A DNA stretch of 64,000 nt, taken from positions 32,001 through 96,000 of the IMG/VR virus record IMGVR_UViG_3300033141_004289; one strand, 5' to 3'. The position numbers and the translations under genes were made by a program. Source of the DNA: a virus. Under the pieces are notes generated by a model that saw only the letters and a list, made by a program, of their open reading frames with translations, was not told the DNA's origin and made no database searches. Below, piece after piece: positions 1 through 64,000 of this stretch; the stretch's first letter is position 1, and every line of letters begins with the position of its first letter.

Positions 1-387
1 TCTAATATCCCAGACGGGTTTTATGAAGTTAAGAAATTTTTTAGAGTTGGGTTCGGTGCTTGGAGCATGACTTTTAGGCCGGGACAAATACTTTCTTATA
101 AAAAAAGAAAATTAGAGCAGTGGGACGCACTCTCAAAAACATTTAAGACCAGAAAACCACCTATACAAGGTAGAGAGACATTTGATCTGACAGCTTATGA
201 CGATAATTACGAGCAGAAGATTCAAATCAAAAAATTCTTGGATAATGTTGAGTCACTAAAAGAGAAAGAATTTAATAAACGAATAATGGCGTCACTCCCT
301 GAAATTACAGGTACAGTTAAAGATGTAATGAAAAAGATGAAGGATTTACCACCTAAAACTAAAGTGAAGTTAATTGTAGAAAAGTAA
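1..387 (+). CDS. hypothetical protein, 5'-truncated by window edge
   Basis: Frame 1 is open from base 1 (SNIPDGFYEVKKFFRVGFGAWS) into the listed 67..387 ORF. Confidence 0.6.
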   Translation, partial: SNIPDGFYEVKKFFRVGFGAWSMTFRPGQILSYKKRKLEQWDALSKTFKTRKPPIQGRETFDLTAYDDNYEQKIQIKKFLDNVESLKEKEFNKRIMASLPEITGTVKDVMKKMKDLPPKTKVKLIVEK

Positions 388-408
388 TGGATTTTTAAAG
401 GATTAAGA

Positions 409-612
409 ATGCATAAAATCTTTGTAGACATGGATGTTCTACGGTCTTTAATAACTAATGGATTTCAAGCATCCAAAATAGCCAATCATTTCAAAATATC
501 AGCACCAACAGTAAAACGAATCTGTAAAGAAAATAAACTATTTCATCAATTAAAAGCCAATGGAATTAAGGCCAATCAAGAGCATTGTAAAGTTGTTAGA
601 TTTAAATATTGA
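409..612 (+). CDS. small helix-turn-helix DNA-binding protein
   Basis: ASKIANHFKISAPTVKR HTH-like pattern; AAGGA upstream. Confidence 0.5.
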   Translation: MHKIFVDMDVLRSLITNGFQASKIANHFKISAPTVKRICKENKLFHQLKANGIKANQEHCKVVRFKY

Positions 613-620
613 GGTTTATC

Positions 621-1043
621 ATGAAGATTTTCTTATTATGTTTATTGGTTGTGCCATTAAATTTATTCGCTATTAATTTATTTCCAGATATTAAATTTAC
701 TTCTGGTTCTTTTTGTACTGCTAAACATTCAGATTTTAAAGAGTATAGATATAAGGCCAATATTCCTATCTGTAAAAGAAGAGTAACAAGTGGTGTAAAA
801 ACAAAGGTTTATAACAGCTATAATGTACCTAAATCAGAAAGAAAAAATTATACTGTTGACCACTATATTCCATTATTTATGGGTGGGGATAACAGCATAG
901 AAAACTTATGGCCTCAACATAGGATGCTTAGTACAGCAAAAATAGAACAAAGGCTTTATTTTTTACTATCAGGTGGTAGACTATCACATAACGAAAGTTT
1001 GTGGTTTATGCTGGAGATTAAAAACAAAAAACCAAGGAAGTAG
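621..1043 (+). CDS. HNH-family nuclease with N-terminal signal peptide
   Basis: GAGG RBS then ATG at 621; MKIFLLCLLVVPLNLFA signal-like; VDHYIPLFMGGDNSIENLWPQH HNH motif. Confidence 0.7.
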   Translation: MKIFLLCLLVVPLNLFAINLFPDIKFTSGSFCTAKHSDFKEYRYKANIPICKRRVTSGVKTKVYNSYNVPKSERKNYTVDHYIPLFMGGDNSIENLWPQHRMLSTAKIEQRLYFLLSGGRLSHNESLWFMLEIKNKKPRK

Positions 1044-1044
1044 T

Positions 1045-1245
1045 ATGTTTATTTCATGGGAACAGGCCAAGAGTATCTTACAGCAGAGGATTATTGAGCT
1101 GTCCAAATTTGATGCTATGGATATTGATAGGATATCTTCCGAAAGAGAAAGGGCCATAGCAAGGATTAGCCAGCAGACTTTAAAGCTCAATAAGCGCCTA
1201 TTAATGGAGAGTAAAGGCCATAAAAGCAATGGCCGATATCACTAA
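1045..1245 (+). CDS. hypothetical protein (start likely ATG 1045, not 973)
   Basis: AAGGAAG then ATG at 1045, right after upstream stop. Confidence 0.45.
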   Translation: MFISWEQAKSILQQRIIELSKFDAMDIDRISSERERAIARISQQTLKLNKRLLMESKGHKSNGRYH

Positions 1246-1249
1246 CCTT

Positions 1250-1555
1250 CTATTTAGCCTCCTTTTTAAAATAGATTGCTTCAAATGATCTTTTAGATAA
1301 ATATTTATGATCTAATTCTGGGTTTTCTTCCCTGCAGGTTTTAGCATCAAAATAATCCCTTTCAACTTTAGCATGGACAACAATACATTTTTCAAACTTA
1401 TAATTTTCATCTAATAATAACCTGTTTTTAACAAATACTTCGACCACCTTAATCTTCTCTTCAATTTCAGTTTTTTGTTGTCTAAGCATTTTCAATTCTT
1501 TAACATATTTTTCTTGGTCTTCACTTAGTTCTTTTATTTCATTTAGATTTTCCAT
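1250..1555 (-). CDS. hypothetical coiled-coil protein
   Basis: AGGAG RBS; last gene of leftward cluster. Confidence 0.6.
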   Translation of the reverse strand: MENLNEIKELSEDQEKYVKELKMLRQQKTEIEEKIKVVEVFVKNRLLLDENYKFEKCIVVHAKVERDYFDAKTCREENPELDHKYLSKRSFEAIYFKKEAK

Positions 1556-2003
1556 GACTTCTCCTTTTACTGTGACCTCTCATTAATTCTTTAACAATCC
1601 AATTACCGAATGAGTGTAATTCACTTATATCCATATTTTCAGATAGTTCTAATAGCTTTTTAAATTCACCATGTTTAAAAAGATTCGCATTAGAAATATC
1701 TCTCCTTTGTTTTAGTTTTCTACTTTCACTCATAGCGAGTTCATGCTCAATTGCCCACGTTTCGGCCTTCTTATGCCTTTTCATCCAGTCTATTAAGTCT
1801 GGTGAGCTTAATATCGTTGTGCCGTTTTTCTTAGTGTGCTTGGCTATATACCAAAATCCAATACTAGTTTGCTTCACTGCACAATTCCATATTTTTTCCA
1901 TACCTTTTTCATCTAGAAATACACTCCTTAATTTTCCATTTATAAATCGTCTACCCTTATAAGCGAGGGCAATTTCACCTCTTTTTAGTTTTTCTTTTTT
2001 CAT
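1539..2003 (-). CDS. hypothetical protein
   Basis: GGGAG/AAGG upstream of ATG 2003; packed in operon. Confidence 0.55.
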   Translation of the reverse strand: MKKEKLKRGEIALAYKGRRFINGKLRSVFLDEKGMEKIWNCAVKQTSIGFWYIAKHTKKNGTTILSSPDLIDWMKRHKKAETWAIEHELAMSESRKLKQRRDISNANLFKHGEFKKLLELSENMDISELHSFGNWIVKELMRGHSKRRSHGKSK

Positions 2004-2005
2004 CC

Positions 2006-2200
2006 TTATCTCCCTTCTATAATTACCCATTTTTCAGCCACATCTAGCAAATGGTTGTAGTTACCGGATTTCATATCTTCCATTTCTCTTTCCACTGCTT
2101 CCTCAGATGCGTTTTGTTGTAGCATCGCTTTTTTAACTATTCCCATAATGGCAAAGGCGTTTCCCATCGGACCATTAATGTCGATAAAATAAGTTTTCAT
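2006..2200 (-). CDS. conserved small phage protein (GPxGNAF motif)
   Basis: IDINGPMGNAFAIMG...MKSGNYNHLL resembles a common phage hypothetical family; GGAGG RBS. Confidence 0.6.
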   Translation of the reverse strand: MKTYFIDINGPMGNAFAIMGIVKKAMLQQNASEEAVEREMEDMKSGNYNHLLDVAEKWVIIEGR

Positions 2201-3066
2201 TCTTCCTCCTGTTTTTTATTTAATATATAATCTGCGGCTTTTTGGGCCTGAGCAGCACCTAGTATTAATAATTTTGGGTCATCTTTTAATCGTTTAATCC
2301 AACCACTAATGTATGCAACTGAGTTATCCATTATCTCTTCACTATTTATATTTGTTTCAGCACATAAAAATGAACTAGTTATTTCAGCGACAATTTCTTC
2401 TTTGCTATATTTATGATCTCCAAATTTTCCTATATTAGTTACCCCTTCTCTATCTAACCTTTTTACATGGCCTGTAGAGTGACCTAATTCGTGGAATAAG
2501 GTTGCATAATAGTGTTCTGGATTATCGAATGTTTCCTTTTTAGGCATTGCTATAGAGTCTGACTCTGGATTATAACAGGCCCTAGAACCTCTTATTCCAA
2601 TTCTAGGCGGTTCCTGCATACCTGATATAACCGATTCACATTTATAGATCGGATTAAATTCGTTTAACTCAATTTCAGGTTTATCGTATTCAATCCCTTC
2701 TGTTTGCTCTAAATTAAATACTCGATAGTATCTTAATGTAAAAAATGTTTCATCTTTTTCAACACCTTCTTTAACTACTTTTTTGGTGTAGGTTTTCCAA
2801 AATACAATTGGAAAACTTTTTTCACCTTTTATAACCTTGCCTTTTTTTTCACTTATCTGCTTATAAGTTAGCCAATAAGGTGACTCATATCCGGCCATCA
2901 ATAAGAGGAATACATTTATCCCTCTATATTTAGAATCTGATTTAAAATTTTTAGGCCATTGCTCAGAAGATTTCCAAGGTTTATGCCAAGGGATTATACC
3001 CTCTTCTAATTTTTTAATAATTTGATCTGTAATAATCTGATAAACATCTAATTTAGCCATATCCAT
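2197..3066 (-). CDS. ardC: ArdC-family antirestriction protein (ssDNA-binding N-domain + zincin-like domain)
   Basis: ITDQIIKKLEEGIIPWHKPW, YRGINVFLL, WLTYKQ, VFNLEQTEG, YYATLFHELGHSTGH, EEIVAE. Confidence 0.9.
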   Translation of the reverse strand: MDMAKLDVYQIITDQIIKKLEEGIIPWHKPWKSSEQWPKNFKSDSKYRGINVFLLLMAGYESPYWLTYKQISEKKGKVIKGEKSFPIVFWKTYTKKVVKEGVEKDETFFTLRYYRVFNLEQTEGIEYDKPEIELNEFNPIYKCESVISGMQEPPRIGIRGSRACYNPESDSIAMPKKETFDNPEHYYATLFHELGHSTGHVKRLDREGVTNIGKFGDHKYSKEEIVAEITSSFLCAETNINSEEIMDNSVAYISGWIKRLKDDPKLLILGAAQAQKAADYILNKKQEEE

Positions 3067-3083
3067 ATCCTTGTTTTTTATAG

Positions 3084-3302
3084 TTACACTTCTCCTAAAT
3101 AAAAGAGTGTTGATAAATATTGGTTGTTTGTTGGGTCATTTTCACGATCATGTTCATTAATATACTTTATTGAATTGTTAGACTGGTGAATCTCATAATG
3201 GTATAAAAAATTGTTAGGATTTAATCCCCATATTTTGATATCGTATCTAACAATAACAATCTTACCGAAAATATCTAAATATACACCGTTTGGTAGTTGC
3301 AT
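3084..3302 (-). CDS. hypothetical protein
   Basis: ORF with GAGG RBS in leftward cluster. Confidence 0.5.
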   Translation of the reverse strand: MQLPNGVYLDIFGKIVIVRYDIKIWGLNPNNFLYHYEIHQSNNSIKYINEHDRENDPTNNQYLSTLFYLGEV

Positions 3303-3310
3303 TTTAACCT

Positions 3311-3574
3311 CTATATGTTTTTCATTTTATTAAAATAATACTTACACTGCTTATGAATTTCTTTATCCGTATTTCTTGCTATGATGCCATGTAGTAGGGT
3401 AGTTAGAATATCCACTTCACTATTAATATTATCTATACATTCTTCATGGTTTTGTTCCCATGTTGCCCTTGAAACACTCTGGTCTTTAAAATATTGCTCG
3501 TGAAGTTCACTCCAATATTTAATGTTTTTTAGATGTAAATTAATTTGATCTCTTGTTTCTTTTAATAGCTGCAT
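3311..3574 (-). CDS. hypothetical protein
   Basis: ORF abutting upstream gene; GGAGGG RBS. Confidence 0.55.
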   Translation of the reverse strand: MQLLKETRDQINLHLKNIKYWSELHEQYFKDQSVSRATWEQNHEECIDNINSEVDILTTLLHGIIARNTDKEIHKQCKYYFNKMKNI

Positions 3575-3575
3575 T

Positions 3576-4247
3576 TTACCCCTCCCTTTTCATTTTGTTC
3601 ATAAATGCCATTTCTTCTTGCTTCATTTCGTACTCGGCAAATGCTGTTTTGTCTTTTCTATGCTCGAGCGCATCTTTTCTATCATCATATTCCTGTGATT
3701 CAATCTCACCATCGTTGTAAAGGTTTTTTAATCCTTCCAATTCATCTTTAACTTGATCGTCAATTTTCGTTCTCTTTTTCTTTTCCACTAACGGCTTACC
3801 AAATATCATTTGGAAACAAATAGGACCAAATCCACTTAGGATAGATTCAGGAACTGTTAAGGTTCTCGCACATTTAGCACAATGACCTTTATGATAGAAA
3901 TTTACATGATCGGGTATTTTGTGATCATTTAAGCAGATTACAAACCAGATAATTGATTTAACTGATTGAGCATCCCTTCCAATTCTGGATTTATGAGAAT
4001 GATTGTAATAAGTCTTATCGCCTTTAACTCGGAGTGAGCCTATAAAGGTGTAATCAGAATCGTTGTCTGAGCCAGTTAAAACATTTACGAACCAAATATC
4101 AGGTGCATCTGGACTCTGCTTTTTGTCATCTTTTAATTTTTTGATCTTATAGGTTAGTCGATTACCTGTCTTTGTATTCTCCATTGTAAAGGTGCAATTA
4201 CCTGCTAAAACGAACTCTTTAATGTTATGCTTAATAATGTTGTCCAT
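3576..4247 (-). CDS. DUF6011-like Zn-finger phage protein
   Basis: GHCAKCARTLTVPESILSGFGPIC; WFVNVLTGSDNDSDY. Confidence 0.7.
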   Translation of the reverse strand: MDNIIKHNIKEFVLAGNCTFTMENTKTGNRLTYKIKKLKDDKKQSPDAPDIWFVNVLTGSDNDSDYTFIGSLRVKGDKTYYNHSHKSRIGRDAQSVKSIIWFVICLNDHKIPDHVNFYHKGHCAKCARTLTVPESILSGFGPICFQMIFGKPLVEKKKRTKIDDQVKDELEGLKNLYNDGEIESQEYDDRKDALEHRKDKTAFAEYEMKQEEMAFMNKMKREG

Positions 4248-4274
4248 AATATCTCCCTATTTTAAAGTGTTTTA

Positions 4275-5066
4275 TTACCAACGATATCTGTTACTATTTA
4301 GTCTTCGAGTTGAAAGGTCATCTCGTCTTTGATTTGCTTCTACAGCACCTTTTTCTAAAAGTGGCATAAGAACCTTTAATAGCTTTTTGTAGTTTTTAGA
4401 ATTTAACTGGATTTTAAAAGTTCCTGTAACATGTGGCCCATGGCCGATTCTTACGAGGCCGTTATCTTTTAATCTGATGGCGTAATATCTGTTTGAGGTA
4501 GTCGATCCTCGAGACGCATTTTTGATTAATAAGGTAGGTAAGCACCAACCAAAACCTTCAACATACCATAATTTAATCTCACTATAGAAGCCCAGTTTTT
4601 GCAATTTTTCTATCTCGGCACACCCATATTTCATACCTTTAATTTCTGGATTATTTAACAAATCTGCTGGTGTAAGGCCGCAAGGTAATGCTTCGCCTAA
4701 AATCTTAATTGCTGCTGTAGCTGTTTTAAGAGCATCTTTATATCTTTTTATTTCGCTCTTTTTGAAAGACTCGTCTTCCTTTTTATCCGCAGCTTTTTGT
4801 TTTTTAACATAGGCCGGATATTTTTTTAAGGCAGCTTTTTTGAATATCTTGATTTTAGTGTCGTCACTAAATTTTGGTGGCTTTCGAGAATCGTATAGTT
4901 CACGTGAGGCTGAAACCATACCGCCATATGTATCTATTATAGAGTAGTCACTTTTACTATCACCTATCTTTATTAAAGCATCAAAGGTGTTTTCATTAAC
5001 TAGGTATTTTTTTCTTTCAAATGTGAATTTATAAGCAAACTCTCTGAATTTTTTTAAAATAGCCAT
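4275..5066 (-). CDS. hypothetical early protein (true start probably ATG 5066)
   Basis: AAGGAGAG RBS precedes ATG 5066; the listed 5102 ATG overlaps the -10 box. Confidence 0.6.
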   Translation of the reverse strand: MAILKKFREFAYKFTFERKKYLVNENTFDALIKIGDSKSDYSIIDTYGGMVSASRELYDSRKPPKFSDDTKIKIFKKAALKKYPAYVKKQKAADKKEDESFKKSEIKRYKDALKTATAAIKILGEALPCGLTPADLLNNPEIKGMKYGCAEIEKLQKLGFYSEIKLWYVEGFGWCLPTLLIKNASRGSTTSNRYYAIRLKDNGLVRIGHGPHVTGTFKIQLNSKNYKKLLKVLMPLLEKGAVEANQRRDDLSTRRLNSNRYRW

Positions 5067-5084
5067 TGTCTCTCCTTGTTTAAA

Positions 5085-5165
5085 ATAATGGGTATAACCC
5101 ATTATAGCTCACTGCACTAATATAGTCAAGTGTTTAACTTGACTATACCTATGATATTACAGGGT
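5085..5165 (-). promoter_or_regulatory. sigma70-type early promoter with two inverted repeats (copy A)
   Basis: - strand TTGACT (5129-5124), 17 bp, TATAAT (5106-5101); IRs at 5121-5147 and 5085-5105; second copy at 51.5 kb. Confidence 0.85.
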
Positions 5166-5268
5166 TAGCTTTTTTGCAGATTTCGAGTAAAATAGGTGGG
5201 AAAGGCAGCTAAATTTAGTGGATATAACCGCTTAATAGTAGGTGTTTAACTAATAACAAAGGATTGTT

Positions 5269-5997
5269 ATGCATTTTATAACTAAGGTATTTTGGGCGTT
5301 TAGGCCCATTGTTAAGTTTATTGATAAAGCCTTTACTGCCCCTTTTTCTGTTAAAAAAATCACAGGCGATCACTATTATCTATGGAGGGACCAAATTCAG
5401 TCTGGCATGGTCTTTTTAACTAATATCCGAGGTTCAGGTTCTAACCTTATAAACCCTTCCGATTTTAACCATTCTGCTATCTATTTCGGCAAGGGCCTAA
5501 AGTCTGCGATAATTGAAGTTTTAAATGATCTAGTTTATGAATATGACCAAACTAAAGATGTAAATCTAATACCTGTTATTGATAGGCTAAATCTCTTTTT
5601 ATTAAATCATGATATAAGTGACCATATCTGCTATGTTATTGAGGCATTAGGAAAGGGTGTAGTTATTAGCAATTTAGTCACCTTTATAACTACTAAAGAT
5701 AGGGTGATGATATTTAGTCCTAAATTTGCTTCTCTTGAAAGAATAAAAGACACACCGAAGCAAACACTTCGCCATTTAGGGCTACCTTATGATTATGGGT
5801 TTGCTCATGATAATAATGCTAAATATTGTTTTGAACTAGTTGTTGATGCTTATCAGGATGACTTTAAGGATTTAAAGCTTCATCAAAAAGTGTATAGCAT
5901 TTTTGGAAAAGAATTGTATCGTGCTTATTTATCCGATACCTTTACTGATAAGGATAATTGGATGTGCGTTATAGACTCAAAGGACTACATAGTTTAA
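5269..5997 (+). CDS. permuted papain-like (YiiX/YebB, NlpC/P60 superfamily) amidase
   Basis: NHSAIY...VIEA...LGLPYDYGF...YCFELV (His before Cys, permuted order). Confidence 0.75.
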   Translation: MHFITKVFWAFRPIVKFIDKAFTAPFSVKKITGDHYYLWRDQIQSGMVFLTNIRGSGSNLINPSDFNHSAIYFGKGLKSAIIEVLNDLVYEYDQTKDVNLIPVIDRLNLFLLNHDISDHICYVIEALGKGVVISNLVTFITTKDRVMIFSPKFASLERIKDTPKQTLRHLGLPYDYGFAHDNNAKYCFELVVDAYQDDFKDLKLHQKVYSIFGKELYRAYLSDTFTDKDNWMCVIDSKDYIV

Positions 5998-6003
5998 TCT
6001 TAT

Positions 6004-6032
6004 TTGTAAAAATATAGTATATGAAATACTAT
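6004..6032 (+). promoter_or_regulatory. putative sigma70 promoter for the RRM gene
   Basis: TTGTAA-17bp-TACTAT; ATAGTAT/ATACTAT inverted repeat overlaps the -10. Confidence 0.4.
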
Positions 6033-6072
6033 TAGATGTACGTTAAATTTTCACCGAAAAGGGTTGTTGTTT

Positions 6073-6324
6073 ATGAAGAACAAGTTATTCATCGGTGGCT
6101 TAAATTATAAAACTAAAGAAAAGTCACTTAAAGAAGAATTATCAAAATATGGCTCAGTTCTATCACTTAGAATAGTGGTAGATGTTGAATCTGGAAAATC
6201 AAGAGGTTTTGCGTTTGCAACTCTTGATTCTGAACAAGCAGCCAAAAAGGTCATAGAAGAATTAGATAATACCATTTTTGATGACCGAAGAATTGGTGTC
6301 AAAGAATCAATAGATAGGAAGTAG
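6073..6324 (+). CDS. RRM (RNA recognition motif) RNA-binding protein
   Basis: RNP2 LFIGGL and RNP1 RGFAFATL; start ATG 6073 or TTG 6064. Confidence 0.9.
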   Translation: MKNKLFIGGLNYKTKEKSLKEELSKYGSVLSLRIVVDVESGKSRGFAFATLDSEQAAKKVIEELDNTIFDDRRIGVKESIDRK

Positions 6325-6326
6325 TA

Positions 6327-8033
6327 ATGTCAAAAATACAAATTAATCCGAATGTGAATTTAAACTATACTCCAAAGAGTAATGTTATTTCGGTAACTAA
6401 CAAACTACCAAATAACGAAGATTATTCTAAAGCATTAAAAGAATTTTTCCAAGCTGCTGAAATAAATAAACTAAGTGGGTTAGAAAATCATTATGCTTTA
6501 ACTGCCTATGCTGCAATTTATACGAAGGTAGCAAGTCAATTACAGGCCGTAATTAGATCAGTAGATAATATGAGATCATTTTATCTGGTTGATGTTATTT
6601 TAAGCCAGATAGCAGAAGATTCACTAGCACCTAGAGTTGGTAGTGAACAGTTGCTAAGATATTCCCACCCTAATGAAAGTATTCAAAAAGAATTAGATGA
6701 CCTACATAAAAACATTGGGTTAGATCAATTAATTGAAAACATAGCACCTGATATTTTAGCTTATGGGGAATACACATTAGCCACTAGAATAGGTGAACCA
6801 CCCCAAGTTAAAGAAGATGAATTAGGTAAAAAGAAAAAGAAATTTAAAGCTAAAAAAAGTGGAAAGGGTATTATTGATGTAACCGATATTGTAGATCAGG
6901 GAACTGTTATATCTTTAACGCAAGATGGGAAAACGGAGGGATACCTAGTTGTTAATGAACAATCAGGAAAAGTTGAAGTTAAGGAAACTGCAGACTACAT
7001 TAAGTTTTCTTTAGGTGGACAAAGGGTAAGAGTAGATATTAAAAAATCTATACCTGATGGAGCATGGAGAAACAATTCTTTAAAAGAAGTGTTAGATAAT
7101 ATTCCAAGATTTATTAGAGTTGGAAAATCTGTCTTATATCCAGTTTTATCTAAATTAAAAGAATTAGAATTATTAGAAAAACTAATACCAGCAACCAAAA
7201 TTAATAAGTTGTCGCAGGGTAACTTAGTTGGAATGAACCTACCTGAAAATTTTGATTTAGAAACTGCTCAAGTAGCTGTTAAGAAAATTGAAGGAATGAT
7301 AAATAAACGAGTTAATGTTGACCCTTCAACTCAAGAGATAACTGTAGAATCTATTTTATCAACTGCTGGAAAAACAAAAATTATTCCTTTATTTGGTGAC
7401 AAAGGCTCATTATCTAATATGGATTATAAGTCTGATGAACCAGATAGTTTGATGGGTGATACTAAAGAAATTAGAGAACTAATTCTGGATTCAGTTGGTG
7501 TTCCATCTGAATTAGTATTTAAATCCGATGGAGAATCTAAATCAGAAATTCTAAAGAGATATGCTAAATATATTAGAAAATTAAAAAGGCTTCAAAAAGC
7601 CATTGCTACAGGCTGTAGACAAATAGCCTTTATCCATTTAGCTAATAGAAATATTAAATATAAAGAAGAAGAAGTTGAAGTCATCTTTAATAACACATTA
7701 GTTGAAATTGATAATTTAGATACATTAGAACATGCTGATGTAACTCTTGGATTATTGGCCAATGTAAGGGATTTCTTTAATGATATGGCAGATGAAGATA
7801 GTCCATATGCAGATAACATTAACTTAAATAAAGTAACTGAATATTTAGAATTTAATTTGAAAACTATTGGATTATCTGATGCTATGATCTTACCTAAAGA
7901 AGGTGGTGGTGATGTTGATGCTAAAGCAGATGAAATTGGTGATGTTTCACCCAATGTTAAAGCAGAACCTAAAGTTGAGGAACCAGTTGATAACGAAGAT
8001 GACGGGGAAGAATTAGTAAAAGAAGAGGAATAA
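6327..8033 (+). CDS. portal protein (T4 gp20-like)
   Basis: 568 aa, first head gene; YGEY, GKSVL, LDSVGVPSEL, RYAKYIRKLKRLQ; acidic tail. Confidence 0.75.
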   Translation: MSKIQINPNVNLNYTPKSNVISVTNKLPNNEDYSKALKEFFQAAEINKLSGLENHYALTAYAAIYTKVASQLQAVIRSVDNMRSFYLVDVILSQIAEDSLAPRVGSEQLLRYSHPNESIQKELDDLHKNIGLDQLIENIAPDILAYGEYTLATRIGEPPQVKEDELGKKKKKFKAKKSGKGIIDVTDIVDQGTVISLTQDGKTEGYLVVNEQSGKVEVKETADYIKFSLGGQRVRVDIKKSIPDGAWRNNSLKEVLDNIPRFIRVGKSVLYPVLSKLKELELLEKLIPATKINKLSQGNLVGMNLPENFDLETAQVAVKKIEGMINKRVNVDPSTQEITVESILSTAGKTKIIPLFGDKGSLSNMDYKSDEPDSLMGDTKEIRELILDSVGVPSELVFKSDGESKSEILKRYAKYIRKLKRLQKAIATGCRQIAFIHLANRNIKYKEEEVEVIFNNTLVEIDNLDTLEHADVTLGLLANVRDFFNDMADEDSPYADNINLNKVTEYLEFNLKTIGLSDAMILPKEGGGDVDAKADEIGDVSPNVKAEPKVEEPVDNEDDGEELVKEEE

Positions 8034-8036
8034 TAT

Positions 8037-8546
8037 ATGAAAATTACAAATGAAATCATGGAGATGATGGGTACAAAAAAGATTATTAAATCTGTGGCTA
8101 TAAATATAAAAGATGGCGGAGATGGGTATAATAAGGCCGTTGATAAATTAGACAAGTCAGGTGGCTCGATTACAGATAAACAAGATAAAGAAGGACTAAT
8201 ATCTAATCTTATTGCTAAAAAATTAGATATCTCTAAGGATACTAATTTCTCGTTTGATTTCGCTAAATCAAAGGGGGATAAAATTGTTGTCTCAGGAGTA
8301 ATTATTGATGAGGCCCAACATTATAATACTAAAATACGCCAATTAGAAGGTGCAGGTAGTAGAAAAATAAGACTTGGTGTTAAGCAATGCGTCGAAATGT
8401 CTGAACGGATGTTGAATCCTAATAATAATTATCCAAATCCAGCAGATGAATTAGGTAGAATTGCTTTGTTAGAAGGTATTCAAATGATGAATATGACTAT
8501 GAAAAAGTTAAAATCTGTTAAAGATAAAAAGGGTAAAAAACAATGA
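8037..8546 (+). CDS. putative internal head protein (leader-tagged)
   Basis: MKITNEIME leader; lies between portal and protease. Confidence 0.45.
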   Translation: MKITNEIMEMMGTKKIIKSVAINIKDGGDGYNKAVDKLDKSGGSITDKQDKEGLISNLIAKKLDISKDTNFSFDFAKSKGDKIVVSGVIIDEAQHYNTKIRQLEGAGSRKIRLGVKQCVEMSERMLNPNNNYPNPADELGRIALLEGIQMMNMTMKKLKSVKDKKGKKQ

Positions 8547-9214
8547 AATTAATACAACAATTATTTGAAGAAATGCTTCCCCAATCATCTGATCTAATTA
8601 GATTAGCTTTAAATCAAAGAATTTTTGATTTAGGTATCGAGGGTGTTTTTGTAGAGGAAGTAGATATTGAATTTGATGGGGATGTTATAGTTGAGTTTGT
8701 GGATAATGAACAAAACGAAATGAGTGTACTATTTCAATATGACCCAGTTGATGGTGCTGAAGCAATAGTTATAGATGATGAAGGTGGGGATTTTGAGGAT
8801 GAAGAGAATGGTGAATTTGAAATTGATATGATTGATATTGACCCATTAGTTCCAACTATTATCAACTTAGGTAATGGAACTCACTCAATTGATTTAGTTA
8901 ATAATAAATGGATGAATAGATCATTTTTTGATGCTTTATTTTCATTAGCAGATCATATGGAAAGTATGCCAAGTGATATTGATGAAAGAGCTGCATTTGT
9001 TATTAAAGGTGGTAAAAAGGTAAAGGTAGCACTAGTTAGAAGAAAAAGAAAAAAGAGACTAACTTCTAAACAAAAAGCTGGTTTTAAAAAGGGTGCTAGA
9101 AAAAGGAAAGCAAAGAAGGGCCAAATAAATAGAAAAAGGGCCAAATCTTTAAAGGTTCGTAAAAGACTTAAACTAAAGAAAAATACTAATAAGAAATTAA
9201 AGGTAATGCGATAA
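8543..9214 (+). CDS. prohead core protein (gp67/gp68-like), acidic N-part and very basic C-tail
   Basis: D/E-rich body, RRKRKKR...RKRAKSLKVRKRL tail, position. Confidence 0.55.
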   Translation: MKLIQQLFEEMLPQSSDLIRLALNQRIFDLGIEGVFVEEVDIEFDGDVIVEFVDNEQNEMSVLFQYDPVDGAEAIVIDDEGGDFEDEENGEFEIDMIDIDPLVPTIINLGNGTHSIDLVNNKWMNRSFFDALFSLADHMESMPSDIDERAAFVIKGGKKVKVALVRRKRKKRLTSKQKAGFKKGARKRKAKKGQINRKRAKSLKVRKRLKLKKNTNKKLKVMR

Positions 9215-9732
9215 TGAAAGTCATCAATGAAATAAATAATTTTTTATGGGCAAGCATTTTTGAATCTATTGATCTGAATGAAAACATTAACATGCGGTTT
9301 GTTTCTGAAAAAGAATGTGACGAATATATTGAAAGAACAGAAATTTGGAGAATTGAAGGGGATGAATCTGACCCTGAGGGGACAGAGGTGCTTTCAGCTT
9401 ATTCTAAAGTTGACGGGTCATATATAGGTCAAATTAAAGAAGCTGACATAATGGTGAAAAAATGGGGATTATCCCAAATTCAAAAAGCCGAAAATGGTCA
9501 CAGCGTTGCATCAATCGGATTTAATGAAAAGAAACAAGAATGGTGTGGGTGGAGTCATAGAGCAATGTGTGGTTTTGGAATTGGTGATAAAGTATTTGAT
9601 GAAAGTTTTGGCGGCACAATGGATATAGGCCAATTGGAAAAAATGCCCTTTAGAAAAAGGGGTAGTATAGTTATCGCTAAATTAGAACAAGCAAAAAAAG
9701 CAGCAAGTAATTTTGCTAAATATGTGAGCTAA
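9214..9732 (+). CDS. putative internal head protein (leader-tagged)
   Basis: MKVINEINNFL leader; SIGFNEKKQEWCGWSHRAMCGFGIGD motif. Confidence 0.5.
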   Translation: MKVINEINNFLWASIFESIDLNENINMRFVSEKECDEYIERTEIWRIEGDESDPEGTEVLSAYSKVDGSYIGQIKEADIMVKKWGLSQIQKAENGHSVASIGFNEKKQEWCGWSHRAMCGFGIGDKVFDESFGGTMDIGQLEKMPFRKRGSIVIAKLEQAKKAASNFAKYVS

Positions 9733-9733
9733 A

Positions 9734-9949
9734 ATGGCAAAGGAAAAAGAAGAATTAGTTGGTAAGGCCTTAATGACAGAGCTTTCAAGATATGCTCTTA
9801 GAATTGGTAGAAAAGCCGAATCCAGTGCAGTTAAAGACAAAACTAATTTAATTTTGGCCATTGGTTTAATAAATCATGCCCAAGGATTAGTGGAAGTTGA
9901 TGCCACTAAAGCAAGGCGTTTAATGGGCCAAGTTAAGAAACTGATATAA
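9734..9949 (+). CDS. hypothetical protein
   Basis: Tightly packed ORF. Confidence 0.55.
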   Translation: MAKEKEELVGKALMTELSRYALRIGRKAESSAVKDKTNLILAIGLINHAQGLVEVDATKARRLMGQVKKLI

Positions 9950-9959
9950 GGGGTTTTGC

Positions 9960-10211
9960 ATGGATGCTAAAGGAATTGGTGTTGGTACTATATTAAGTGG
10001 AATAATTCTTGGCTTAATTGCTTGGTCAGGTGTTCAGATTGTTTCAAATGCAAAGGCAGTTACTAGATTGGAAGAACGAGAAATGGCCACTAGGGATATT
10101 ATCATTAGAATGAGAACTGATTTTGATAAAAGATTGGATAGTATAGATTCTAATGTAGATTGGATAAGACGAAATTTATATTATAAGGGAACCCCTATTA
10201 GGGGTAAATAG
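9960..10211 (+). CDS. single-TM membrane protein with coiled coil (possibly holin-like)
   Basis: GIGVGTILSGIILGLIAWSGV hydrophobic segment then coiled coil. Confidence 0.4.
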   Translation: MDAKGIGVGTILSGIILGLIAWSGVQIVSNAKAVTRLEEREMATRDIIIRMRTDFDKRLDSIDSNVDWIRRNLYYKGTPIRGK

Positions 10212-10223
10212 TAAGGACAAGTC

Positions 10224-10943
10224 ATGAAATTTAATACAACTTTAGATGCACAAACATTTTTAACTGAGGTTAGAGAGTTCTCTAAGATTAAAGATGCTGA
10301 TGAGAAGTATGAGCCAACTAATGAGGAAGTTCAATCATTTTTAAAGGCCCGCACACCGTTAGTTAAAAAATTAAAAAATAATAGAAAATCATCTGCTCAA
10401 AAAGCAAATTGGCGACAAAATAGATATAAGATGATGAAAGGTATTAAGGCCTTCCATAAGTCTGTTAAAGGGAAGAGATTTCATAGAAAATTAGGTACTT
10501 TTTTAGCCACTAGATTATTTCGTGCTAAAACAAGTGAAAGTGGCTTTTCAATGTTATTATCAAAGCAGGGTTATTTGAAAGGACTTAATTCAGCAAAACA
10601 GCATTTATTGGTTGAACTCGAGTATTTTCATCAATTACAAGAACAGGTAGAATTAGAAGAGTTTATTACTGATTATGCCTATCCTTATTTTAGATCGATA
10701 GAAGAAAAAGTTATAATAGACGAAGATTTGACAGATGATGAATTAGTGTTCTTGTTTGATTTAGTTGAGGCCAATGCTTTGATAACTTCATTTTCTGATA
10801 AAACAGGGTTAACATTTGCACAAATCGAGAAAATGTGGAATGCTATAAGGAATGATTTAAATAAAGAAGGGATTACAGATGATGATGAAAAATTTTATCC
10901 CTTTTTGGTTACTCGTTTAAAAAAACAGATAGGAATTAAATAG
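10224..10943 (+). CDS. prohead core/head assembly protein
   Basis: Directly upstream of protease; basic central segment KANWRQNRYKMMKGIKAFHKS. Confidence 0.45.
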   Translation: MKFNTTLDAQTFLTEVREFSKIKDADEKYEPTNEEVQSFLKARTPLVKKLKNNRKSSAQKANWRQNRYKMMKGIKAFHKSVKGKRFHRKLGTFLATRLFRAKTSESGFSMLLSKQGYLKGLNSAKQHLLVELEYFHQLQEQVELEEFITDYAYPYFRSIEEKVIIDEDLTDDELVFLFDLVEANALITSFSDKTGLTFAQIEKMWNAIRNDLNKEGITDDDEKFYPFLVTRLKKQIGIK

Positions 10944-12319
10944 TGAAACTTGAAAAAATTTCATGCGTAATTGACCCCGAAGTTAAATTTTCTCTAGTTG
11001 AGGAATCTAATGAAGTTGATGGGGAACATATTTTAGCAAAGATCAAAGGTCAGTTCTTTGTTCCTAACGGTAAATCCAGAAATGGTAGATTTTATCCTTC
11101 TGCTTTATGGGAAAGAGTAATTAATGACCCAACAGTTAAGAATAGATTAAATAAAAGAGTAATGTTTGGTACAGTGGGTCATGACGCCGAATTAAATGAT
11201 AAAGCTGTTCGAGAAGGTCTAATTTCCCATTTTATGACAAATATTGGAATTGATGATAATGGTAGAGGTATGGGTGAAGCCTTAATTTTAAATACTCCGA
11301 CTGGGCGTATTTTAAATACAGTTCTAAGAGCTGGTTCCCAATTATTTGTTTCCTCAAGGGCCAATGGCACCTTTAAAGGAAAGCATGACGGTTTGCCAGT
11401 TGTAGATGAGGACACTTATGATATTGATGGTTGGGATTTTGTAATTGACCCCGGTTTTTTAGAGGCCAACCCATCAGTTTCTGAAAGTCTAAAGAAAATA
11501 GGAGAAAAAAATATGAACATTAATAACAAGGAAGTCAGCATGAACGAAAAACTGATTGAGCACATTTCTAATGAGAACCATGAACTTAAAACTAAAGTTG
11601 GAAATCTAACTGATGAAATTAAAGCATTAGAAGAAGATACAACTACTATTAAAGAAGAGAACACACATCTTAAATCTGAAATGGATAAGTGGGAAGCTGA
11701 TAAAAAGGTTATCGAATCTTATACAAATATCGGTACAGTTGAAGAACTTACTGAAAAACTTGCTAAAGCAGATGAAGATGGAAAGGTTCTAACGGCCTAC
11801 AATGAGCTTTCTGATTCCCCAGAAATTGCTAAAGAAACTCTTGAAAGTGCTAGAGACTTTATCAAAACTGTAACAGAAGAGTTTGGAACAATTGCTCAAA
11901 TTAAAAAGGCCCTTGAATCAGCTATTTCTTTTAGAGAGTCTATTGAAGAAATGGGAACAACTGATCAAATTAAAGAAGCCCTTACTGCTTATTTAACAAT
12001 TCTTGAAGCCGAAGAAGCTAAAAAAGAAGATATTAAAGTTAAAGCTCTTGCAGAAGAACTTGGAATTGAAGAAGGAAAAATGAAAGACCTTCTACTTAAA
12101 TATTCTGAAGAAGATATTAAGGCCCTTCTTGGAAATAAGAAAGAAGAGAAGCCAGTTGAAGAAAACAAAGAAGATACTACTACTGATGAAGATGCTTATA
12201 AAAAGAAGAACTTCACAGAAGAAAAAAAGGAAGAAGATACGAATACTGACGTTTCTGAAAGTAATATTTTAGGAAAATCAAGAGCTGATCGTATCGCTGA
12301 AAGATATAACAGAGTTTAA
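10943..12319 (+). CDS. prohead protease (T4 gp21-like) fused to C-terminal scaffold
   Basis: SRNGRFYP, GTVGH, ILNTPTGRIL, VSSRANG, WDFVIDPGFLEA; acidic coiled-coil C-half. Confidence 0.9.
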   Translation: MKLEKISCVIDPEVKFSLVEESNEVDGEHILAKIKGQFFVPNGKSRNGRFYPSALWERVINDPTVKNRLNKRVMFGTVGHDAELNDKAVREGLISHFMTNIGIDDNGRGMGEALILNTPTGRILNTVLRAGSQLFVSSRANGTFKGKHDGLPVVDEDTYDIDGWDFVIDPGFLEANPSVSESLKKIGEKNMNINNKEVSMNEKLIEHISNENHELKTKVGNLTDEIKALEEDTTTIKEENTHLKSEMDKWEADKKVIESYTNIGTVEELTEKLAKADEDGKVLTAYNELSDSPEIAKETLESARDFIKTVTEEFGTIAQIKKALESAISFRESIEEMGTTDQIKEALTAYLTILEAEEAKKEDIKVKALAEELGIEEGKMKDLLLKYSEEDIKALLGNKKEEKPVEENKEDTTTDEDAYKKKNFTEEKKEEDTNTDVSESNILGKSRADRIAERYNRV

Positions 12320-12398
12320 TTTCTCTCCTATTGAACTGCACTTCAGTCGATAGAAGGATTTAAGTCAATATTATTAACTTATTTGATAGGAGAGTATC

Positions 12399-13814
12399 AT
12401 GGATACTAACAAAATCGAAGAAAAGGCCGTTGAAAGAATGGCTGAGGGATACTTCGCTAAATACAAATCCCAAATGCAAACACTCGAAAAATCTCTAGTT
12501 TCTAAAGCTATGGATTTGACTGAGCATCACCTAGTTCAACTTGGAAAGCAACTTGACCAATGGGAAGTTTATCGTTCCATGTGTGAAGCTAATGGTTCTT
12601 TGAACACTCTTGGTGAGCTACCTAAAGTTGCTCTTGATGTTATTACAGCTACTATGAGTAATAGTATTCTTCCTGTAATTGCTTCTACGCAAACTATTGA
12701 GTCTCAAAAATCAATTATCTGGTTCAAGAATGTAAAAGCTCTTGATTCTAAAGGTAATATTACTGCTGGTGATAAATTGATTGACCCACGAGTTGGAAGT
12801 AAGACACCTTCTGGATATGCTTCTTCTGAAGTTATCGGTGAAGAAGCTGTTAACCCAACTATTGCAACTCAGGTTGCTTACGCTTTTAGTGTAAATGGTA
12901 GTGAGTCAATTCGCAGTCAATTTATTAAAGTTTATCTAGAGTCTGATCCTTCCATCTATGCGAAAGATTTTGAAGGAAAAGGTATTCTTCTTGGTAACGG
13001 AATGAGTGGTACAGTTAATTATACAACTGGTGCTATCACTATTGATCTTGCAGCTGATCCAGGAGGAGCTGATAAGATTCTTGTTGATTATCAACAAAAC
13101 CTTGAAGAGATGAGCGATGTTCGAAGAATTAGCTCTGAACTTGAATCAACTGACATCGAAGCAAAACCATATGCACTTAAAGGTGTTATGGGAATGTTCC
13201 AGATGTTCGCTCTTAAAAAAGCATTTGGTGATTCTGCTCTTGATGACCTAACTATGGACCTTACTCGTGAAATCAATGCTGAAATCGGTGGCGATTTTAT
13301 TCGTAAGTATTCTAGTGAAGCCGTTGGTACAACTAGTTTTACTGATTATAACCCTCTTGTTCAAACTGGTTATTCTGAGAAGCAATACAGAGAGTCTTAT
13401 GCTTTCCGTATGGCAGATGCAGAAACAGTTATGATGGGTAATGTTGGTCGTGGTGCTATTAAAGTTATGATCGTTGGTCGTGAGCATGCTGCCCTCGTAA
13501 GAGGACTTGATGGATTCAACCTTCTTTCTGATGGTGGAAGTCTTGGTGCACACGTTTTTGGAACTTATAAGGGTATTACTTATATTCGTGTTCCAGAAGA
13601 AGCACTTCTTAGTGCTAAATTAGGTATTGGACTTTACACTGGTGCTTCTCCACTTGAGAGTGCTGGGGTTTATGCTCCTTTTATGCCTCTAACTGTTCAA
13701 GCTGCACCTTTAGGGCCTAACCCACTAACTGACCAAAAAGTTGCTGCCACTATGGCTGGAACTAAGGTTGTTGTTCCCGGTTATGCTACTAAATTTAATG
13801 TAGTTGCTCCTTAA
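12399..13814 (+). CDS. major capsid protein (T4 gp23-like)
   Basis: 471 aa after protease; strong AGGAGAG RBS; high-expression codon bias; EINAEI, GVYAPFMPL. Confidence 0.9.
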   Translation: MDTNKIEEKAVERMAEGYFAKYKSQMQTLEKSLVSKAMDLTEHHLVQLGKQLDQWEVYRSMCEANGSLNTLGELPKVALDVITATMSNSILPVIASTQTIESQKSIIWFKNVKALDSKGNITAGDKLIDPRVGSKTPSGYASSEVIGEEAVNPTIATQVAYAFSVNGSESIRSQFIKVYLESDPSIYAKDFEGKGILLGNGMSGTVNYTTGAITIDLAADPGGADKILVDYQQNLEEMSDVRRISSELESTDIEAKPYALKGVMGMFQMFALKKAFGDSALDDLTMDLTREINAEIGGDFIRKYSSEAVGTTSFTDYNPLVQTGYSEKQYRESYAFRMADAETVMMGNVGRGAIKVMIVGREHAALVRGLDGFNLLSDGGSLGAHVFGTYKGITYIRVPEEALLSAKLGIGLYTGASPLESAGVYAPFMPLTVQAAPLGPNPLTDQKVAATMAGTKVVVPGYATKFNVVAP

Positions 13815-13826
13815 TCTTCGGATTAA
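13811..13826 (+). other. C(UUCG)G tetraloop hairpin over the capsid stop codon
   Basis: TTAATC-TTCG-GATTAA. Confidence 0.6.
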
Positions 13827-13845
13827 AGAACTAAAAGAAAATTTA

Positions 13846-13882
13846 GGGGAGGGGATGAGAAATCACTCCCTCCCTTTTTTTT
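13846..13882 (+). terminator. intrinsic terminator after major capsid gene
   Basis: GGGAGGGG.TGA-GAAA-TCA.CTCCCTCCC then T-run. Confidence 0.85.
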
Positions 13883-13900
13883 AAATAAGGAAAGAAAAAA

Positions 13901-14203
13901 ATGAAAGTCAAAGTAACAAATTTACTAAAGAGCGTTCTGGTTATTGCATCAACTCAAGGAAAGCAATTAGCACTTGGAAGTGAAAGAGGCCATATTTTTG
14001 AGAAACACGAGTATGCTTTTTTCAGTAAGTCCTGTGAAAATTTTAAAAAGACAGGTTGGTTAAAAATTGAACAGGTTAGTGAAGAAGCTGTTGTAGGAAA
14101 AGCAAATGCAGAGCCAGTTGATAAAGCAATTGAAATTGCAGGCAAAGAAAAGCCAGTTGTGAAAAAGAAAAGAGGCAGAAAACCTAAAAAGAAGACTGCT
14201 TAG
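13901..14203 (+). CDS. hypothetical virion-associated protein with basic C-tail
   Basis: After capsid gene; KKKRGRKPKKK tail. Confidence 0.55.
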   Translation: MKVKVTNLLKSVLVIASTQGKQLALGSERGHIFEKHEYAFFSKSCENFKKTGWLKIEQVSEEAVVGKANAEPVDKAIEIAGKEKPVVKKKRGRKPKKKTA

Positions 14204-14232
14204 TAAATTAATTTATAAACTAGGGGATTGTT

Positions 14233-14904
14233 TTGAGAATCGAGGACATTTTTGATCGTATCCTCTTACGGTCCGGTCAATTTATTTTAAGAAAAAGCCG
14301 TATCGATATAGATATTGATAGTTTCAGAATATTAGTAGAGGATGCTCTATCTGAATATTCTGGTTTTGTTCCATATGAAAAACCATATACAATGGATTTT
14401 AATAGTCAGAGAAATTTTACATTTCCTGATGGTTGGGATACTGATTTAAATAGATCACCTGATTGGATTGCAGAGGCCACTCCTATTAATTCCTTTGGTT
14501 CAATAAATACTATTTTAAATTATTCTGGTAGCCCACAAAATGCTTTGATTGACCCTATTCAAGCACCTTGGGATTACAATAAAGTTAATAAAACATTAAC
14601 TGTTCCATATAGTGCTTTTTATAAAGTAGTTGCTTGTTATGAGCATGAAATAGTTAGTGAAGTAATTGATGGTGTAACAGTTTATTCTGTTCCAACAATA
14701 GATAGAAAAGACCAACCATTCTTCGACTTATTGAAAGGAATGTTTTTACAGGGTATTGGTAGAAGCCGTAGGGCCTTTACATTAAATGATTTACCTATAT
14801 TAATGGATGCAGAAACACTAGCATCTGAGGGTGATGAGATAATGGAAAGAGCTCTTGAAGGACTACAAGCAGATCAAAAATTTTACTTAGCATTTGGGGG
14901 ATAA
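14233..14904 (+). CDS. neck/head-tail adaptor (gp13-like)
   Basis: Position; IGRSRRAF...DAETLASEG C-terminal pattern. Confidence 0.55.
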   Translation: MRIEDIFDRILLRSGQFILRKSRIDIDIDSFRILVEDALSEYSGFVPYEKPYTMDFNSQRNFTFPDGWDTDLNRSPDWIAEATPINSFGSINTILNYSGSPQNALIDPIQAPWDYNKVNKTLTVPYSAFYKVVACYEHEIVSEVIDGVTVYSVPTIDRKDQPFFDLLKGMFLQGIGRSRRAFTLNDLPILMDAETLASEGDEIMERALEGLQADQKFYLAFGG

Positions 14905-14905
14905 T

Positions 14906-15172
14906 ATGAGTATAGCAAAAAAGATTTTAGATAAGTTACCTAAGAAAGAAGAGACGAAAGTGGATGAAAAAGTTGCTCCTTCTTTTTTTGATGCCGCAAA
15001 TGCTTTGGCTTCTTTAATTAAAAGATGGAAAAGCGGTGATAAGAATTTCGCTGGTGTTCAAAAACTATTTGTAGAAATTCTTGATAGTTTAGACGAAGTT
15101 GATGAACAACAAGCATTAGCTAAAATGGATGCATTAGCTAAATTTATTAGAAGCAAGGATATTGAAGGATAA
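14906..15172 (+). CDS. small putative internal protein (leader-tagged)
   Basis: ATG 14906 after GGGGGA; MSIAKKILDKL...VDE. Confidence 0.4.
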   Translation: MSIAKKILDKLPKKEETKVDEKVAPSFFDAANALASLIKRWKSGDKNFAGVQKLFVEILDSLDEVDEQQALAKMDALAKFIRSKDIEG

Positions 15173-15175
15173 ATA

Positions 15176-15751
15176 ATGCCTGTCTTTTTAAAAGATATTA
15201 AAAGGGAATTAGAATCCGATATTGGAAAGGTAGGACAAGCTGCTGATGGTAGCTATAAGTTTGAACCACCCAATATTGTAGGTAGGAAAATATCAAAATA
15301 TACTAAATTAAAAGTTACTAAGGTATCTTCTACACCAACTTTCGGTACAAATTCTATATCATATAATGGATTAGCTGCTTCTGAATCAGATAAGGGTATT
15401 AAATATAAAGTAACTATTAGATTTCACGATATGCAGTTTAAGGATATTGCTTCTAAACAATTCTCTACAGAAGCAAAAATGGGTAAAGTTACTAAGTATC
15501 ACAGGATACCTACAGTTCAAAGAAATCCAGTAATGCTAAAATGTAGCTGTCAGGATTTTAGGCATAGATTTGAAACTCAATTATCAAATGCTAGTGGATT
15601 AGTTGGTGGTCCTAGAAAATATACTAGAAAAACCCCCCCATGGCCTATTGGTTATCCATTTGCCAACTCAACAAATAAGTTAGGTATTTGTAAGCATGTA
15701 AACTCTCTATTATTTATTTTAAAAGATAAGGGTTTAATTAAGGAGCGATAA
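15176..15751 (+). CDS. SWIM-type Zn-finger protein
   Basis: CSCQDF...ICKH (CxC...CxH). Confidence 0.65.
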   Translation: MPVFLKDIKRELESDIGKVGQAADGSYKFEPPNIVGRKISKYTKLKVTKVSSTPTFGTNSISYNGLAASESDKGIKYKVTIRFHDMQFKDIASKQFSTEAKMGKVTKYHRIPTVQRNPVMLKCSCQDFRHRFETQLSNASGLVGGPRKYTRKTPPWPIGYPFANSTNKLGICKHVNSLLFILKDKGLIKER

Positions 15752-16035
15752 TGAAATTAGCAGAAAAGGTATTACTATTTAGTGAGGCTTTCGATACTGA
15801 GCAAGCAATGAAGAACGTACCGATTCAGACAGGCAAGGTTAGATTCTTTAATGCCAGTGATTTAAAAGGTTCGATAACAGGTGATGATGGCGGTTCTTAT
15901 GACATCTTCCTTAATCAACATAATAAAAAAGACGTTAAAACGGCCAAGAAAATAAAAGATGGTATGAAAATTAAGTTTAAAGACCTCGATGTAGAACCAC
16001 CAATGGCCTATATTGGTGATTTTAGTTTTAAGTAA
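15751..16035 (+). CDS. leader-tagged protein with degenerate cold-shock (OB) domain
   Basis: MKLAEKVLLFSE leader; TGKVRFFNASDLKGSITGDDGGSYDIF resembles CspA TGxVKWFN...GFITPDDGSKDVF. Confidence 0.55.
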   Translation: MKLAEKVLLFSEAFDTEQAMKNVPIQTGKVRFFNASDLKGSITGDDGGSYDIFLNQHNKKDVKTAKKIKDGMKIKFKDLDVEPPMAYIGDFSFK

Positions 16036-16046
16036 TAGGAGACTAA

Positions 16047-16451
16047 ATGTCATTTTATAGTGAAATGGAAAAAATCATTGATAAGCATGGAGAGGATGGT
16101 TTAATTCATTTAGAGCATTATTATGGCATTGATTTAGAACTTTACAGACAGGTTAAAAACAGTGCCTATAGTACGGTTCATGGTAGAGATGCAGGACAAC
16201 CAGCAAGTCATTTAAAAAACTTTATTGGTATATTACAGAGTGACGATTTCTTCCCAGCAAATAGTACCCAAGCACCGGCCTTTGAAGCTGGTTTTTTACA
16301 TACTAGAGAACTAGAAATACTAGTTGGTGATGTAATTAAGATAGTTTCAAACGATGATAGAAATAGAAGATATAGAATAATTGAGATTGATTCAATTGGT
16401 TTAACTCAACAAGTTTATAAACGATATAAATTAAGTGCATTAGGTGATTAA
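16047..16451 (+). CDS. head closure/neck protein (gp14-like)
   Basis: AGGAG RBS; YGIDLELY, VGDVIKI...YRI. Confidence 0.45.
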   Translation: MSFYSEMEKIIDKHGEDGLIHLEHYYGIDLELYRQVKNSAYSTVHGRDAGQPASHLKNFIGILQSDDFFPANSTQAPAFEAGFLHTRELEILVGDVIKIVSNDDRNRRYRIIEIDSIGLTQQVYKRYKLSALGD

Positions 16452-16452
16452 G

Positions 16453-16722
16453 ATGAATATTATTATAGAAATAAAAAAATTATTAGAAGATGCCCAAGAA
16501 GATTTTTTAAGTAAGCATAGTAAGACATATGATCTTGATAAATATGCTGAGTATATGGATACTAATTTTCTAAGCGGTAGGGACAATTCAAGAAGGCGAT
16601 ATGATAAGGCAATTGATTCATATATAAATGCTAATTTTGGAAATATAAAAGATAAGAAGGTATTAAAGGAAATCAAAGATAAGTTAGTTAATCAATATGA
16701 ATATGAAGATGGGGTTAATTAG
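16453..16722 (+). CDS. small putative internal protein (leader-tagged)
   Basis: MNIIIEIKKLLE from ATG 16453. Confidence 0.45.
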   Translation: MNIIIEIKKLLEDAQEDFLSKHSKTYDLDKYAEYMDTNFLSGRDNSRRRYDKAIDSYINANFGNIKDKKVLKEIKDKLVNQYEYEDGVN

Positions 16723-16728
16723 TAAAAT

Positions 16729-16902
16729 ATGAAACTACTTTACTTCATTCACGCTATTTTTTGGAGTATTTTTACAGGCATTTTTGCTATCTGTGAAACC
16801 ATTTATTATCATGCTGAGATAGCATCAGAGCAAAATTGCTTTATAGACGAAATTGAACCACTATATTTAGAGAAACTAATAAATGAAAAATTTGGAGAAT
16901 AA
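16729..16902 (+). CDS. small membrane protein (57 aa, not in ORF track)
   Basis: MKLLYFIHAIFWSIFTGIFAICE...KFGE* fills the gap exactly. Confidence 0.45.
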   Translation: MKLLYFIHAIFWSIFTGIFAICETIYYHAEIASEQNCFIDEIEPLYLEKLINEKFGE

Positions 16903-16903
16903 T

Positions 16904-17173
16904 ATGAAATTAGCTGAAAAATGTTTAGAACTAGGTAAAGAAGAAATCGTTGTAGAGGCCAAAAAAGTTAATGGAGAGAAGATGATTGCTGATATGGAAA
17001 AAGCAATTGAATCAAATGATGAGAAAAGTCTTTTAAAATTTATGGCAATGGATAAAAAGAACTTCTTTAGTAAGAATAATTTAGACATGCTTGCCGATGA
17101 AGGACAAATTACAAAGGAACAAGCAAGTCAGTTAGGTAAATTATCAATTCAAGTTGCTCAAGCATTGAGATAG
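16904..17173 (+). CDS. small putative internal protein (leader-tagged)
   Basis: GGAG RBS then ATG 16904; MKLAEKCLE...IVVEA. Confidence 0.5.
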   Translation: MKLAEKCLELGKEEIVVEAKKVNGEKMIADMEKAIESNDEKSLLKFMAMDKKNFFSKNNLDMLADEGQITKEQASQLGKLSIQVAQALR

Positions 17174-17180
17174 GTTAATA

Positions 17181-17867
17181 ATGGCAAGTAAATCTGAAAA
17201 TTTAGATAATAGTCAAAATGATGTTATTACAACAATGACGCATGTGCTTTATCGTTTTCAGGAAATGGTATCTAAAGAAATGCCATCTATTCCTGTTGTT
17301 TATACAGAAGATTTATCTTATGAAAGTGCTTTAAAACAGATAATTGCTAATGCTAGTTATGGCGGCCATGCTCAAGATAGTATTCCCTTTTTTGCTTATA
17401 ATAGAACAGTATTAAATGAGATTGAAGATAGGGCATTAAGTAGAAGGGCAAAAAACTGTATTGGTTGTCAAAAAGTAGGTGACCAACAAATTACTTATGG
17501 CTGTGCATATGGAGAGTTTGATATCCAATTTCTCTATGTATCTAATAATATTGAATTAACAGAAAAATTCGAAGTAGTTTATAACTCAGATGAAGGCATT
17601 AGTGGAACTAAAGAATTAATCGTTGATATGGAAGAATTAGGACAATTTAAATACTTCCTAGATTATCAGGATTTAGTAGAACAACAAATTAGTCATGAGG
17701 ATGTTTACTATAAGGGAATAATTGGTAGTATTAAAGTAAGAGGATTTTATTTTACCTTTAGAGGTGCTAGTGGATTAATTGAAGAAATTAATCAGCGCAT
17801 TATCACTTCAAGGGATATCCCAAATAGGGAAGAGAACGAAATTCTTAGTGATATACAAATCGTCTAA
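17181..17867 (+). CDS. tail terminator/sheath stabiliser (gp15/gp3-like)
   Basis: Position before sheath; size; IPFFAYNR. Confidence 0.45.
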   Translation: MASKSENLDNSQNDVITTMTHVLYRFQEMVSKEMPSIPVVYTEDLSYESALKQIIANASYGGHAQDSIPFFAYNRTVLNEIEDRALSRRAKNCIGCQKVGDQQITYGCAYGEFDIQFLYVSNNIELTEKFEVVYNSDEGISGTKELIVDMEELGQFKYFLDYQDLVEQQISHEDVYYKGIIGSIKVRGFYFTFRGASGLIEEINQRIITSRDIPNREENEILSDIQIV

Positions 17868-17878
17868 GGAGTTAAAGG

Positions 17879-18178
17879 ATGGTCAAGCAAAAAAATGACA
17901 TTGATGTTAAGCTAATTCAGGGTAACTTAATTAGCAATCCTACCAAACCTGATGTAGAATTATATAAAGAATTGGTAGAGAAGGGTAAAATAGTTGAAGA
18001 AGTTGTTCACCCCGCTTTAGTAATTTCTAGATTAGATTACCCAGTTGTTTTGAATTATGGGGAATCTAAGATAAGATTGTCACCAAGAAGTATTTTAAAA
18101 GTTGGTGATGTTGATAAACTTGGTGAGCTTGAAAAGGGTGTGTTCCTAAAGAAGATTACCTCCGTTAAAGTAAAGTAA
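17879..18178 (+). CDS. hypothetical protein
   Basis: AAGGA RBS; precedes sheath. Confidence 0.55.
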   Translation: MVKQKNDIDVKLIQGNLISNPTKPDVELYKELVEKGKIVEEVVHPALVISRLDYPVVLNYGESKIRLSPRSILKVGDVDKLGELEKGVFLKKITSVKVK

Positions 18179-18227
18179 AGTCATTATAAAATTAATTATG
18201 TAATAAACTTAGATATGGAGGTTTAAA

Positions 18228-19817
18228 ATGGGTGGAGCTGCTTCTGTAAGAATTAAGGAAGTTGACCTATCGACAAGAGTTGCCTCGTTTGAGGGTGTTT
18301 ACGGTGCAATCGTAATTCCCGCAACCAAAGGACAATCCGATAGGCCCTTTTTTGTTTCAAGCGATACACAGTTATTGAATACTGCAACCCCAGATGGAAC
18401 AGTGGCCGTTGGTTATGATCTATCTTATTTTTCTGCTCTGGCATACTTAGAGCGAGCTAATAAATTGTGGGTTCAGAGAGTTATTAACGGGGCATTTTAT
18501 GCCGGTCTACTGGTTAAGGAAACTGCTAGTCTTGATCCAAATATTGGAATCACTGCTGGTTCTGATGTTTCTGACCCTACCGCATTTGTACTTGGTGCAG
18601 AAGATGCGCTTTTCATTTATTCTGCAAATGAAGGGACATGGGGAAATGATATTGGAATTAAGATTACAACAATTGATGATGATGAGGACTTAATTGAGCC
18701 AAATTCATTTTTAATTGAAGTTTTTAAATTTGCTAATCAAGTAACTCCTGTTGAATCCTTTTTAGTTTCACGAGTTCTTGGTCAAAAAGATGGCCGTGGT
18801 CTTAACATGTATGTCGAAGATGTTTTAGAAGGTTCTGAATATATCAGAGCTATTTCTAATCCAACTATTGCTGAAACTGTTTTACCAAAAACTCAAGCTG
18901 CTTATTTAGCAATGACAGATGGTGATGATGGTCTAGCAATAACTGATACAAACATGATTGCAGCTGCAAATAATTTTGCTAATAAAGCAGAAGTTTCAGT
19001 TACTATCTTAATGGACGGTGGTTATGCTGTTCCAGCATATCAGATTGCACTTGATACAATTGCTCAGAGTCGTCAAGATTGTGTTGCCATTCTTTCAGTT
19101 CCTTATGCTGATGAAGCTGGCTCAACATACATGGTCGACATTGTAGATTATAGAAAAACAGATTTGAATTTAAATAGTTCATACTCTGCTCTTTATACTC
19201 CTCACCTTCAAATCCAAGATCGTTTTAATGATAGATCAATTTGGATTGCACCAGATGGCCATGTAGCTGGAAGTATTTCATTTGCTTCTAATACATTTGA
19301 AATTTGGTTTCCAGCTGCTGGATTTAAGCGTGGTGTGTTAAATGTTCTTGATACAAAAAGAAGATTCTCAGATGGTGAGTTGGATGAACTTTATAATAAA
19401 GGGATAAACCCAATTCGATTCATTCCCGGAAAAGGGATTGTAGTTTGGGGCCAAAAAACATTATTGGCCAGAGCATCTGCTCTTGACCGATTAAATGTTA
19501 GACTTCTTCTAATTGTTATTGAACCAGCAATTAAAGAGCTTCTTGAAAACTTCTTGTTTGACCTTAATGATGCAAGTGTTAGATCAATTATTGAAACAAA
19601 GATTGAATCTTACCTTCAAACCATTCAGGCCAGAAAAGGTATTCAAGATTTTGATGTAGTCGCTGATGATACCAATAACTCGGATGCAGATATTGATGCC
19701 AATCGACTAAACGTAGATATTTTTATTAAGCCAACCAGATCAATTGAAGAAATACCAGTTAGAGTTGTAATAACTCCTTCAAATATTTCTTTTAGTGATG
19801 CTGCAGGCGCTATTTAA
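18228..19817 (+). CDS. contractile tail sheath protein (gp18-like)
   Basis: VRIKEVDLS, WFPAAGFKRG, LYNKGINPI, WGQKTL, LNVRLLL, IKPTRSIEEI. Confidence 0.95.
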   Translation: MGGAASVRIKEVDLSTRVASFEGVYGAIVIPATKGQSDRPFFVSSDTQLLNTATPDGTVAVGYDLSYFSALAYLERANKLWVQRVINGAFYAGLLVKETASLDPNIGITAGSDVSDPTAFVLGAEDALFIYSANEGTWGNDIGIKITTIDDDEDLIEPNSFLIEVFKFANQVTPVESFLVSRVLGQKDGRGLNMYVEDVLEGSEYIRAISNPTIAETVLPKTQAAYLAMTDGDDGLAITDTNMIAAANNFANKAEVSVTILMDGGYAVPAYQIALDTIAQSRQDCVAILSVPYADEAGSTYMVDIVDYRKTDLNLNSSYSALYTPHLQIQDRFNDRSIWIAPDGHVAGSISFASNTFEIWFPAAGFKRGVLNVLDTKRRFSDGELDELYNKGINPIRFIPGKGIVVWGQKTLLARASALDRLNVRLLLIVIEPAIKELLENFLFDLNDASVRSIIETKIESYLQTIQARKGIQDFDVVADDTNNSDADIDANRLNVDIFIKPTRSIEEIPVRVVITPSNISFSDAAGAI

Positions 19818-19831
19818 GGAGGGAGTGAGTC

Positions 19832-20365
19832 ATGGCAAATTTCTCGATTGACCAATTAAGAGCTTTACCCGACTACGCACAGGTTACAAAATGGGATGTC
19901 ACCTTTGTAACTCTCCCTGCTGTCGGTGCATTGGGTTTTCCAGTAGCAGAAGATATTAATCTTCGTTGTGAATCCGTTGAACTTCCTAAAGGTGCAAACC
20001 AGAAATATGAAGTAATGACTAGAGGTCATAAAACACTTCATAGTGGAATCATGGATTATGGAAACACTATTACATTAACTTTTACAGAAACAGTTGATAA
20101 TTTCTTGTTTAATTTTGTAAAAGCATGGAGAGAACTGGTTTGGAGTAGCCGTCAAGGACAGGCTTTTTCTAAAGCAGATATTGAGGCAACTCTATTGATT
20201 ACCTTGCTTGATAACCAAGATAATCCAAGGGCCAAATATACTGTTTATGGTTGTTTTTATGAAAGTGATGATTTTGGAACATTAGATGGTTCAACCTCTG
20301 ATGCTATGAAACCATCATTGACATTAAGTTTTGACCATTTTGTAGATGCACCTCTAAGCGTTTAA
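19832..20365 (+). CDS. tail tube protein (gp19-like)
   Basis: After sheath; CESVELP, ITLTFTET, LTLSFDHF. Confidence 0.85.
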   Translation: MANFSIDQLRALPDYAQVTKWDVTFVTLPAVGALGFPVAEDINLRCESVELPKGANQKYEVMTRGHKTLHSGIMDYGNTITLTFTETVDNFLFNFVKAWRELVWSSRQGQAFSKADIEATLLITLLDNQDNPRAKYTVYGCFYESDDFGTLDGSTSDAMKPSLTLSFDHFVDAPLSV

Positions 20366-20375
20366 TTTGATTTAT

Positions 20376-20408
20376 AGGGGGTAATAACTATATGTTACTA
20401 CCCCTTTT
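20376..20408 (+). terminator. intrinsic terminator after tube gene
   Basis: GGGGTAATAAC-loop-GTTACTACCCC-TTTT. Confidence 0.75.
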
Positions 20409-20452
20409 CATCTTCCAAATCAGTTCATATAATATTCCAGAGAGGTTTAACT

Positions 20453-21136
20453 ATGGCACTTGTTCCTAGTTTTATTCCGGGTGGCGATAAAATCAATAAT
20501 GCTGTAAATAGTTTTCTTGATGGTGGAGCTGTAGGAATAGAAACAATTCGTTCTATTAATTATGGAACAACTTATTTATGGACTGTCGATTTTATTGATA
20601 CTAATGGAATTAAACCACCAGCTCCATTTGATGCATTTTTTCCAGCATCCGAAGTTACCTTTAATTTGGGTATCATTAATTCACATACTGTAGAGATGGG
20701 GCAATCAAGCATTACATTTCCAAGAAATACTACTTTTAAGACAGTAGATGTAACCTTTTTTGATGACGAAAATAGAAGTTTACAAAGATGGATGAGTGAT
20801 TGGATGAATGTGGATTTACTAAATTATGGCGAATTTATGTCTGGGATAAATGATAGTCATCAAGTAGTTGCAGCCGATTCATTTGGAAATAGTAGTAGAA
20901 GTGTTCAACCAATGAGACATATTAGAATTGCACTATTAGATAAATATAAATCAGAAACTGTAGTATATAATTATAATGTTGTACCTGATGGTAATATTGA
21001 TTTTGGTGGGACTCAAGCAAGTGAAGCATCTCAGTTTAGTATGAAGTTTAATATCGTAGAGGAATTAGGAAGACCGAAAGCCGGTGATAGTAGTTCCTTT
21101 AATTTTGTAAGAAATATATTAGGTAGGTTTATATGA
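20453..21136 (+). CDS. tube-fold baseplate/tube initiator (gp54-like)
   Basis: VDVTFFDDENRSLQRWMSDW tube-like pattern; position. Confidence 0.55.
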   Translation: MALVPSFIPGGDKINNAVNSFLDGGAVGIETIRSINYGTTYLWTVDFIDTNGIKPPAPFDAFFPASEVTFNLGIINSHTVEMGQSSITFPRNTTFKTVDVTFFDDENRSLQRWMSDWMNVDLLNYGEFMSGINDSHQVVAADSFGNSSRSVQPMRHIRIALLDKYKSETVVYNYNVVPDGNIDFGGTQASEASQFSMKFNIVEELGRPKAGDSSSFNFVRNILGRFI

Positions 21137-21479
21137 AATTAGTAAATGAAATTAATTCAATGTTGGAAGAGGTTGATGCTAAAACAGATATGAAAGTTGA
21201 TGATTTTGTTAGTAAATTTTTAATGAAAACCTATAAATTAGATTCCTATCCAGATGGTAGTGGAGTTGAAGGTAAATCAATTAGAAAGACTTTCCCTGTT
21301 AGGGATATAAAAGATGTTGATGCTAAAAAAATAGAAGATGCTATAAATGGTAAATTTAAAGATATTTTAAAATCTGTGTCTGTTAAAAAGAAAAGTCCTA
21401 GGAATCAAGTCGCCCAGTATTGGGTGGATATAAAATTTAAATAAAGGTAAGTTTATATGAAATTAGTAAATGAAATTAA
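21121..21479 (+). repeat. 35-bp direct repeat (21121-21155 and 21445-21479) over RBS and leader codons
   Basis: AGGTA(G/A)GTTTATATGAAATTAGTAAATGAAATTAA, 34/35 identical. Confidence 0.9.
21133..21444 (+). CDS. small putative internal protein (leader-tagged)
   Basis: MKLVNEINSMLEE. Confidence 0.55.
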   Translation: MKLVNEINSMLEEVDAKTDMKVDDFVSKFLMKTYKLDSYPDGSGVEGKSIRKTFPVRDIKDVDAKKIEDAINGKFKDILKSVSVKKKSPRNQVAQYWVDIKFK

Positions 21480-21705
21480 AAATTTAATTGAAGCAGTAGA
21501 TGGAAAAGAACTAAAAGCAGAATTATTAAAGAATAAAAACATTCAAGCAGTAGATACAGAAAAAGGAAAACTTATTGCTATTGTTTCACCAGAAATGAAG
21601 CATAAATTTTTGGCAGATATAAAGAAGAGTAAACTAATGAATCAATCTGCAAATTGGGTAGATTCAGCAGGTAAAACAATAAAGTTTTACTTCGATGTAA
21701 AGTAA
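21457..21705 (+). CDS. small putative internal protein (leader-tagged)
   Basis: MKLVNEIKNLIEA. Confidence 0.55.
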   Translation: MKLVNEIKNLIEAVDGKELKAELLKNKNIQAVDTEKGKLIAIVSPEMKHKFLADIKKSKLMNQSANWVDSAGKTIKFYFDVK

Positions 21706-21715
21706 AGGAAAAGTC

Positions 21716-22519
21716 ATGACAGAAAGTAAATTCATTCCAGAAATCGAACTGGATGTAACTAAACTACCTTCTAGGGGTTTAAGTTATCCAACAGGTACAA
21801 AAATTAAGTATCGAACTTATACATTTGGAGAAGTTAGAAAAATCAGCACCTCCAATATGAGTATCGAGTCCTCATTAAAAATGGCAATTGAAGGTATTGA
21901 AACAGATTTTGGTGCAAAAAATTTAACCTTAATGGATGCTCTTTATATTGGGATATTAAGAAAAATATCCTCATTAACGGAAATGAAATTTGAAGTTCCT
22001 TATATGTGTACTAAATGTAAAAAGGCGGCCAAAGGTGTTTTCAATCATAATGACATTACTTTTCGAGATATCGACAAAGACGTTAGCTCTCTTCCTATAT
22101 ACATTGACTTGGGAGGGAAGGAACTTGCTTTTAGTCCTATGACGGTATCTGATTATTTTGAATTAACTTCTGGTAAGCATGATGATGTTTTTAAAGATAG
22201 TAAAATTGATAGAGTAGCAGTTCAGGCAATTAGTATTAAAAATATGAGCTTTAAAGCTGCCTATGAAATGCTTTATAAAGTTAATACACCAGAAGATATT
22301 GAATTAATCACAGAAGTTGATAGACTGTTACTACACGATATAGAAAATTTAAAGACAACGTGTAGAAATAATGTTGAAGGAAAGACTTGCGGGGGTGAAA
22401 ACTCGATTAAATTAGAGGGTCGGGAGGCCCTCATTAGCCCGTTTCGTAGCTCCGAAGGAACTGTTAGAAATAGAATTCGTTTTAGCTCTACACCAAAGCC
22501 TCAGTCCATATCAGATTGA
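21716..22519 (+). CDS. baseplate hub/tail assembly chaperone (gp26-like), Zn-binding
   Basis: LPSRG, LTLMDALYI...LR, CTKC, C-x8-C; directly before tape measure. Confidence 0.65.
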   Translation: MTESKFIPEIELDVTKLPSRGLSYPTGTKIKYRTYTFGEVRKISTSNMSIESSLKMAIEGIETDFGAKNLTLMDALYIGILRKISSLTEMKFEVPYMCTKCKKAAKGVFNHNDITFRDIDKDVSSLPIYIDLGGKELAFSPMTVSDYFELTSGKHDDVFKDSKIDRVAVQAISIKNMSFKAAYEMLYKVNTPEDIELITEVDRLLLHDIENLKTTCRNNVEGKTCGGENSIKLEGREALISPFRSSEGTVRNRIRFSSTPKPQSISD

Positions 22520-22589
22520 TTATCTGGAATTTACTAGGGTTTTAGAATTGGAAAGTAGGCTAAGAAAGTATCTGAAGAAGGATAAATAA
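22440..22589 (+). CDS. start-less +1-frame extension of the chaperone (probable programmed frameshift product)
   Basis: Frame open 22416-22589 with no ATG/GTG/TTG at its 5' end; VAPKELLEIEFVLALHQSLSPYQIDYLEFTRVLELESRLRKYLKKDK*; TAA overlaps tape-measure ATG. Confidence 0.65.
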   Translation, partial: RFVAPKELLEIEFVLALHQSLSPYQIDYLEFTRVLELESRLRKYLKKDK

Positions 22590-24262
22590 TGTCGGAAGTA
22601 GAAAACCTTATTCAAGAACAGGCGACAACAAATTTAAATTTGGCTTTATTGCTAGATACTAAGGCCACATTTGACGATATTTTATTAGAGAATATGATAT
22701 CTAATGAATTATTAGATACTAATTCAAATGCTATTGTCTCATTAGATAAAACATTAAAATCTGAAATTACAAATCTTAGTTCTACTATTGCTAGTTTTAA
22801 ATTAGATGAACCAGAAGAATTTAAAAGTCTTCCACTTCCAATAGAAACAAATTTTCCGCTATTACCCGCACCAGAAGGCACAGTTTTTGACCAGAGTGAA
22901 GTTGTAAATGCTTTAACAGAATTACAACCAATTGAACCTGAATTAAGAACTGTTATTAATGAAGCCGAAGATGATACTCAGATTTTATCGGATATATCTG
23001 AAACAGGTGACGATTCTGTATCTCATTTATCAGATATAAATGACGGTATTCAGGAAATTATATCCAGAGATGAAACAGAAGAGTTTGAATCTCAAAAAGG
23101 TGTAGCAGTAGATAGGCAAAAAGATAGTGAGGCCTCAGAAGGTTTATTTGAAGGAATGGGCGGAAAAGCTGCTGCATTAGCTGGTAAGGCCGGTGTTATT
23201 GGAGCAGTCGCACTTGCCACAGGTGCAATTGTAAAATCAGTTTTTGATGGATTAACAGATGATAAGGTGATTCAAGATATTACAGGTAAGGCGAGAAAAG
23301 ACCTTACTGCAAGTGAAGAATCCTTTGCAATATTATCAAATGTGGTTGAGACACTTTCATTTGGTTTATTTAGTGCTAAAGAAACATTTGAGGCAGTACA
23401 ACCTTTAGCAGAAGGATTTCAGAAGGCCACAGATGCTTTATTTGACCCAGATGAAGGGGTATTTGGGTTCTTTACTAGTTCTGTTATAAAGCTATTTGAA
23501 GGTGATATAATGGGGGCCTTAGAGGATACTGTAATTGGTATTGCTAAGTTACCTTTAAAAATATTTGAATTAGGTCAAAAAATTGGAACAGCTTTATTTG
23601 ATTTGCTGCCTACAGATATTCAAAATCAAGTATCTGATTTTATAACTCCAATTACTGACCCACTATTTAAATTCTTTTTTGAAGATATCCCAAATACATA
23701 TCAGGCAATTGCTGACACTATTAAAAGCGGTTTTGATTTTATAATGGATATTCCTAATAAAATTGAAACTATGGTAACTAATTTTACCGATTCAGTAATT
23801 GAGGGATTAACTAGTGCATTTGATTTTGTAGGTGATATCGCTTCAAAAATAGCTGATAGTGTATCAAATTTTGCTTCTGATATAATTAATGGGATTAAAG
23901 GTAAGGCAGTTGAACTAGCAAGTGACCTTCCATTTGGGATAGGTGACAAGATAGTGTCACTTTTTGACACTATTGAAGCTCCTGAGAAAAAAGAACCAGT
24001 TCAAAATAAAGGAATATTTAAACCCATTCTTTCTAAAGAAGCAGGAGAGAATATTCCAATTTCAAAATCACCATCAGTTGTTGATGCCGAACCTACAGCA
24101 AAACTATCTAAAGAGAGATTTGACCAACAACAAGTAATTGTTCAATCAACACCACCTCAACCAATTATTATTGAAAAAGAGAAGAGAGAAGAAAAGAAAA
24201 TAAGCAGAAGAACAGAGTCAAATGACATGACTTTATCAATGCTTGGAATGGGGAATTTCTAA
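22589..24262 (+). CDS. tape measure protein (gp29-like)
   Basis: 557 aa; A/G-rich hydrophobic segment, amphipathic helical repeats; position. Confidence 0.65.
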   Translation: MSEVENLIQEQATTNLNLALLLDTKATFDDILLENMISNELLDTNSNAIVSLDKTLKSEITNLSSTIASFKLDEPEEFKSLPLPIETNFPLLPAPEGTVFDQSEVVNALTELQPIEPELRTVINEAEDDTQILSDISETGDDSVSHLSDINDGIQEIISRDETEEFESQKGVAVDRQKDSEASEGLFEGMGGKAAALAGKAGVIGAVALATGAIVKSVFDGLTDDKVIQDITGKARKDLTASEESFAILSNVVETLSFGLFSAKETFEAVQPLAEGFQKATDALFDPDEGVFGFFTSSVIKLFEGDIMGALEDTVIGIAKLPLKIFELGQKIGTALFDLLPTDIQNQVSDFITPITDPLFKFFFEDIPNTYQAIADTIKSGFDFIMDIPNKIETMVTNFTDSVIEGLTSAFDFVGDIASKIADSVSNFASDIINGIKGKAVELASDLPFGIGDKIVSLFDTIEAPEKKEPVQNKGIFKPILSKEAGENIPISKSPSVVDAEPTAKLSKERFDQQQVIVQSTPPQPIIIEKEKREEKKISRRTESNDMTLSMLGMGNF

Positions 24263-24894
24263 TGTCTGATTATAGAGACTTTTTAAGTAATAAAAAATAT
24301 CAAGTTGTAATTGCCGGATTATCTGGTGGGCCAGTAGTGGCAGTTATGCAAAACGATTTATCTATAGCTGGTGGAAATGATTTCACAACTGCTGGAGAAG
24401 TGTTAAGAGATGTTCCAATTGCTGGTGCCGCTTTAACTGTAAAGGATAAGGCAGCGAGTTTAGTAAAAATTGCTGGACGATCTGTTACCTCTCAATTTGA
24501 AACTCGATTGGCTTGGAGTAATAGTTTAAAACCAAATTTTACTATTGAGATGACCTTTTACCAAGATGATGCAAATGCTAATGATTCCATACTATCTCAA
24601 TATAAAAGAATAAAAAGTGCTGTACTCCCAACAGCTCAAGGTAAATTTTATAAAGCACCACTAGGTTACAAAATTGGTAACTTAAAGGGTCAATCTTTGA
24701 GGCCAAGTGGAACACTTAGTATTCAAATTGGTGAATGGTTTAGAGCAACAAATGTAGTTATGGTTTCAGAAAATTTTACCTTCTCTAAAGAAGTAAATAT
24801 TAATGGTCAACCTTTATTTGCTACTGGTTCAATTACTTTAGAACCATTTAAAGCAGTAACCTACAAAGAATACCAAGATTATTTTATTGATTAG
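24262..24894 (+). CDS. baseplate tube-cap protein (gp48-like)
   Basis: Position; LSIQIGEWF...GQPLFATGSITL. Confidence 0.5.
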   Translation: MSDYRDFLSNKKYQVVIAGLSGGPVVAVMQNDLSIAGGNDFTTAGEVLRDVPIAGAALTVKDKAASLVKIAGRSVTSQFETRLAWSNSLKPNFTIEMTFYQDDANANDSILSQYKRIKSAVLPTAQGKFYKAPLGYKIGNLKGQSLRPSGTLSIQIGEWFRATNVVMVSENFTFSKEVNINGQPLFATGSITLEPFKAVTYKEYQDYFID

Positions 24895-24902
24895 GATTTT
24901 AT

Positions 24903-25280
24903 ATGACCAAAGAAGCAGAAGCTAAAGCATTTTTTATAAATTTAGACCTTGAATCACCTGAGAGATTCGATATGTCTCGTTTTATGCTTTATGACGAAGA
25001 TGTTTTTGAACCAATCACTTCTCATGTTCTTGAAACAATTAAGGGATTAGAGGCCGGTGGCCAATATGTTGTAACAGGAGAAGATTATAGACCTGATTCT
25101 GTTAGTGATAAAATCTATGGAACAACAGAATATTGGTGGATTTTATTAATATATAATGAAAAACTTTCATTTAATGATTTACAGCATGGGGATGAAATCC
25201 GATTCCCTTCAATTCAGGCATTAGAAGATTTATATTTTAGTTTAAAAGTACAGCAAAATAATGTTGATAGGGAAGATTAA
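24903..25280 (+). CDS. baseplate wedge protein (gp53/LysM-like)
   Basis: RPDSVSDKIYGTTEYWWILLIYN. Confidence 0.8.
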   Translation: MTKEAEAKAFFINLDLESPERFDMSRFMLYDEDVFEPITSHVLETIKGLEAGGQYVVTGEDYRPDSVSDKIYGTTEYWWILLIYNEKLSFNDLQHGDEIRFPSIQALEDLYFSLKVQQNNVDRED

Positions 25281-26410
25281 TGAGTTTCGGAGTTGATGGA
25301 CAATACATTTTATCAATTAGTTTAAATGGAAATTCTGACTTTATTGAACCAGAGGATTTGGAAGAACTAACTATTTACGAATATGCTGGAAATATATTAC
25401 CTACATTTGAATTAAATTTTAGATCAAATGACGAAACATTATTAAAATCTTTAAATGAGGGTAACTCTATTAATGTTCAAACTGGTAAATCAACCAGTGA
25501 GTCAATTGATATATCTCTTTATCCAAATACTTTAAAGACCGTTAAAGATGGCCCTGATATGCGATATTATGAGGTGAAAGGTTTTGCTGCTTCAATTAGT
25601 TATATCACAAACCATAATTTACAAATAACAGATGAAAAATCTGGTATTGAAGTAGCTATAGAATTAGGAAATGACAATTTTTCTAAAGTGGAATCTAATG
25701 TTTTTAAATCAAGTGATAAGCAAAAATGGATTCAGCCAAATATTACAGATAAACAATTTATGAACCAAGTTATTTTACATAGTGACCTTGGCACATCATT
25801 TCCAGTTTATGGGATTACCTCAGATGGAATATTTATTGTAAAAGATTTATTAAAAGCTCTTAGCTCAGGGTTTGATTGGAGATTAACTAAAAATCCGTTA
25901 AAGCCAAATGATATATCATATGATTCAGATGTAACTATTGACTCTAAATCTGGATTTATAAATAGTTGGATTGGCTACGGTAAAGAATTAAAAGTTATTA
26001 ATTCAATAGATGGAAAGGTTGAAAGCGTTTTTGAAGACCCAGAAGTAATTATGTCAATGTCTAAAGAATTGGATAAATCAAGTGACATAGAAAGAAGATT
26101 TGGTGGGACTAGAAATATTAATGATAATGTTCATGCTAAATTTTGGGAAAGCCATAACCATAATTTACAATCTTTGGCAAATTTATCAAAAATTGATAAC
26201 ACCCTCAGTTTTACAGATCAATTTCATTATGTGAAGCCATTAGATGTTGTAATGTTTACGGAAGAATCAAATTCTAATACAATTCAAGCAGGCGAAGAAC
26301 AATCTGGATTATACATTGTTTCAGGTGTTGTTAGAACATTTCAAATGAAAAGAACTAGTACAGTATTAATATTAAATAGAGAAGCATTTAATCAGGTGAA
26401 AAATACATAA
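25280..26410 (+). CDS. baseplate hub protein (gp27-like)
   Basis: Between gp53-like and spike; SGLYIVSGV C-terminus. Confidence 0.6.
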   Translation: MSFGVDGQYILSISLNGNSDFIEPEDLEELTIYEYAGNILPTFELNFRSNDETLLKSLNEGNSINVQTGKSTSESIDISLYPNTLKTVKDGPDMRYYEVKGFAASISYITNHNLQITDEKSGIEVAIELGNDNFSKVESNVFKSSDKQKWIQPNITDKQFMNQVILHSDLGTSFPVYGITSDGIFIVKDLLKALSSGFDWRLTKNPLKPNDISYDSDVTIDSKSGFINSWIGYGKELKVINSIDGKVESVFEDPEVIMSMSKELDKSSDIERRFGGTRNINDNVHAKFWESHNHNLQSLANLSKIDNTLSFTDQFHYVKPLDVVMFTEESNSNTIQAGEEQSGLYIVSGVVRTFQMKRTSTVLILNREAFNQVKNT

Positions 26411-27180
26411 TGTTAATTAGATTATCAGAACATATGGTGCCAGTTAAGGGTTTAAGCAAACCGCTTAAAGGTATTGTAGTAGATAATGAAGACCCAAAAA
26501 AATTAGGTAGAGTTAAATGTACTATTGCTGGAATCATGGAAGCAGATAAAGAAAAACTTCCTTGGATCACATCTCCATATAGTCCATCTAAATTTGATGT
26601 ACCCGAAATAAACGAAGAATTAATAATTGAATTTCCGTATGGTAATGTCTATAATCCGTTTTTCACAGGATATTGGCACAATGAAGCAAACCACGATACA
26701 CTTTTTGACACTGATTACCCTAATAGTTTTGGCATTTCTAAGCAAGGCTTCATCCTAAAATATAATAAAACATTAAAAAAAGGTGAGTTTATTCATCCAT
26801 CTGGAACCACAGCTACTTTATTAGAAGACGGCACTCTCCAAATAAATATTGCTAAAGACCTTGCTCTAGTAATATCGGGAAAAGTTACCCAGTCTGTTAC
26901 AGGAGATATTGAATTTTCATCAGACGGTAATTTAAAATTAATTGGTAAAGGTGGTGTTGAAGTCACTAGTGATGGAAGTGCTAAGTTTGCTGGAAAAGGT
27001 AGCACAGAAGTTGGTGATGGTGGAAGTAGTACAGAAGTTAAAGGAACCAGTATTTTATTAGCTGGTGGTGGACTTGGTGTAGCACTACTTACATCGCAAA
27101 CAATAGCTGTCGGGAATCTCGGTGCTCCTGTAGTGGGGAACATAATAGAAGGAAGCAGTAAGGTGTTTGCACCTAAATAA
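26410..27180 (+). CDS. baseplate central spike (gp5/gpV OB-fold + beta-helix)
   Basis: GIVVDNEDPKKLGRVKC, VPEINE, HPSGT; no lysozyme domain. Confidence 0.85.
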   Translation: MLIRLSEHMVPVKGLSKPLKGIVVDNEDPKKLGRVKCTIAGIMEADKEKLPWITSPYSPSKFDVPEINEELIIEFPYGNVYNPFFTGYWHNEANHDTLFDTDYPNSFGISKQGFILKYNKTLKKGEFIHPSGTTATLLEDGTLQINIAKDLALVISGKVTQSVTGDIEFSSDGNLKLIGKGGVEVTSDGSAKFAGKGSTEVGDGGSSTEVKGTSILLAGGGLGVALLTSQTIAVGNLGAPVVGNIIEGSSKVFAPK

Positions 27181-27190
27181 AGGATATTTT

Positions 27191-27421
27191 ATGCAGCATT
27201 ATCAGTGTAAATGTGGAAAAACGAAAGCAAGTGGTTCTATGCCACCTTATAAATGTGACTGGTGTGAAGATTGTAATTCTAGTATTGCATTAGGGCCTAA
27301 AGCACATAGAGATAGAATCCCTCATAAATACATTGAAACTAAAGTTAAAATAGATGGCGGGTATGGCGTACTTACTAAGTGCGAATATTGTTTAATAACT
27401 AAGGATAAATTAGAAGGATAG
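27191..27421 (+). CDS. small Cys-rich Zn-binding protein
   Basis: AAGGA RBS then ATG 27191; CKCG, CDWCEDC, CEYC. Confidence 0.5.
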   Translation: MQHYQCKCGKTKASGSMPPYKCDWCEDCNSSIALGPKAHRDRIPHKYIETKVKIDGGYGVLTKCEYCLITKDKLEG

Positions 27422-27423
27422 TA

Positions 27424-28929
27424 ATGGCCTTAATTTTTACTGACAACCAGATTAAATCATTAACAAAGGACACACTAGACCTTCCTTTAATTATTGATAA
27501 TCCAAGTGAGGGAACTGGTTTAATCCAACAACAAGCAGCTATTCAAGTAGCTAAAGATGAAATTTATATTGTTGACCAACAGAATAAGGTTTTTAGCAAT
27601 CATTGGATTGATGTTATATCCAAATACCATACCGAACTTGAAAGGCTAAATAAGACAGTTAAATCACTTTATAGCGAGGTTATTTTAGACGATGGGGCAA
27701 GAGGCTTACCAGATCATTATACCCCTACATGGCCTAATCTTGTTCCAATAGTTGTTGATCAAAATAATGGATCACCAACTTCTGTTAGTGGAGTACAATC
27801 TGAAACTGAAAGAATTGCTACACTTGAGTCCTCAATTGACAAGTTAATCAATGGATTTACAGGAACTGGTTCAGTTGATGATGTATTAGATGACCCATAC
27901 ACCATTGGTGACGGTTTTTTATCTACATCAGCTACTTTAACTTCTGGTGATTTAGTTATTGTAGATAGTGGTGGCTCATCAATGTTGGTATTAATTGGAG
28001 CAGCTGGTGGTTTTTGTACTCCAACTGCTACCCCCGATACAGAGGCCCAATGTACTATTGAAGGTGGTGCATGGACTAGTACAACTTCTATTATTATACT
28101 CTCAACGGATAAAAATTTTGGTGCTGGTGCTAGAATTAGAAACTTTCATAGTGGATTTACAAATAGTGAGAGAGGTCATCAAGGTGCGCCCAATTATGCC
28201 TTTGATGTTATGGTTTATTTTGAGGGTGAAATCACCACTAATACTACTGGTTGGAAGATTAATTTAAACGATCAAAAAACAAGTTTAGAAAATAATGACG
28301 ATATTGCGCCAAGAAATGCTTCAAATATACTCGAGTTAGCTGAACTAAATGTAGTAATCCCAGATATTACAATTTGGGAAGGGATTGTAATTGTTGACCC
28401 AAATGGAAAATTCACTGATGCATCTTTAGTTTTATATATTTCAGATAATGTTGTAACTAGGAATTTTACTGTTCCATTAAGAATTGGTGAAATAAATATT
28501 AATTTAGGAAGTGTTGTTCAAGCTGGTGACGGTAGTGTAGTTGAGTCTGGTGTTTATGGGGATTTATGGAAATTTGTTTTAATTAGAATTTCTAAATCAG
28601 GTGGTTCATTAACTGGTTATTATGGAATGGATTTAGGGATAATTCATTTTGATACAAAAATTGCTAATGCAAATAGTCAATTAGAGCAATATGAGAATAC
28701 TTTTGCAATCACACTAATTATAGAAGATACTATAGTTGGTCAAATATCTTTCGAGGTAGAATCAGTAGTTGATTTTTCAATAGGTCAAACTGTTAAAGTT
28801 ATGGATAACGAATCAGTGGTTTATACTCGTATTATTAATAACATTCTCGGTTCTGATATAATTTTAGATAGTGGCATACCCTCAATATTAACTACTGGAA
28901 ACCAAGCTAGAATTGTGAGGCAGAAATAA
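27424..28929 (+). CDS. baseplate-region structural protein
   Basis: 501 aa between spike and gp25-like gene. Confidence 0.5.
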   Translation: MALIFTDNQIKSLTKDTLDLPLIIDNPSEGTGLIQQQAAIQVAKDEIYIVDQQNKVFSNHWIDVISKYHTELERLNKTVKSLYSEVILDDGARGLPDHYTPTWPNLVPIVVDQNNGSPTSVSGVQSETERIATLESSIDKLINGFTGTGSVDDVLDDPYTIGDGFLSTSATLTSGDLVIVDSGGSSMLVLIGAAGGFCTPTATPDTEAQCTIEGGAWTSTTSIIILSTDKNFGAGARIRNFHSGFTNSERGHQGAPNYAFDVMVYFEGEITTNTTGWKINLNDQKTSLENNDDIAPRNASNILELAELNVVIPDITIWEGIVIVDPNGKFTDASLVLYISDNVVTRNFTVPLRIGEININLGSVVQAGDGSVVESGVYGDLWKFVLIRISKSGGSLTGYYGMDLGIIHFDTKIANANSQLEQYENTFAITLIIEDTIVGQISFEVESVVDFSIGQTVKVMDNESVVYTRIINNILGSDIILDSGIPSILTTGNQARIVRQK

Positions 28930-29297
28930 TGTTCTATAAAGATGTAAATTCAATTACCTCTACAAACAGACCAGATGTAACAGATGTTGATGCTATCACT
29001 CAGGCCCTATTGAATTTAATTAGAACAAGAAAAGGTGAAAGACCATTTAATAATGATTTTGGATTAGATATTGAAGATAGATTATTTGATTTAATGGATG
29101 ATGGTACAAAATTAGAAATACTAACTGAAATTTTTGATGCAGTTAGTAGATATGAGCCAAGAGTTGAATTAAGTAGATCAAGAAGTGATATAGAATTTGA
29201 TGAAGAAAATAATAAAATTGAGATTACATTAGTTTTCTCAATACTTGGTTTTGAAGATGATAAATTATTCGAAGTAACTACTAGCCTTGAGAGATAA
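28929..29297 (+). CDS. baseplate wedge subunit (gp25/gpW-like)
   Basis: TRKGERPFNNDFG, YEPRV. Confidence 0.9.
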   Translation: MFYKDVNSITSTNRPDVTDVDAITQALLNLIRTRKGERPFNNDFGLDIEDRLFDLMDDGTKLEILTEIFDAVSRYEPRVELSRSRSDIEFDEENNKIEITLVFSILGFEDDKLFEVTTSLER

Positions 29298-29299
29298 TA

Positions 29300-31528
29300 A
29301 TGGGTGAATTCATAATTGACGTAAATTCAGTAAATAATGTAGCAATTAGAAGTGATCTTGAAGCCTTTATTGCTTCCAGACCAGATGCCGATAAATGGAG
29401 TCAATTTTTCCAATCTTCAAGTGGTCAAATAACAGTTGATTTAATTGCAGCATTTACAGCTTTTTTAAAATATGACAGCATCTCGTCACGAAGAGAAAAC
29501 TATCTTCCTTATGCTCAAACTCGTGGAGGTATAGTAGCTGGTGCACAGCAATTAGGTTATTCCGTAAATCGAGGTAGAAATGCAATTATTGAAATCACTT
29601 TTACTCCTCTTAATTCTGGTGTGTATCCTCAGTGGTATGTATTAGGTTCAGTAAATGGATATGGACTTGTATTATTAGATGAAACTGTTTATAACGCTGG
29701 TGTTTCTGTAACTGTTTCGTGTGTAGTAGGGGATATTTTAGACCAGACTATTCAAGCAACAACAGATAGTAGTGCAACTTTTAGATTTACAGAAAAAAGA
29801 GTTTCAGAAGATGTTCGTATTTATATTGGCGCCACACTAGTTAGTCACTCCTCAGATATACTTGATCTACTAATTGATAAATTTTTTATTCAAAGCAATG
29901 CTGTTGGTTCAGTTGATGCTAAATTTTTAAATCAGTCATCAGCTTCTTTAAGATATAATAATGGCGATAATATTAAACTTGAATGGATTGAATTAAAGGA
30001 TATTTCATTTACTGAAAGCTCTGTTTTATTAGATGAAACAGAAGGAACTTTAACTGCAATTACCATAACAGATTTATTTCAATCCTTTGAAACAAATGAA
30101 AGTGTTAAAGTTAATGCCCCATTACAAAATGAAACAAAATTTACTATTCGTGGTAGAAATGATTATAGCAAAATATTGCTTTTAGCTGACCCTGACTTTA
30201 TTGCTGCTGGTGGAAGAGATACTGCAATTGCTGCTATAGTCGAAATTTTTGCAATTAGAAATGATTTATCTATTTTAACAGCAGTTGAAAAACAAGCATT
30301 GCTAGATTCTATTTTTGCTAATAGGCCATTTGGTGTTCAGCCACCAATTATTATTGACCCCATTATGAATTTTTTAGAAGTTGCGGTTAATTTATATTTA
30401 GAATCTGGTGTTGTTGGTGACCCAAATGCAGAAGTTAGAGCAATTTTAGAAACTTATGAAAAGAAGTTATCTACACCAGAAGAAATTCAAACAATAGATT
30501 TTATAGAAATTGAAAAATTAATGACTGCTTCTGATCTAATTAGAATATCTAGAATTGTTGTTAAATATAGTACATGGATTGGAAGTAGTGTTTATAGAAG
30601 AGGCCTCCATGTTGAACCAACTGTACCAAATACCTTTATTTATGAAGCACTTGGATTTGTAAGATATTCTGGTTCTGTAGAACCAATATGGCCTGATCCA
30701 ATTCCATTAGTTTTACCTTTAGTTGGTTTTGAATACGGCCAACAGGTTACAGATAATGAATTAATTTGGGAATCCATTCAAGAAGCTCCTACACTTGACC
30801 CATGGGAAGCTGATAAAGTTTATCGTGTCGGTGATGAAGTTAGACATACTGGATTTGTTGGTAATGACCCAGAAGCATCTTTTAGACTAGTACGGGTTTT
30901 ACATAGGTCTGGTGAATCAACAATAGCTCTAGGTGCTTCAAAAATAGATCAAACTGTAACTTATACAGCAGATGTTCTTGGAGCAATTGGAAATGGAATC
31001 TCATTAGTTTTTGATGGGATTGATGATTTAGATACCGTAACAGGTGCTTGGAATTTATCCAACCCCGCAAATACAGTATCCTTTGCTGGTCAATTAGGAA
31101 CCTTTGTTCCAACAATTATTACAGTGACTTTAGAAGGTGGGTTAGATGCCTATGATGCCGAACCAGTATGGCCTATCCCTGCAAGTCTTTTAGGGCCAGA
31201 TGAGAGATCATTTGTTGATGATAATCAAATATTATGGTTAATGATTGAAAAGAGTGGAACACCTTCTGCTTGGAGTAGTAATACACTTTATGAAAATGGT
31301 GATACAGTTATTCCAACTATTGTAGATTCAGGCCAAGTTAATATTATGTTTCAGATGGTTGCTTTTATCGGAAAATCGGGCAACAGTGGGCCAATTTTTC
31401 CAATATCATTCGGTGAGACAGTAATTGATGGTCATGTTGAATGGGTTACAAGGACAAAAACCGATAGTCCTGAAAGTCCTTTATCGAATGAATATTATTT
31501 AATTAGTGAAGACATAACAGTAAGTTAG
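29300..31528 (+). CDS. baseplate wedge protein (gp6/gpJ-like) with C-terminal W-x4-Y-x2-GD repeats
   Basis: YAQTR...AQQLGY; WEADKVYRVGDEV, WSSNTLYENGDTV repeats. Confidence 0.75.
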   Translation: MGEFIIDVNSVNNVAIRSDLEAFIASRPDADKWSQFFQSSSGQITVDLIAAFTAFLKYDSISSRRENYLPYAQTRGGIVAGAQQLGYSVNRGRNAIIEITFTPLNSGVYPQWYVLGSVNGYGLVLLDETVYNAGVSVTVSCVVGDILDQTIQATTDSSATFRFTEKRVSEDVRIYIGATLVSHSSDILDLLIDKFFIQSNAVGSVDAKFLNQSSASLRYNNGDNIKLEWIELKDISFTESSVLLDETEGTLTAITITDLFQSFETNESVKVNAPLQNETKFTIRGRNDYSKILLLADPDFIAAGGRDTAIAAIVEIFAIRNDLSILTAVEKQALLDSIFANRPFGVQPPIIIDPIMNFLEVAVNLYLESGVVGDPNAEVRAILETYEKKLSTPEEIQTIDFIEIEKLMTASDLIRISRIVVKYSTWIGSSVYRRGLHVEPTVPNTFIYEALGFVRYSGSVEPIWPDPIPLVLPLVGFEYGQQVTDNELIWESIQEAPTLDPWEADKVYRVGDEVRHTGFVGNDPEASFRLVRVLHRSGESTIALGASKIDQTVTYTADVLGAIGNGISLVFDGIDDLDTVTGAWNLSNPANTVSFAGQLGTFVPTIITVTLEGGLDAYDAEPVWPIPASLLGPDERSFVDDNQILWLMIEKSGTPSAWSSNTLYENGDTVIPTIVDSGQVNIMFQMVAFIGKSGNSGPIFPISFGETVIDGHVEWVTRTKTDSPESPLSNEYYLISEDITVS

Positions 31529-31536
31529 GAAATTTA

Positions 31537-32130
31537 ATGAGTACATTAGATAGTTCAATTCAGTTAATTGCAGAAAAGCTTAGAAGTGATGAGTTTTTCA
31601 TTAAATTTGCTGAATTATTAGATAATGAAAAAGCTAATTATGATGTTGATTTTAGTGATGTAAAGTATAAATTACTTGACCCTACTCAATTAAGAGAAGA
31701 TGCAATTAAAGAAATAATTGATGAATTAGGCTTTAATTATATTAGAAACTTAATGGATACCCTTACAAATATCGAATTTAATGTTTTGATAGATTTCATT
31801 TCTCTGTTAAACTTATTGAAAGGGTCAAGAGAAGGTTTAGAAGTTGTTTTAAAGTTACTTGGTTTTGACTCTGTAATCACTGAATGGTGGGAAGCGTCAC
31901 CCCAGAAAGAACCATTAACCTTTGATATTACAATTATCATGAACACTTCTTTAGTACCTGATTTTTTACTAACATTAGAAAAAGTAAAAATATTTATTCA
32001 ACATTATGTACTGCCTAAGTTAGAATTAATTGATTTTAAATTTATTTTAGATTCTTTCTTAGAGCAAAACCTTAATTTAGCAGGGTTTGTCAGGATGAAA
32101 CATTTCGGTACAATAGTAAATAAATTATAA
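31537..32130 (+). CDS. baseplate wedge protein (gp7/gpI-like)
   Basis: KGSREGLEVVLKLLGFDSVITEWW. Confidence 0.7.
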   Translation: MSTLDSSIQLIAEKLRSDEFFIKFAELLDNEKANYDVDFSDVKYKLLDPTQLREDAIKEIIDELGFNYIRNLMDTLTNIEFNVLIDFISLLNLLKGSREGLEVVLKLLGFDSVITEWWEASPQKEPLTFDITIIMNTSLVPDFLLTLEKVKIFIQHYVLPKLELIDFKFILDSFLEQNLNLAGFVRMKHFGTIVNKL

Positions 32131-32139
32131 GGATTAGAT

Positions 32140-35100
32140 ATGGCAATTTTAGGTGTATTTACTGATTTAGGAATGATAACTGCTCAGGATGCAGCCAATA
32201 ACGAAGGTTTTCATTTAGTACCAGTTAGTTTTGGTGTATCCGATCAAGCTGGTGCTTTAGATTCTAGTAGAACAACTCCAAATGCTGGACTATTTTTTGA
32301 AGCAGCAATTTCTAGTCGTGTAATTATAGATCAAAATAAAATTAAGTTTGTACTAACTATTCCACCTAATCAAATTCCAGCTGGAACTTTTAAGATAATT
32401 CGAGAAATTTATTTAAATATTAATGATGCATTAGGTAATCCGTTTCTATTTGCTATTGGTCAACCAACTGATGAAATTAGATATAATGCTGATGACCAAG
32501 TTACTTTAGACCTCGAAATGTCTATCACTAATTTGGATTTAACCGAACAATTCGTATTTGAGTTCACACAAGCAACGGAAATCTCTGAACACAATCTCGA
32601 TCCAAATGCACACACTGATTTAGTCGCTGAACTAAAGAAGCATGGAATTTTTATTCCTGCAGGTGCATATCCATTTGAATATCGTGGCCAACATGTTTCT
32701 AAAAATACTGAATTTGATGGGGTAAAAGCATCTGTACTTTATAATGGAGTAACTTTTTCATCAACTTATAATGGAACAGAAAATAATGGAAAAACATTAA
32801 CATTTGATGGGATATTAACTGCTGATGAAGTTAGAGCTGTTTTTAATGCAGCAAATTATCCAAATACAGTTGAACATGATGGAATAGGAACAGAGGTTCT
32901 TCCAATTGGGACACCAGCTTTAATTGGTGGTTCATATATTGTTGAAGATAATGATGTTGTTTATAAAGATATTGATGGAGTTTATAAACAAGCATTAGCT
33001 GACGGAACTAATAAATCCAGAGTTGCTGGAATAGCTTATAGAGATGATAAGTGTGTTGTTTCCCAAGGTTTAATTGGAATAGATACTGGATTTGCAATTG
33101 GACAAGCAGTTTATTTAAGTGGAACTACTCCCGGAAAATTAGTTGATTTTGATACTAATATTAATATGGGATTAGTATTAGGTGACTATATTTATTTCAT
33201 TGGATTTTCAGGTGATATATCTGCCAATGTAACCCAAGATTTTGATGCTATCGTTACAAATGCCGCTGGTGTTGGGCAATTTTTAACCACCCAAGCAGCA
33301 ATTGATTATGTGCCTAGTGATGGTAGAATTTTAATTAATAAATTAGAAGATTTAAAAAATATTATTGATACAGGTGGAAAGAATCTTTCAATAACATTTA
33401 ACGGCCCTGAAATGGGTTGGAAAAAATTTGATGGTTTATCAAGTCAATTTAGAATTGATTTTGACCAAGTACCTACGCAAGGAACATTCAGGATAGAGTG
33501 GAACTTTCAAGAAACTAATGATTTACCATTTAACGCTACAGCATTGGATGTGCAGGGTGAATTTAATTTACTCAATGGACATAACGGATTTACCGTCACG
33601 GGTGATTTCGTCTCTGGATTCACCTTTACTTCTAATGACCTTGATAATTATGCTTTGCCTACTTTTATTTTTGCCGGATTAAATGAGATTCAAAGATTTG
33701 ATTTTAGTAATATTCCAAATGATGGAACAATTACTTTTAATCATAAAGGTCAGGATACACTTAACTTTCCATGGGATGATTTAGCATCTGATTTAAAGAT
33801 TGCTTTAGAAGCATTATCTACAATTACAACTGTAAATATTACAGGTGAGTTTGCTACTCAATTTTTTCAAATTGAATTTGCTGGTGGCTTTTTAGAAGAT
33901 GGTGTTCAAGAACAAGATATAATGACGGTTATTCAAACTGACCTTGACTTGTTAGGTGCTTCAACCGATATAAACGGAACTACAATTGTTCCAATTGATT
34001 CATCAATTGTTCAAAAAGGAATTAAGCCTGCTTCTAATTTATTTAACGGTACATTACCAATTACCATTACTACTTCCTTGCTGCAAACTGGTGAACAACC
34101 AGGGCCTAACAGAGCGATGGAAATTGACTCAACTAATATTGCATTCTTTGGGATGGGTAAGGTTGAAAATTTTGAAGAAGGATTAGTATTATTAGAGGCC
34201 TCAACTAAAGTAACTATTGAAGCCTATTTTCCAAATACAACAAATCCAATTTTAACATTAGATAAAATTCCGGGAATTGATTATAGTTTTGATGATGTTC
34301 AAGGTTTTGCTAAAGATGTATTTAGCCAACTTAGAATTGTAGAGCATCCAACTAATAAAAAGCGTGTAATAATTACAGGGTCAGACCAAATTTTTGCCTC
34401 AGGAATTACACTAACTCAAGAAATCAGCTCATTAATTTTAAAATTTGAAGGTGCGCAAATTGATTTTAGCACTGGTTCTATTTATGAATCAGATGGACTT
34501 ACAGCACTTGGAACCGATTTTATACCTCCAACAATTGCACCCGATCTTTGGAGATGGTTTTCAGTAAATATTATTCCGAAAGCAGTTGAAACAGATTTAT
34601 CCTTAAAAGGTCAAGTATTAGTATTGCCTGCTGGAACTGATGGGGTATCTAAAGTATTAGCTGAGAAGCCACCGTTTGGAGACAAGCCAATTGGTGCAAT
34701 AGCTATTCAAGGTGCATTAGGCGATAAAGAGAAAACTCAAGTTACTACAATTAAAGATACCTTTAATAATTTAAGAGGTAGAGCTTTTACTCTTTATCAT
34801 CCTCTTGAGTCAGTAGCTTTTTGGGTAACTGACCCATCTTTGGACACTCCATCTATTGAAGCAACTACAGGCGTTGTAGGTGTTGATTTAGACACTTTTA
34901 ATAGTACGAATACTTCTGGTATGAGTGCTAAAATAGTTGTAGCTGCTCCAATTACAATTGATAAAATTCATCTTTTCTTATCAAAAATTGGTAACCCAAC
35001 TGGTTCTGTAGATATTAAAATTCTTGGCGAAAACCTTGGATTACCTGATGTTGGAAATGTAATAGCTACAGGAACGGCCTCAATTCAAATGAGTGCATTA

Positions 35101-37032
35101 CCGACTAATTTCACTGCTCCAATTATTGTTGATCTTGGTGGTGACATTGTAATCCCTGCTGGAAATTATTATATAGATGTAGATGGTACAAACTATGTAT
35201 TTAGTGCTGGAAACTTTTTACAATGGAATAGTGAGGCCGCTGGTGCAGTTGAGATATTCAATCGTGACCCTGCTGGTGCAGTTTGGTTAAGTGATTTAGG
35301 AAATCGTAGAGCTAATTTTGACTTAGTGCATACAGTAAAAGGATATCCAGCAATTGCTTTAGCAGCTGATAGAGAAGTTGAGATATCAACTATCTTAGAA
35401 AATGATTTACAATCTGTAGTTGCTTCTAAGTTTCAGGTGGCAATAGATACGGATATTAGATTTGATGCCGTTGTTTCAACCAACAAAATTGAAGTTGAAA
35501 ATGTAGATTTAGGTGCTGTAACAGATGCCGATATGGGAACCAGTGGATTCTTCAGTGATATATTAGTTCAAGGAACTGACACTGATTTAACTGGAATTGA
35601 AGATTTAGAAAATTTAAATATCCTTCAATTAGGAACTGGCTCTGGTGGAGGCGGTGGTTCTGGTGATGCATCTACAACATTAGGTCGTTTAGAAGATTTA
35701 ATGGACGAAGCATTTTATAGATACCTTACTCCATATATCGCATCTTCAGATCAGGATGTTGGAATAGCAAATACAGATGGTTCGTTTAGCTATGTAACTA
35801 AAACATTTGATTTAGATGCTGGTGAATTTATTGAATCAACTGATTTATTAGATGACGAATTTTTAACAGCTTTAGAAGATATTATTACTGCTCAAGTGGT
35901 TTTAGTTTTACACGAAGATGCTATTGATACAGCACCTGTAGTTGAATTAAGCAGAAATGGTGGAAATGAATATCAAACTGTTACAATGGAAAGAATTTCA
36001 ACTACAGGTGATACCTATGTTGGAACACTTGAATTTGAGGCAGAGGCAGTTAAACAAACTTTATACGAATCTGCTTTAGCAAATAATGATGGAAATGTTG
36101 AATTAAATACTACAACAACTCAAAAAGTTGCTCAGGAATTTACAACTGATAAAACAGAAGTTATTGAAAAAATTTCAGTAGAAGTTAATAAATTTGGTAG
36201 TCCAACAGGATTTTTAAAATTCAATATTTATGATGATCTAGCAGGCGTTCCATTTAATATTTTACAGCAAATCTATATTAATATTGCAGATTTAAGTGCT
36301 GGTATTAGTACATTAGAAATAGAAATTGGAAAAATAGTTAGTGCATCTGGTACTAAATACCATATTGGTTTTGAAACAGACGATGAATATAAGGCCGGTT
36401 TTGTAACTAGTACAACATCTTTATTCATTAGAGTAGAATCTGCTCCATCAATTCCAGTAATGCAAAGAAACAACGGCTCTGTTTGGAGTGCATTAACTAG
36501 TGCAATTAGTTACTTAATTGAAGGAAGAGAATTAGATTTCTCATTAAAATATACTGCTGGAATAGCTTCAAAAATAGTTGGATTCGGTGTTTATTACGGA
36601 TTGGAAAGTGAAAGAGTTGCTAGAACTAAAACTCGTAATGTTTTTGCATTTCACGGAACATCTGATAATCTAAATGAGTTCCAATTAAACTTTAATGCTG
36701 ACCCAGATTTTATTGAAGTAAATGATGTGTATGTTGGACAACAGTTTAAAGTTCCAGCATTTGCCTTAGTAGCTAATAAAGTTGTTTTTCCAGCAGATAC
36801 CTTTGACGGACGAGAAGAAGTTTATTTAGTTATTTCTCAACCATCTGGTGGTGGATTTGATAATTCAGACAAAAATAATCTACTATTAACTGAAAATCAT
36901 CTTGGAAGCCTTGATTCAGCGATAGATAAATCAGTTCAAGGTAGAGGAATAATTTTAGCTCAAGCAGTTAATGCAATTAAAAAAGAAGTTGCTTTAGATG
37001 AGAACGGTTTCATTACAATTTTAAATGTATAG
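32140..37032 (+). CDS. large tail fibre/baseplate-attached protein
   Basis: 1630 aa; N-terminal attachment-type domain, HNLDPNAH motif, duplicated internal domains, Gly linker. Confidence 0.7.
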   Translation: MAILGVFTDLGMITAQDAANNEGFHLVPVSFGVSDQAGALDSSRTTPNAGLFFEAAISSRVIIDQNKIKFVLTIPPNQIPAGTFKIIREIYLNINDALGNPFLFAIGQPTDEIRYNADDQVTLDLEMSITNLDLTEQFVFEFTQATEISEHNLDPNAHTDLVAELKKHGIFIPAGAYPFEYRGQHVSKNTEFDGVKASVLYNGVTFSSTYNGTENNGKTLTFDGILTADEVRAVFNAANYPNTVEHDGIGTEVLPIGTPALIGGSYIVEDNDVVYKDIDGVYKQALADGTNKSRVAGIAYRDDKCVVSQGLIGIDTGFAIGQAVYLSGTTPGKLVDFDTNINMGLVLGDYIYFIGFSGDISANVTQDFDAIVTNAAGVGQFLTTQAAIDYVPSDGRILINKLEDLKNIIDTGGKNLSITFNGPEMGWKKFDGLSSQFRIDFDQVPTQGTFRIEWNFQETNDLPFNATALDVQGEFNLLNGHNGFTVTGDFVSGFTFTSNDLDNYALPTFIFAGLNEIQRFDFSNIPNDGTITFNHKGQDTLNFPWDDLASDLKIALEALSTITTVNITGEFATQFFQIEFAGGFLEDGVQEQDIMTVIQTDLDLLGASTDINGTTIVPIDSSIVQKGIKPASNLFNGTLPITITTSLLQTGEQPGPNRAMEIDSTNIAFFGMGKVENFEEGLVLLEASTKVTIEAYFPNTTNPILTLDKIPGIDYSFDDVQGFAKDVFSQLRIVEHPTNKKRVIITGSDQIFASGITLTQEISSLILKFEGAQIDFSTGSIYESDGLTALGTDFIPPTIAPDLWRWFSVNIIPKAVETDLSLKGQVLVLPAGTDGVSKVLAEKPPFGDKPIGAIAIQGALGDKEKTQVTTIKDTFNNLRGRAFTLYHPLESVAFWVTDPSLDTPSIEATTGVVGVDLDTFNSTNTSGMSAKIVVAAPITIDKIHLFLSKIGNPTGSVDIKILGENLGLPDVGNVIATGTASIQMSALPTNFTAPIIVDLGGDIVIPAGNYYIDVDGTNYVFSAGNFLQWNSEAAGAVEIFNRDPAGAVWLSDLGNRRANFDLVHTVKGYPAIALAADREVEISTILENDLQSVVASKFQVAIDTDIRFDAVVSTNKIEVENVDLGAVTDADMGTSGFFSDILVQGTDTDLTGIEDLENLNILQLGTGSGGGGGSGDASTTLGRLEDLMDEAFYRYLTPYIASSDQDVGIANTDGSFSYVTKTFDLDAGEFIESTDLLDDEFLTALEDIITAQVVLVLHEDAIDTAPVVELSRNGGNEYQTVTMERISTTGDTYVGTLEFEAEAVKQTLYESALANNDGNVELNTTTTQKVAQEFTTDKTEVIEKISVEVNKFGSPTGFLKFNIYDDLAGVPFNILQQIYINIADLSAGISTLEIEIGKIVSASGTKYHIGFETDDEYKAGFVTSTTSLFIRVESAPSIPVMQRNNGSVWSALTSAISYLIEGRELDFSLKYTAGIASKIVGFGVYYGLESERVARTKTRNVFAFHGTSDNLNEFQLNFNADPDFIEVNDVYVGQQFKVPAFALVANKVVFPADTFDGREEVYLVISQPSGGGFDNSDKNNLLLTENHLGSLDSAIDKSVQGRGIILAQAVNAIKKEVALDENGFITILNV

Positions 37033-37040
37033 GAAGAATT

Positions 37041-39230
37041 ATGGCAGTTAGAAAATTAAAATCTCCATTTGATAGCTATGTTGTAGATGTTCCAGAAGTT
37101 GCTCCATACACTCAAATTGTTAATAGAGCACCTGTTAGTAGATCATTTAAAGCAATCATGGGTACTGAACCTATAAAAATTCCGGCAGTTTTTAAAGTTC
37201 CTAATGAGTTTGGGCCAAATGGTGAAACAGTTTGGGAAACTGATGAAGCTGATAGTCGAATAAGATTTGTAGGGGTATGGGAAAATGCATCTACCAGCAA
37301 TGGAACCTGTGTTTATGCGCCCACAGGGGCCAACGGTAGTTTTGCAGAAGTTACTTTTTATGGAACAGGTTTAAATCTTATTGGTTATAGTTCTGCTTTC
37401 GCTAGAACTTGGGATTATTCAGTTGATGGTGCACCTTCTGGAACTATTACGCTAACGACTTCTAATTCTAGCATTTTAGCTGGTAGAAGTTACAACATGA
37501 ATACCATCTTTAGTATTGTTAAAGATTTAGACCTTGGATGGCATACAGTTAAATTAGAACTAACTTCTGGTGATAACCGCGTCTTTGGTTTTGAAATTCT
37601 AAACGAGTCAGATGATATAATTGTTTGTGCTGGAAAAGGTCACGCAAATGGTTATGAAGTCTCAAGTGACGTAGATGTAGTTGTTGGAAAATATAATACA
37701 GAATTTGAAAATGTAGCAGATATTGATGTAGGAACGAAAGGTGGACGTGTAATCGTTTATACTGACCCGATTGATAACACGACCAAAAAAGCATTAACTA
37801 AAGTAGATGCAACTGCGCAATATTTAGTTAATGCAGATCACAGCAATGAAAGCGTCAAGAGAATAATTAATTTTAGAGAGCTTGGACGAAATAGAAGTGA
37901 TGATTTCAGTACGACAGCTAGTAATACATATGGGGCCTTTACTTTAGATGATGGGTCAACAACTTTAGTTGGAAAGTCTATTTCAATTGACACTCAGTTT
38001 GGTGAAGGAATTGCTTTAGCACAGGCCTCCGATAGTTTCTGGACATTAACTTTTTTTGGAGTGGGATTGGATATTATTTCGGTTAACTCTGGGATGCCTA
38101 CGTCCAATGTTAATTTAGACATAGACGGTGTTAGTATCCAGACAAATATTTCAGCGTGGAATATCGAGGGCAAGCAAAACAAAATTTGCTCTGGGCTTCC
38201 TCTAGGGACACACACAGTAAAAATATCGCAACCAGTTGGTGGTGCTGGACTTAGAACTTCTGATTTCATTATTTATCAACCTAAAAAGTCATCCATCCCA
38301 GAAGGTGCAATTATTCATGGTGAATATAATATTTTAGCAGATCGTGTAGTGAATAATATAGTAGGAAGGGATAGCATTTCATCTGGTGTCGTTAGAAAAA
38401 CAAATGATAGAGAAATACTTTACAGTGGAGCATGGTCTATTTCTTCAATTGCAACACATAATTATATCAATGGATTTCATACAGGTAGTAGCACTGTAGG
38501 TGTGTATTATGAGTATGATTTTAGAGGAACAGGAATTGATATAAGGTTTTGGGCAGATTTATCTCAATCAGGGGATTGGAGAGTTACACTAAATGGCATA
38601 CCTGTTACCACAGCAAATTTCCCAACTTTAAGTTTGACAGCTAATGGGCCGGGAATTGGCTACAATTTTACTACAGGTTCTATTGATGCATTAGCGACAG
38701 GAGATGTTGTTGGTGCTTCAGTAACATTTAGTAACTTACCTCTCGCTACTTATAAATTAAGAGTAACTAACAATGCTGCTGGAAATATAAACCTTAATGC
38801 ACTCGACATCATTACTCCAATTTATAATATGGATACTTATGATGGAAGTATGGGGATAAAAGATTCTAGAAATTTTAATCCATTAAAAACCATTAACAAG
38901 CGAACAAATAGAGAGTTTGAGTCATTTGTTTATTGTGACGAATTAAGTTCAAAATATATTTTGAAATCAAAAAATATTTCCCAAATTCTAAACACAGCAA
39001 CTGGACGAAATGCCGTTTATTTTAAAAGAGTGTACGTTGATAGAGAGATTGCAATGACCAGTGGCGGTAAGTCAGATGGAAATATAGCTATGCAGATAGC
39101 TGGTGCAACTACTTTTAAAGAAAAACACATGGCATTGGTTATGTCTTATAATGGTAGTGGTGCTTTACAGGCATTTGCTTGGTCGCTTAATGCTAAAGCT
39201 GAACTTGAACAAGATTTTTTAGAGGAATAA
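37041..39230 (+). CDS. fibre/receptor-binding protein with three beta-sandwich repeats
   Basis: FYGTGL..LGWHTVK, FFGVGL..LGTHTVK, FRGTGI..LATYKLR. Confidence 0.55.
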   Translation: MAVRKLKSPFDSYVVDVPEVAPYTQIVNRAPVSRSFKAIMGTEPIKIPAVFKVPNEFGPNGETVWETDEADSRIRFVGVWENASTSNGTCVYAPTGANGSFAEVTFYGTGLNLIGYSSAFARTWDYSVDGAPSGTITLTTSNSSILAGRSYNMNTIFSIVKDLDLGWHTVKLELTSGDNRVFGFEILNESDDIIVCAGKGHANGYEVSSDVDVVVGKYNTEFENVADIDVGTKGGRVIVYTDPIDNTTKKALTKVDATAQYLVNADHSNESVKRIINFRELGRNRSDDFSTTASNTYGAFTLDDGSTTLVGKSISIDTQFGEGIALAQASDSFWTLTFFGVGLDIISVNSGMPTSNVNLDIDGVSIQTNISAWNIEGKQNKICSGLPLGTHTVKISQPVGGAGLRTSDFIIYQPKKSSIPEGAIIHGEYNILADRVVNNIVGRDSISSGVVRKTNDREILYSGAWSISSIATHNYINGFHTGSSTVGVYYEYDFRGTGIDIRFWADLSQSGDWRVTLNGIPVTTANFPTLSLTANGPGIGYNFTTGSIDALATGDVVGASVTFSNLPLATYKLRVTNNAAGNINLNALDIITPIYNMDTYDGSMGIKDSRNFNPLKTINKRTNREFESFVYCDELSSKYILKSKNISQILNTATGRNAVYFKRVYVDREIAMTSGGKSDGNIAMQIAGATTFKEKHMALVMSYNGSGALQAFAWSLNAKAELEQDFLEE

Positions 39231-39233
39231 ATT

Positions 39234-40022
39234 ATGCGACAATTTTTTGGACAAGAAATAGTTAAAAAATTCGTTAGAGTTAGTTCTACTATAGCTACAT
39301 TGTTAGGTGGTTCTACAATAAGATTAGGTGGGGTAAATGCAAATCTAAATCTTGATTTATCACTTGATACAACAGTTGTTGGTGTTGGGGGAATGGAAGT
39401 TGTAGCAATTGCCTATGAAAAATACTATGTATATCTTGTTCTTAGCGGAGTAACCGAACATTTAATAGCTACAACATCAGCATCTAATCCAACTGGGTTT
39501 ATTTCTTATAGAAAAGTAGGTGCTTTTTATACAGGTAGTACAGGTCAAATTACAAAGGCGTTAAGTTTTGGTGATGCAGCTAGAAATATAAGTTTTTTAG
39601 CATGTTGTGCAATAGATTATCTCGTTTCGACAAATGTAAACCACTACATATTATGGGATTTAATCAAAGAGGATGATGCCGATATATTTAATGGATCGTA
39701 TGGGTGTATTATTCCAGAAGATGGTTATTATTCACTTGGTGGCCAAGGTACTCCGTATAGCCTTAATAATGAGGTTCACCAAACAAAGGTAAGAACTGAT
39801 ACACTAGGAAATGTATCAGTAAATTACATGTACCTCCCAACCACTAATCAACCTTTTCCTCAACCCTGCCCAGTAGTAGATAGATATTTATACAAGGGTG
39901 ATAATGCAAATATGAATGTAGATTCAAATGCGGATAGTAGTTATTATATGCGTGGTAATGAAAAAACGTGGTTATCAGTTACTAAAAAAGCAGCACCAGA
40001 AGATATTGATTGGTCACTATAA
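39234..40022 (+). CDS. fibre-associated protein, C1q/TNF-like C-terminal domain
   Basis: YRKVGAFYT; WD...FNG...IPEDGYY. Confidence 0.45.
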   Translation: MRQFFGQEIVKKFVRVSSTIATLLGGSTIRLGGVNANLNLDLSLDTTVVGVGGMEVVAIAYEKYYVYLVLSGVTEHLIATTSASNPTGFISYRKVGAFYTGSTGQITKALSFGDAARNISFLACCAIDYLVSTNVNHYILWDLIKEDDADIFNGSYGCIIPEDGYYSLGGQGTPYSLNNEVHQTKVRTDTLGNVSVNYMYLPTTNQPFPQPCPVVDRYLYKGDNANMNVDSNADSSYYMRGNEKTWLSVTKKAAPEDIDWSL

Positions 40023-40033
40023 GGAAATAAAAA

Positions 40034-41338
40034 ATGAGTATTAAAGGTAAAAACAATAGATCACTTAGAAAAAAGACTTTACCTAACACTAGAAATACAG
40101 TGACAGGGGTTAAGTCAGTTAAGTTTCATCATGAAGCAAATTTTGGTGATATATATATTGATATAGCTAATTTAAATGTTCCATCTGGTTTTATAAATCC
40201 ATCACCAGTTGAAATGGTAAATGTAAAACTTAAAGAATTACCTCAAAACCTTATACTGACTTCATCTGCTCGTGGTTCATTAATGGAAGGACTTTCATAT
40301 GAAATTCTTTCAAATACAACAATTAAACTATTGTTTGAATCATATGAAAGTGAGATTTTTACAGGCCTTTTCCAAAATCATATAACTAATGGTCAATTAA
40401 TTGCTGATGTAAGGCCTGATGGTGATAGTGGAACATTATTAGAAGCTCAAACAGATTTTAATCTTGGAACACCTGTACTAATTGAAGATGAAAATAACCA
40501 ATGGCCTATTCAAGTTTTTAGAGGAAATGATGGTAAGCCAATGCTAAGAAATTACGGCAATGGTGATTCAGACGGCAATTATAAAATGATTGATAATGGA
40601 ACAGGTTATTGCCAAATAATTAGATTTAATGTTGCAGGGGATATAAATGATGAACCAATTTTTTGGGCAACTCATGGTTCATTAGCTGAACGACCACAAT
40701 CATCCGTACTTCAACAAGTAGATAATATCAATGGTGTATTAGATATTGTTAAAGATGATTTATTAGAAATAACTGGATTCGATGTAATTCAACCAACTAG
40801 ATATAGTGGCGCACCTGCTCAAGCAGATTTAAAAGCATTTGGGGATAGAGTATTACTTTTAGAAAAGATATTAAATATAGATATTGAATCAAGCACTGTG
40901 CAATATTACTCAATGACGCAACTAGGTAATGCTATGCTTGATAGAACTTCTGAAGTTGAGTTTAATTTAGCAACAGCAACCATAAAAGAGAATGGTGATA
41001 CAGGTATAATTACGGCATCGAATGTTCCAACTCAAACTCGATGGACTGCTAATAAGGCATGTGTCGTAGGTGTCAGGTTAACCGGAAAATCTGCAACAGT
41101 GAATAACCAATTCAGAGTAGAGAGGTATAACTCCTCCGTCGCTGTGTTGGAGCAATACACAGAAAATAGTGATACGGCTGTCGATAGAAATAGTGGAAGT
41201 TATGTTTCATTTACAATGAATGTGGGTGACTTTTTTGTAGCAAGGACAGTTTCAGACATACAGAATACGGCCGACATTGTTCAGGTCTCGTTTACTGCAA
41301 CAGCAAAGACAACTACAAAAGTTAAAGATTTAATATAG
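40034..41338 (+). CDS. putative virion/fibre protein
   Basis: In fibre cluster; beta-rich C-terminus. Confidence 0.5.
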   Translation: MSIKGKNNRSLRKKTLPNTRNTVTGVKSVKFHHEANFGDIYIDIANLNVPSGFINPSPVEMVNVKLKELPQNLILTSSARGSLMEGLSYEILSNTTIKLLFESYESEIFTGLFQNHITNGQLIADVRPDGDSGTLLEAQTDFNLGTPVLIEDENNQWPIQVFRGNDGKPMLRNYGNGDSDGNYKMIDNGTGYCQIIRFNVAGDINDEPIFWATHGSLAERPQSSVLQQVDNINGVLDIVKDDLLEITGFDVIQPTRYSGAPAQADLKAFGDRVLLLEKILNIDIESSTVQYYSMTQLGNAMLDRTSEVEFNLATATIKENGDTGIITASNVPTQTRWTANKACVVGVRLTGKSATVNNQFRVERYNSSVAVLEQYTENSDTAVDRNSGSYVSFTMNVGDFFVARTVSDIQNTADIVQVSFTATAKTTTKVKDLI

Positions 41339-41346
41339 GATAAATT

Positions 41347-41832
41347 ATGAGTTTAAATATTTTTAGCAATGGTTGGATAAATAAGTTATTAAACAAATCC
41401 TTATTCAGCACAACCATGTTTACAAGAACTGAAACTCAGATCGCAACAGATACTAAAATATTATGGAAGCGAAAATATTATGGAACTAATATTTTAGTAA
41501 CTGGTTTAGTACCTGAATTAGCATTCACTAATTTAGAAGTTGGTAAAACATACAGGTATTCATTCACTGGTTTGATAACAGCATATAATGCCTCCGCAGA
41601 CGGTTATATAAGAATGATGCATAATGGAACATCTCTTGGTATATTATATTATATCCATGGAACAGGTACTCCCGGTGGTGCTATTAAATTAAGTGTAAGT
41701 GATATATTTGTTGCATCAAATACAGATATAACAGTAGACGTTACAACTCTTTCTTATAGTGCAGCAGTCAACTCTATTAGTGTAACAATTGAAGAATTAC
41801 CAAATCATGAAGAAACATCTCAGTGGGATTAA
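41347..41832 (+). CDS. putative fibre tip/beta-sandwich protein
   Basis: FTNLEVGKTYR, beta-rich. Confidence 0.45.
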   Translation: MSLNIFSNGWINKLLNKSLFSTTMFTRTETQIATDTKILWKRKYYGTNILVTGLVPELAFTNLEVGKTYRYSFTGLITAYNASADGYIRMMHNGTSLGILYYIHGTGTPGGAIKLSVSDIFVASNTDITVDVTTLSYSAAVNSISVTIEELPNHEETSQWD

Positions 41833-41844
41833 TAAGGAAATAAT

Positions 41845-42813
41845 ATGATACCTCGCATCGACAAAATTGAAAGTAATGCTGAAAGAAATTTCATTATAAA
41901 TGGAAATTTTAATATTCGTCAAAGAGGTGATGTAAGCGCAATTGCTCATGGTAGTTGGTTAGCAGACCGGTATATATACTACGGAGCAACAGGGATGGAT
42001 GCTAGTTATAGCACCGATGTTCCAGCTGGCCAAAATTGTTTTGAATCATTAGGAATGACCGTAGCTACCCCAACACCTGTTTTAGGGCCGGGAGCATATT
42101 CAATAATACGACAAGGCCAAGAGGGTAATCTAATAAAACCTTTATATGGTAGAAAATTTTCAATTGGTTTTTGGGTTAAAACAAATGTTGCTGGAATTTA
42201 TGGAATTAATTTAAGAGGTGCTAGTAGATCAGTTGTTTATGAATATGAGGTATTAGCTTCTGAATTAGATACTTGGGTTGAAAAATCTGTATTAGTAGAT
42301 ATGACTACAGAGGATTCAAGTCTTTATGCTCACGATGAAAATTTAGGTTTTTATATAAATTTTATTTTTGCATCTGGTGGTGCAGATGATCTTGGAGCAG
42401 TTGGGGTATGGGAAAGTAGTGCATTATTAAGTACACCGAATCAAGTTAATTTAGTAGAAACTGCTGGAAATTATATTAGAATTACAGGTATTAGATGTAA
42501 TGATGGAACCAAACTTAATTCATTTGTAACTTCGGGTAGAAGTTATGCAGACGAATTTAGATTATGCCAGAGATATTATATTGCTAGACCTGACACACTT
42601 TATATAGCTATGAATAAGTTCAACCAAGAGGTTTACTTAAACTATATGTTTCCTGTCACAATGAGGGCCACACCTGTTAGATCACAAACTTCAACAAATT
42701 GCGCTACAAATAGTTTCTCAGCATCTAAATATGGTGTAAAGGGATATGGGTTATACACAGGGTCTAGCGGCACACCTAGTATTGTTGGACTGACTTTCGA
42801 CGCAGAATTATAA
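41845..42813 (+). CDS. fibre protein with galactose-binding-like domain (paralog 1)
   Basis: NFIINGNFNIRQRG, ADR, LCQRYY, FPVTMRATP, DAEL. Confidence 0.65.
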   Translation: MIPRIDKIESNAERNFIINGNFNIRQRGDVSAIAHGSWLADRYIYYGATGMDASYSTDVPAGQNCFESLGMTVATPTPVLGPGAYSIIRQGQEGNLIKPLYGRKFSIGFWVKTNVAGIYGINLRGASRSVVYEYEVLASELDTWVEKSVLVDMTTEDSSLYAHDENLGFYINFIFASGGADDLGAVGVWESSALLSTPNQVNLVETAGNYIRITGIRCNDGTKLNSFVTSGRSYADEFRLCQRYYIARPDTLYIAMNKFNQEVYLNYMFPVTMRATPVRSQTSTNCATNSFSASKYGVKGYGLYTGSSGTPSIVGLTFDAEL

Positions 42814-42828
42814 AATATAGGAATTATT

Positions 42829-43884
42829 ATGAGTCAAATTAATTTAAGCAATAAACTCGGGGCCAATCTTCTCATTAATCCTAATTTTGAGATATGGCAA
42901 AGAGGTACTTATTTTACAGGTGCTGGTGGAGAATATGGTGCTGATAGATGGTTTCATTGGAAAATCAATAGTGCTTATATTGATTATCAACGATCAACTG
43001 ATGTTCCTACAGAAGAGGAAGCTGGTTATAAAAACATCAATAGCTTAGCAATTAGTACAATAACACCTGATACTTCTGTTGCTGTAGATGATTTTCAAAT
43101 GGTTTTTCAAAAAATAGAAGGATACAATTTTAGAAGAATAAATAATAAAAATTTCGTATTTTCTTTTTGGGTAAAATCACCAAAAATTGGAATCCATTGT
43201 GTCCTGTTTTCTGATGCAACAGGTTACGGATATACTTCTGAGTATAATGTGGATTCAGCAAATACATGGCAAAAAGTTGTTATAAAAGTAAAGCATGAAA
43301 CAGGTAGTGGAACATGGGATTATGAAAACGGTCATGGTATGCGAGTATCTTTTATTCTAAAGGCCGGAACTGATCATCATACTACTCCTAATGTTTGGGC
43401 AGCAGGGAGTAAATTTGCAACAGCTAATCAAGTTAATGTTGTTGATGTAGTAGGTGAATTTAAAATTGCTCAAGTTCAATTACATGAAGGAATTGAAGAA
43501 ATTTCATTTGAAAAAAATGTTAGAGATTTTCAATCTGAACTACAATTATGTAGAAGATATTTTGAAAAAAGTTATGAAATGGACAAATACAGGGGTGATA
43601 ACTATGCCCATGGAGCATATTATTGGGCCGGAGTTGGTGGCCCTTCATATAACACTATGAAGGTTCTGATAGGTGTCTTAAAAAGAGATGTACCAGTAAT
43701 AACTTTAATCAATACTGCTACGAGTGCATTAAATACTTGGCATGGTTATAGTGGAACAACGGCAGGCGAATACACTGTTTCAGCAAGTAGCATAACCAGA
43801 GCAGATTTTAGGGTACAATTTAATGCCGTTCCATCAGCCGGATATGGCAATTCAGGCCATTGGTATGCAGACTCAGAATTATGA
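42829..43884 (+). CDS. fibre protein with galactose-binding-like domain (paralog 2)
   Basis: NLLINPNFEIWQRG, ADRW, LCRRYF, KRDVP, DSEL. Confidence 0.65.
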   Translation: MSQINLSNKLGANLLINPNFEIWQRGTYFTGAGGEYGADRWFHWKINSAYIDYQRSTDVPTEEEAGYKNINSLAISTITPDTSVAVDDFQMVFQKIEGYNFRRINNKNFVFSFWVKSPKIGIHCVLFSDATGYGYTSEYNVDSANTWQKVVIKVKHETGSGTWDYENGHGMRVSFILKAGTDHHTTPNVWAAGSKFATANQVNVVDVVGEFKIAQVQLHEGIEEISFEKNVRDFQSELQLCRRYFEKSYEMDKYRGDNYAHGAYYWAGVGGPSYNTMKVLIGVLKRDVPVITLINTATSALNTWHGYSGTTAGEYTVSASSITRADFRVQFNAVPSAGYGNSGHWYADSEL

Positions 43885-43932
43885 GAATTGATTAACTAAT
43901 TAAAGAATGTAACAATAGAATTTGGAGAATAT

Positions 43933-44610
43933 ATGAAAAAAGCACTAATAGTAATTGAAGCATTTACAGGCTACGAAATTGGTCAATTGGTTAATATTGG
44001 CGAAGCAAATGAAATAGACCATTTGTCTGGTTATTTATATAGTCGAATGGTTAAAGTCCCATTGGCAGAGGAATTAGAAAATATCCCATTCGAACAATTA
44101 AAAACAAATTTAGTAGAGGCTTCTCCATTACAGTATTCTAATGGGGTAGATACGGTTTTTGATTATCTTGATATTCCCCAAATTGCTGATGAAAATAGTA
44201 ATATGATTAGTGACCCATCTTATGTTTTAACTGAAGCAGTTGAAGAACATTGGGAAGTTATTTTAGACCAAGTTGCATATTTAACACAGGTCATCACTGA
44301 ATTATATAGTGTAATGACGAAAGAAGTAATTGAAGAAATGGCAATAGTTTTTGGTACAACTAGTGTTGATAGTGCATTGAGTTACGAAGCCACTTGGAAA
44401 GAAATGATTCTTACTCCATCAGATTATTCTATTGCTGGATTAAGTGCTAGATTTGATATTGCTGGATTAACTACCAGTGATGCATTAGATACTGATCAAA
44501 AAATAACAGATTATGCAACAGCAAAGATAGTTGAAGTAAAAGCATATGCGGTTTGGCGTATGCAAAGAATTGAGCAGTTCCGAACTGACAGGGCCGCATT
44601 AGGAGCATAG
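43933..44610 (+). CDS. putative fibre assembly chaperone
   Basis: Acidic protein after the fibre genes; helical C-half. Confidence 0.4.
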   Translation: MKKALIVIEAFTGYEIGQLVNIGEANEIDHLSGYLYSRMVKVPLAEELENIPFEQLKTNLVEASPLQYSNGVDTVFDYLDIPQIADENSNMISDPSYVLTEAVEEHWEVILDQVAYLTQVITELYSVMTKEVIEEMAIVFGTTSVDSALSYEATWKEMILTPSDYSIAGLSARFDIAGLTTSDALDTDQKITDYATAKIVEVKAYAVWRMQRIEQFRTDRAALGA

Positions 44611-44622
44611 TGGAGTTAAGAG

Positions 44623-44901
44623 ATGTCAGGTGTTTCTACTCAGATAATTCGTTTTGCTACCAATCAATTACCTGTTGGTATCAAAAATGGTGCAAATTTA
44701 GTGTTTGAAGCACCTACTGAATTTGACCCTGCTACACTACAGGTTTTTTTAAGTGGTTTGAGTTTAATTATAGGAAATGATTTTATAATTGCATCAGACC
44801 ACAAAACGATTACAATAGTATTAGAGCCAAATGATCCCACACGGCTAAACGTGGCTCCATTACAAAACGAACCTTTTAGACTAAGTTATGTTACGGTTTA
44901 A
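44623..44901 (+). CDS. small virion beta-domain protein
   Basis: GIKNGANLVF...LQVFLSGL...NDF. Confidence 0.5.
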   Translation: MSGVSTQIIRFATNQLPVGIKNGANLVFEAPTEFDPATLQVFLSGLSLIIGNDFIIASDHKTITIVLEPNDPTRLNVAPLQNEPFRLSYVTV

Positions 44902-44920
44902 ATAAATTACGGAGGAAGTT

Positions 44921-46213
44921 ATGGGCCAAATGAATTTGAAGAGAAGTCAATTTATTCCAAGATCAACGATTACTACTTTAATTAATAGTAATGTTCAGAC
45001 ATTGGATTTTATCGGTTATATTGAACTGCTTGATACAGTAGATATTATCGACGTAGATGCTAATGGTAATATTGTAAGTGTATTACTTGAAAATGCATCT
45101 GTTATTTCGGTGAATCCGGGTACTAAAAAAGTAACTCTCGATTCAGCAGTTGATACTAGTGCAGCAACTGGTACACCAATGCTTAGAGTACAAAATATCG
45201 ATGATGGCCAAGAAGCTATTGATAGATTGTATAGAAGGAAGTTTACTGGTTCAGTTGGATTTGACCTTAGACAAACAATTTTGGATGCTGAAACAGATGT
45301 TCCATCAGTTGGTAAAACAACTTATGATGTAGCTGATGCCTCTTTCTTTAGAGCAGGGGATGAGCTAAAAATTGTTGATGATCTTGGTGTTGTGTCTGGT
45401 AGTGCAATTGTTGATGCAGTAAATATTAATGCTGATGATACTAATAATAAAGCAACTATTGTTATTACATCTTCTGTAGCAGTTACTTTAGTAAATAATC
45501 CTTATCTTCAAAACCTTTCAATTGATGTTGAAAATGCAATTAAAAGAAACCAAGAAAGAATTGACCAAATTGACAGACCTATCAAAAATGTTGATATGGG
45601 AATTGGTGATGGAAGTCATTTAGCATTTACTACATCTAACTTATTTCTCCAAAACTCCACAGATATTTTTCTTGATGGAATTAAAAAGAAATTAGGTACT
45701 AAAGGAACTCTTGCAACATTGCTTCAAGGTTCTGGTGATAGTGCTGTTACTTTTACTTCAATGCTTCTAGGCCTTGAAGGAAATAAAACAACTATTGAAG
45801 TAGCTGCTGGTGCTGGTGTAAACGTATCTGTTTCTGGTAACAGTAAATCTGGTTACGTTATTTCAGTAACTGATAATACAGGTGCTGCTACATCTAAAGA
45901 AATTGCTGATGCAATTAATGCCGATGCTGATGCTAAAAGAATTGTTTTCTGTCAGTATGGTGGAACAGGAACTGGTGTTGTAGCTACTTTCGGCCCATCA
46001 GATATGGGTTCAACTGTTGCTGGACTTGATGATGGAACAGGCGATTATGCAGAATTAGAACAAGTGTTTGAAAACTCTATTGCTGCAACTGGATTCAAAT
46101 GGATTACCTTTCATATTAGAAAAAATGAAAGAAACAGAATGAACTCAGCACCTGACCAAGATGAAGAAGTAATTGGTGAATATGCTAAAGCTCATGTGAA
46201 CCAAGATAGATAA
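44921..46213 (+). CDS. virion structural protein (collar/whisker-like candidate)
   Basis: GGAGG RBS; high-expression codon bias; GLEGNKTTI sheath-like subdomain. Confidence 0.5.
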   Translation: MGQMNLKRSQFIPRSTITTLINSNVQTLDFIGYIELLDTVDIIDVDANGNIVSVLLENASVISVNPGTKKVTLDSAVDTSAATGTPMLRVQNIDDGQEAIDRLYRRKFTGSVGFDLRQTILDAETDVPSVGKTTYDVADASFFRAGDELKIVDDLGVVSGSAIVDAVNINADDTNNKATIVITSSVAVTLVNNPYLQNLSIDVENAIKRNQERIDQIDRPIKNVDMGIGDGSHLAFTTSNLFLQNSTDIFLDGIKKKLGTKGTLATLLQGSGDSAVTFTSMLLGLEGNKTTIEVAAGAGVNVSVSGNSKSGYVISVTDNTGAATSKEIADAINADADAKRIVFCQYGGTGTGVVATFGPSDMGSTVAGLDDGTGDYAELEQVFENSIAATGFKWITFHIRKNERNRMNSAPDQDEEVIGEYAKAHVNQDR

Positions 46214-46225
46214 TCGAGGTAATTT

Positions 46226-46585
46226 TTGGGCCAGAATAATTCCCGAAGGATAAGTCATACATTAGAGAATTTGCCTAACACTTATAGAGATGACCAAGTT
46301 AGGCAGATTCTTGATGATTTAGATGAGGAAAATTCTGGTCTGGGATATAGTGAGGTTATTAGAGTAGGTGCATTTGTTTCTAAAATTACTGTTTGGGATT
46401 CAAATGCAATGAACTTCAAAAAAACAGAAGCTATTTTCAATAGAACAGGCCCATTTATAAACTCTATTGTAAAAAATGTTTATTCTGTTGATGGTAGTTC
46501 AATTATTTCCACAGTTACTGCCAGTGTAACAAGAACAGGGAATAATTCAGTCGCATTCGTAGATGTTGTTAACGTAAGGTCATAA
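46226..46585 (+). CDS. hypothetical virion protein
   Basis: GAGG RBS, TTG start. Confidence 0.5.
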   Translation: MGQNNSRRISHTLENLPNTYRDDQVRQILDDLDEENSGLGYSEVIRVGAFVSKITVWDSNAMNFKKTEAIFNRTGPFINSIVKNVYSVDGSSIISTVTASVTRTGNNSVAFVDVVNVRS

Positions 46586-46586
46586 A

Positions 46587-46937
46587 ATGGATAATCTTCT
46601 AAACTCGTTGTTGGTCGCTATTGGTGGCATCACCGTTCTTGCTTCAATTTGTTATACAATATACAATGTTTTTAGACCGTTTAAGTTAAAAAAGTTAGAA
46701 AATGCAGTTGAAGGGTTTGGTATTATTTATAAACAGCAAATTTTGTTAGATAATAATGCACCTTTAATTTTTACAACATTAGCTGATGCCAAAGATCATG
46801 TTATTAAAAGAAAACTTGGAAAACCAAACTCTTTTAATAAAGGTGCTGATGTAAGTGATGTAAAATATGTTTATCAAAGATGGGATGTTGAAAAAACTGA
46901 GTTAACAATACATCCATTAATTTTTAAGGAATCATAA
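46587..46937 (+). CDS. membrane-anchored hypothetical protein
   Basis: N-terminal TM LLVAIGGITVLASICYTIY. Confidence 0.5.
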   Translation: MDNLLNSLLVAIGGITVLASICYTIYNVFRPFKLKKLENAVEGFGIIYKQQILLDNNAPLIFTTLADAKDHVIKRKLGKPNSFNKGADVSDVKYVYQRWDVEKTELTIHPLIFKES

Positions 46938-48154
46938 TGGGATTACCGTTTATCATTACAGAAGGTACAAGCCTTATCGTTGATACAAACGGTAATATTG
47001 CCGGAATTGTTCCAGCATTGGCCGGATATAATAGATTTGCAGTTGATGGCACAATTAGAAGTGGAAGAGATTTTGGTGGTGGTTTTTTAAATGCAGACGT
47101 TGTTTTAAAAAATGAAAGACATGCTTTAGTTACAGATGCCTTTGTAACTGTTGAACAAGTTTTTGGTTTTGATGATTTTGCAGATAGTTGGTTTTTCATT
47201 GATGATGCTGGTGCTATTGGTGACACTATTACAATTCATATTGATGGTTTTATAGATACTACAGGTGGTGGAGAAAGAACCGTTCCTACAATAGACCACA
47301 CTGTAACTGTAACAGCATTAGAAGCTGGTAATGAGGTTGAGTTAAGAGATTTAATTATTGCTGAATTAAATGCTTTACTAGATTTCAGCGAATTTTGGAA
47401 GGCCTCAAGTATTAAAGATAATGCTGCCGTTCATGTTGGGTCAAAGAAAATTGGTGAATACGGTGATAGATTAGGATTTAACGCTTTTAATATTACAACT
47501 ACTGGTTCTATTATTTGGCATTTTCAAGATAGTGACAATAATATAATGAAGAGGCGTGGTAAACAAAACTCTGGTGCTCGTGACCCTCGTGATAAAAGAC
47601 TAGTTACTATTGGTATTTCTGGTGAAGTTCAGGCCGTTCCCGGTGCTGCTGGTGATATTTTTATTCAGAACGTAACAGATGATGGACTGCCAACAGGTAG
47701 TGCTGATTTAAGAGTTAATGGAAGTAATACTCCACAATTATTTTATATTGACCCAAATGATGAAAAAGATTTATTTATAACTGAATTAAGATTTTACGGT
47801 GGTGGAAATGGTATTCAATACGACAATTTTATCTCTCAAAATGGAAAACTAGATGAGGGGATAAAAGTTGAAATTAGATCAGATGAAGAAATTTTAACCT
47901 TTCCGTTAATTAAATCAACAGAAGATTTTAAAAATAAATGGGCATTTGGTTCAGGTGCTAACTTTAAAATGGAAACGCCTGCTGGTACTGACCAGTTTTT
48001 AGCTGTTTTGAATTTTGATAACCCTTTTCCTTTAAGGAAACTCGGTACATTTCAAACAGGCGATGATTTTATTCATGTAACTATTCAGGACGGTTTGCAA
48101 TCTGGTTTAACCGAACTAGAGTGTTTAGCAGTTGGTTTTTTGAGGGAAGTATAA
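46937..48154 (+). CDS. hypothetical virion protein
   Basis: 405 aa, coupled TAATG overlaps. Confidence 0.55.
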   Translation: MGLPFIITEGTSLIVDTNGNIAGIVPALAGYNRFAVDGTIRSGRDFGGGFLNADVVLKNERHALVTDAFVTVEQVFGFDDFADSWFFIDDAGAIGDTITIHIDGFIDTTGGGERTVPTIDHTVTVTALEAGNEVELRDLIIAELNALLDFSEFWKASSIKDNAAVHVGSKKIGEYGDRLGFNAFNITTTGSIIWHFQDSDNNIMKRRGKQNSGARDPRDKRLVTIGISGEVQAVPGAAGDIFIQNVTDDGLPTGSADLRVNGSNTPQLFYIDPNDEKDLFITELRFYGGGNGIQYDNFISQNGKLDEGIKVEIRSDEEILTFPLIKSTEDFKNKWAFGSGANFKMETPAGTDQFLAVLNFDNPFPLRKLGTFQTGDDFIHVTIQDGLQSGLTELECLAVGFLREV

Positions 48155-49173
48155 TGAGAGTTCCTTGGAGTACATTTAAAGAAATCGCTACTAGTAAAAA
48201 AATCAATATTCAATATATTGATTTAAGTGGTGCTTATTGGTTAAAAGCATTTGATGGGCCATTTGAAATAGAAGCAATAATTAATCAAGATGATACAGAA
48301 AATGTTGATTTAATTGATTTTGAAGCAAATTATAAAGCAAAAAGTAATTTACCAATTGAATTAAGAACAGGTATTGCAAAAATACCTAAAGTTTCTATAT
48401 ATAAGGCCGAAGGTAGTAGTGCTACTAAAGTAACCCATGATTTTACAAATAAGACTACTTGGTTCACTAATTCAATATTAGTAGAAAATGAAACATTAGT
48501 TTTAGAATCAGGAAAGATATATACAGCAACTAATGACCATTGGATTGATTTAAATCATGGTAACTATTATGCAGAGGATAATTTAACAGTAAATGATATT
48601 CCATTATTTTATGGTGGTGTAAGAATCTATCAAAATTATGTTTACGATAATGGAACTGAGTTAGTTGAAGATACTGATTATATAATTGACCACCATACTG
48701 GAAAAGTTACCTTTGATGCTGATTATACAATTGTTGGAACAATAACTGCCACCTATCATTACGCCACAGATGCTACTTGGGTTATTAAACCTGATGCTGG
48801 AAAAATATTACATATTGAACATTCTGAGTTACAATTTTCTAAAGATTTTGTAATGTCTACACCCATGAAATTTGAAATATGGGTTTATCATCCAGATCAA
48901 GTTTCTTATCCTAGTATGAAAATAAAGTATAAGGAAACTATTTACAAAAATATTAAAGATATTATTAATGCAGCAAATTTAGGACAAGGTTTTATTCCGG
49001 CCTGTAGTGGGTTAACAAATGATGTATTAGTTTTTCCTTTTTCATATGCAACTTTAATTTCATTTCAATCAAGTGTTGGAGCAGAATTAAGAGTTACGAT
49101 GGATATAGAAGATGAATTAGCTGGTGAATGGGCAACAGCTACTTTCTACTCTCTTTCAGAGGATGAGGTATGA
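48154..49173 (+). CDS. hypothetical virion protein (start ATG 48154)
   Basis: TAATG coupling; DYIIDHHTGKVTF motif. Confidence 0.55.
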   Translation: MRVPWSTFKEIATSKKINIQYIDLSGAYWLKAFDGPFEIEAIINQDDTENVDLIDFEANYKAKSNLPIELRTGIAKIPKVSIYKAEGSSATKVTHDFTNKTTWFTNSILVENETLVLESGKIYTATNDHWIDLNHGNYYAEDNLTVNDIPLFYGGVRIYQNYVYDNGTELVEDTDYIIDHHTGKVTFDADYTIVGTITATYHYATDATWVIKPDAGKILHIEHSELQFSKDFVMSTPMKFEIWVYHPDQVSYPSMKIKYKETIYKNIKDIINAANLGQGFIPACSGLTNDVLVFPFSYATLISFQSSVGAELRVTMDIEDELAGEWATATFYSLSEDEV

Positions 49174-49709
49174 GCCAACCCTTTGACCCTATAACTTTAG
49201 ACCTTGTATTATGGGATTATTCCCCTGATATGCATGTAAGGGCCATATTAGAAGCTGATGGGTTAACACAACCAATTTCACCAGTTGTTATCCCTCATAA
49301 ATCAAGTGGTAGATATGTACTCTATGACCCACCAAATATTTATTTTCCAGATAATGTAAGTCATTATGCAATAACTTATGAAGTATTTAAAGATTCAGGT
49401 TTTACTCAAAGAAGCTTAACTCATGCTCCATATATGGAACATTATACTAAAGATAATCCAATTCCGGGTGGTGACCCAGAAGTTATTGAGAAGCTAAATC
49501 AAGTAATAGATATAGTTACATCTCACGATGTGAATAGCCAGATTGTTGGTGTGTTACAAGAGGAATTTGAATTAGTTGGTGTTGTAATGCCTGAAGACGT
49601 AATTGGTGTTGCATTTGATGATATTACTCTAGTTGGTCTAGTATTAGATGAAGGTGACACTGGTGGTGATATTTTTGATAATGATGATTTAACAGGTACA
49701 ATAAATTAA
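49170..49709 (+). CDS. hypothetical protein, acidic low-complexity C-tail
   Basis: ATGA overlap; repeated LVGVV units. Confidence 0.5.
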   Translation: MSQPFDPITLDLVLWDYSPDMHVRAILEADGLTQPISPVVIPHKSSGRYVLYDPPNIYFPDNVSHYAITYEVFKDSGFTQRSLTHAPYMEHYTKDNPIPGGDPEVIEKLNQVIDIVTSHDVNSQIVGVLQEEFELVGVVMPEDVIGVAFDDITLVGLVLDEGDTGGDIFDNDDLTGTIN

Positions 49710-49719
49710 GAGGTGAATT

Positions 49720-50307
49720 ATGAATACACAATCAACAATAGTAAGAGGTGAAGATAGGCCTTTAATTCTTAGAATGGTTTTTAAAGAATCCAGAGAGCCA
49801 TTTGATTTGGTTAATTGGTCAAAGGTTACTATTCAATTTAGAAAAGCTGATAGGTCAATACTTGAAAAAGATTCTGATCTAGTTGGTGGTGTATTTGCTA
49901 CAATGCTTTATGAAGCAGTTAATTATACTGCGGCTACAGTTGGTAGTGGTGGAAATGGTATTTTATTGCCATTTGATGGAATTAAAAACATAGCAACCGT
50001 TGTTAGTGAGTGGAATACGGCCAATCCAACAAATCAAGTTGTTCATGATGCCTCTGATGATTTAGTTGTTCCATCAACTGCAAATGTGCAATTAATTGGT
50101 GGAGTTGACCCAACTAGAAATGTTGAAGTTATTAATGAAGCTGTAGGTAAAATTTCAGTTCATTTAACAGATGCAGATACTCAGTCATTAAAAACAGGTC
50201 CTAATCAGTCGTTTAAAGTAATAGTTGATAAAGGCGATCATCCAAACGGTGAGCGAAGAGTTGTTATTTTTGATAGTGCTTTAAATGTAATTAATGCAGA
50301 TATTTAA
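49720..50307 (+). CDS. BppU-N-like Ig domain protein with inserted module
   Basis: IVRGED...PFDL...GKISVHLTDADTQSL. Confidence 0.5.
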   Translation: MNTQSTIVRGEDRPLILRMVFKESREPFDLVNWSKVTIQFRKADRSILEKDSDLVGGVFATMLYEAVNYTAATVGSGGNGILLPFDGIKNIATVVSEWNTANPTNQVVHDASDDLVVPSTANVQLIGGVDPTRNVEVINEAVGKISVHLTDADTQSLKTGPNQSFKVIVDKGDHPNGERRVVIFDSALNVINADI

Positions 50308-50446
50308 TGTAAGATTGGAACATTTGCAATCAACCTAAAGATATCTTAAACTTATTGTAAGCATACAATTAGGAATTCAAGGAAGAGATTCTAATTCAGC
50401 ATAAAATGGATAGGGTGTACCTATAAAAAGGGGCCTGATTATATGC

Positions 50447-50743
50447 TTACAAGGATGTTATGGTGCTAGTTAGGCCCTTTTTTCTTTTTGCAAGTTTTGA
50501 AGCAACTAATCTACCACACGGTCTATCGGAAGGGAATCCCACATATGAACAAGCGGTTGGTTTTATTTTTAGTAATTTTGCTAATTTTTTATAGTTTGTT
50601 TCAATTATATCGTACTTGTCGTCTGGAATCGGTGTTAGACCGTATTCAGAACCACAGTAATACCTAAACTTATGTTCTAATATTTCCCAACCTAATTTAG
50701 TAAATATTTTATTTGCTTGTTTCTTTGTTAACTTTTTCTTCAT
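50447..50743 (-). CDS. stand-alone NAD-dependent ligase domain Ia-like protein
   Basis: HKFRYY...PIPDDKYDIIE matches LigA Ia Y-Y...P-I-x-D-x-x-Y-D. Confidence 0.6.
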   Translation of the reverse strand: MKKKLTKKQANKIFTKLGWEILEHKFRYYCGSEYGLTPIPDDKYDIIETNYKKLAKLLKIKPTACSYVGFPSDRPCGRLVASKLAKRKKGLTSTITSL

Positions 50744-51044
50744 CTCTAAAGCTCATTTCCATAACTTTTTCAAGTGTTGGTGTACCCATTTTAAAATTTT
50801 TGTTCTTTTTAAAGGCTATTTCATTTTCTAATAAAAATTCGTGTATATCACCTCTTAATGTATCCAAGGTTAACTTATCCTTATCCCTGACTATTCTTTC
50901 CTCAATTGTTTGAAACGCTTGCATTTGGCCAAGTAGGTAAAAATCCTTTATGTAAGTGTAAAAATTCTTATAACAGAATTTCTTCTTTTCACCAGGGCCA
51001 AATAATCTTCTACTATGTACTTTTAAAAAGTGGTCTAATTTCAT
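50709..51044 (-). CDS. hypothetical protein
   Basis: AAGGA RBS; overlaps next gene. Confidence 0.5.
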   Translation of the reverse strand: MKLDHFLKVHSRRLFGPGEKKKFCYKNFYTYIKDFYLLGQMQAFQTIEERIVRDKDKLTLDTLRGDIHEFLLENEIAFKKNKNFKMGTPTLEKVMEMSFRDEEKVNKETSK

Positions 51045-51125
51045 ATTCTTTCCTTTGTTCTTGAAATAGCCAAGTATTTAATTTATCTATTATAAAATTA
51101 TCAACCAAATTTCAATGGAGAAAAC

Positions 51126-51404
51126 ATGAATAAATTACCCGAAAAAGTTGTTATGGCCCTTTACAAGATTGATTTAAAGATTAAGGAACTAAATGAAAAA
51201 AAGAAGGAGTTGACTCGCAAGGCATTTGATAAATTCGGTGAGTCCACTGGTGTAGTTACAGTCAAAGGTGAGAAGCCTTATTTAAGGGTAAAAATCATCG
51301 ATTCTGGGCCTAATTTTATGGAAGGTGAGACATTGTTCAGGTCTGCCGGAATTAATCGATTTAACGCTGATATAAGCTGTTTAAAGCACCCACCTAAATC
51401 ATAG
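51126..51404 (+). CDS. hypothetical protein
   Basis: GGAG RBS. Confidence 0.55.
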   Translation: MNKLPEKVVMALYKIDLKIKELNEKKKELTRKAFDKFGESTGVVTVKGEKPYLRVKIIDSGPNFMEGETLFRSAGINRFNADISCLKHPPKS

Positions 51405-51435
51405 TAATTTATAGCTATAAATTACCTCTCTTTTT
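51404..51435 (+). terminator. perfect 22-bp palindrome then pyrimidine run (terminator/insulator candidate)
   Basis: GTAATTTATAGCTATAAATTAC (51404-51425) then CTCTCTTTTT. Confidence 0.5.
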
Positions 51436-51458
51436 CGCCTGATTTTGTATGGTTAGAT

Positions 51459-51536
51459 ACCCTATAATCTTTATAATAGTCGAGTTATTCACTTGACTAT
51501 TATCCTCTATAAGTTATAATGGGTTATACCCATTAT
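51459..51536 (+). promoter_or_regulatory. sigma70-type early promoter with two inverted repeats (copy B)
   Basis: TTGACT 51493-98, 16 bp, TATAAT 51515-20; IRs at 51473-51503 and 51516-51536. Confidence 0.85.
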
Positions 51537-51555
51537 TTGAAAATAGGGAGGAATT

Positions 51556-51729
51556 ATGAGTAACAAAAAGCCATCTATCGAAGCCTTTTATAAGGTCCAT
51601 AAACTCGAAATTGACTCAAGTTGGATTGCATATTTAGAAGATGCAAAAATGTTTAATATAGATAGAGATAGTTCTGAAGAAGCTAAAATTTTATTTATTG
51701 AGCAATATTATTACGATTTCTGTTTCTAA
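51556..51729 (+). CDS. small early protein (57 aa, not in ORF track)
   Basis: GGGAGG RBS; MSNKKPSIEAFY...YYYDFCF*; first gene after promoter B. Confidence 0.7.
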   Translation: MSNKKPSIEAFYKVHKLEIDSSWIAYLEDAKMFNIDRDSSEEAKILFIEQYYYDFCF

Positions 51730-51754
51730 TACAAAATTAATAAGGAGGACTTTA

Positions 51755-52084
51755 ATGAGATCACCTAAAGAACAAATTGAATGGCAAAAACAGGCATATG
51801 GAATGACATGGGAAGAGGTTGAATATCAAGTTCCAGAACATTGTAGGCAGTCACCCTATGATTGTAATTCCGTAGCCATTTCAATGCTATCAGATTTACA
51901 GCATGAAATTGAGCATGACATTCTTTCTAAAGAGAAGATGAATCAAAAAATAAACATTATTAAAAAGTTTATTATGCTTAGTGGAGATAAATTCACCACT
52001 GCACTTTCAGAATTATCAGGTAAGGATACTGAAGCAACATATCTTGAATATAGAAACAAAGATATTAAACCCGCAAAACTTTAG
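51755..52084 (+). CDS. hypothetical early protein (start ATG 51755)
   Basis: TAAGGAGG RBS. Confidence 0.6.
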   Translation: MRSPKEQIEWQKQAYGMTWEEVEYQVPEHCRQSPYDCNSVAISMLSDLQHEIEHDILSKEKMNQKINIIKKFIMLSGDKFTTALSELSGKDTEATYLEYRNKDIKPAKL

Positions 52085-52113
52085 ACAATAATAATTCAAC
52101 AAAGGGGAGAGTT

Positions 52114-52674
52114 ATGAATAAGAAAAAAGATTATAAAGGTGGCCTATCAGAAGGTGTAACATCGTCTTATCATTTTAAAGACTATGTAGAATCAGGTCAT
52201 CCATCTGGATATATTGGTGCATATAATAGATCAGCTAATAAGGATAAAATAGTTGAAAAAGCACTTAGAGATACTGGATTAGGTGATGGTGGAGTAGCTT
52301 GTTGGCTAACATCTGGGAATGGCCGTCATTTGATGGATGATGTGGGTAAAACCATCAAGGAATTTAAAAAACGAGTTAATGAATATACTAAAGGTGCATT
52401 TGAAGATGTTACAGTTTGGAACCACCCAGATCATACAGGATTTTATAGCGCAACTATAAAATTAAAAGAAGAAATTTTTGATAAAAAAACAATGCTAATG
52501 GCTCAACTTACAAGGGCCGTTAATATGGATATTGAAGTAGATCGAGCATATTACCTAGTGTTTTCAGAATTTCCAACTATGAAGGTGCTGATTAATTTAA
52601 TTGATACAACAGAGAAAATGGACTCATTTTTGAAAAAGAAGATTAAGGCCTATATTAAACAGCTTAAATCTTAG
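52114..52674 (+). CDS. hypothetical early protein
   Basis: GGGGAG RBS; WLTSGNGRHLMD. Confidence 0.6.
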   Translation: MNKKKDYKGGLSEGVTSSYHFKDYVESGHPSGYIGAYNRSANKDKIVEKALRDTGLGDGGVACWLTSGNGRHLMDDVGKTIKEFKKRVNEYTKGAFEDVTVWNHPDHTGFYSATIKLKEEIFDKKTMLMAQLTRAVNMDIEVDRAYYLVFSEFPTMKVLINLIDTTEKMDSFLKKKIKAYIKQLKS

Positions 52675-52692
52675 CGAGATTGGAGGAAAACG

Positions 52693-52875
52693 ATGATTAA
52701 AAGATACAAAAAAATAAATTTAAGGATGAATAGGTGGTCAGATATTGTAGAAATTGACATTGAATCTGAGGTTAAAAGATCACCTAAATTCTGGAAAATA
52801 GAAGGTAAAAGCATTTTCTCATTATGTGAATATGGTTACCCTTGGTACAAATACGAAGAGGTAGGAGACAAATAA
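52693..52875 (+). CDS. hypothetical protein
   Basis: GGAGG RBS. Confidence 0.5.
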   Translation: MIKRYKKINLRMNRWSDIVEIDIESEVKRSPKFWKIEGKSIFSLCEYGYPWYKYEEVGDK

Positions 52876-52892
52876 TAATTTAAAATAAGGAT

Positions 52893-53546
52893 TTGGATAT
52901 GGCTATGAAACTAGGAAATGTATATTTATATAATAAGACCTACCTTTATTTTAAGGATAAAAGAAGGGTAAAAAAGAGGATTGTCTATACTGTTCAGGAA
53001 GTTAGTTCAGCGGGTGAATTATCTGAGCCATTTGAAAAAATGTTTAGGCGAAATGATTGTAAATTAGTTGATAAGTGTGAAATTAATATACAGGTTATTT
53101 TATCCAAATACGATAAGGATAAAAACAAATTTTACCAATTAGTCAAACGAGCAGTAGTTTATAATGATACCAGTAAGGCATACAGGGTTAATCAAAGAAA
53201 ATCCTACCATGATAATATAGCTAAATTGGCCATATGTTGTAGTGGTTATTTCAATAAAGCGGAAGATCGAAGATACAATTTAAGAGATTTTAGTGAAGCA
53301 ATGAATTTAACTAGAAACTCAGACCTTTATAAATGGGTCAGGGATTTTTACAATTTTTATTTTACAACCAAAAAATATAAGCAAGCCATTCCTAGTGCAT
53401 CAGATACAACAATTATATCAGTTATTAGAAAGTATAATGAAACACTGAGTTCTTATATTGGTTATTCAAAGAAATTAGATGAACTAATCCACAATGATTT
53501 AAAGGCATATATAAAGGAGTTTCAAAAACGGGGTTTAAGATTATGA
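52893..53546 (+). CDS. hypothetical protein
   Basis: 217 aa ORF; ATGA overlap with next gene. Confidence 0.55.
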   Translation: MDMAMKLGNVYLYNKTYLYFKDKRRVKKRIVYTVQEVSSAGELSEPFEKMFRRNDCKLVDKCEINIQVILSKYDKDKNKFYQLVKRAVVYNDTSKAYRVNQRKSYHDNIAKLAICCSGYFNKAEDRRYNLRDFSEAMNLTRNSDLYKWVRDFYNFYFTTKKYKQAIPSASDTTIISVIRKYNETLSSYIGYSKKLDELIHNDLKAYIKEFQKRGLRL

Positions 53547-54079
53547 AGATAGAATTTAGCGGGGTAAAAGACGAAAAAATGCAAAAAGAAATTGAGACAT
53601 CACTCGTAGACACAATGAAACTATTTTATGCATCAAGCGAAGGTCAAGATTATGGAAAAACATTACACCGTCATAAGTTAAATGTAATCCTTAGCTCAAG
53701 GATGCGAACCTATGGTGGTTGGGCAACAGGGCATATAAATGAAATAAAATTAAACTATAAATTATTAAAAGATAACCCATCAGAACTAATCGGTACTTTC
53801 ATACACGAATTGGCACATATATTAATCTTCCATATACACCAATATGATGTAAGACCCCATGGAAAAGAATGGAAAGCATTAATGGTTTCATTAAATAGTG
53901 ACCCGAGTAGATGTCACAATATGGATACTTCAAAAATGAGAAGAAGACAAAGACGTTTTAGTTACGGTTGTGGGTGTAGAACATTTAACTTATCAGCAAC
54001 TAAGGCAAACAGAATTGAAAAAGGTAGAAACTATTGGTGCTTAAAATGTAAAAAGGACTTAATTAAAATAAAGGAGTGA
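53543..54079 (+). CDS. SprT-like zinc metalloprotease
   Basis: HELAH, PHGKEWK, CGC...CLKC Zn ribbon. Confidence 0.85.
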   Translation: MKIEFSGVKDEKMQKEIETSLVDTMKLFYASSEGQDYGKTLHRHKLNVILSSRMRTYGGWATGHINEIKLNYKLLKDNPSELIGTFIHELAHILIFHIHQYDVRPHGKEWKALMVSLNSDPSRCHNMDTSKMRRRQRRFSYGCGCRTFNLSATKANRIEKGRNYWCLKCKKDLIKIKE

Positions 54080-54080
54080 T

Positions 54081-54992
54081 ATGCAGAAACTATTATTATT
54101 AGATTACATAGATGGTTCTAAAAAACCAAAAACAGAAGCTTGGGAATTTTTTACAAAGGTATTTAGCTACGCAAAACACTTTAAAATGATTGGCCCAAAT
54201 AAAAGCTCATTTCAAGTACACACTAAAACATTGGAAGAAAGAGAATTTATAGATAATGTTGAAATGCTAATGGGTAAAGATGAATCCTTTTTAAATTTAT
54301 TTGCTAGTTATGCTTCTTATATAAATAAAAAGGGTGAAGCATATGTATTTAGTAATGGATTAGTTAATGCTTTATCAAATACCAAAATGGATATTAAAGG
54401 TAGTTATTTACCAGATAAATTCTGTGGGTATATTGAATTACCAAATTTAAGAGATCAGGACAACGAGGTTATTCAAGGAATAATAGTTGATATAGATACA
54501 ATAGAAGGTAAGTGGTATTTAAGATTTGCCTATGTAACTAATCTAAAGGGATTAGTTATGGGGCACTTTTTTATACATATTGATGGAAATAAACCAATAT
54601 CAGAATTGGCTGAAAGTTATAAGTTTAGAGAGGGGAGAGTTGGAGAGAATGGTGGTGTAGAATACAGCACAACACAGGGTATTTACCATTCCTTTAGTTC
54701 CGTTATTATAAATGCCATATTATATCTAACCTCTCAGGACGCAGATTTAATCCAATCAATCAATGAATTCTCACCTAAAAAATCCAAGTCATCAGGTCAA
54801 AAAAGGATATTTACTTCCAAATCATTTTGGTCGGTTGGAACAACTAAAGAATTCCATCAAATAAATAAGCCTTTAAAAAGTAATATATCAGTTATAGGTC
54901 ATTGGAGATTTCAACCATGCGGACCTAAAAAACAATTTGTAAAGTTTATTTATATTTCCCCACACACTAGAAACAAAAAGGAGGCAAAATGA
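54081..54992 (+). CDS. hypothetical protein (GHWR-Q-CG C-terminal motif, paralog 1)
   Basis: VIGHWRFQPCGP...IYISPH. Confidence 0.6.
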   Translation: MQKLLLLDYIDGSKKPKTEAWEFFTKVFSYAKHFKMIGPNKSSFQVHTKTLEEREFIDNVEMLMGKDESFLNLFASYASYINKKGEAYVFSNGLVNALSNTKMDIKGSYLPDKFCGYIELPNLRDQDNEVIQGIIVDIDTIEGKWYLRFAYVTNLKGLVMGHFFIHIDGNKPISELAESYKFREGRVGENGGVEYSTTQGIYHSFSSVIINAILYLTSQDADLIQSINEFSPKKSKSSGQKRIFTSKSFWSVGTTKEFHQINKPLKSNISVIGHWRFQPCGPKKQFVKFIYISPHTRNKKEAK

Positions 54993-55189
54993 TGTTAAAA
55001 GCTATCGTTGAAAAATTAAGGTTAAAGGCTTGCTATCTTATTGAAGATATCGGTGACGTTCAATCTATTGAATTTAAAGAACTTGATACTCGTGGGAATA
55101 GGGCATTGCTAAATTCTTTAAGGGAAATTAACCAGAGTATTAGTGAACTAATTGATGATTTAGACAATGAACTAAAGGAGGAAAAATGA
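54989..55189 (+). CDS. hypothetical protein
   Basis: AGGAGG RBS. Confidence 0.5.
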   Translation: MMLKAIVEKLRLKACYLIEDIGDVQSIEFKELDTRGNRALLNSLREINQSISELIDDLDNELKEEK

Positions 55190-55350
55190 AAATACTAGAA
55201 ATGTCAGATGACCAGTTAATTGAAGCATTAAGTTACATGGAAAAAGTACCTATAGAAGACCCAAATTTCTCAGGTTGGAATTTTGATGAAGATTGCTGGA
55301 AGGATAAAAAACAGGAGTTATTAGACGAGAAGGATAGAAGAATTAACTAG
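55186..55350 (+). CDS. small acidic protein (54 aa, not in ORF track)
   Basis: AGGAGG RBS, ATGA overlap; MKILEMSDDQL...DRRIN*. Confidence 0.6.
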   Translation: MKILEMSDDQLIEALSYMEKVPIEDPNFSGWNFDEDCWKDKKQELLDEKDRRIN

Positions 55351-55359
55351 GAGGTAAAA

Positions 55360-56325
55360 GTGAGTGATTTTGTACATAAATACAGAATTAGACAACAAGG
55401 AAAAAAACGTAAGCCGCATTTTGAATTAATGCTAAATACCTATCCAGACCTGTCTAATATGGATTTAAGCCTTGAAGATGGTGATAAACCATTAGGTGTA
55501 ATTTTAGGACTTACAGAGACGTTTTTAGAGGCTTTTCCAGATGGTTTTGTAAGTAATGACAAGACACACTCAACAAGTCATTCAATGCTCGCTTATTGGA
55601 AAACATTAGATTTATATGGCAGAGATATATACAAGATGGGTGAAGGTTTTTCAAAGGCCTTATTAAATGTGAATTTAGATATACCTGCAAAACATCTTCC
55701 ATTATTGAATAAAATGATTTGTATCGAATTTCCAGATAATTTAAGATTCAATGCTGGTCCATCCGCAATAAATATGGAAGCAGATAGATTTATAAATTGT
55801 GTTTATGTTGTTGTTACAGATGAGAAGGCCGAAACAAAGGATGGTTCTGAAGCAAAAAGGACTATGCGCTGTATAATGCCTTTATATGACGAAAATAATG
55901 ATTTAACGATGGAGGTTCAAGAATACGGTATACCTATAATTGACCTTGAAAAGACCTTCTTAGAGGCAGTTGAAAGGGCATCAAGATTTGATGAAGTTCC
56001 CCATAATAATAAGGACTTTATAAAGTTTGTTTTAAAATGCTTAGTTTATATTGATAGTGGTGACCCTGATTTAAGGGACTATAAAGCACCAAAAAATGAT
56101 AAAAATATTAAAGGAAGATCATGGGTTAGAGCTAACAAAAATAATTCATTATTGGATATGACTTTAGTTGGTTACAACCACAAAAAGAATAATCTAAGAC
56201 ATGTTGATAGTTCAATTGTATCAGGCCATTATCGCTGGCAGAGGTGTGGTAAGGGTTTTAGTAAGGTGAAACTAGTATTTATAGAGGAGCATAATAGAAA
56301 ATATGAAAAAAATAAAACTAACTAA
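55360..56325 (+). CDS. hypothetical protein (GHYR-Q-CG motif, paralog 2)
   Basis: VSGHYRWQRCGK...VFIEEH. Confidence 0.6.
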   Translation: MSDFVHKYRIRQQGKKRKPHFELMLNTYPDLSNMDLSLEDGDKPLGVILGLTETFLEAFPDGFVSNDKTHSTSHSMLAYWKTLDLYGRDIYKMGEGFSKALLNVNLDIPAKHLPLLNKMICIEFPDNLRFNAGPSAINMEADRFINCVYVVVTDEKAETKDGSEAKRTMRCIMPLYDENNDLTMEVQEYGIPIIDLEKTFLEAVERASRFDEVPHNNKDFIKFVLKCLVYIDSGDPDLRDYKAPKNDKNIKGRSWVRANKNNSLLDMTLVGYNHKKNNLRHVDSSIVSGHYRWQRCGKGFSKVKLVFIEEHNRKYEKNKTN

Positions 56326-56788
56326 AGGTTATTTTGCATTAGTTGACGATGAAGATTTTGACTACTTGTCTCAGTACAAATGGTCATTACAGAGATCGAA
56401 AACTAAATTGTATGCGAAGAGGTTTATTCGTAAAGCGGGTAAAAAGACGTGCATTAGCATGCACAGGTGTCTACTAAAGGTGGAAGCATCAACAATACAA
56501 GTGGATCACAGGGATGGCAATGGATTAAACAACCAAAAACATAATTTACGGTTGGCTACAAATAAGCAAAATGCCCGAAACAGTAAGAAGCCCAAAGGAG
56601 AGTTTACTTCTAAATTAAAAGGTGTTGGTAGGAGTAGGAAGAGTAAATGGAGGGCTAGAATAACAGTAAATGGACGGGACATCTATCTTGGTACTTTTCA
56701 TACAGAGATTGATGCTGGTAAGGCATACGATAATGCGGCTAAAAAATATTTCAGAGAATTTGCTAAGCTAAACTTTAATAAGGAGTAA
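56303..56788 (+). CDS. HNH-AP2 homing endonuclease
   Basis: ALVDDEDF, MHR, VDHRDGNGLNNQKHNLR, KGV...WRARI...YLGTF...AGKAYD. Confidence 0.9.
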   Translation: MKKIKLTKGYFALVDDEDFDYLSQYKWSLQRSKTKLYAKRFIRKAGKKTCISMHRCLLKVEASTIQVDHRDGNGLNNQKHNLRLATNKQNARNSKKPKGEFTSKLKGVGRSRKSKWRARITVNGRDIYLGTFHTEIDAGKAYDNAAKKYFREFAKLNFNKE

Positions 56789-56790
56789 TA

Positions 56791-57075
56791 ATGAGGGTAG
56801 AAAAAATTATCTTAGAAGCTGACAGTGAAACAACATCAGATGAACGTGATTTAATGATGCTAAATAAAATCGAAGAAATGTTAGGGACGGGACCAATTAT
56901 TGGAGAAGGAAGAGAAGTTATACTAAATCTATCTAGGAACTTAATGATTAGGGATTTAATACTAACTTCTCTAGGTGTTCCAGAAGATGCAAAGGAAGAG
57001 CTGTTTCGTAAGGCAAACGAAATAATGAGAGAAAAAGATGCTAAAATATTAAAAGAGAGGAAAAAATGCAAATAG
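56791..57075 (+). CDS. hypothetical protein
   Basis: TAAGGAG RBS. Confidence 0.55.
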   Translation: MRVEKIILEADSETTSDERDLMMLNKIEEMLGTGPIIGEGREVILNLSRNLMIRDLILTSLGVPEDAKEELFRKANEIMREKDAKILKERKKCK

Positions 57076-57362
57076 AAAAATACTTTGAAAAACATTTAAT
57101 AGAACTAAAAGCAGAGGCGATAGAGTCAACAGATAGTGAAGAGACGGCCTTTCAAATTAAGTCCCAAATTGAAGCATATGTAAATGACCCATGTTTTGAT
57201 CTATGGGATATTGACCCAAATTTTGAAGGAAAAGTGTGTGTTGATACACTGAAGACATTTCAAGAGTTCTTTGAAATGCTTCGAGAAGTCCAGAGTCTTA
57301 GAGCAGATTCAGAGAATTTACAATCTTTTAAAAAGGCTTGGGATTGGATGAAAGGTCAATAA
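57066..57362 (+). CDS. hypothetical protein
   Basis: GAGG RBS; last gene of rightward cluster. Confidence 0.55.
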   Translation: MQIEKYFEKHLIELKAEAIESTDSEETAFQIKSQIEAYVNDPCFDLWDIDPNFEGKVCVDTLKTFQEFFEMLREVQSLRADSENLQSFKKAWDWMKGQ

Positions 57363-57676
57363 AGTTTTTCATCTGTTAAATATGATTCAAATAATTGGTC
57401 ATTAAAATACTGATAAACCCATATATTGGCATTATGCTCTGGTATTTCCACCCTTAAAATTAAAGCTTCTTTCTTAAAGTATGGAAAAAGTACATTATGT
57501 AACTCTGGCTCAGTTATAATCATATTGTAGTCGTTATAATAAAGAGTATAATCAAAGGTGATATTTAATAAATCAGTAAATTTATCTAACTTTTCACCTT
57601 TTAATTTCTTAATACTACCTAATTCTTCTCTGATCCCTTCTTTAATATATTTTAAGACGCTATTGAGCTTGTCCAT
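57356..57676 (-). CDS. hypothetical protein
   Basis: GGAG RBS; end of - strand cluster. Confidence 0.5.
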   Translation of the reverse strand: MDKLNSVLKYIKEGIREELGSIKKLKGEKLDKFTDLLNITFDYTLYYNDYNMIITEPELHNVLFPYFKKEALILRVEIPEHNANIWVYQYFNDQLFESYLTDEKLY

Positions 57677-58497
57677 GTTTTATCTCCATATCCGTTGAAG
57701 AATTTATTTAACCACATAACAAAATCCATATTGTGGTCTACTAATTCTCTTGCTCTAGTAGGTAAATCAACATATTTTCTACAATTTCCATCTAAGAATT
57801 CTTGTGGATTTATCTTCCATAATTCAATCTCATCAGTTACTGGAATATTTTTAAAGTTACATGTTATCCAAAAATCTTTTTGACTTAATTTATTTCTATG
57901 TAAATAGTTATTTAATTGACCTTCTGTTTTCCAGTATTGCTCACCCAGTTCATCTCCATGAAGATTTTTCCAGTGATTTAATCTTGGCTGAGTATCTTTA
58001 TGTTTAAAAGTATCAAATACTAATTGAAATTCAGCTATTGAATCAATTGAGCCACTAGTGCTTCCAGTTACAGGGTATTTATTTAACATTTTTGTAACAT
58101 CATTTAATAAGGCAGTTGTTCCAAGGTTGAATAATCTATAAATAAATCCTCTACTAGTGGCCTGACAAAATAGATTAGAGCAATATAAATGGTCATTATT
58201 TTTAATTAATTTCATTCTGCAAGTTGGGCAAAATTCTGGAATATTGTATTTCTCATCTGACTTTTTAATAATTGTTTTAATAGTTGGTACAGCATGTTCA
58301 TCAAAATCAATTTTTAATTTAGCACCTTTTCCAATCCCTACTAATAACGGTTTAAAATCCTTATAAATTAATGAATCAACACCTAATTTTTCAATCTCTT
58401 TATTACTATTTAAGTGGAATAAAGGAGCTATGTTACCCTTTAGATTAGTTATAAACTGTGTTTTTTTAACCGTTACAATTGCTTTAGTTATTATCAT
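57652..58497 (-). CDS. LigA-like OB-fold + C4 Zn-finger protein with no adenylation domain
   Basis: GIGKGAKL...VPTI...IPEFCPTC...LYCSNLFCQA matches the LigA OB/Zn region. Confidence 0.55.
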   Translation of the reverse strand: MIITKAIVTVKKTQFITNLKGNIAPLFHLNSNKEIEKLGVDSLIYKDFKPLLVGIGKGAKLKIDFDEHAVPTIKTIIKKSDEKYNIPEFCPTCRMKLIKNNDHLYCSNLFCQATSRGFIYRLFNLGTTALLNDVTKMLNKYPVTGSTSGSIDSIAEFQLVFDTFKHKDTQPRLNHWKNLHGDELGEQYWKTEGQLNNYLHRNKLSQKDFWITCNFKNIPVTDEIELWKINPQEFLDGNCRKYVDLPTRARELVDHNMDFVMWLNKFFNGYGDKTWTSSIAS

Positions 58498-58504
58498 TAT
58501 TACC

Positions 58505-58825
58505 TCAGATTAAAGTGTTGTAGGATTCAGAATTATAATTTTTTTCGCCATAGTCGTCATATTGCCCATTAATTGATTTAACCTCTTTTCCGCTAAAGCC
58601 TTTTTGTGACTTATAAACTGTTAATTCAACCACTTGTTCAGCAACTAATTTTCTAAATGCACCATCATTCATAATAACATCTTTATTATGAACAAATGCA
58701 TCACCTAATCCAACAACAGTTTGAAAGTTATTTCCAACCTTTTTTTCTAATAATTTTACAAATCCAAAACCCTTTTCACAGTCGAATTTGATAACTTTAC
58801 CTCTAAATATCCCTTCTGACTTCAT
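58505..58825 (-). CDS. cold-shock domain protein
   Basis: GKVIKFDCEKGFGFV...DAFVH. Confidence 0.85.
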   Translation of the reverse strand: MKSEGIFRGKVIKFDCEKGFGFVKLLEKKVGNNFQTVVGLGDAFVHNKDVIMNDGAFRKLVAEQVVELTVYKSQKGFSGKEVKSINGQYDDYGEKNYNSESYNTLI

Positions 58826-59350
58826 TTAAAACCCCTTCCTTCGTCCAAACTCCGCTAATAGTACTGCATCAACAAGGCCATCATGCGGCACCGTACATCT
58901 AGTAGATGCCAAAAATGATTCATTAGGAAATAACCTAGTTACAGTTAATAGTGATGTTTTTTTTGTATCTTTTACTTGTTTGCCTTTAGACTTTTTAAAC
59001 TGAATTTTCGTTCCTACCCAGATAACTTTTTGCCAAGTTTGGGGTAATACGGCCGTATAAGGTATTCTTAATACTGCTAGAATCCCTTCTATTTTTCCGG
59101 ATTGTTTTGAAAGAGAAGTAGCTGCTTTTTTACTATAACCAAAGAATCCAGCAAATCTTTCAAGTACAACATGAGTGTTCTTTTTTCTATATTTATTCAA
59201 AATTGTAGCTATTCTCATTAAATCCAAATCACCACCAATTAATGGCATGATACACTTAAAAATTAATTTATTGTTTTTTAATACAACAATTCCACCCTTC
59301 AAACCCAGATCAATCCCTACATAGTATTTATCTTCCATAACAAAATCCAT
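58826..59350 (-). CDS. ruvC: RuvC-like Holliday junction resolvase
   Basis: YVGIDLGLKGG, VVLE, PQTWQK, HDGLVDAVLLA. Confidence 0.85.
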   Translation of the reverse strand: MDFVMEDKYYVGIDLGLKGGIVVLKNNKLIFKCIMPLIGGDLDLMRIATILNKYRKKNTHVVLERFAGFFGYSKKAATSLSKQSGKIEGILAVLRIPYTAVLPQTWQKVIWVGTKIQFKKSKGKQVKDTKKTSLLTVTRLFPNESFLASTRCTVPHDGLVDAVLLAEFGRRKGF

Positions 59351-59356
59351 AATCCC

Positions 59357-61399
59357 TTAAATAAAACTGGCTTCACTGTGATTTTCAAACCTAGTAACCC
59401 TTAAAATATTTGGTACTGAGTTTTTAATTTCTTCCTTGTGTGAAACCATTAATATTTGGCTATATCCTAATTTTTGAACCAATACTCTGGTTACTGAATT
59501 TATTATCCCTGATGCTAAATGGCTGTCTAATGCACTGTCAACTTCATCTAAAAATAACATATTCAGTCTAAAATTATTTTGTCTTCGTTTATACATTGTT
59601 AGAGCAATTCTAACTACATATGAAATAATTACTTTTCCACCACCACTATCCATACTGAAGTCTTTTTCAATACCGTTTTCGATGATTTTAAGGCTTATTT
59701 CGTCCTTTCTTTGCTTCATCCTAAGGTTATTACATAACGGGCATTCTTTCCCTCTATGGCCCTTTTCAAACACGTATCCACACCCACATATTGGCTCATT
59801 TTTAGAGAGCTCTTTATCAGGACTAAACAATAGTGTTAGATTATGCCCTAATTCTTTTAACAACATATTACAATCATCTTCTATTTCTTGAAAAGCATTT
59901 TCTATCTCATTTGCTACAATTCCGTTTTTTGAGAACATTCCAGCTATAAATCTTAGATCACCCATTATTCTTTTCAGCTTTATATTCTTTTCAGCTACTT
60001 CATCAATCTTCTTAATAGCTTCTGTTGCCCGCTTTTTTCTAACTTTTAAACCACCTAATTTTTGATCAAATTCTCTATTATCTAATGAGATATCATCTAA
60101 TTCATCATTTAGTTTTTCAATTTTTTCTTCAATATCGTCTGAATTTATTTCTAATATATCTTGCAGCTTATTTATTTTTAATTGTATTTCTGGCCTTGTA
60201 TCTTCTATCTTAGTTTCACTGATCTCTTTTTTAATTCTTTTTATTTCTCTGTCATTATAGTCGATATCATCTAAAGCATTATCCACTTTATCATATCTTT
60301 TTAAGCTTTTTTCACCTTCTTTTATAACTCGTTTAATTTCTAGTAACTCGGATTCTAGTGTTTTTATATCAGACTTTTTAAATTCTACCTTGTCACATTC
60401 TTCTTTTAAAATAGGACAAAATCCATTTTTATTAGTCTTTATTTTATCAATAGTTCTAGCAGTTTCGGCCATATTATTTTTACAATTTGCTAACTCAGTA
60501 ACTAATTCATCTCTATCAGGTAATTCAATTACATCTTTTTGATACTCTTTATTCTCTTCTATTAACTTTTTTACTTTTTTCTGAAGTTTTGATATTTTTA
60601 AACCAATATTACTAATATCTTCTTGCTCCCTTACATAGTCTTTATATTTAATTCTTGCGTTATTTTTAATATCTTTTAGATCATTTAAATTAATTCTTTC
60701 TTTTTTAATATCTTCTTTTACTTCGTTGTAACTTTCAATGCTTTCATCTAGTTCTTCTTTAGTTGATTCTATAGCAATATTTAAGTCATCAATATCTTCT
60801 AACGACTCTTCTAATGCCTTTTTAACTGCTTCATTGTCAGCTAATCTACTAGAATATAGCTTTATATCTTCCATTACAGCATCATATTTATTTTTCCAAT
60901 GATCTATATTCATTGATCTCATAAGATATTTTGACTTATCGGAAGGGCTTAAATCCATAAATCCATTAATATCTGCTTGTTTGAAAAAAGAAGTTAGTTC
61001 AAAATCAGCTTTATTAATACCAAATAAATCTTCAATTGCTTCTGTTGATTCACGTACTTTTTGAAGCCAATCTAATTCTAAAACTGTTTTATTTTTATGA
61101 TCGACACCTCTTCTAATAGTGTATTTTTTTCCACTAGAATCACTAAAAATACCTTTTACAATCATCACCTTTTTACCATGATGAATCATATTTACATTCT
61201 TTTTTGCTCTAGTTGTGCCAACTAAAAGATACTTTATTGCTTCCATTAGAAGAGTTTTACCGCTTCTATTAGACCTTCTTTTATCATTAGCGTATTCAGC
61301 TAATATTCCAACGACAGATTTATCACTAAAATCTAATTTTACATCTTTAAATATGCCAAAATTCTTTAGTTCTAAATAGTCTAACTGAATTTTTTCCAT
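59357..61399 (-). CDS. sbcC: Rad50/SbcC-like ATPase (gp46-like)
   Basis: SNRSGKT Walker A, Q-loop FFKQ, coiled coil, SGGGK signature, LFLDEVDSALD, VSH. Confidence 0.9.
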   Translation of the reverse strand: MEKIQLDYLELKNFGIFKDVKLDFSDKSVVGILAEYANDKRRSNRSGKTLLMEAIKYLLVGTTRAKKNVNMIHHGKKVMIVKGIFSDSSGKKYTIRRGVDHKNKTVLELDWLQKVRESTEAIEDLFGINKADFELTSFFKQADINGFMDLSPSDKSKYLMRSMNIDHWKNKYDAVMEDIKLYSSRLADNEAVKKALEESLEDIDDLNIAIESTKEELDESIESYNEVKEDIKKERINLNDLKDIKNNARIKYKDYVREQEDISNIGLKISKLQKKVKKLIEENKEYQKDVIELPDRDELVTELANCKNNMAETARTIDKIKTNKNGFCPILKEECDKVEFKKSDIKTLESELLEIKRVIKEGEKSLKRYDKVDNALDDIDYNDREIKRIKKEISETKIEDTRPEIQLKINKLQDILEINSDDIEEKIEKLNDELDDISLDNREFDQKLGGLKVRKKRATEAIKKIDEVAEKNIKLKRIMGDLRFIAGMFSKNGIVANEIENAFQEIEDDCNMLLKELGHNLTLLFSPDKELSKNEPICGCGYVFEKGHRGKECPLCNNLRMKQRKDEISLKIIENGIEKDFSMDSGGGKVIISYVVRIALTMYKRRQNNFRLNMLFLDEVDSALDSHLASGIINSVTRVLVQKLGYSQILMVSHKEEIKNSVPNILRVTRFENHSEASFI

Positions 61400-61965
61400 T
61401 ATAAGCTTTCCAATATATCTCTTTCGGCATCTAAATTTCTATTATTTGCTTTCGTTTCACAAAATTTATCACCGAATCTTTGCTGTAATTTAGCTATATT
61501 ATTTGTTTTAATATCGTCCAAATTAAAACCTAGTCCTGTAATCATAAAATAAACTGTATTAAAAATCTCTTGACACTTTTCCTCGATAGTATCGTTATTT
61601 ATAAGCCTTGCATAAAATGCTTTTTTCTTATAAAAGTCTAATAATTGACTTGATTGCATTGCCAATTTCTCAACTGTATCGTGGAAATTTATATATAAAA
61701 TTCGTTCAAAATATCGGTCTGCTGTTATTATGGATAATTCAAAATCAAATTCTCTTTCAAATATCGCTAAATACCATAAAATATCACCTATCTCTTCGGC
61801 TAAATTAACTGCATCAACTTCTTTTCTGTTCATTGCTTCAAGCAATTCACCTACTTCTGTGCATATTCCGATTGCTCCATGTAATAACCTTAGTTCAAAT
61901 TTATCAAGATGAAATACGTCACTCATTGTTTTATTGCTTAATTCTTTATACTCTTTACTATCCAT
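61399..61965 (-). CDS. MazG-like nucleotide pyrophosphohydrolase
   Basis: GICTEVGELLE...EEIGDILWY; NIAKLQQRF. Confidence 0.8.
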   Translation of the reverse strand: MDSKEYKELSNKTMSDVFHLDKFELRLLHGAIGICTEVGELLEAMNRKEVDAVNLAEEIGDILWYLAIFEREFDFELSIITADRYFERILYINFHDTVEKLAMQSSQLLDFYKKKAFYARLINNDTIEEKCQEIFNTVYFMITGLGFNLDDIKTNNIAKLQQRFGDKFCETKANNRNLDAERDILESL

Positions 61966-61966
61966 T

Positions 61967-63172
61967 TTATATCTCCAAATATTTTTTAGTTCGTTTATAG
62001 ATTCTTTTTGCTTTACTAAGATCAGTTCTTAAATTCTTTTTTAGATACACCTTAATTTTATCATCCAAAGGTAAACTCATTTTTTGGTCTACTGATCTAA
62101 CTACCTTTTTAATAACTACTCTTGGGATAATAGGCTTTACATGGCAGTTATGCTTCTCAATTTCTTTTTTTATATCATCCCAATTATAGGTATTATTTTC
62201 TGGGTTAATCATTACATCAATTTTAACAATAGGGTTATTTTCGGGGATAATGGTATTCATAAATTCCTTAACCTCCTTAATATCAAAAAAGTCAGTTGTT
62301 TCACCAATCATATTTAATTCTAATTCTTTAAAATCTATGCAATTAGTGGCTATGAAGCCTATTTCATCTTCTGTTCCAAGTTGGTTTGAAATACTTATAT
62401 CACAAAAATACTTGGTTCCCTTTTCACCAAATCCACAAAATATTGGTGACCCAACAACATATAAGTTATCTTCAATATAATGACTATGTAGATGGGCCTG
62501 AATTATCTTAGGAGGTATGAATCCAATAGGTACGCTTGTAAAACATTTGGGAAGAAATACATCTGATTTTTTTAATAAATTCTCTTCACTTCCCGTATGT
62601 GCACCAAGTACATTTAAATGACTAAATACATAGTGCTGTGAACCAACTCCTACATTTTGTAAAATCTTCTCGCATCTTTTATCTATATATTGTTGTGGGG
62701 TAATTTCTTTTCTAATCTTCCCATCATTCATTTTTTTAACAATTAATGCCTTTGAAATATGGGGTAAAAACGTAAAATACAATGGGCCATTATCAAATGT
62801 GCCTATATTAATAAATTTAATATCATCTATTAAAGTAATTGAGGGATAACCAACCTTTATTTTTCTAATAAAGGATAAGCAAGATAATCTTTCAGGATCA
62901 GATATTGAATCATGATTACCAACCATAATATAGGTTTTTATATTATGCTTATGGATTAAATTTAGAACCTGTATGAATTTAGAAATATGGTATTCAGAGG
63001 GTGTATTAGTATTAAAAATATCCCCACCTAGAATTAATATAACATCTTCTTTTTTAGAGGCCCAATAGCAGTGACCAACTATCTTTTTTCCAATATTTAT
63101 AATCTCATCTGTTCTATCAATATTGTCTGTTTTAAGATTGATATGCCAATCGGATGAAAATACTACTCTCAT
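61967..63172 (-). CDS. sbcD: Mre11/SbcD-like nuclease (gp47-like)
   Basis: SDWH, GGDIF, GNHD, HLH metallophosphoesterase motifs. Confidence 0.9.
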   Translation of the reverse strand: MRVVFSSDWHINLKTDNIDRTDEIINIGKKIVGHCYWASKKEDVILILGGDIFNTNTPSEYHISKFIQVLNLIHKHNIKTYIMVGNHDSISDPERLSCLSFIRKIKVGYPSITLIDDIKFINIGTFDNGPLYFTFLPHISKALIVKKMNDGKIRKEITPQQYIDKRCEKILQNVGVGSQHYVFSHLNVLGAHTGSEENLLKKSDVFLPKCFTSVPIGFIPPKIIQAHLHSHYIEDNLYVVGSPIFCGFGEKGTKYFCDISISNQLGTEDEIGFIATNCIDFKELELNMIGETTDFFDIKEVKEFMNTIIPENNPIVKIDVMINPENNTYNWDDIKKEIEKHNCHVKPIIPRVVIKKVVRSVDQKMSLPLDDKIKVYLKKNLRTDLSKAKRIYKRTKKYLEI

Positions 63173-63429
63173 TTTCTAACCCATTTTCTTGAGCTAATAT
63201 CGTATTTTCTACTTTTCTTATAAAATACCTCATAGTCTAATATAATTAAAAATACTAATAATGCTGGAACAACTAGCATTAAGGCTATTAATATAAACCA
63301 AAAATTTGCCATAAATGAGGTACTGCTATCATTAGCAAACTTCCAGCACTTAGGAATTAAATCAGTTAATATAAAAAATGTTCCAACACTTAATCCTGTA
63401 TATTTTAAAATATTTTTAATCATTATCAT
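63169..63429 (-). CDS. two-TM membrane protein
   Basis: Two hydrophobic segments, basic C-tail. Confidence 0.5.
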   Translation of the reverse strand: MIMIKNILKYTGLSVGTFFILTDLIPKCWKFANDSSTSFMANFWFILIALMLVVPALLVFLIILDYEVFYKKSRKYDISSRKWVRK

Positions 63430-64000
63430 CCTCTAAACCAGTTTTAACTGCTTCAAATTCATCATCGTCTTCTTCAAATGTACCTGTCCAAACTGGTTCT
63501 AAAAACTCGGGATAATCTGTTATTAAGATATTTAGTTCATTCATTCCATAAAACTTATCTTTAAAATCTTCTTTTTCTTTAATAACTTTTACACCAACTC
63601 TACTTTTTGTTAATGCTTCTCCATCTGAATCAAATTTTGTAGAACCAACTTTAACCAATTCATCATTAACTAATAGTTCAACTAATCCAGAAAATGGGTC
63701 TAACCCACTAGCATATCTAACATCTGTAATAGTTGTTTGAAATGGCCTAACAGCTCTATTTTTATTTGTAGTCCATTCTGTTCGCATACCTGTATAAACT
63801 ATTCTACCGTTTTTCTTTTCAATGGATTTAACTGTTTTTTTCAATTTACCAAGTAATTTACCTTGTAATCTTTGTGTGGCCCAAAACTTGATTTTTTCTT
63901 CTGCATTTGATTTATATGGATTCCCATATGTTATTGAATGGTCTTTAGTTAATTGATTTAATAAAATAAATGTTGCCCCAAATTTATCAAATACAGGAAT
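63416..64000 (-). CDS. recA: RecA/UvsX-like recombinase, C-terminal part (runs off window)
   Basis: Frame open to edge: FILLNQL...YGNPY...IKFWATQR...KNRAVRPF...SGLD. Confidence 0.8.
   Translation of the reverse strand: MPVFDKFGATFILLNQLTKDHSITYGNPYKSNAEEKIKFWATQRLQGKLLGKLKKTVKSIEKKNGRIVYTGMRTEWTTNKNRAVRPFQTTITDVRYASGLDPFSGLVELLVNDELVKVGSTKFDSDGEALTKSRVGVKVIKEKEDFKDKFYGMNELNILITDYPEFLEPVWTGTFEEDDDEFEAVKTGLEDDND

Follow-up and report, generated by a model that had tools for sequence, protein, structure and literature searches.

Why do small genes with mostly unrelated bodies, slotted among the head and tail genes of a phage, begin with the same short peptide? The question was raised by the window, a 64,000-nucleotide stretch that corresponds to positions 32001-96000 of a 104,850-bp phage genome. 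Genes were called on the whole genome, and all ten ORFs listed by the first-pass annotation were present where it had placed them, with the N-termini it had given. Of the ~167 genes of the phage, 15-16 start with an amphipathic leader of 12 residues. The leader occurs in two flavours, MKLAEK[IVC]L and MK[ILV]xNEI[NK]xxL, and terminates in hydrophobic-x-Glu at residues 9-18; the residue after the Glu (P1') is Ala, Gly or Ser in most members. The features of the window are as follows, with a slash after the leader Glu or, in the capsid protein, after the Glu of the candidate cleavage site.

1..387, + strand: 3' part of a leader gene (genome 31959-32387, 142 aa), MKLAEKILNIGE/A
8037..8546, + strand: leader gene, 169 aa, MKITNEIME/M, directly 3' of the portal gene
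8543..9214, + strand: conserved core gene, 223 aa, weak leader MKLIQQLFEE
9214..9732, + strand: gene for a leader (residues 1-17, ...IFE/S) and a predicted Tad6-type domain
10943..12319, + strand: predicted prohead protease, S77/T4 gp21 family, with His80 and Ser137 and a fused C-terminal coiled-coil, scaffold-like region
12399..13814, + strand: major capsid protein, [IM]-x-E/[AS]NGSLNTLGELP at residues 61-64
14906..15172, + strand: marginal leader gene, 88 aa, MSIAKKILDKL, variable slot
15751..16035, + strand: leader gene, 94 aa, MKLAEKVLLFSE/A
16453..16722, + strand: leader gene, 89 aa, MNIIIEIKKLLE/D, variable slot
16904..17173, + strand: leader gene, 89 aa, MKLAEKCLELG...IVVE/A, variable slot
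21133..21444, + strand: leader gene, 103 aa, MKLVNEINSMLEE/V, inserted in the tail module
21457..21705, + strand: leader gene, 82 aa, MKLVNEIKNLIE/A

A PSSM of the first 12 residues was scanned against all N-termini and internal positions of the genome. Members scored 14.6-28 bits, and the other 152 N-termini scored 6.1 bits or less. Only one of 30,989 internal positions exceeded 16 bits. The hit starts at an in-frame Met, residue 69 of gene 30321 (genome coordinate), which has an AAGGT ribosome-binding site upstream and is probably the start of a 16th member. When residues 2-11 were compared pairwise without bias, 33 similar N-terminal pairs were obtained against 2 among internal control segments, and the pairs fell into two clusters of 8 and 5 genes. 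The motif [LIVFM]-x-E, with its Glu at residues 9-18, was found in all but one of the 16 members, whereas 31 of the 152 non-members had it (Fisher p = 7e-9). The hydrophobic moment was 0.58 in members compared with 0.30 in the rest (p = 4e-8). The motif comes early in 8037 (IME-9), and member 24224 (genome) lacks it in residues 9-18 and has ALE-18. The PSSM, pairwise test, motif count and hydrophobic moment thus confirmed the shared amphipathic leader ending in hydrophobic-x-E that the first-pass annotation had described. Its claim that the bodies show no similarity stands for most of them by BLASTP, but a few are distant paralogues (31067/53133/53457 and 48453/53133, genome coordinates). At the level of sequence, the tag is modular.

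For some genes, membership was less clear. The leader proposed for 8543 is present, but it is weak (-2 bits in a leave-one-out PSSM) and heads a conserved core gene, and its membership is marginal. In the 8543 protein, the N-terminal half is acidic and the C-terminal tail very basic; the orthologue in relative L077 has the N-terminus MKLAEELLEDLDE. Two further genes had been offered as weaker candidates. The first, 14906, is likewise marginal (0.9 and 4.4 bits); its leader is similar to variant leaders of relatives, whose genes in this slot carry MSKSKKFLES, MKLSEKFKNILE and MNLAKSLMDTLNE. The second, 10224, was rejected as a member: its first residues belong to the fold of a widely conserved all-alpha protein that is modelled with confidence. 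The family of this head gene comprises ~300 clusters at 50% identity. Within the body of 8037, only the middle (~residues 78-136) is kept in relatives, and the N-termini of the relatives there are other leader-like ones. For 15751, weak cold-shock-domain-like matches fell below threshold, and L004, L072 and L073 have no gene in its slot. The ATG of 16904 has a GGAGA ribosome-binding site. The leader gene cut by the left edge of the window starts 41 nt before it, directly after FolE.

The existence of a gp21-like protease, another element of the first-pass annotation, was borne out. The protein matched Pfam S77 (31.1 bits; cut-off, 27) and phrog_207, and a profile of its protease domain matched the T4 gp21 structure 5JBL (E = 1.8e-7). 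Its invariant His80 and Ser137 aligned with gp21 residues 85 and 140, and the protein can be assigned to the T4 gp21 (S77) family with the predicted catalytic His and Ser in place. The C-terminal half is coiled-coil and scaffold-like. The T4 scaffolding core consists of gp22, gp67 and gp68, and no sequence homology to any of these three was found in this phage. The gene order here (portal, small genes, protease/scaffold, capsid protein) parallels T4 genes 20-67-68-21-22-23. In the capsid protein, [IM]-x-E/[AS] near residue 63 is kept in five relatives, with strong conservation starting right after it, as at Glu65 of T4 gp23. Residues 61-64 are likely the maturation cleavage site. In T4, N-terminal propeptides of 10-20 residues direct proteins into the core, and gp21-type proteases all cleave after Glu (PMC5694885, PMC9026906).

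All 16 members are located in two plus-strand blocks, where 8 of 33 and 8 of 28 genes are tagged; the tag is found on none of the 106 other genes. Eight members lie at genome 12994-32387, among preQ0 (7-deazaguanine) genes between terL and the portal gene, beyond the span 8037-21705 to which the family had been assigned. In the head/tail region, the leader genes are found at variable slots flanked by conserved head and tail genes, and the genes of relatives in the equivalent slots are unrelated and mostly carry leader-like N-termini too. Hence, the placement between head and tail genes holds for one half of the family, and the proposed spread over the late operon is right in that the genes are dispersed rather than at one locus, but the other half lies outside the head-tail operon. 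Together, this supports a reading of the leader genes as hypervariable accessory genes. The first-pass annotation had held that the motif on non-structural ORFs would speak against its reading. Taken to the letter, this is what was found, because half of the members are outside the head-tail operon, among preQ0 genes; it is a poor yardstick, however, because in T4, too, the ip genes are encoded away from the head cluster.

The nearest cultured relatives are Rhizobium Kleczkowskaviridae (~37% capsid-protein identity). When the PSSM trained on this genome was applied to relative G001, hits were found at 6 of 148 N-termini and 19 of 23,309 internal positions; the six leader genes are all between Que genes and the portal gene, and all have the cut motif. 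In reverse, with a PSSM built from the leaders of relatives only, the top 13 N-termini of this genome were 13 members. The scans in the two directions amount to an independent replication. In an 86-kb relative, the tag recurs in the corresponding regions on different bodies, among them a 2H phosphoesterase, possibly Acb1-like to judge from its fold family.

The most informative body is that of ORF 9214. Residues 38-172 matched Tad6 (PF25188) with an E value of 2.7e-31 (109 bits) over profile positions 9-145 of 145, and an invariant GWSHR...FGIGD core is common to ORF 9214 and 12 homologues. ORF 9214 is thus predicted to be a Tad6-type inhibitor of Thoeris. Tad6 has been described as an inhibitor of type I Thoeris (Yirmiya et al. 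2025, as cited in PMC13728456), and other members of the family are reported in the literature to bind ThsB and block its active site. Unlike most homologues, ORF 9214 carries an extra detached N-terminal leader (residues 1-17) and a disordered linker before the domain; among the 12 database homologues of the domain, the leader is absent in 9 and present in 3, one of them with a truncated body. In AlphaFold2, the leader models as a detached helix (residues 2-18, with moderate confidence only, pLDDT 52-63), after which residues 18-22 are disordered and the domain is well folded from residue 25 on. No ORF 9214 orthologue was found in L072, L073, L077 or L078.

We consider it somewhat probable (about 0.55) that the leader is a T4-CTS-like load-and-clip tag on a fast-changing set of injected accessory and anti-defence proteins. 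Because the leader ends at a T4-type head-protease cut motif, the small proteins are probably taken up into the capsid and, as in T4, injected together with the DNA. New accessory proteins would dock through the amphipathic helix of 12-17 residues on the core or scaffold of the prohead during its assembly, with the protease-fused coiled-coil region as the scaffold. This serine protease of the gp21 family would next cleave behind the Glu in the hydrophobic-x-Glu that closes the leader; the mature protein would remain in the head until it passes, along with the DNA, into a new host cell. The proposed cargo changes quickly and includes counter-defence proteins, here the predicted Tad6-type ThsB inhibitor and in a relative the 2H phosphoesterase.

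This arrangement resembles the CTS of T4 (IPI, IPII, IPIII, and Alt; removed by gp21) in that a short N-terminal leader is the sole common element of unrelated, fast-evolving accessory proteins, ends in hydrophobic-x-Glu in a phage encoding a gp21-family protease, and is carried by genes scattered over two or more loci away from the core head genes. The T4 proteins Ip1-3 have only the N-terminal leader in common, are encoded at two loci outside the head cluster and serve in anti-defence (PMC12373910). In contrast, the leader here is 2-7 residues longer and comes in two flavours, carriers number ~16 rather than 3-4, and the scaffold is fused to the protease instead of being a separate gp22. Moreover, the phage, known from sequence alone, is not of the T4 type (Straboviridae), and the cargo is a predicted Thoeris inhibitor instead of the GmrSD inhibitors of T4. 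The leader PSSM scored the N-termini of T4 IPI, IPII, and IPIII (NC_000866) at -11 to -15 bits, without sequence relation to MKTYQEFIAE, and the leader is best regarded as an analogue of the T4 CTS, not a homologue. The address-label reading of the first-pass annotation is supported in part, by the modular tag, the S77 protease, the cut motif and its match in the capsid protein, and the predicted Tad6-type cargo; the leader is not like the T4 CTS in sequence.

Some observations weigh against packaging or cleavage. Because Tad6 homologues elsewhere lack such a leader, Tad6 can do its work without packaging, and a ThsB inhibitor that is expressed late and encoded beside the capsid genes could make sense unpackaged. 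Half of the members are among DNA-modification genes, and 16 cargo species are many for a phage of ~105-120 kb. In addition, hydrophobic-x-Glu tends to arise in amphipathic helices anyway when the proteome is rich in Glu.

An unlikely explanation is that the leader is a common docking or oligomerisation helix for a non-capsid hub, such as a chaperone, degradation adaptor or replication factory, with the Glu merely part of the amphipathic pattern. An amphipathic leader that models as a detached helix would suit this role, as would the location of half of the members among non-structural preQ0 genes and the action of Tad6 on ThsB in the cytoplasm. However, such a helix does not account for the set position of hydrophobic-x-Glu with a small residue after it, for the match of this motif to the conserved capsid-protein site, or for the enrichment in slots of the head, neck and tail-tube operon, and no candidate hub was found.

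The common start could also be mainly a DNA-level handle for cassette exchange, or a duplication relic, by which recombining repeats swap accessory genes while the peptide has little function. The leader genes do lie in hyperplastic slots, and the neighbours 21133 and 21457 share a near-identical ribosome-binding site and first 8 codons. Yet the DNA upstream of leader genes is unrelated apart from this pair, and the DNA of leaders in the same slot differs between relatives. At leader codons for identical residues, 18 of 63 and 44 of 138 differ synonymously, with 31.8 and 57.4 expected at saturation; synonymous sites have therefore gone 57-77% of the distance to saturation with the residues unchanged, and the peptide pattern is kept between genomes at ~60% capsid-protein identity. 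These data show selection on the leader peptide rather than on the DNA and make an exchange handle improbable as the main explanation. Such a role could coexist with a function of the peptide.

Still less probable is an expression cassette, in which an A-rich, unstructured 5' coding region (ATG AAA ...) is selected for translation initiation of inserted genes. In its favour, translational coupling to the preceding gene is common among members, and genes in general often have Lys (AAA) as codon 2 and early codons rich in AT. But the conserved positions are hydrophobic residues 3, 4, 7, 10 and 11 and Glu 12/13, despite synonymous variation, and the pattern is absent from the other 23 proteins that start with MK. 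Finally, it is hard to credit that the leader serves for recognition by a modifying enzyme, in the style of RiPP precursors: a radical-SAM gene does lie amid the upstream leader cluster, but instead of a dedicated radical-SAM/SPASM maturase beside the tagged genes it is the only one per genome, is grouped with FolE, QueD and QueC among the preQ0 genes, encodes a 242-aa protein that matches QueE models best (all below curated cut-offs) with no SPASM-family model above cut-off, and has no radical-SAM counterpart near head-module leader genes here or in the head-module contigs of relatives.

The load-and-clip reading also has partial parallels outside T4. Giant phages (SPN3US gp245 and the phiKZ and 201phi2-1 proteases) likewise have gp21-like proteases that cleave after Glu; some of their propeptides are short (20-24 residues) and found on head proteins of unknown function, and the paralogues gp53 and gp54 have an identical 15-residue N-terminus that was read by the authors as CTS-like. 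However, their cut motif is A-x-E or S-x-E and most propeptides have 100-250 residues, whereas here one short leader is found on many unrelated small proteins of a ~105-kb phage. In phage P1, incorporation of the Dar proteins is ordered and depends on Hdf and DarA. The anti-restriction proteins of this system (DarA, DarB, Hdf, and others) enter the head during morphogenesis and are delivered with the DNA, according to the abstract of PMC12810830, which describes no common short cleavable leader. The likeness thus lies in head-incorporated anti-defence proteins delivered with the DNA, which for the phage here is only proposed.

More tentatively, an uncultured myophage clade with the 10224-family gene may use the tag (M)K-L-A/V-E/N-E/K-hydrophobic...hydrophobic-x-E for preloading the capsid with a changing arsenal. 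This arsenal possibly includes inhibitors of signalling immunity, with Tad6 directed against Thoeris and the 2H phosphoesterase against cyclic-nucleotide systems. If so, the inhibitors would reach the host with the DNA, ahead of any phage gene expression, and metagenomes could be mined for injected anti-defence proteins by means of the tag sequence.

The phage record is a single sequence of 104,850 bp (~32% GC; estimated completeness, 88%), on which our own gene call placed 167 genes; the window covers positions 32001-96000 of it. All ten ORFs listed in the first-pass annotation start with the N-termini written there, and 15 or 16 genes carry the leader, an amphipathic helix of about 12 residues ending in hydrophobic-x-Glu. 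A position-specific score matrix (PSSM) of the first 12 residues, scanned over this genome, set the family cleanly apart: members scored 14.6 to 28 bits (mostly >10 bits in leave-one-out scoring) and every other N-terminus scored ≤6.1 bits. A regular expression for residues 1 to 7 found 14 genes in the whole genome, all on the + strand. When all protein pairs were compared by BLOSUM score over residues 2 to 11, without any motif and with internal segments as the control, 33 similar N-terminal pairs were found versus 2 in the control. These pairs formed two clusters, MK[ILV]xNEI... (8 genes) and MKLAEK... (5 genes). The leaders were amphipathic (hydrophobic moment, 0.58 versus 0.30 for other N-termini; p = 4e-8). 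The ending [LIVFM]-x-E, with Glu at residues 9 to 18, was present in 15/16 members versus 31/152 nonmembers (p = 7e-9); in 75% of members this Glu is residue 12 or 13, and it is mostly followed by Ala, Gly or Ser.

The limits of the family differed somewhat from those first drawn. ORF 8543 is a weak member (leave-one-out score, -2 bits), and 14906, already listed as a weaker candidate, is marginal. ORF 10224, listed likewise, was rejected as a leader carrier. It belongs to a family of 301 representative clusters (50% identity) with a conserved N-terminus, MKFxxxxDxxxFLxE, and AlphaFold2 predicted an all-alpha fold (pLDDT 88.5) that encloses residues 1 to 40 (pLDDT 96 to 98); it is a conserved head-module protein, and a Foldseek search of its model against the PDB gave no fold match. 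The bodies behind the leaders were mostly unrelated by BLASTP, as had been claimed, except that a few are distant paralogues. For most of them, Pfam, PHROGs and NCBIfam gave no explaining match, and the ESM Atlas gave no usable match for two leader proteins.

Only 1 of 30,989 internal positions exceeded 16 bits, namely the in-frame Met69 of gene 30321 (genome coordinate), which opens MKLVNEINDLLS behind an AAGGT ribosome-binding site and is probably the internal start of a 16th member. This gene (genome 30321-31070, L002:10321-11070) lies outside the window and joins an N-terminal stretch of 68 residues in frame to the leader gene; either it yields two products or a stop codon between the two parts was lost.

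The stretch over which the family was first described is the head, neck and tail-tube operon.

Genes of the head module and its surroundings (window coordinates)
5269-5997, +, Peptidase_C92 (YaeF/YiiX permuted papain-like amidase, E = 5e-24)
6073-6324, +, 83-aa RNA-recognition-motif protein (Pfam RRM_1, E = 8e-19), immediately 5' of the portal gene
6327-8033, portal
8543-9214, +, conserved core protein
10224-10943, +, conserved head-module protein
10943-12319, protease-scaffold fusion
12399-13814, major capsid protein
18228-19817, sheath
19832-20365, tube

Relatives were recovered by capsid-protein-guided searches. Scans of metagenome and genome collections with one or two capsid-protein sequences gave no matches; a four-sequence alignment retrieved L077 and L078. 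Among cultured phages, the closest capsid proteins (≤37% identity) were those of Rhizobium Kleczkowskaviridae, followed by Maribacter, Vibrio, E. coli and Acinetobacter phages.

Relatives' loci, with capsid-protein identity and leader-like starts
L004, 70%; MKLSEKFKNILE
L072, 64%; MSKAKKVLES, MSKSKKFLES and MSKASMLLEQ (within-genome cluster, 0 control matches)
L073, 60%
L077, 60%, 66-kb contig; MKLAEELLEDLDE, on the 8543 orthologue
L078 (whole record G001, 86.5 kb), 59%; MNLAKSLMDTLNE, MTKKLAEALIE and MKNLSQEVIEVLNE
L079, 43%; MSLARELIDLIE
L074, 33%

The syntenic backbone comprises 5269, 6073, portal, 8543, 9734, 10224, protease and capsid protein, followed by 14233, 15176, 16047, 17181, 17879, sheath, tube, 20453 and 21716. 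The strong leader genes 9214, 15751, 16453, 16904, 21133 and 21457 have no orthologues among the relatives; they occupy variable slots, which in the relatives are empty or hold unrelated genes. Most of these replacement genes also start with a leader-like helix. In G001, a PSSM trained only on the present genome scored at least 5 bits at 6/148 N-termini versus 19/23,309 internal positions. The six G001 leader genes all lie within 6 kb between the Que genes and the portal gene, with none among ~90 small early genes (p = 0.003). All six carry the cut motif, and none of their bodies is homologous to those of leader genes in the present genome. At the sequence level, G001 is an independent replicate of the leader family. 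Conversely, when the PSSM was built from the relatives' leaders only, the top 13 N-termini of the present genome were 13 members. The leader family is confirmed to span the genome and the clade. In two cultured relatives at greater distance, E. coli phage IME392 and Rhizobium phage TM30, the head module is compact and no leader recurs. When MKxxNEI[NK] was searched as a DNA pattern in IMG/VR, the 66 single matches lay mostly off ORF starts and no genome had multiple copies, so they look like chance.

Several other features of the head module were observed. The RRM gene, which is atypical for a phage head module, keeps its position in L072, L073, L077 and L078. The Peptidase_C92 gene is kept 5' of the RRM and portal genes in relatives, and its product may serve as a second processing enzyme or act as an amidase on the cell wall. 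The 8543 protein is strongly acidic in its N-terminal half and ends in a tail of ~60 residues that are nearly all Lys and Arg, a composition that would suit a DNA-associated internal head protein. In L077 (5598-7816), the portal and protease regions are separated by an insertion of three tandem paralogues of ~240 to 250 aa, each starting MINLLHGDCLELMK and lacking the leader.

The presence of a gp21-like protease was borne out. ORF 10943 matches Peptidase_S77 (31.1 bits; cut-off, 27) and phrog_207, head maturation protease, and a seven-sequence profile of its protease domain matches the T4 gp21 structure 5JBL (E = 1.8e-7). The residues of the 5JBL chain aligned with the invariant His80 and Ser137 are 104 and 159, which, minus the 19-residue tag offset, are gp21 residues 85 and 140. 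We take these to be the catalytic residues; the crystallised chain has Ala at both positions, consistent with a catalytic-mutant construct. The gp21-type proteases of T4, phiKZ, 201phi2-1 and SPN3US all cleave after Glu (PMC5694885). In the capsid proteins of the clade, [IM]-x-E/[AS]NGSLNTLGELP (slash, predicted cut) occurs at residues 61 to 64, with more variable sequence before it and highly conserved sequence after it; this is where maturation cleavage is expected, and the motif is of the same form as the leader end. The N-terminal 10 residues of T4 IPIII are enough for targeting, in which positions 4 and 7 are important; positions 8 and 10 are important in processing (PMC9026906). As read from NC_000866, IPII and IPIII start MKTYQEFIAE/A and IPI starts MKTFKEF...ITE/A. 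Like the present leader, these have Met-Lys, hydrophobic residues at 4 and 7, and hydrophobic-x-Glu followed by a small residue, but they score -11 to -15 bits with the PSSM of this phage. Judged from sequence, the leader is an analogue, not a homologue, of the T4 capsid-targeting sequence.

The best-supported mechanism, from sequence logic and by analogy with T4 and the giant phages, is that the leader would direct its protein to the prohead, where the protease would cut after Glu and leave the cargo to be injected. We put the probability of this reading slightly above even, at about 55%. Possibly, the leader is instead a docking helix with a target other than the capsid, but that leaves its protease-type ending and its match to the capsid-protein site unexplained.

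Two further explanations are a DNA-level recombination handle and a translation cassette. A handle could coexist with a peptide function and may apply to the adjacent genes 21133 and 21457, whose bodies differ but which are headed by a near-identical ~35 bp (window 21121-21155 and 21445-21479) comprising the ribosome-binding site and codons 1 to 8. This near-repeat, the sole DNA-level leader conservation, points to recent duplication or gene conversion. Across the family, however, same-residue leader codons have diverged extensively: synonymous differences were found in 18/63 pairs in the MKLAEK group versus 31.8 expected at saturation, and in 44/138 pairs in the NEI group versus 57.4, the expectation being based on the codon usage of this genome. 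Leaders occupying the same slot also differ from relative to relative, and both findings speak against a handle. Since the DNA 5' of the ATG is unconserved and same-residue codons differ synonymously, selection acts on the leader peptide. A translation cassette would likewise leave the conserved hydrophobic and Glu positions, with their synonymous variation, unexplained. Sigma-70 promoter scans gave a signal at or below chance.

All 16 members lie within two + strand blocks, and the tag occurs on none of the other 106 genes.

Blocks containing tagged genes (genome coordinates)
13-33 kb, +, upstream block, 8/33 genes tagged
37.2-54.5 kb, +, head, neck and tail-tube block, 8/28 genes tagged

The proposed spread over the late operon (8037-21705) therefore holds for half of the family; the family is wider, and its other half is interleaved with preQ0 (7-deazaguanine) genes. 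By Pfam, the upstream block encodes QueD (PTPS), QueC, a QueE-like radical-SAM protein and FolE, and it includes terL. A recognition leader for a radical-SAM enzyme was rejected, as the only radical-SAM gene of each genome best matches QueE models and lies beside FolE, QueD and QueC, and no such enzyme is encoded near the leader genes of the head module. Two tandem paralogues at genome 22509-24157 (L002:2509-4157) had no Pfam matches, and the first (L002:2509-3324) had none in NCBIfam. In T4, ipI and ipII/ipIII occupy two loci, both away from the head genes (PMC12373910), so tagged genes outside the head block are no evidence against a capsid tag.

One candidate cargo is ORF 9214, of which residues 38 to 172 match Pfam Tad6, a type I Thoeris inhibitor (E = 2.7e-31). 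Tad6 is reported to co-purify with ThsB, whose active site it is predicted to block (PMC13728456). AlphaFold2, run on the Tad6 homologue alignment (mean pLDDT, 87.8), gave a helix at residues 2 to 18 (pLDDT 52 to 63), disorder at 18 to 22 and a confident domain from residue 25; in this model, the predicted cut, IFE17/S18, falls at the helix/linker junction. Of 12 database homologues, two (P0002 and P0003, on 116-kb and 43-kb contigs) are orthologues of 54 to 59% identity that carry leaders, MKLVEQLNNLLWE before Ser and MKLFEALDNAFW...YYE before Asp. One of 113 aa has MKVVNEIFKIINE before Ser and only the C-terminal half of the domain, and nine have different N-termini or none. Domain and leader are thus separable. 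The C-terminal 53 residues of 10224 resemble the N-terminal extension of homologue P0008, on another contig (E = 5e-12), which hints that Tad6 domains have been joined to parts of the head module on more than one occasion; when the N-terminal domain of P0008 was used for a region search, only P0008 itself matched. A 119,305-bp contig on record carries an identical Tad6-like protein; given the 88% completeness, ~14 kb of the phage may be absent from the present record.

In G001, the leader protein at 59424 (L083:19424-19873; MKLAQELKKLVNE before Asp) matches LigT_PEase (24.1 bits; cut-off, 23.3) and has two H-x-T motifs, as a 2H phosphoesterase. It is a candidate degrader of cyclic-nucleotide signals. 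T4 Acb1 belongs to the same fold family, and its gene, 57B, adjoins ipI.

The interleaving of half of the tagged genes with preQ0 genes suggests that some cargo may shield modified DNA on entry, in parallel with T4 Ip1-3, which shield glucosyl-hmC DNA. If the tag works as proposed, the load-and-clip cargo system of T4 reaches an unrelated, environmentally widespread phage clade, and cargo loading would be linked, beyond restriction inhibitors, to inhibitors of signalling immunity (Thoeris and possibly CBASS-like). The tag could serve as a portable label for bringing foreign proteins into non-T4 capsids and, if this reading is true, would offer a simple route to the injected counter-defence proteins of uncultured phages.
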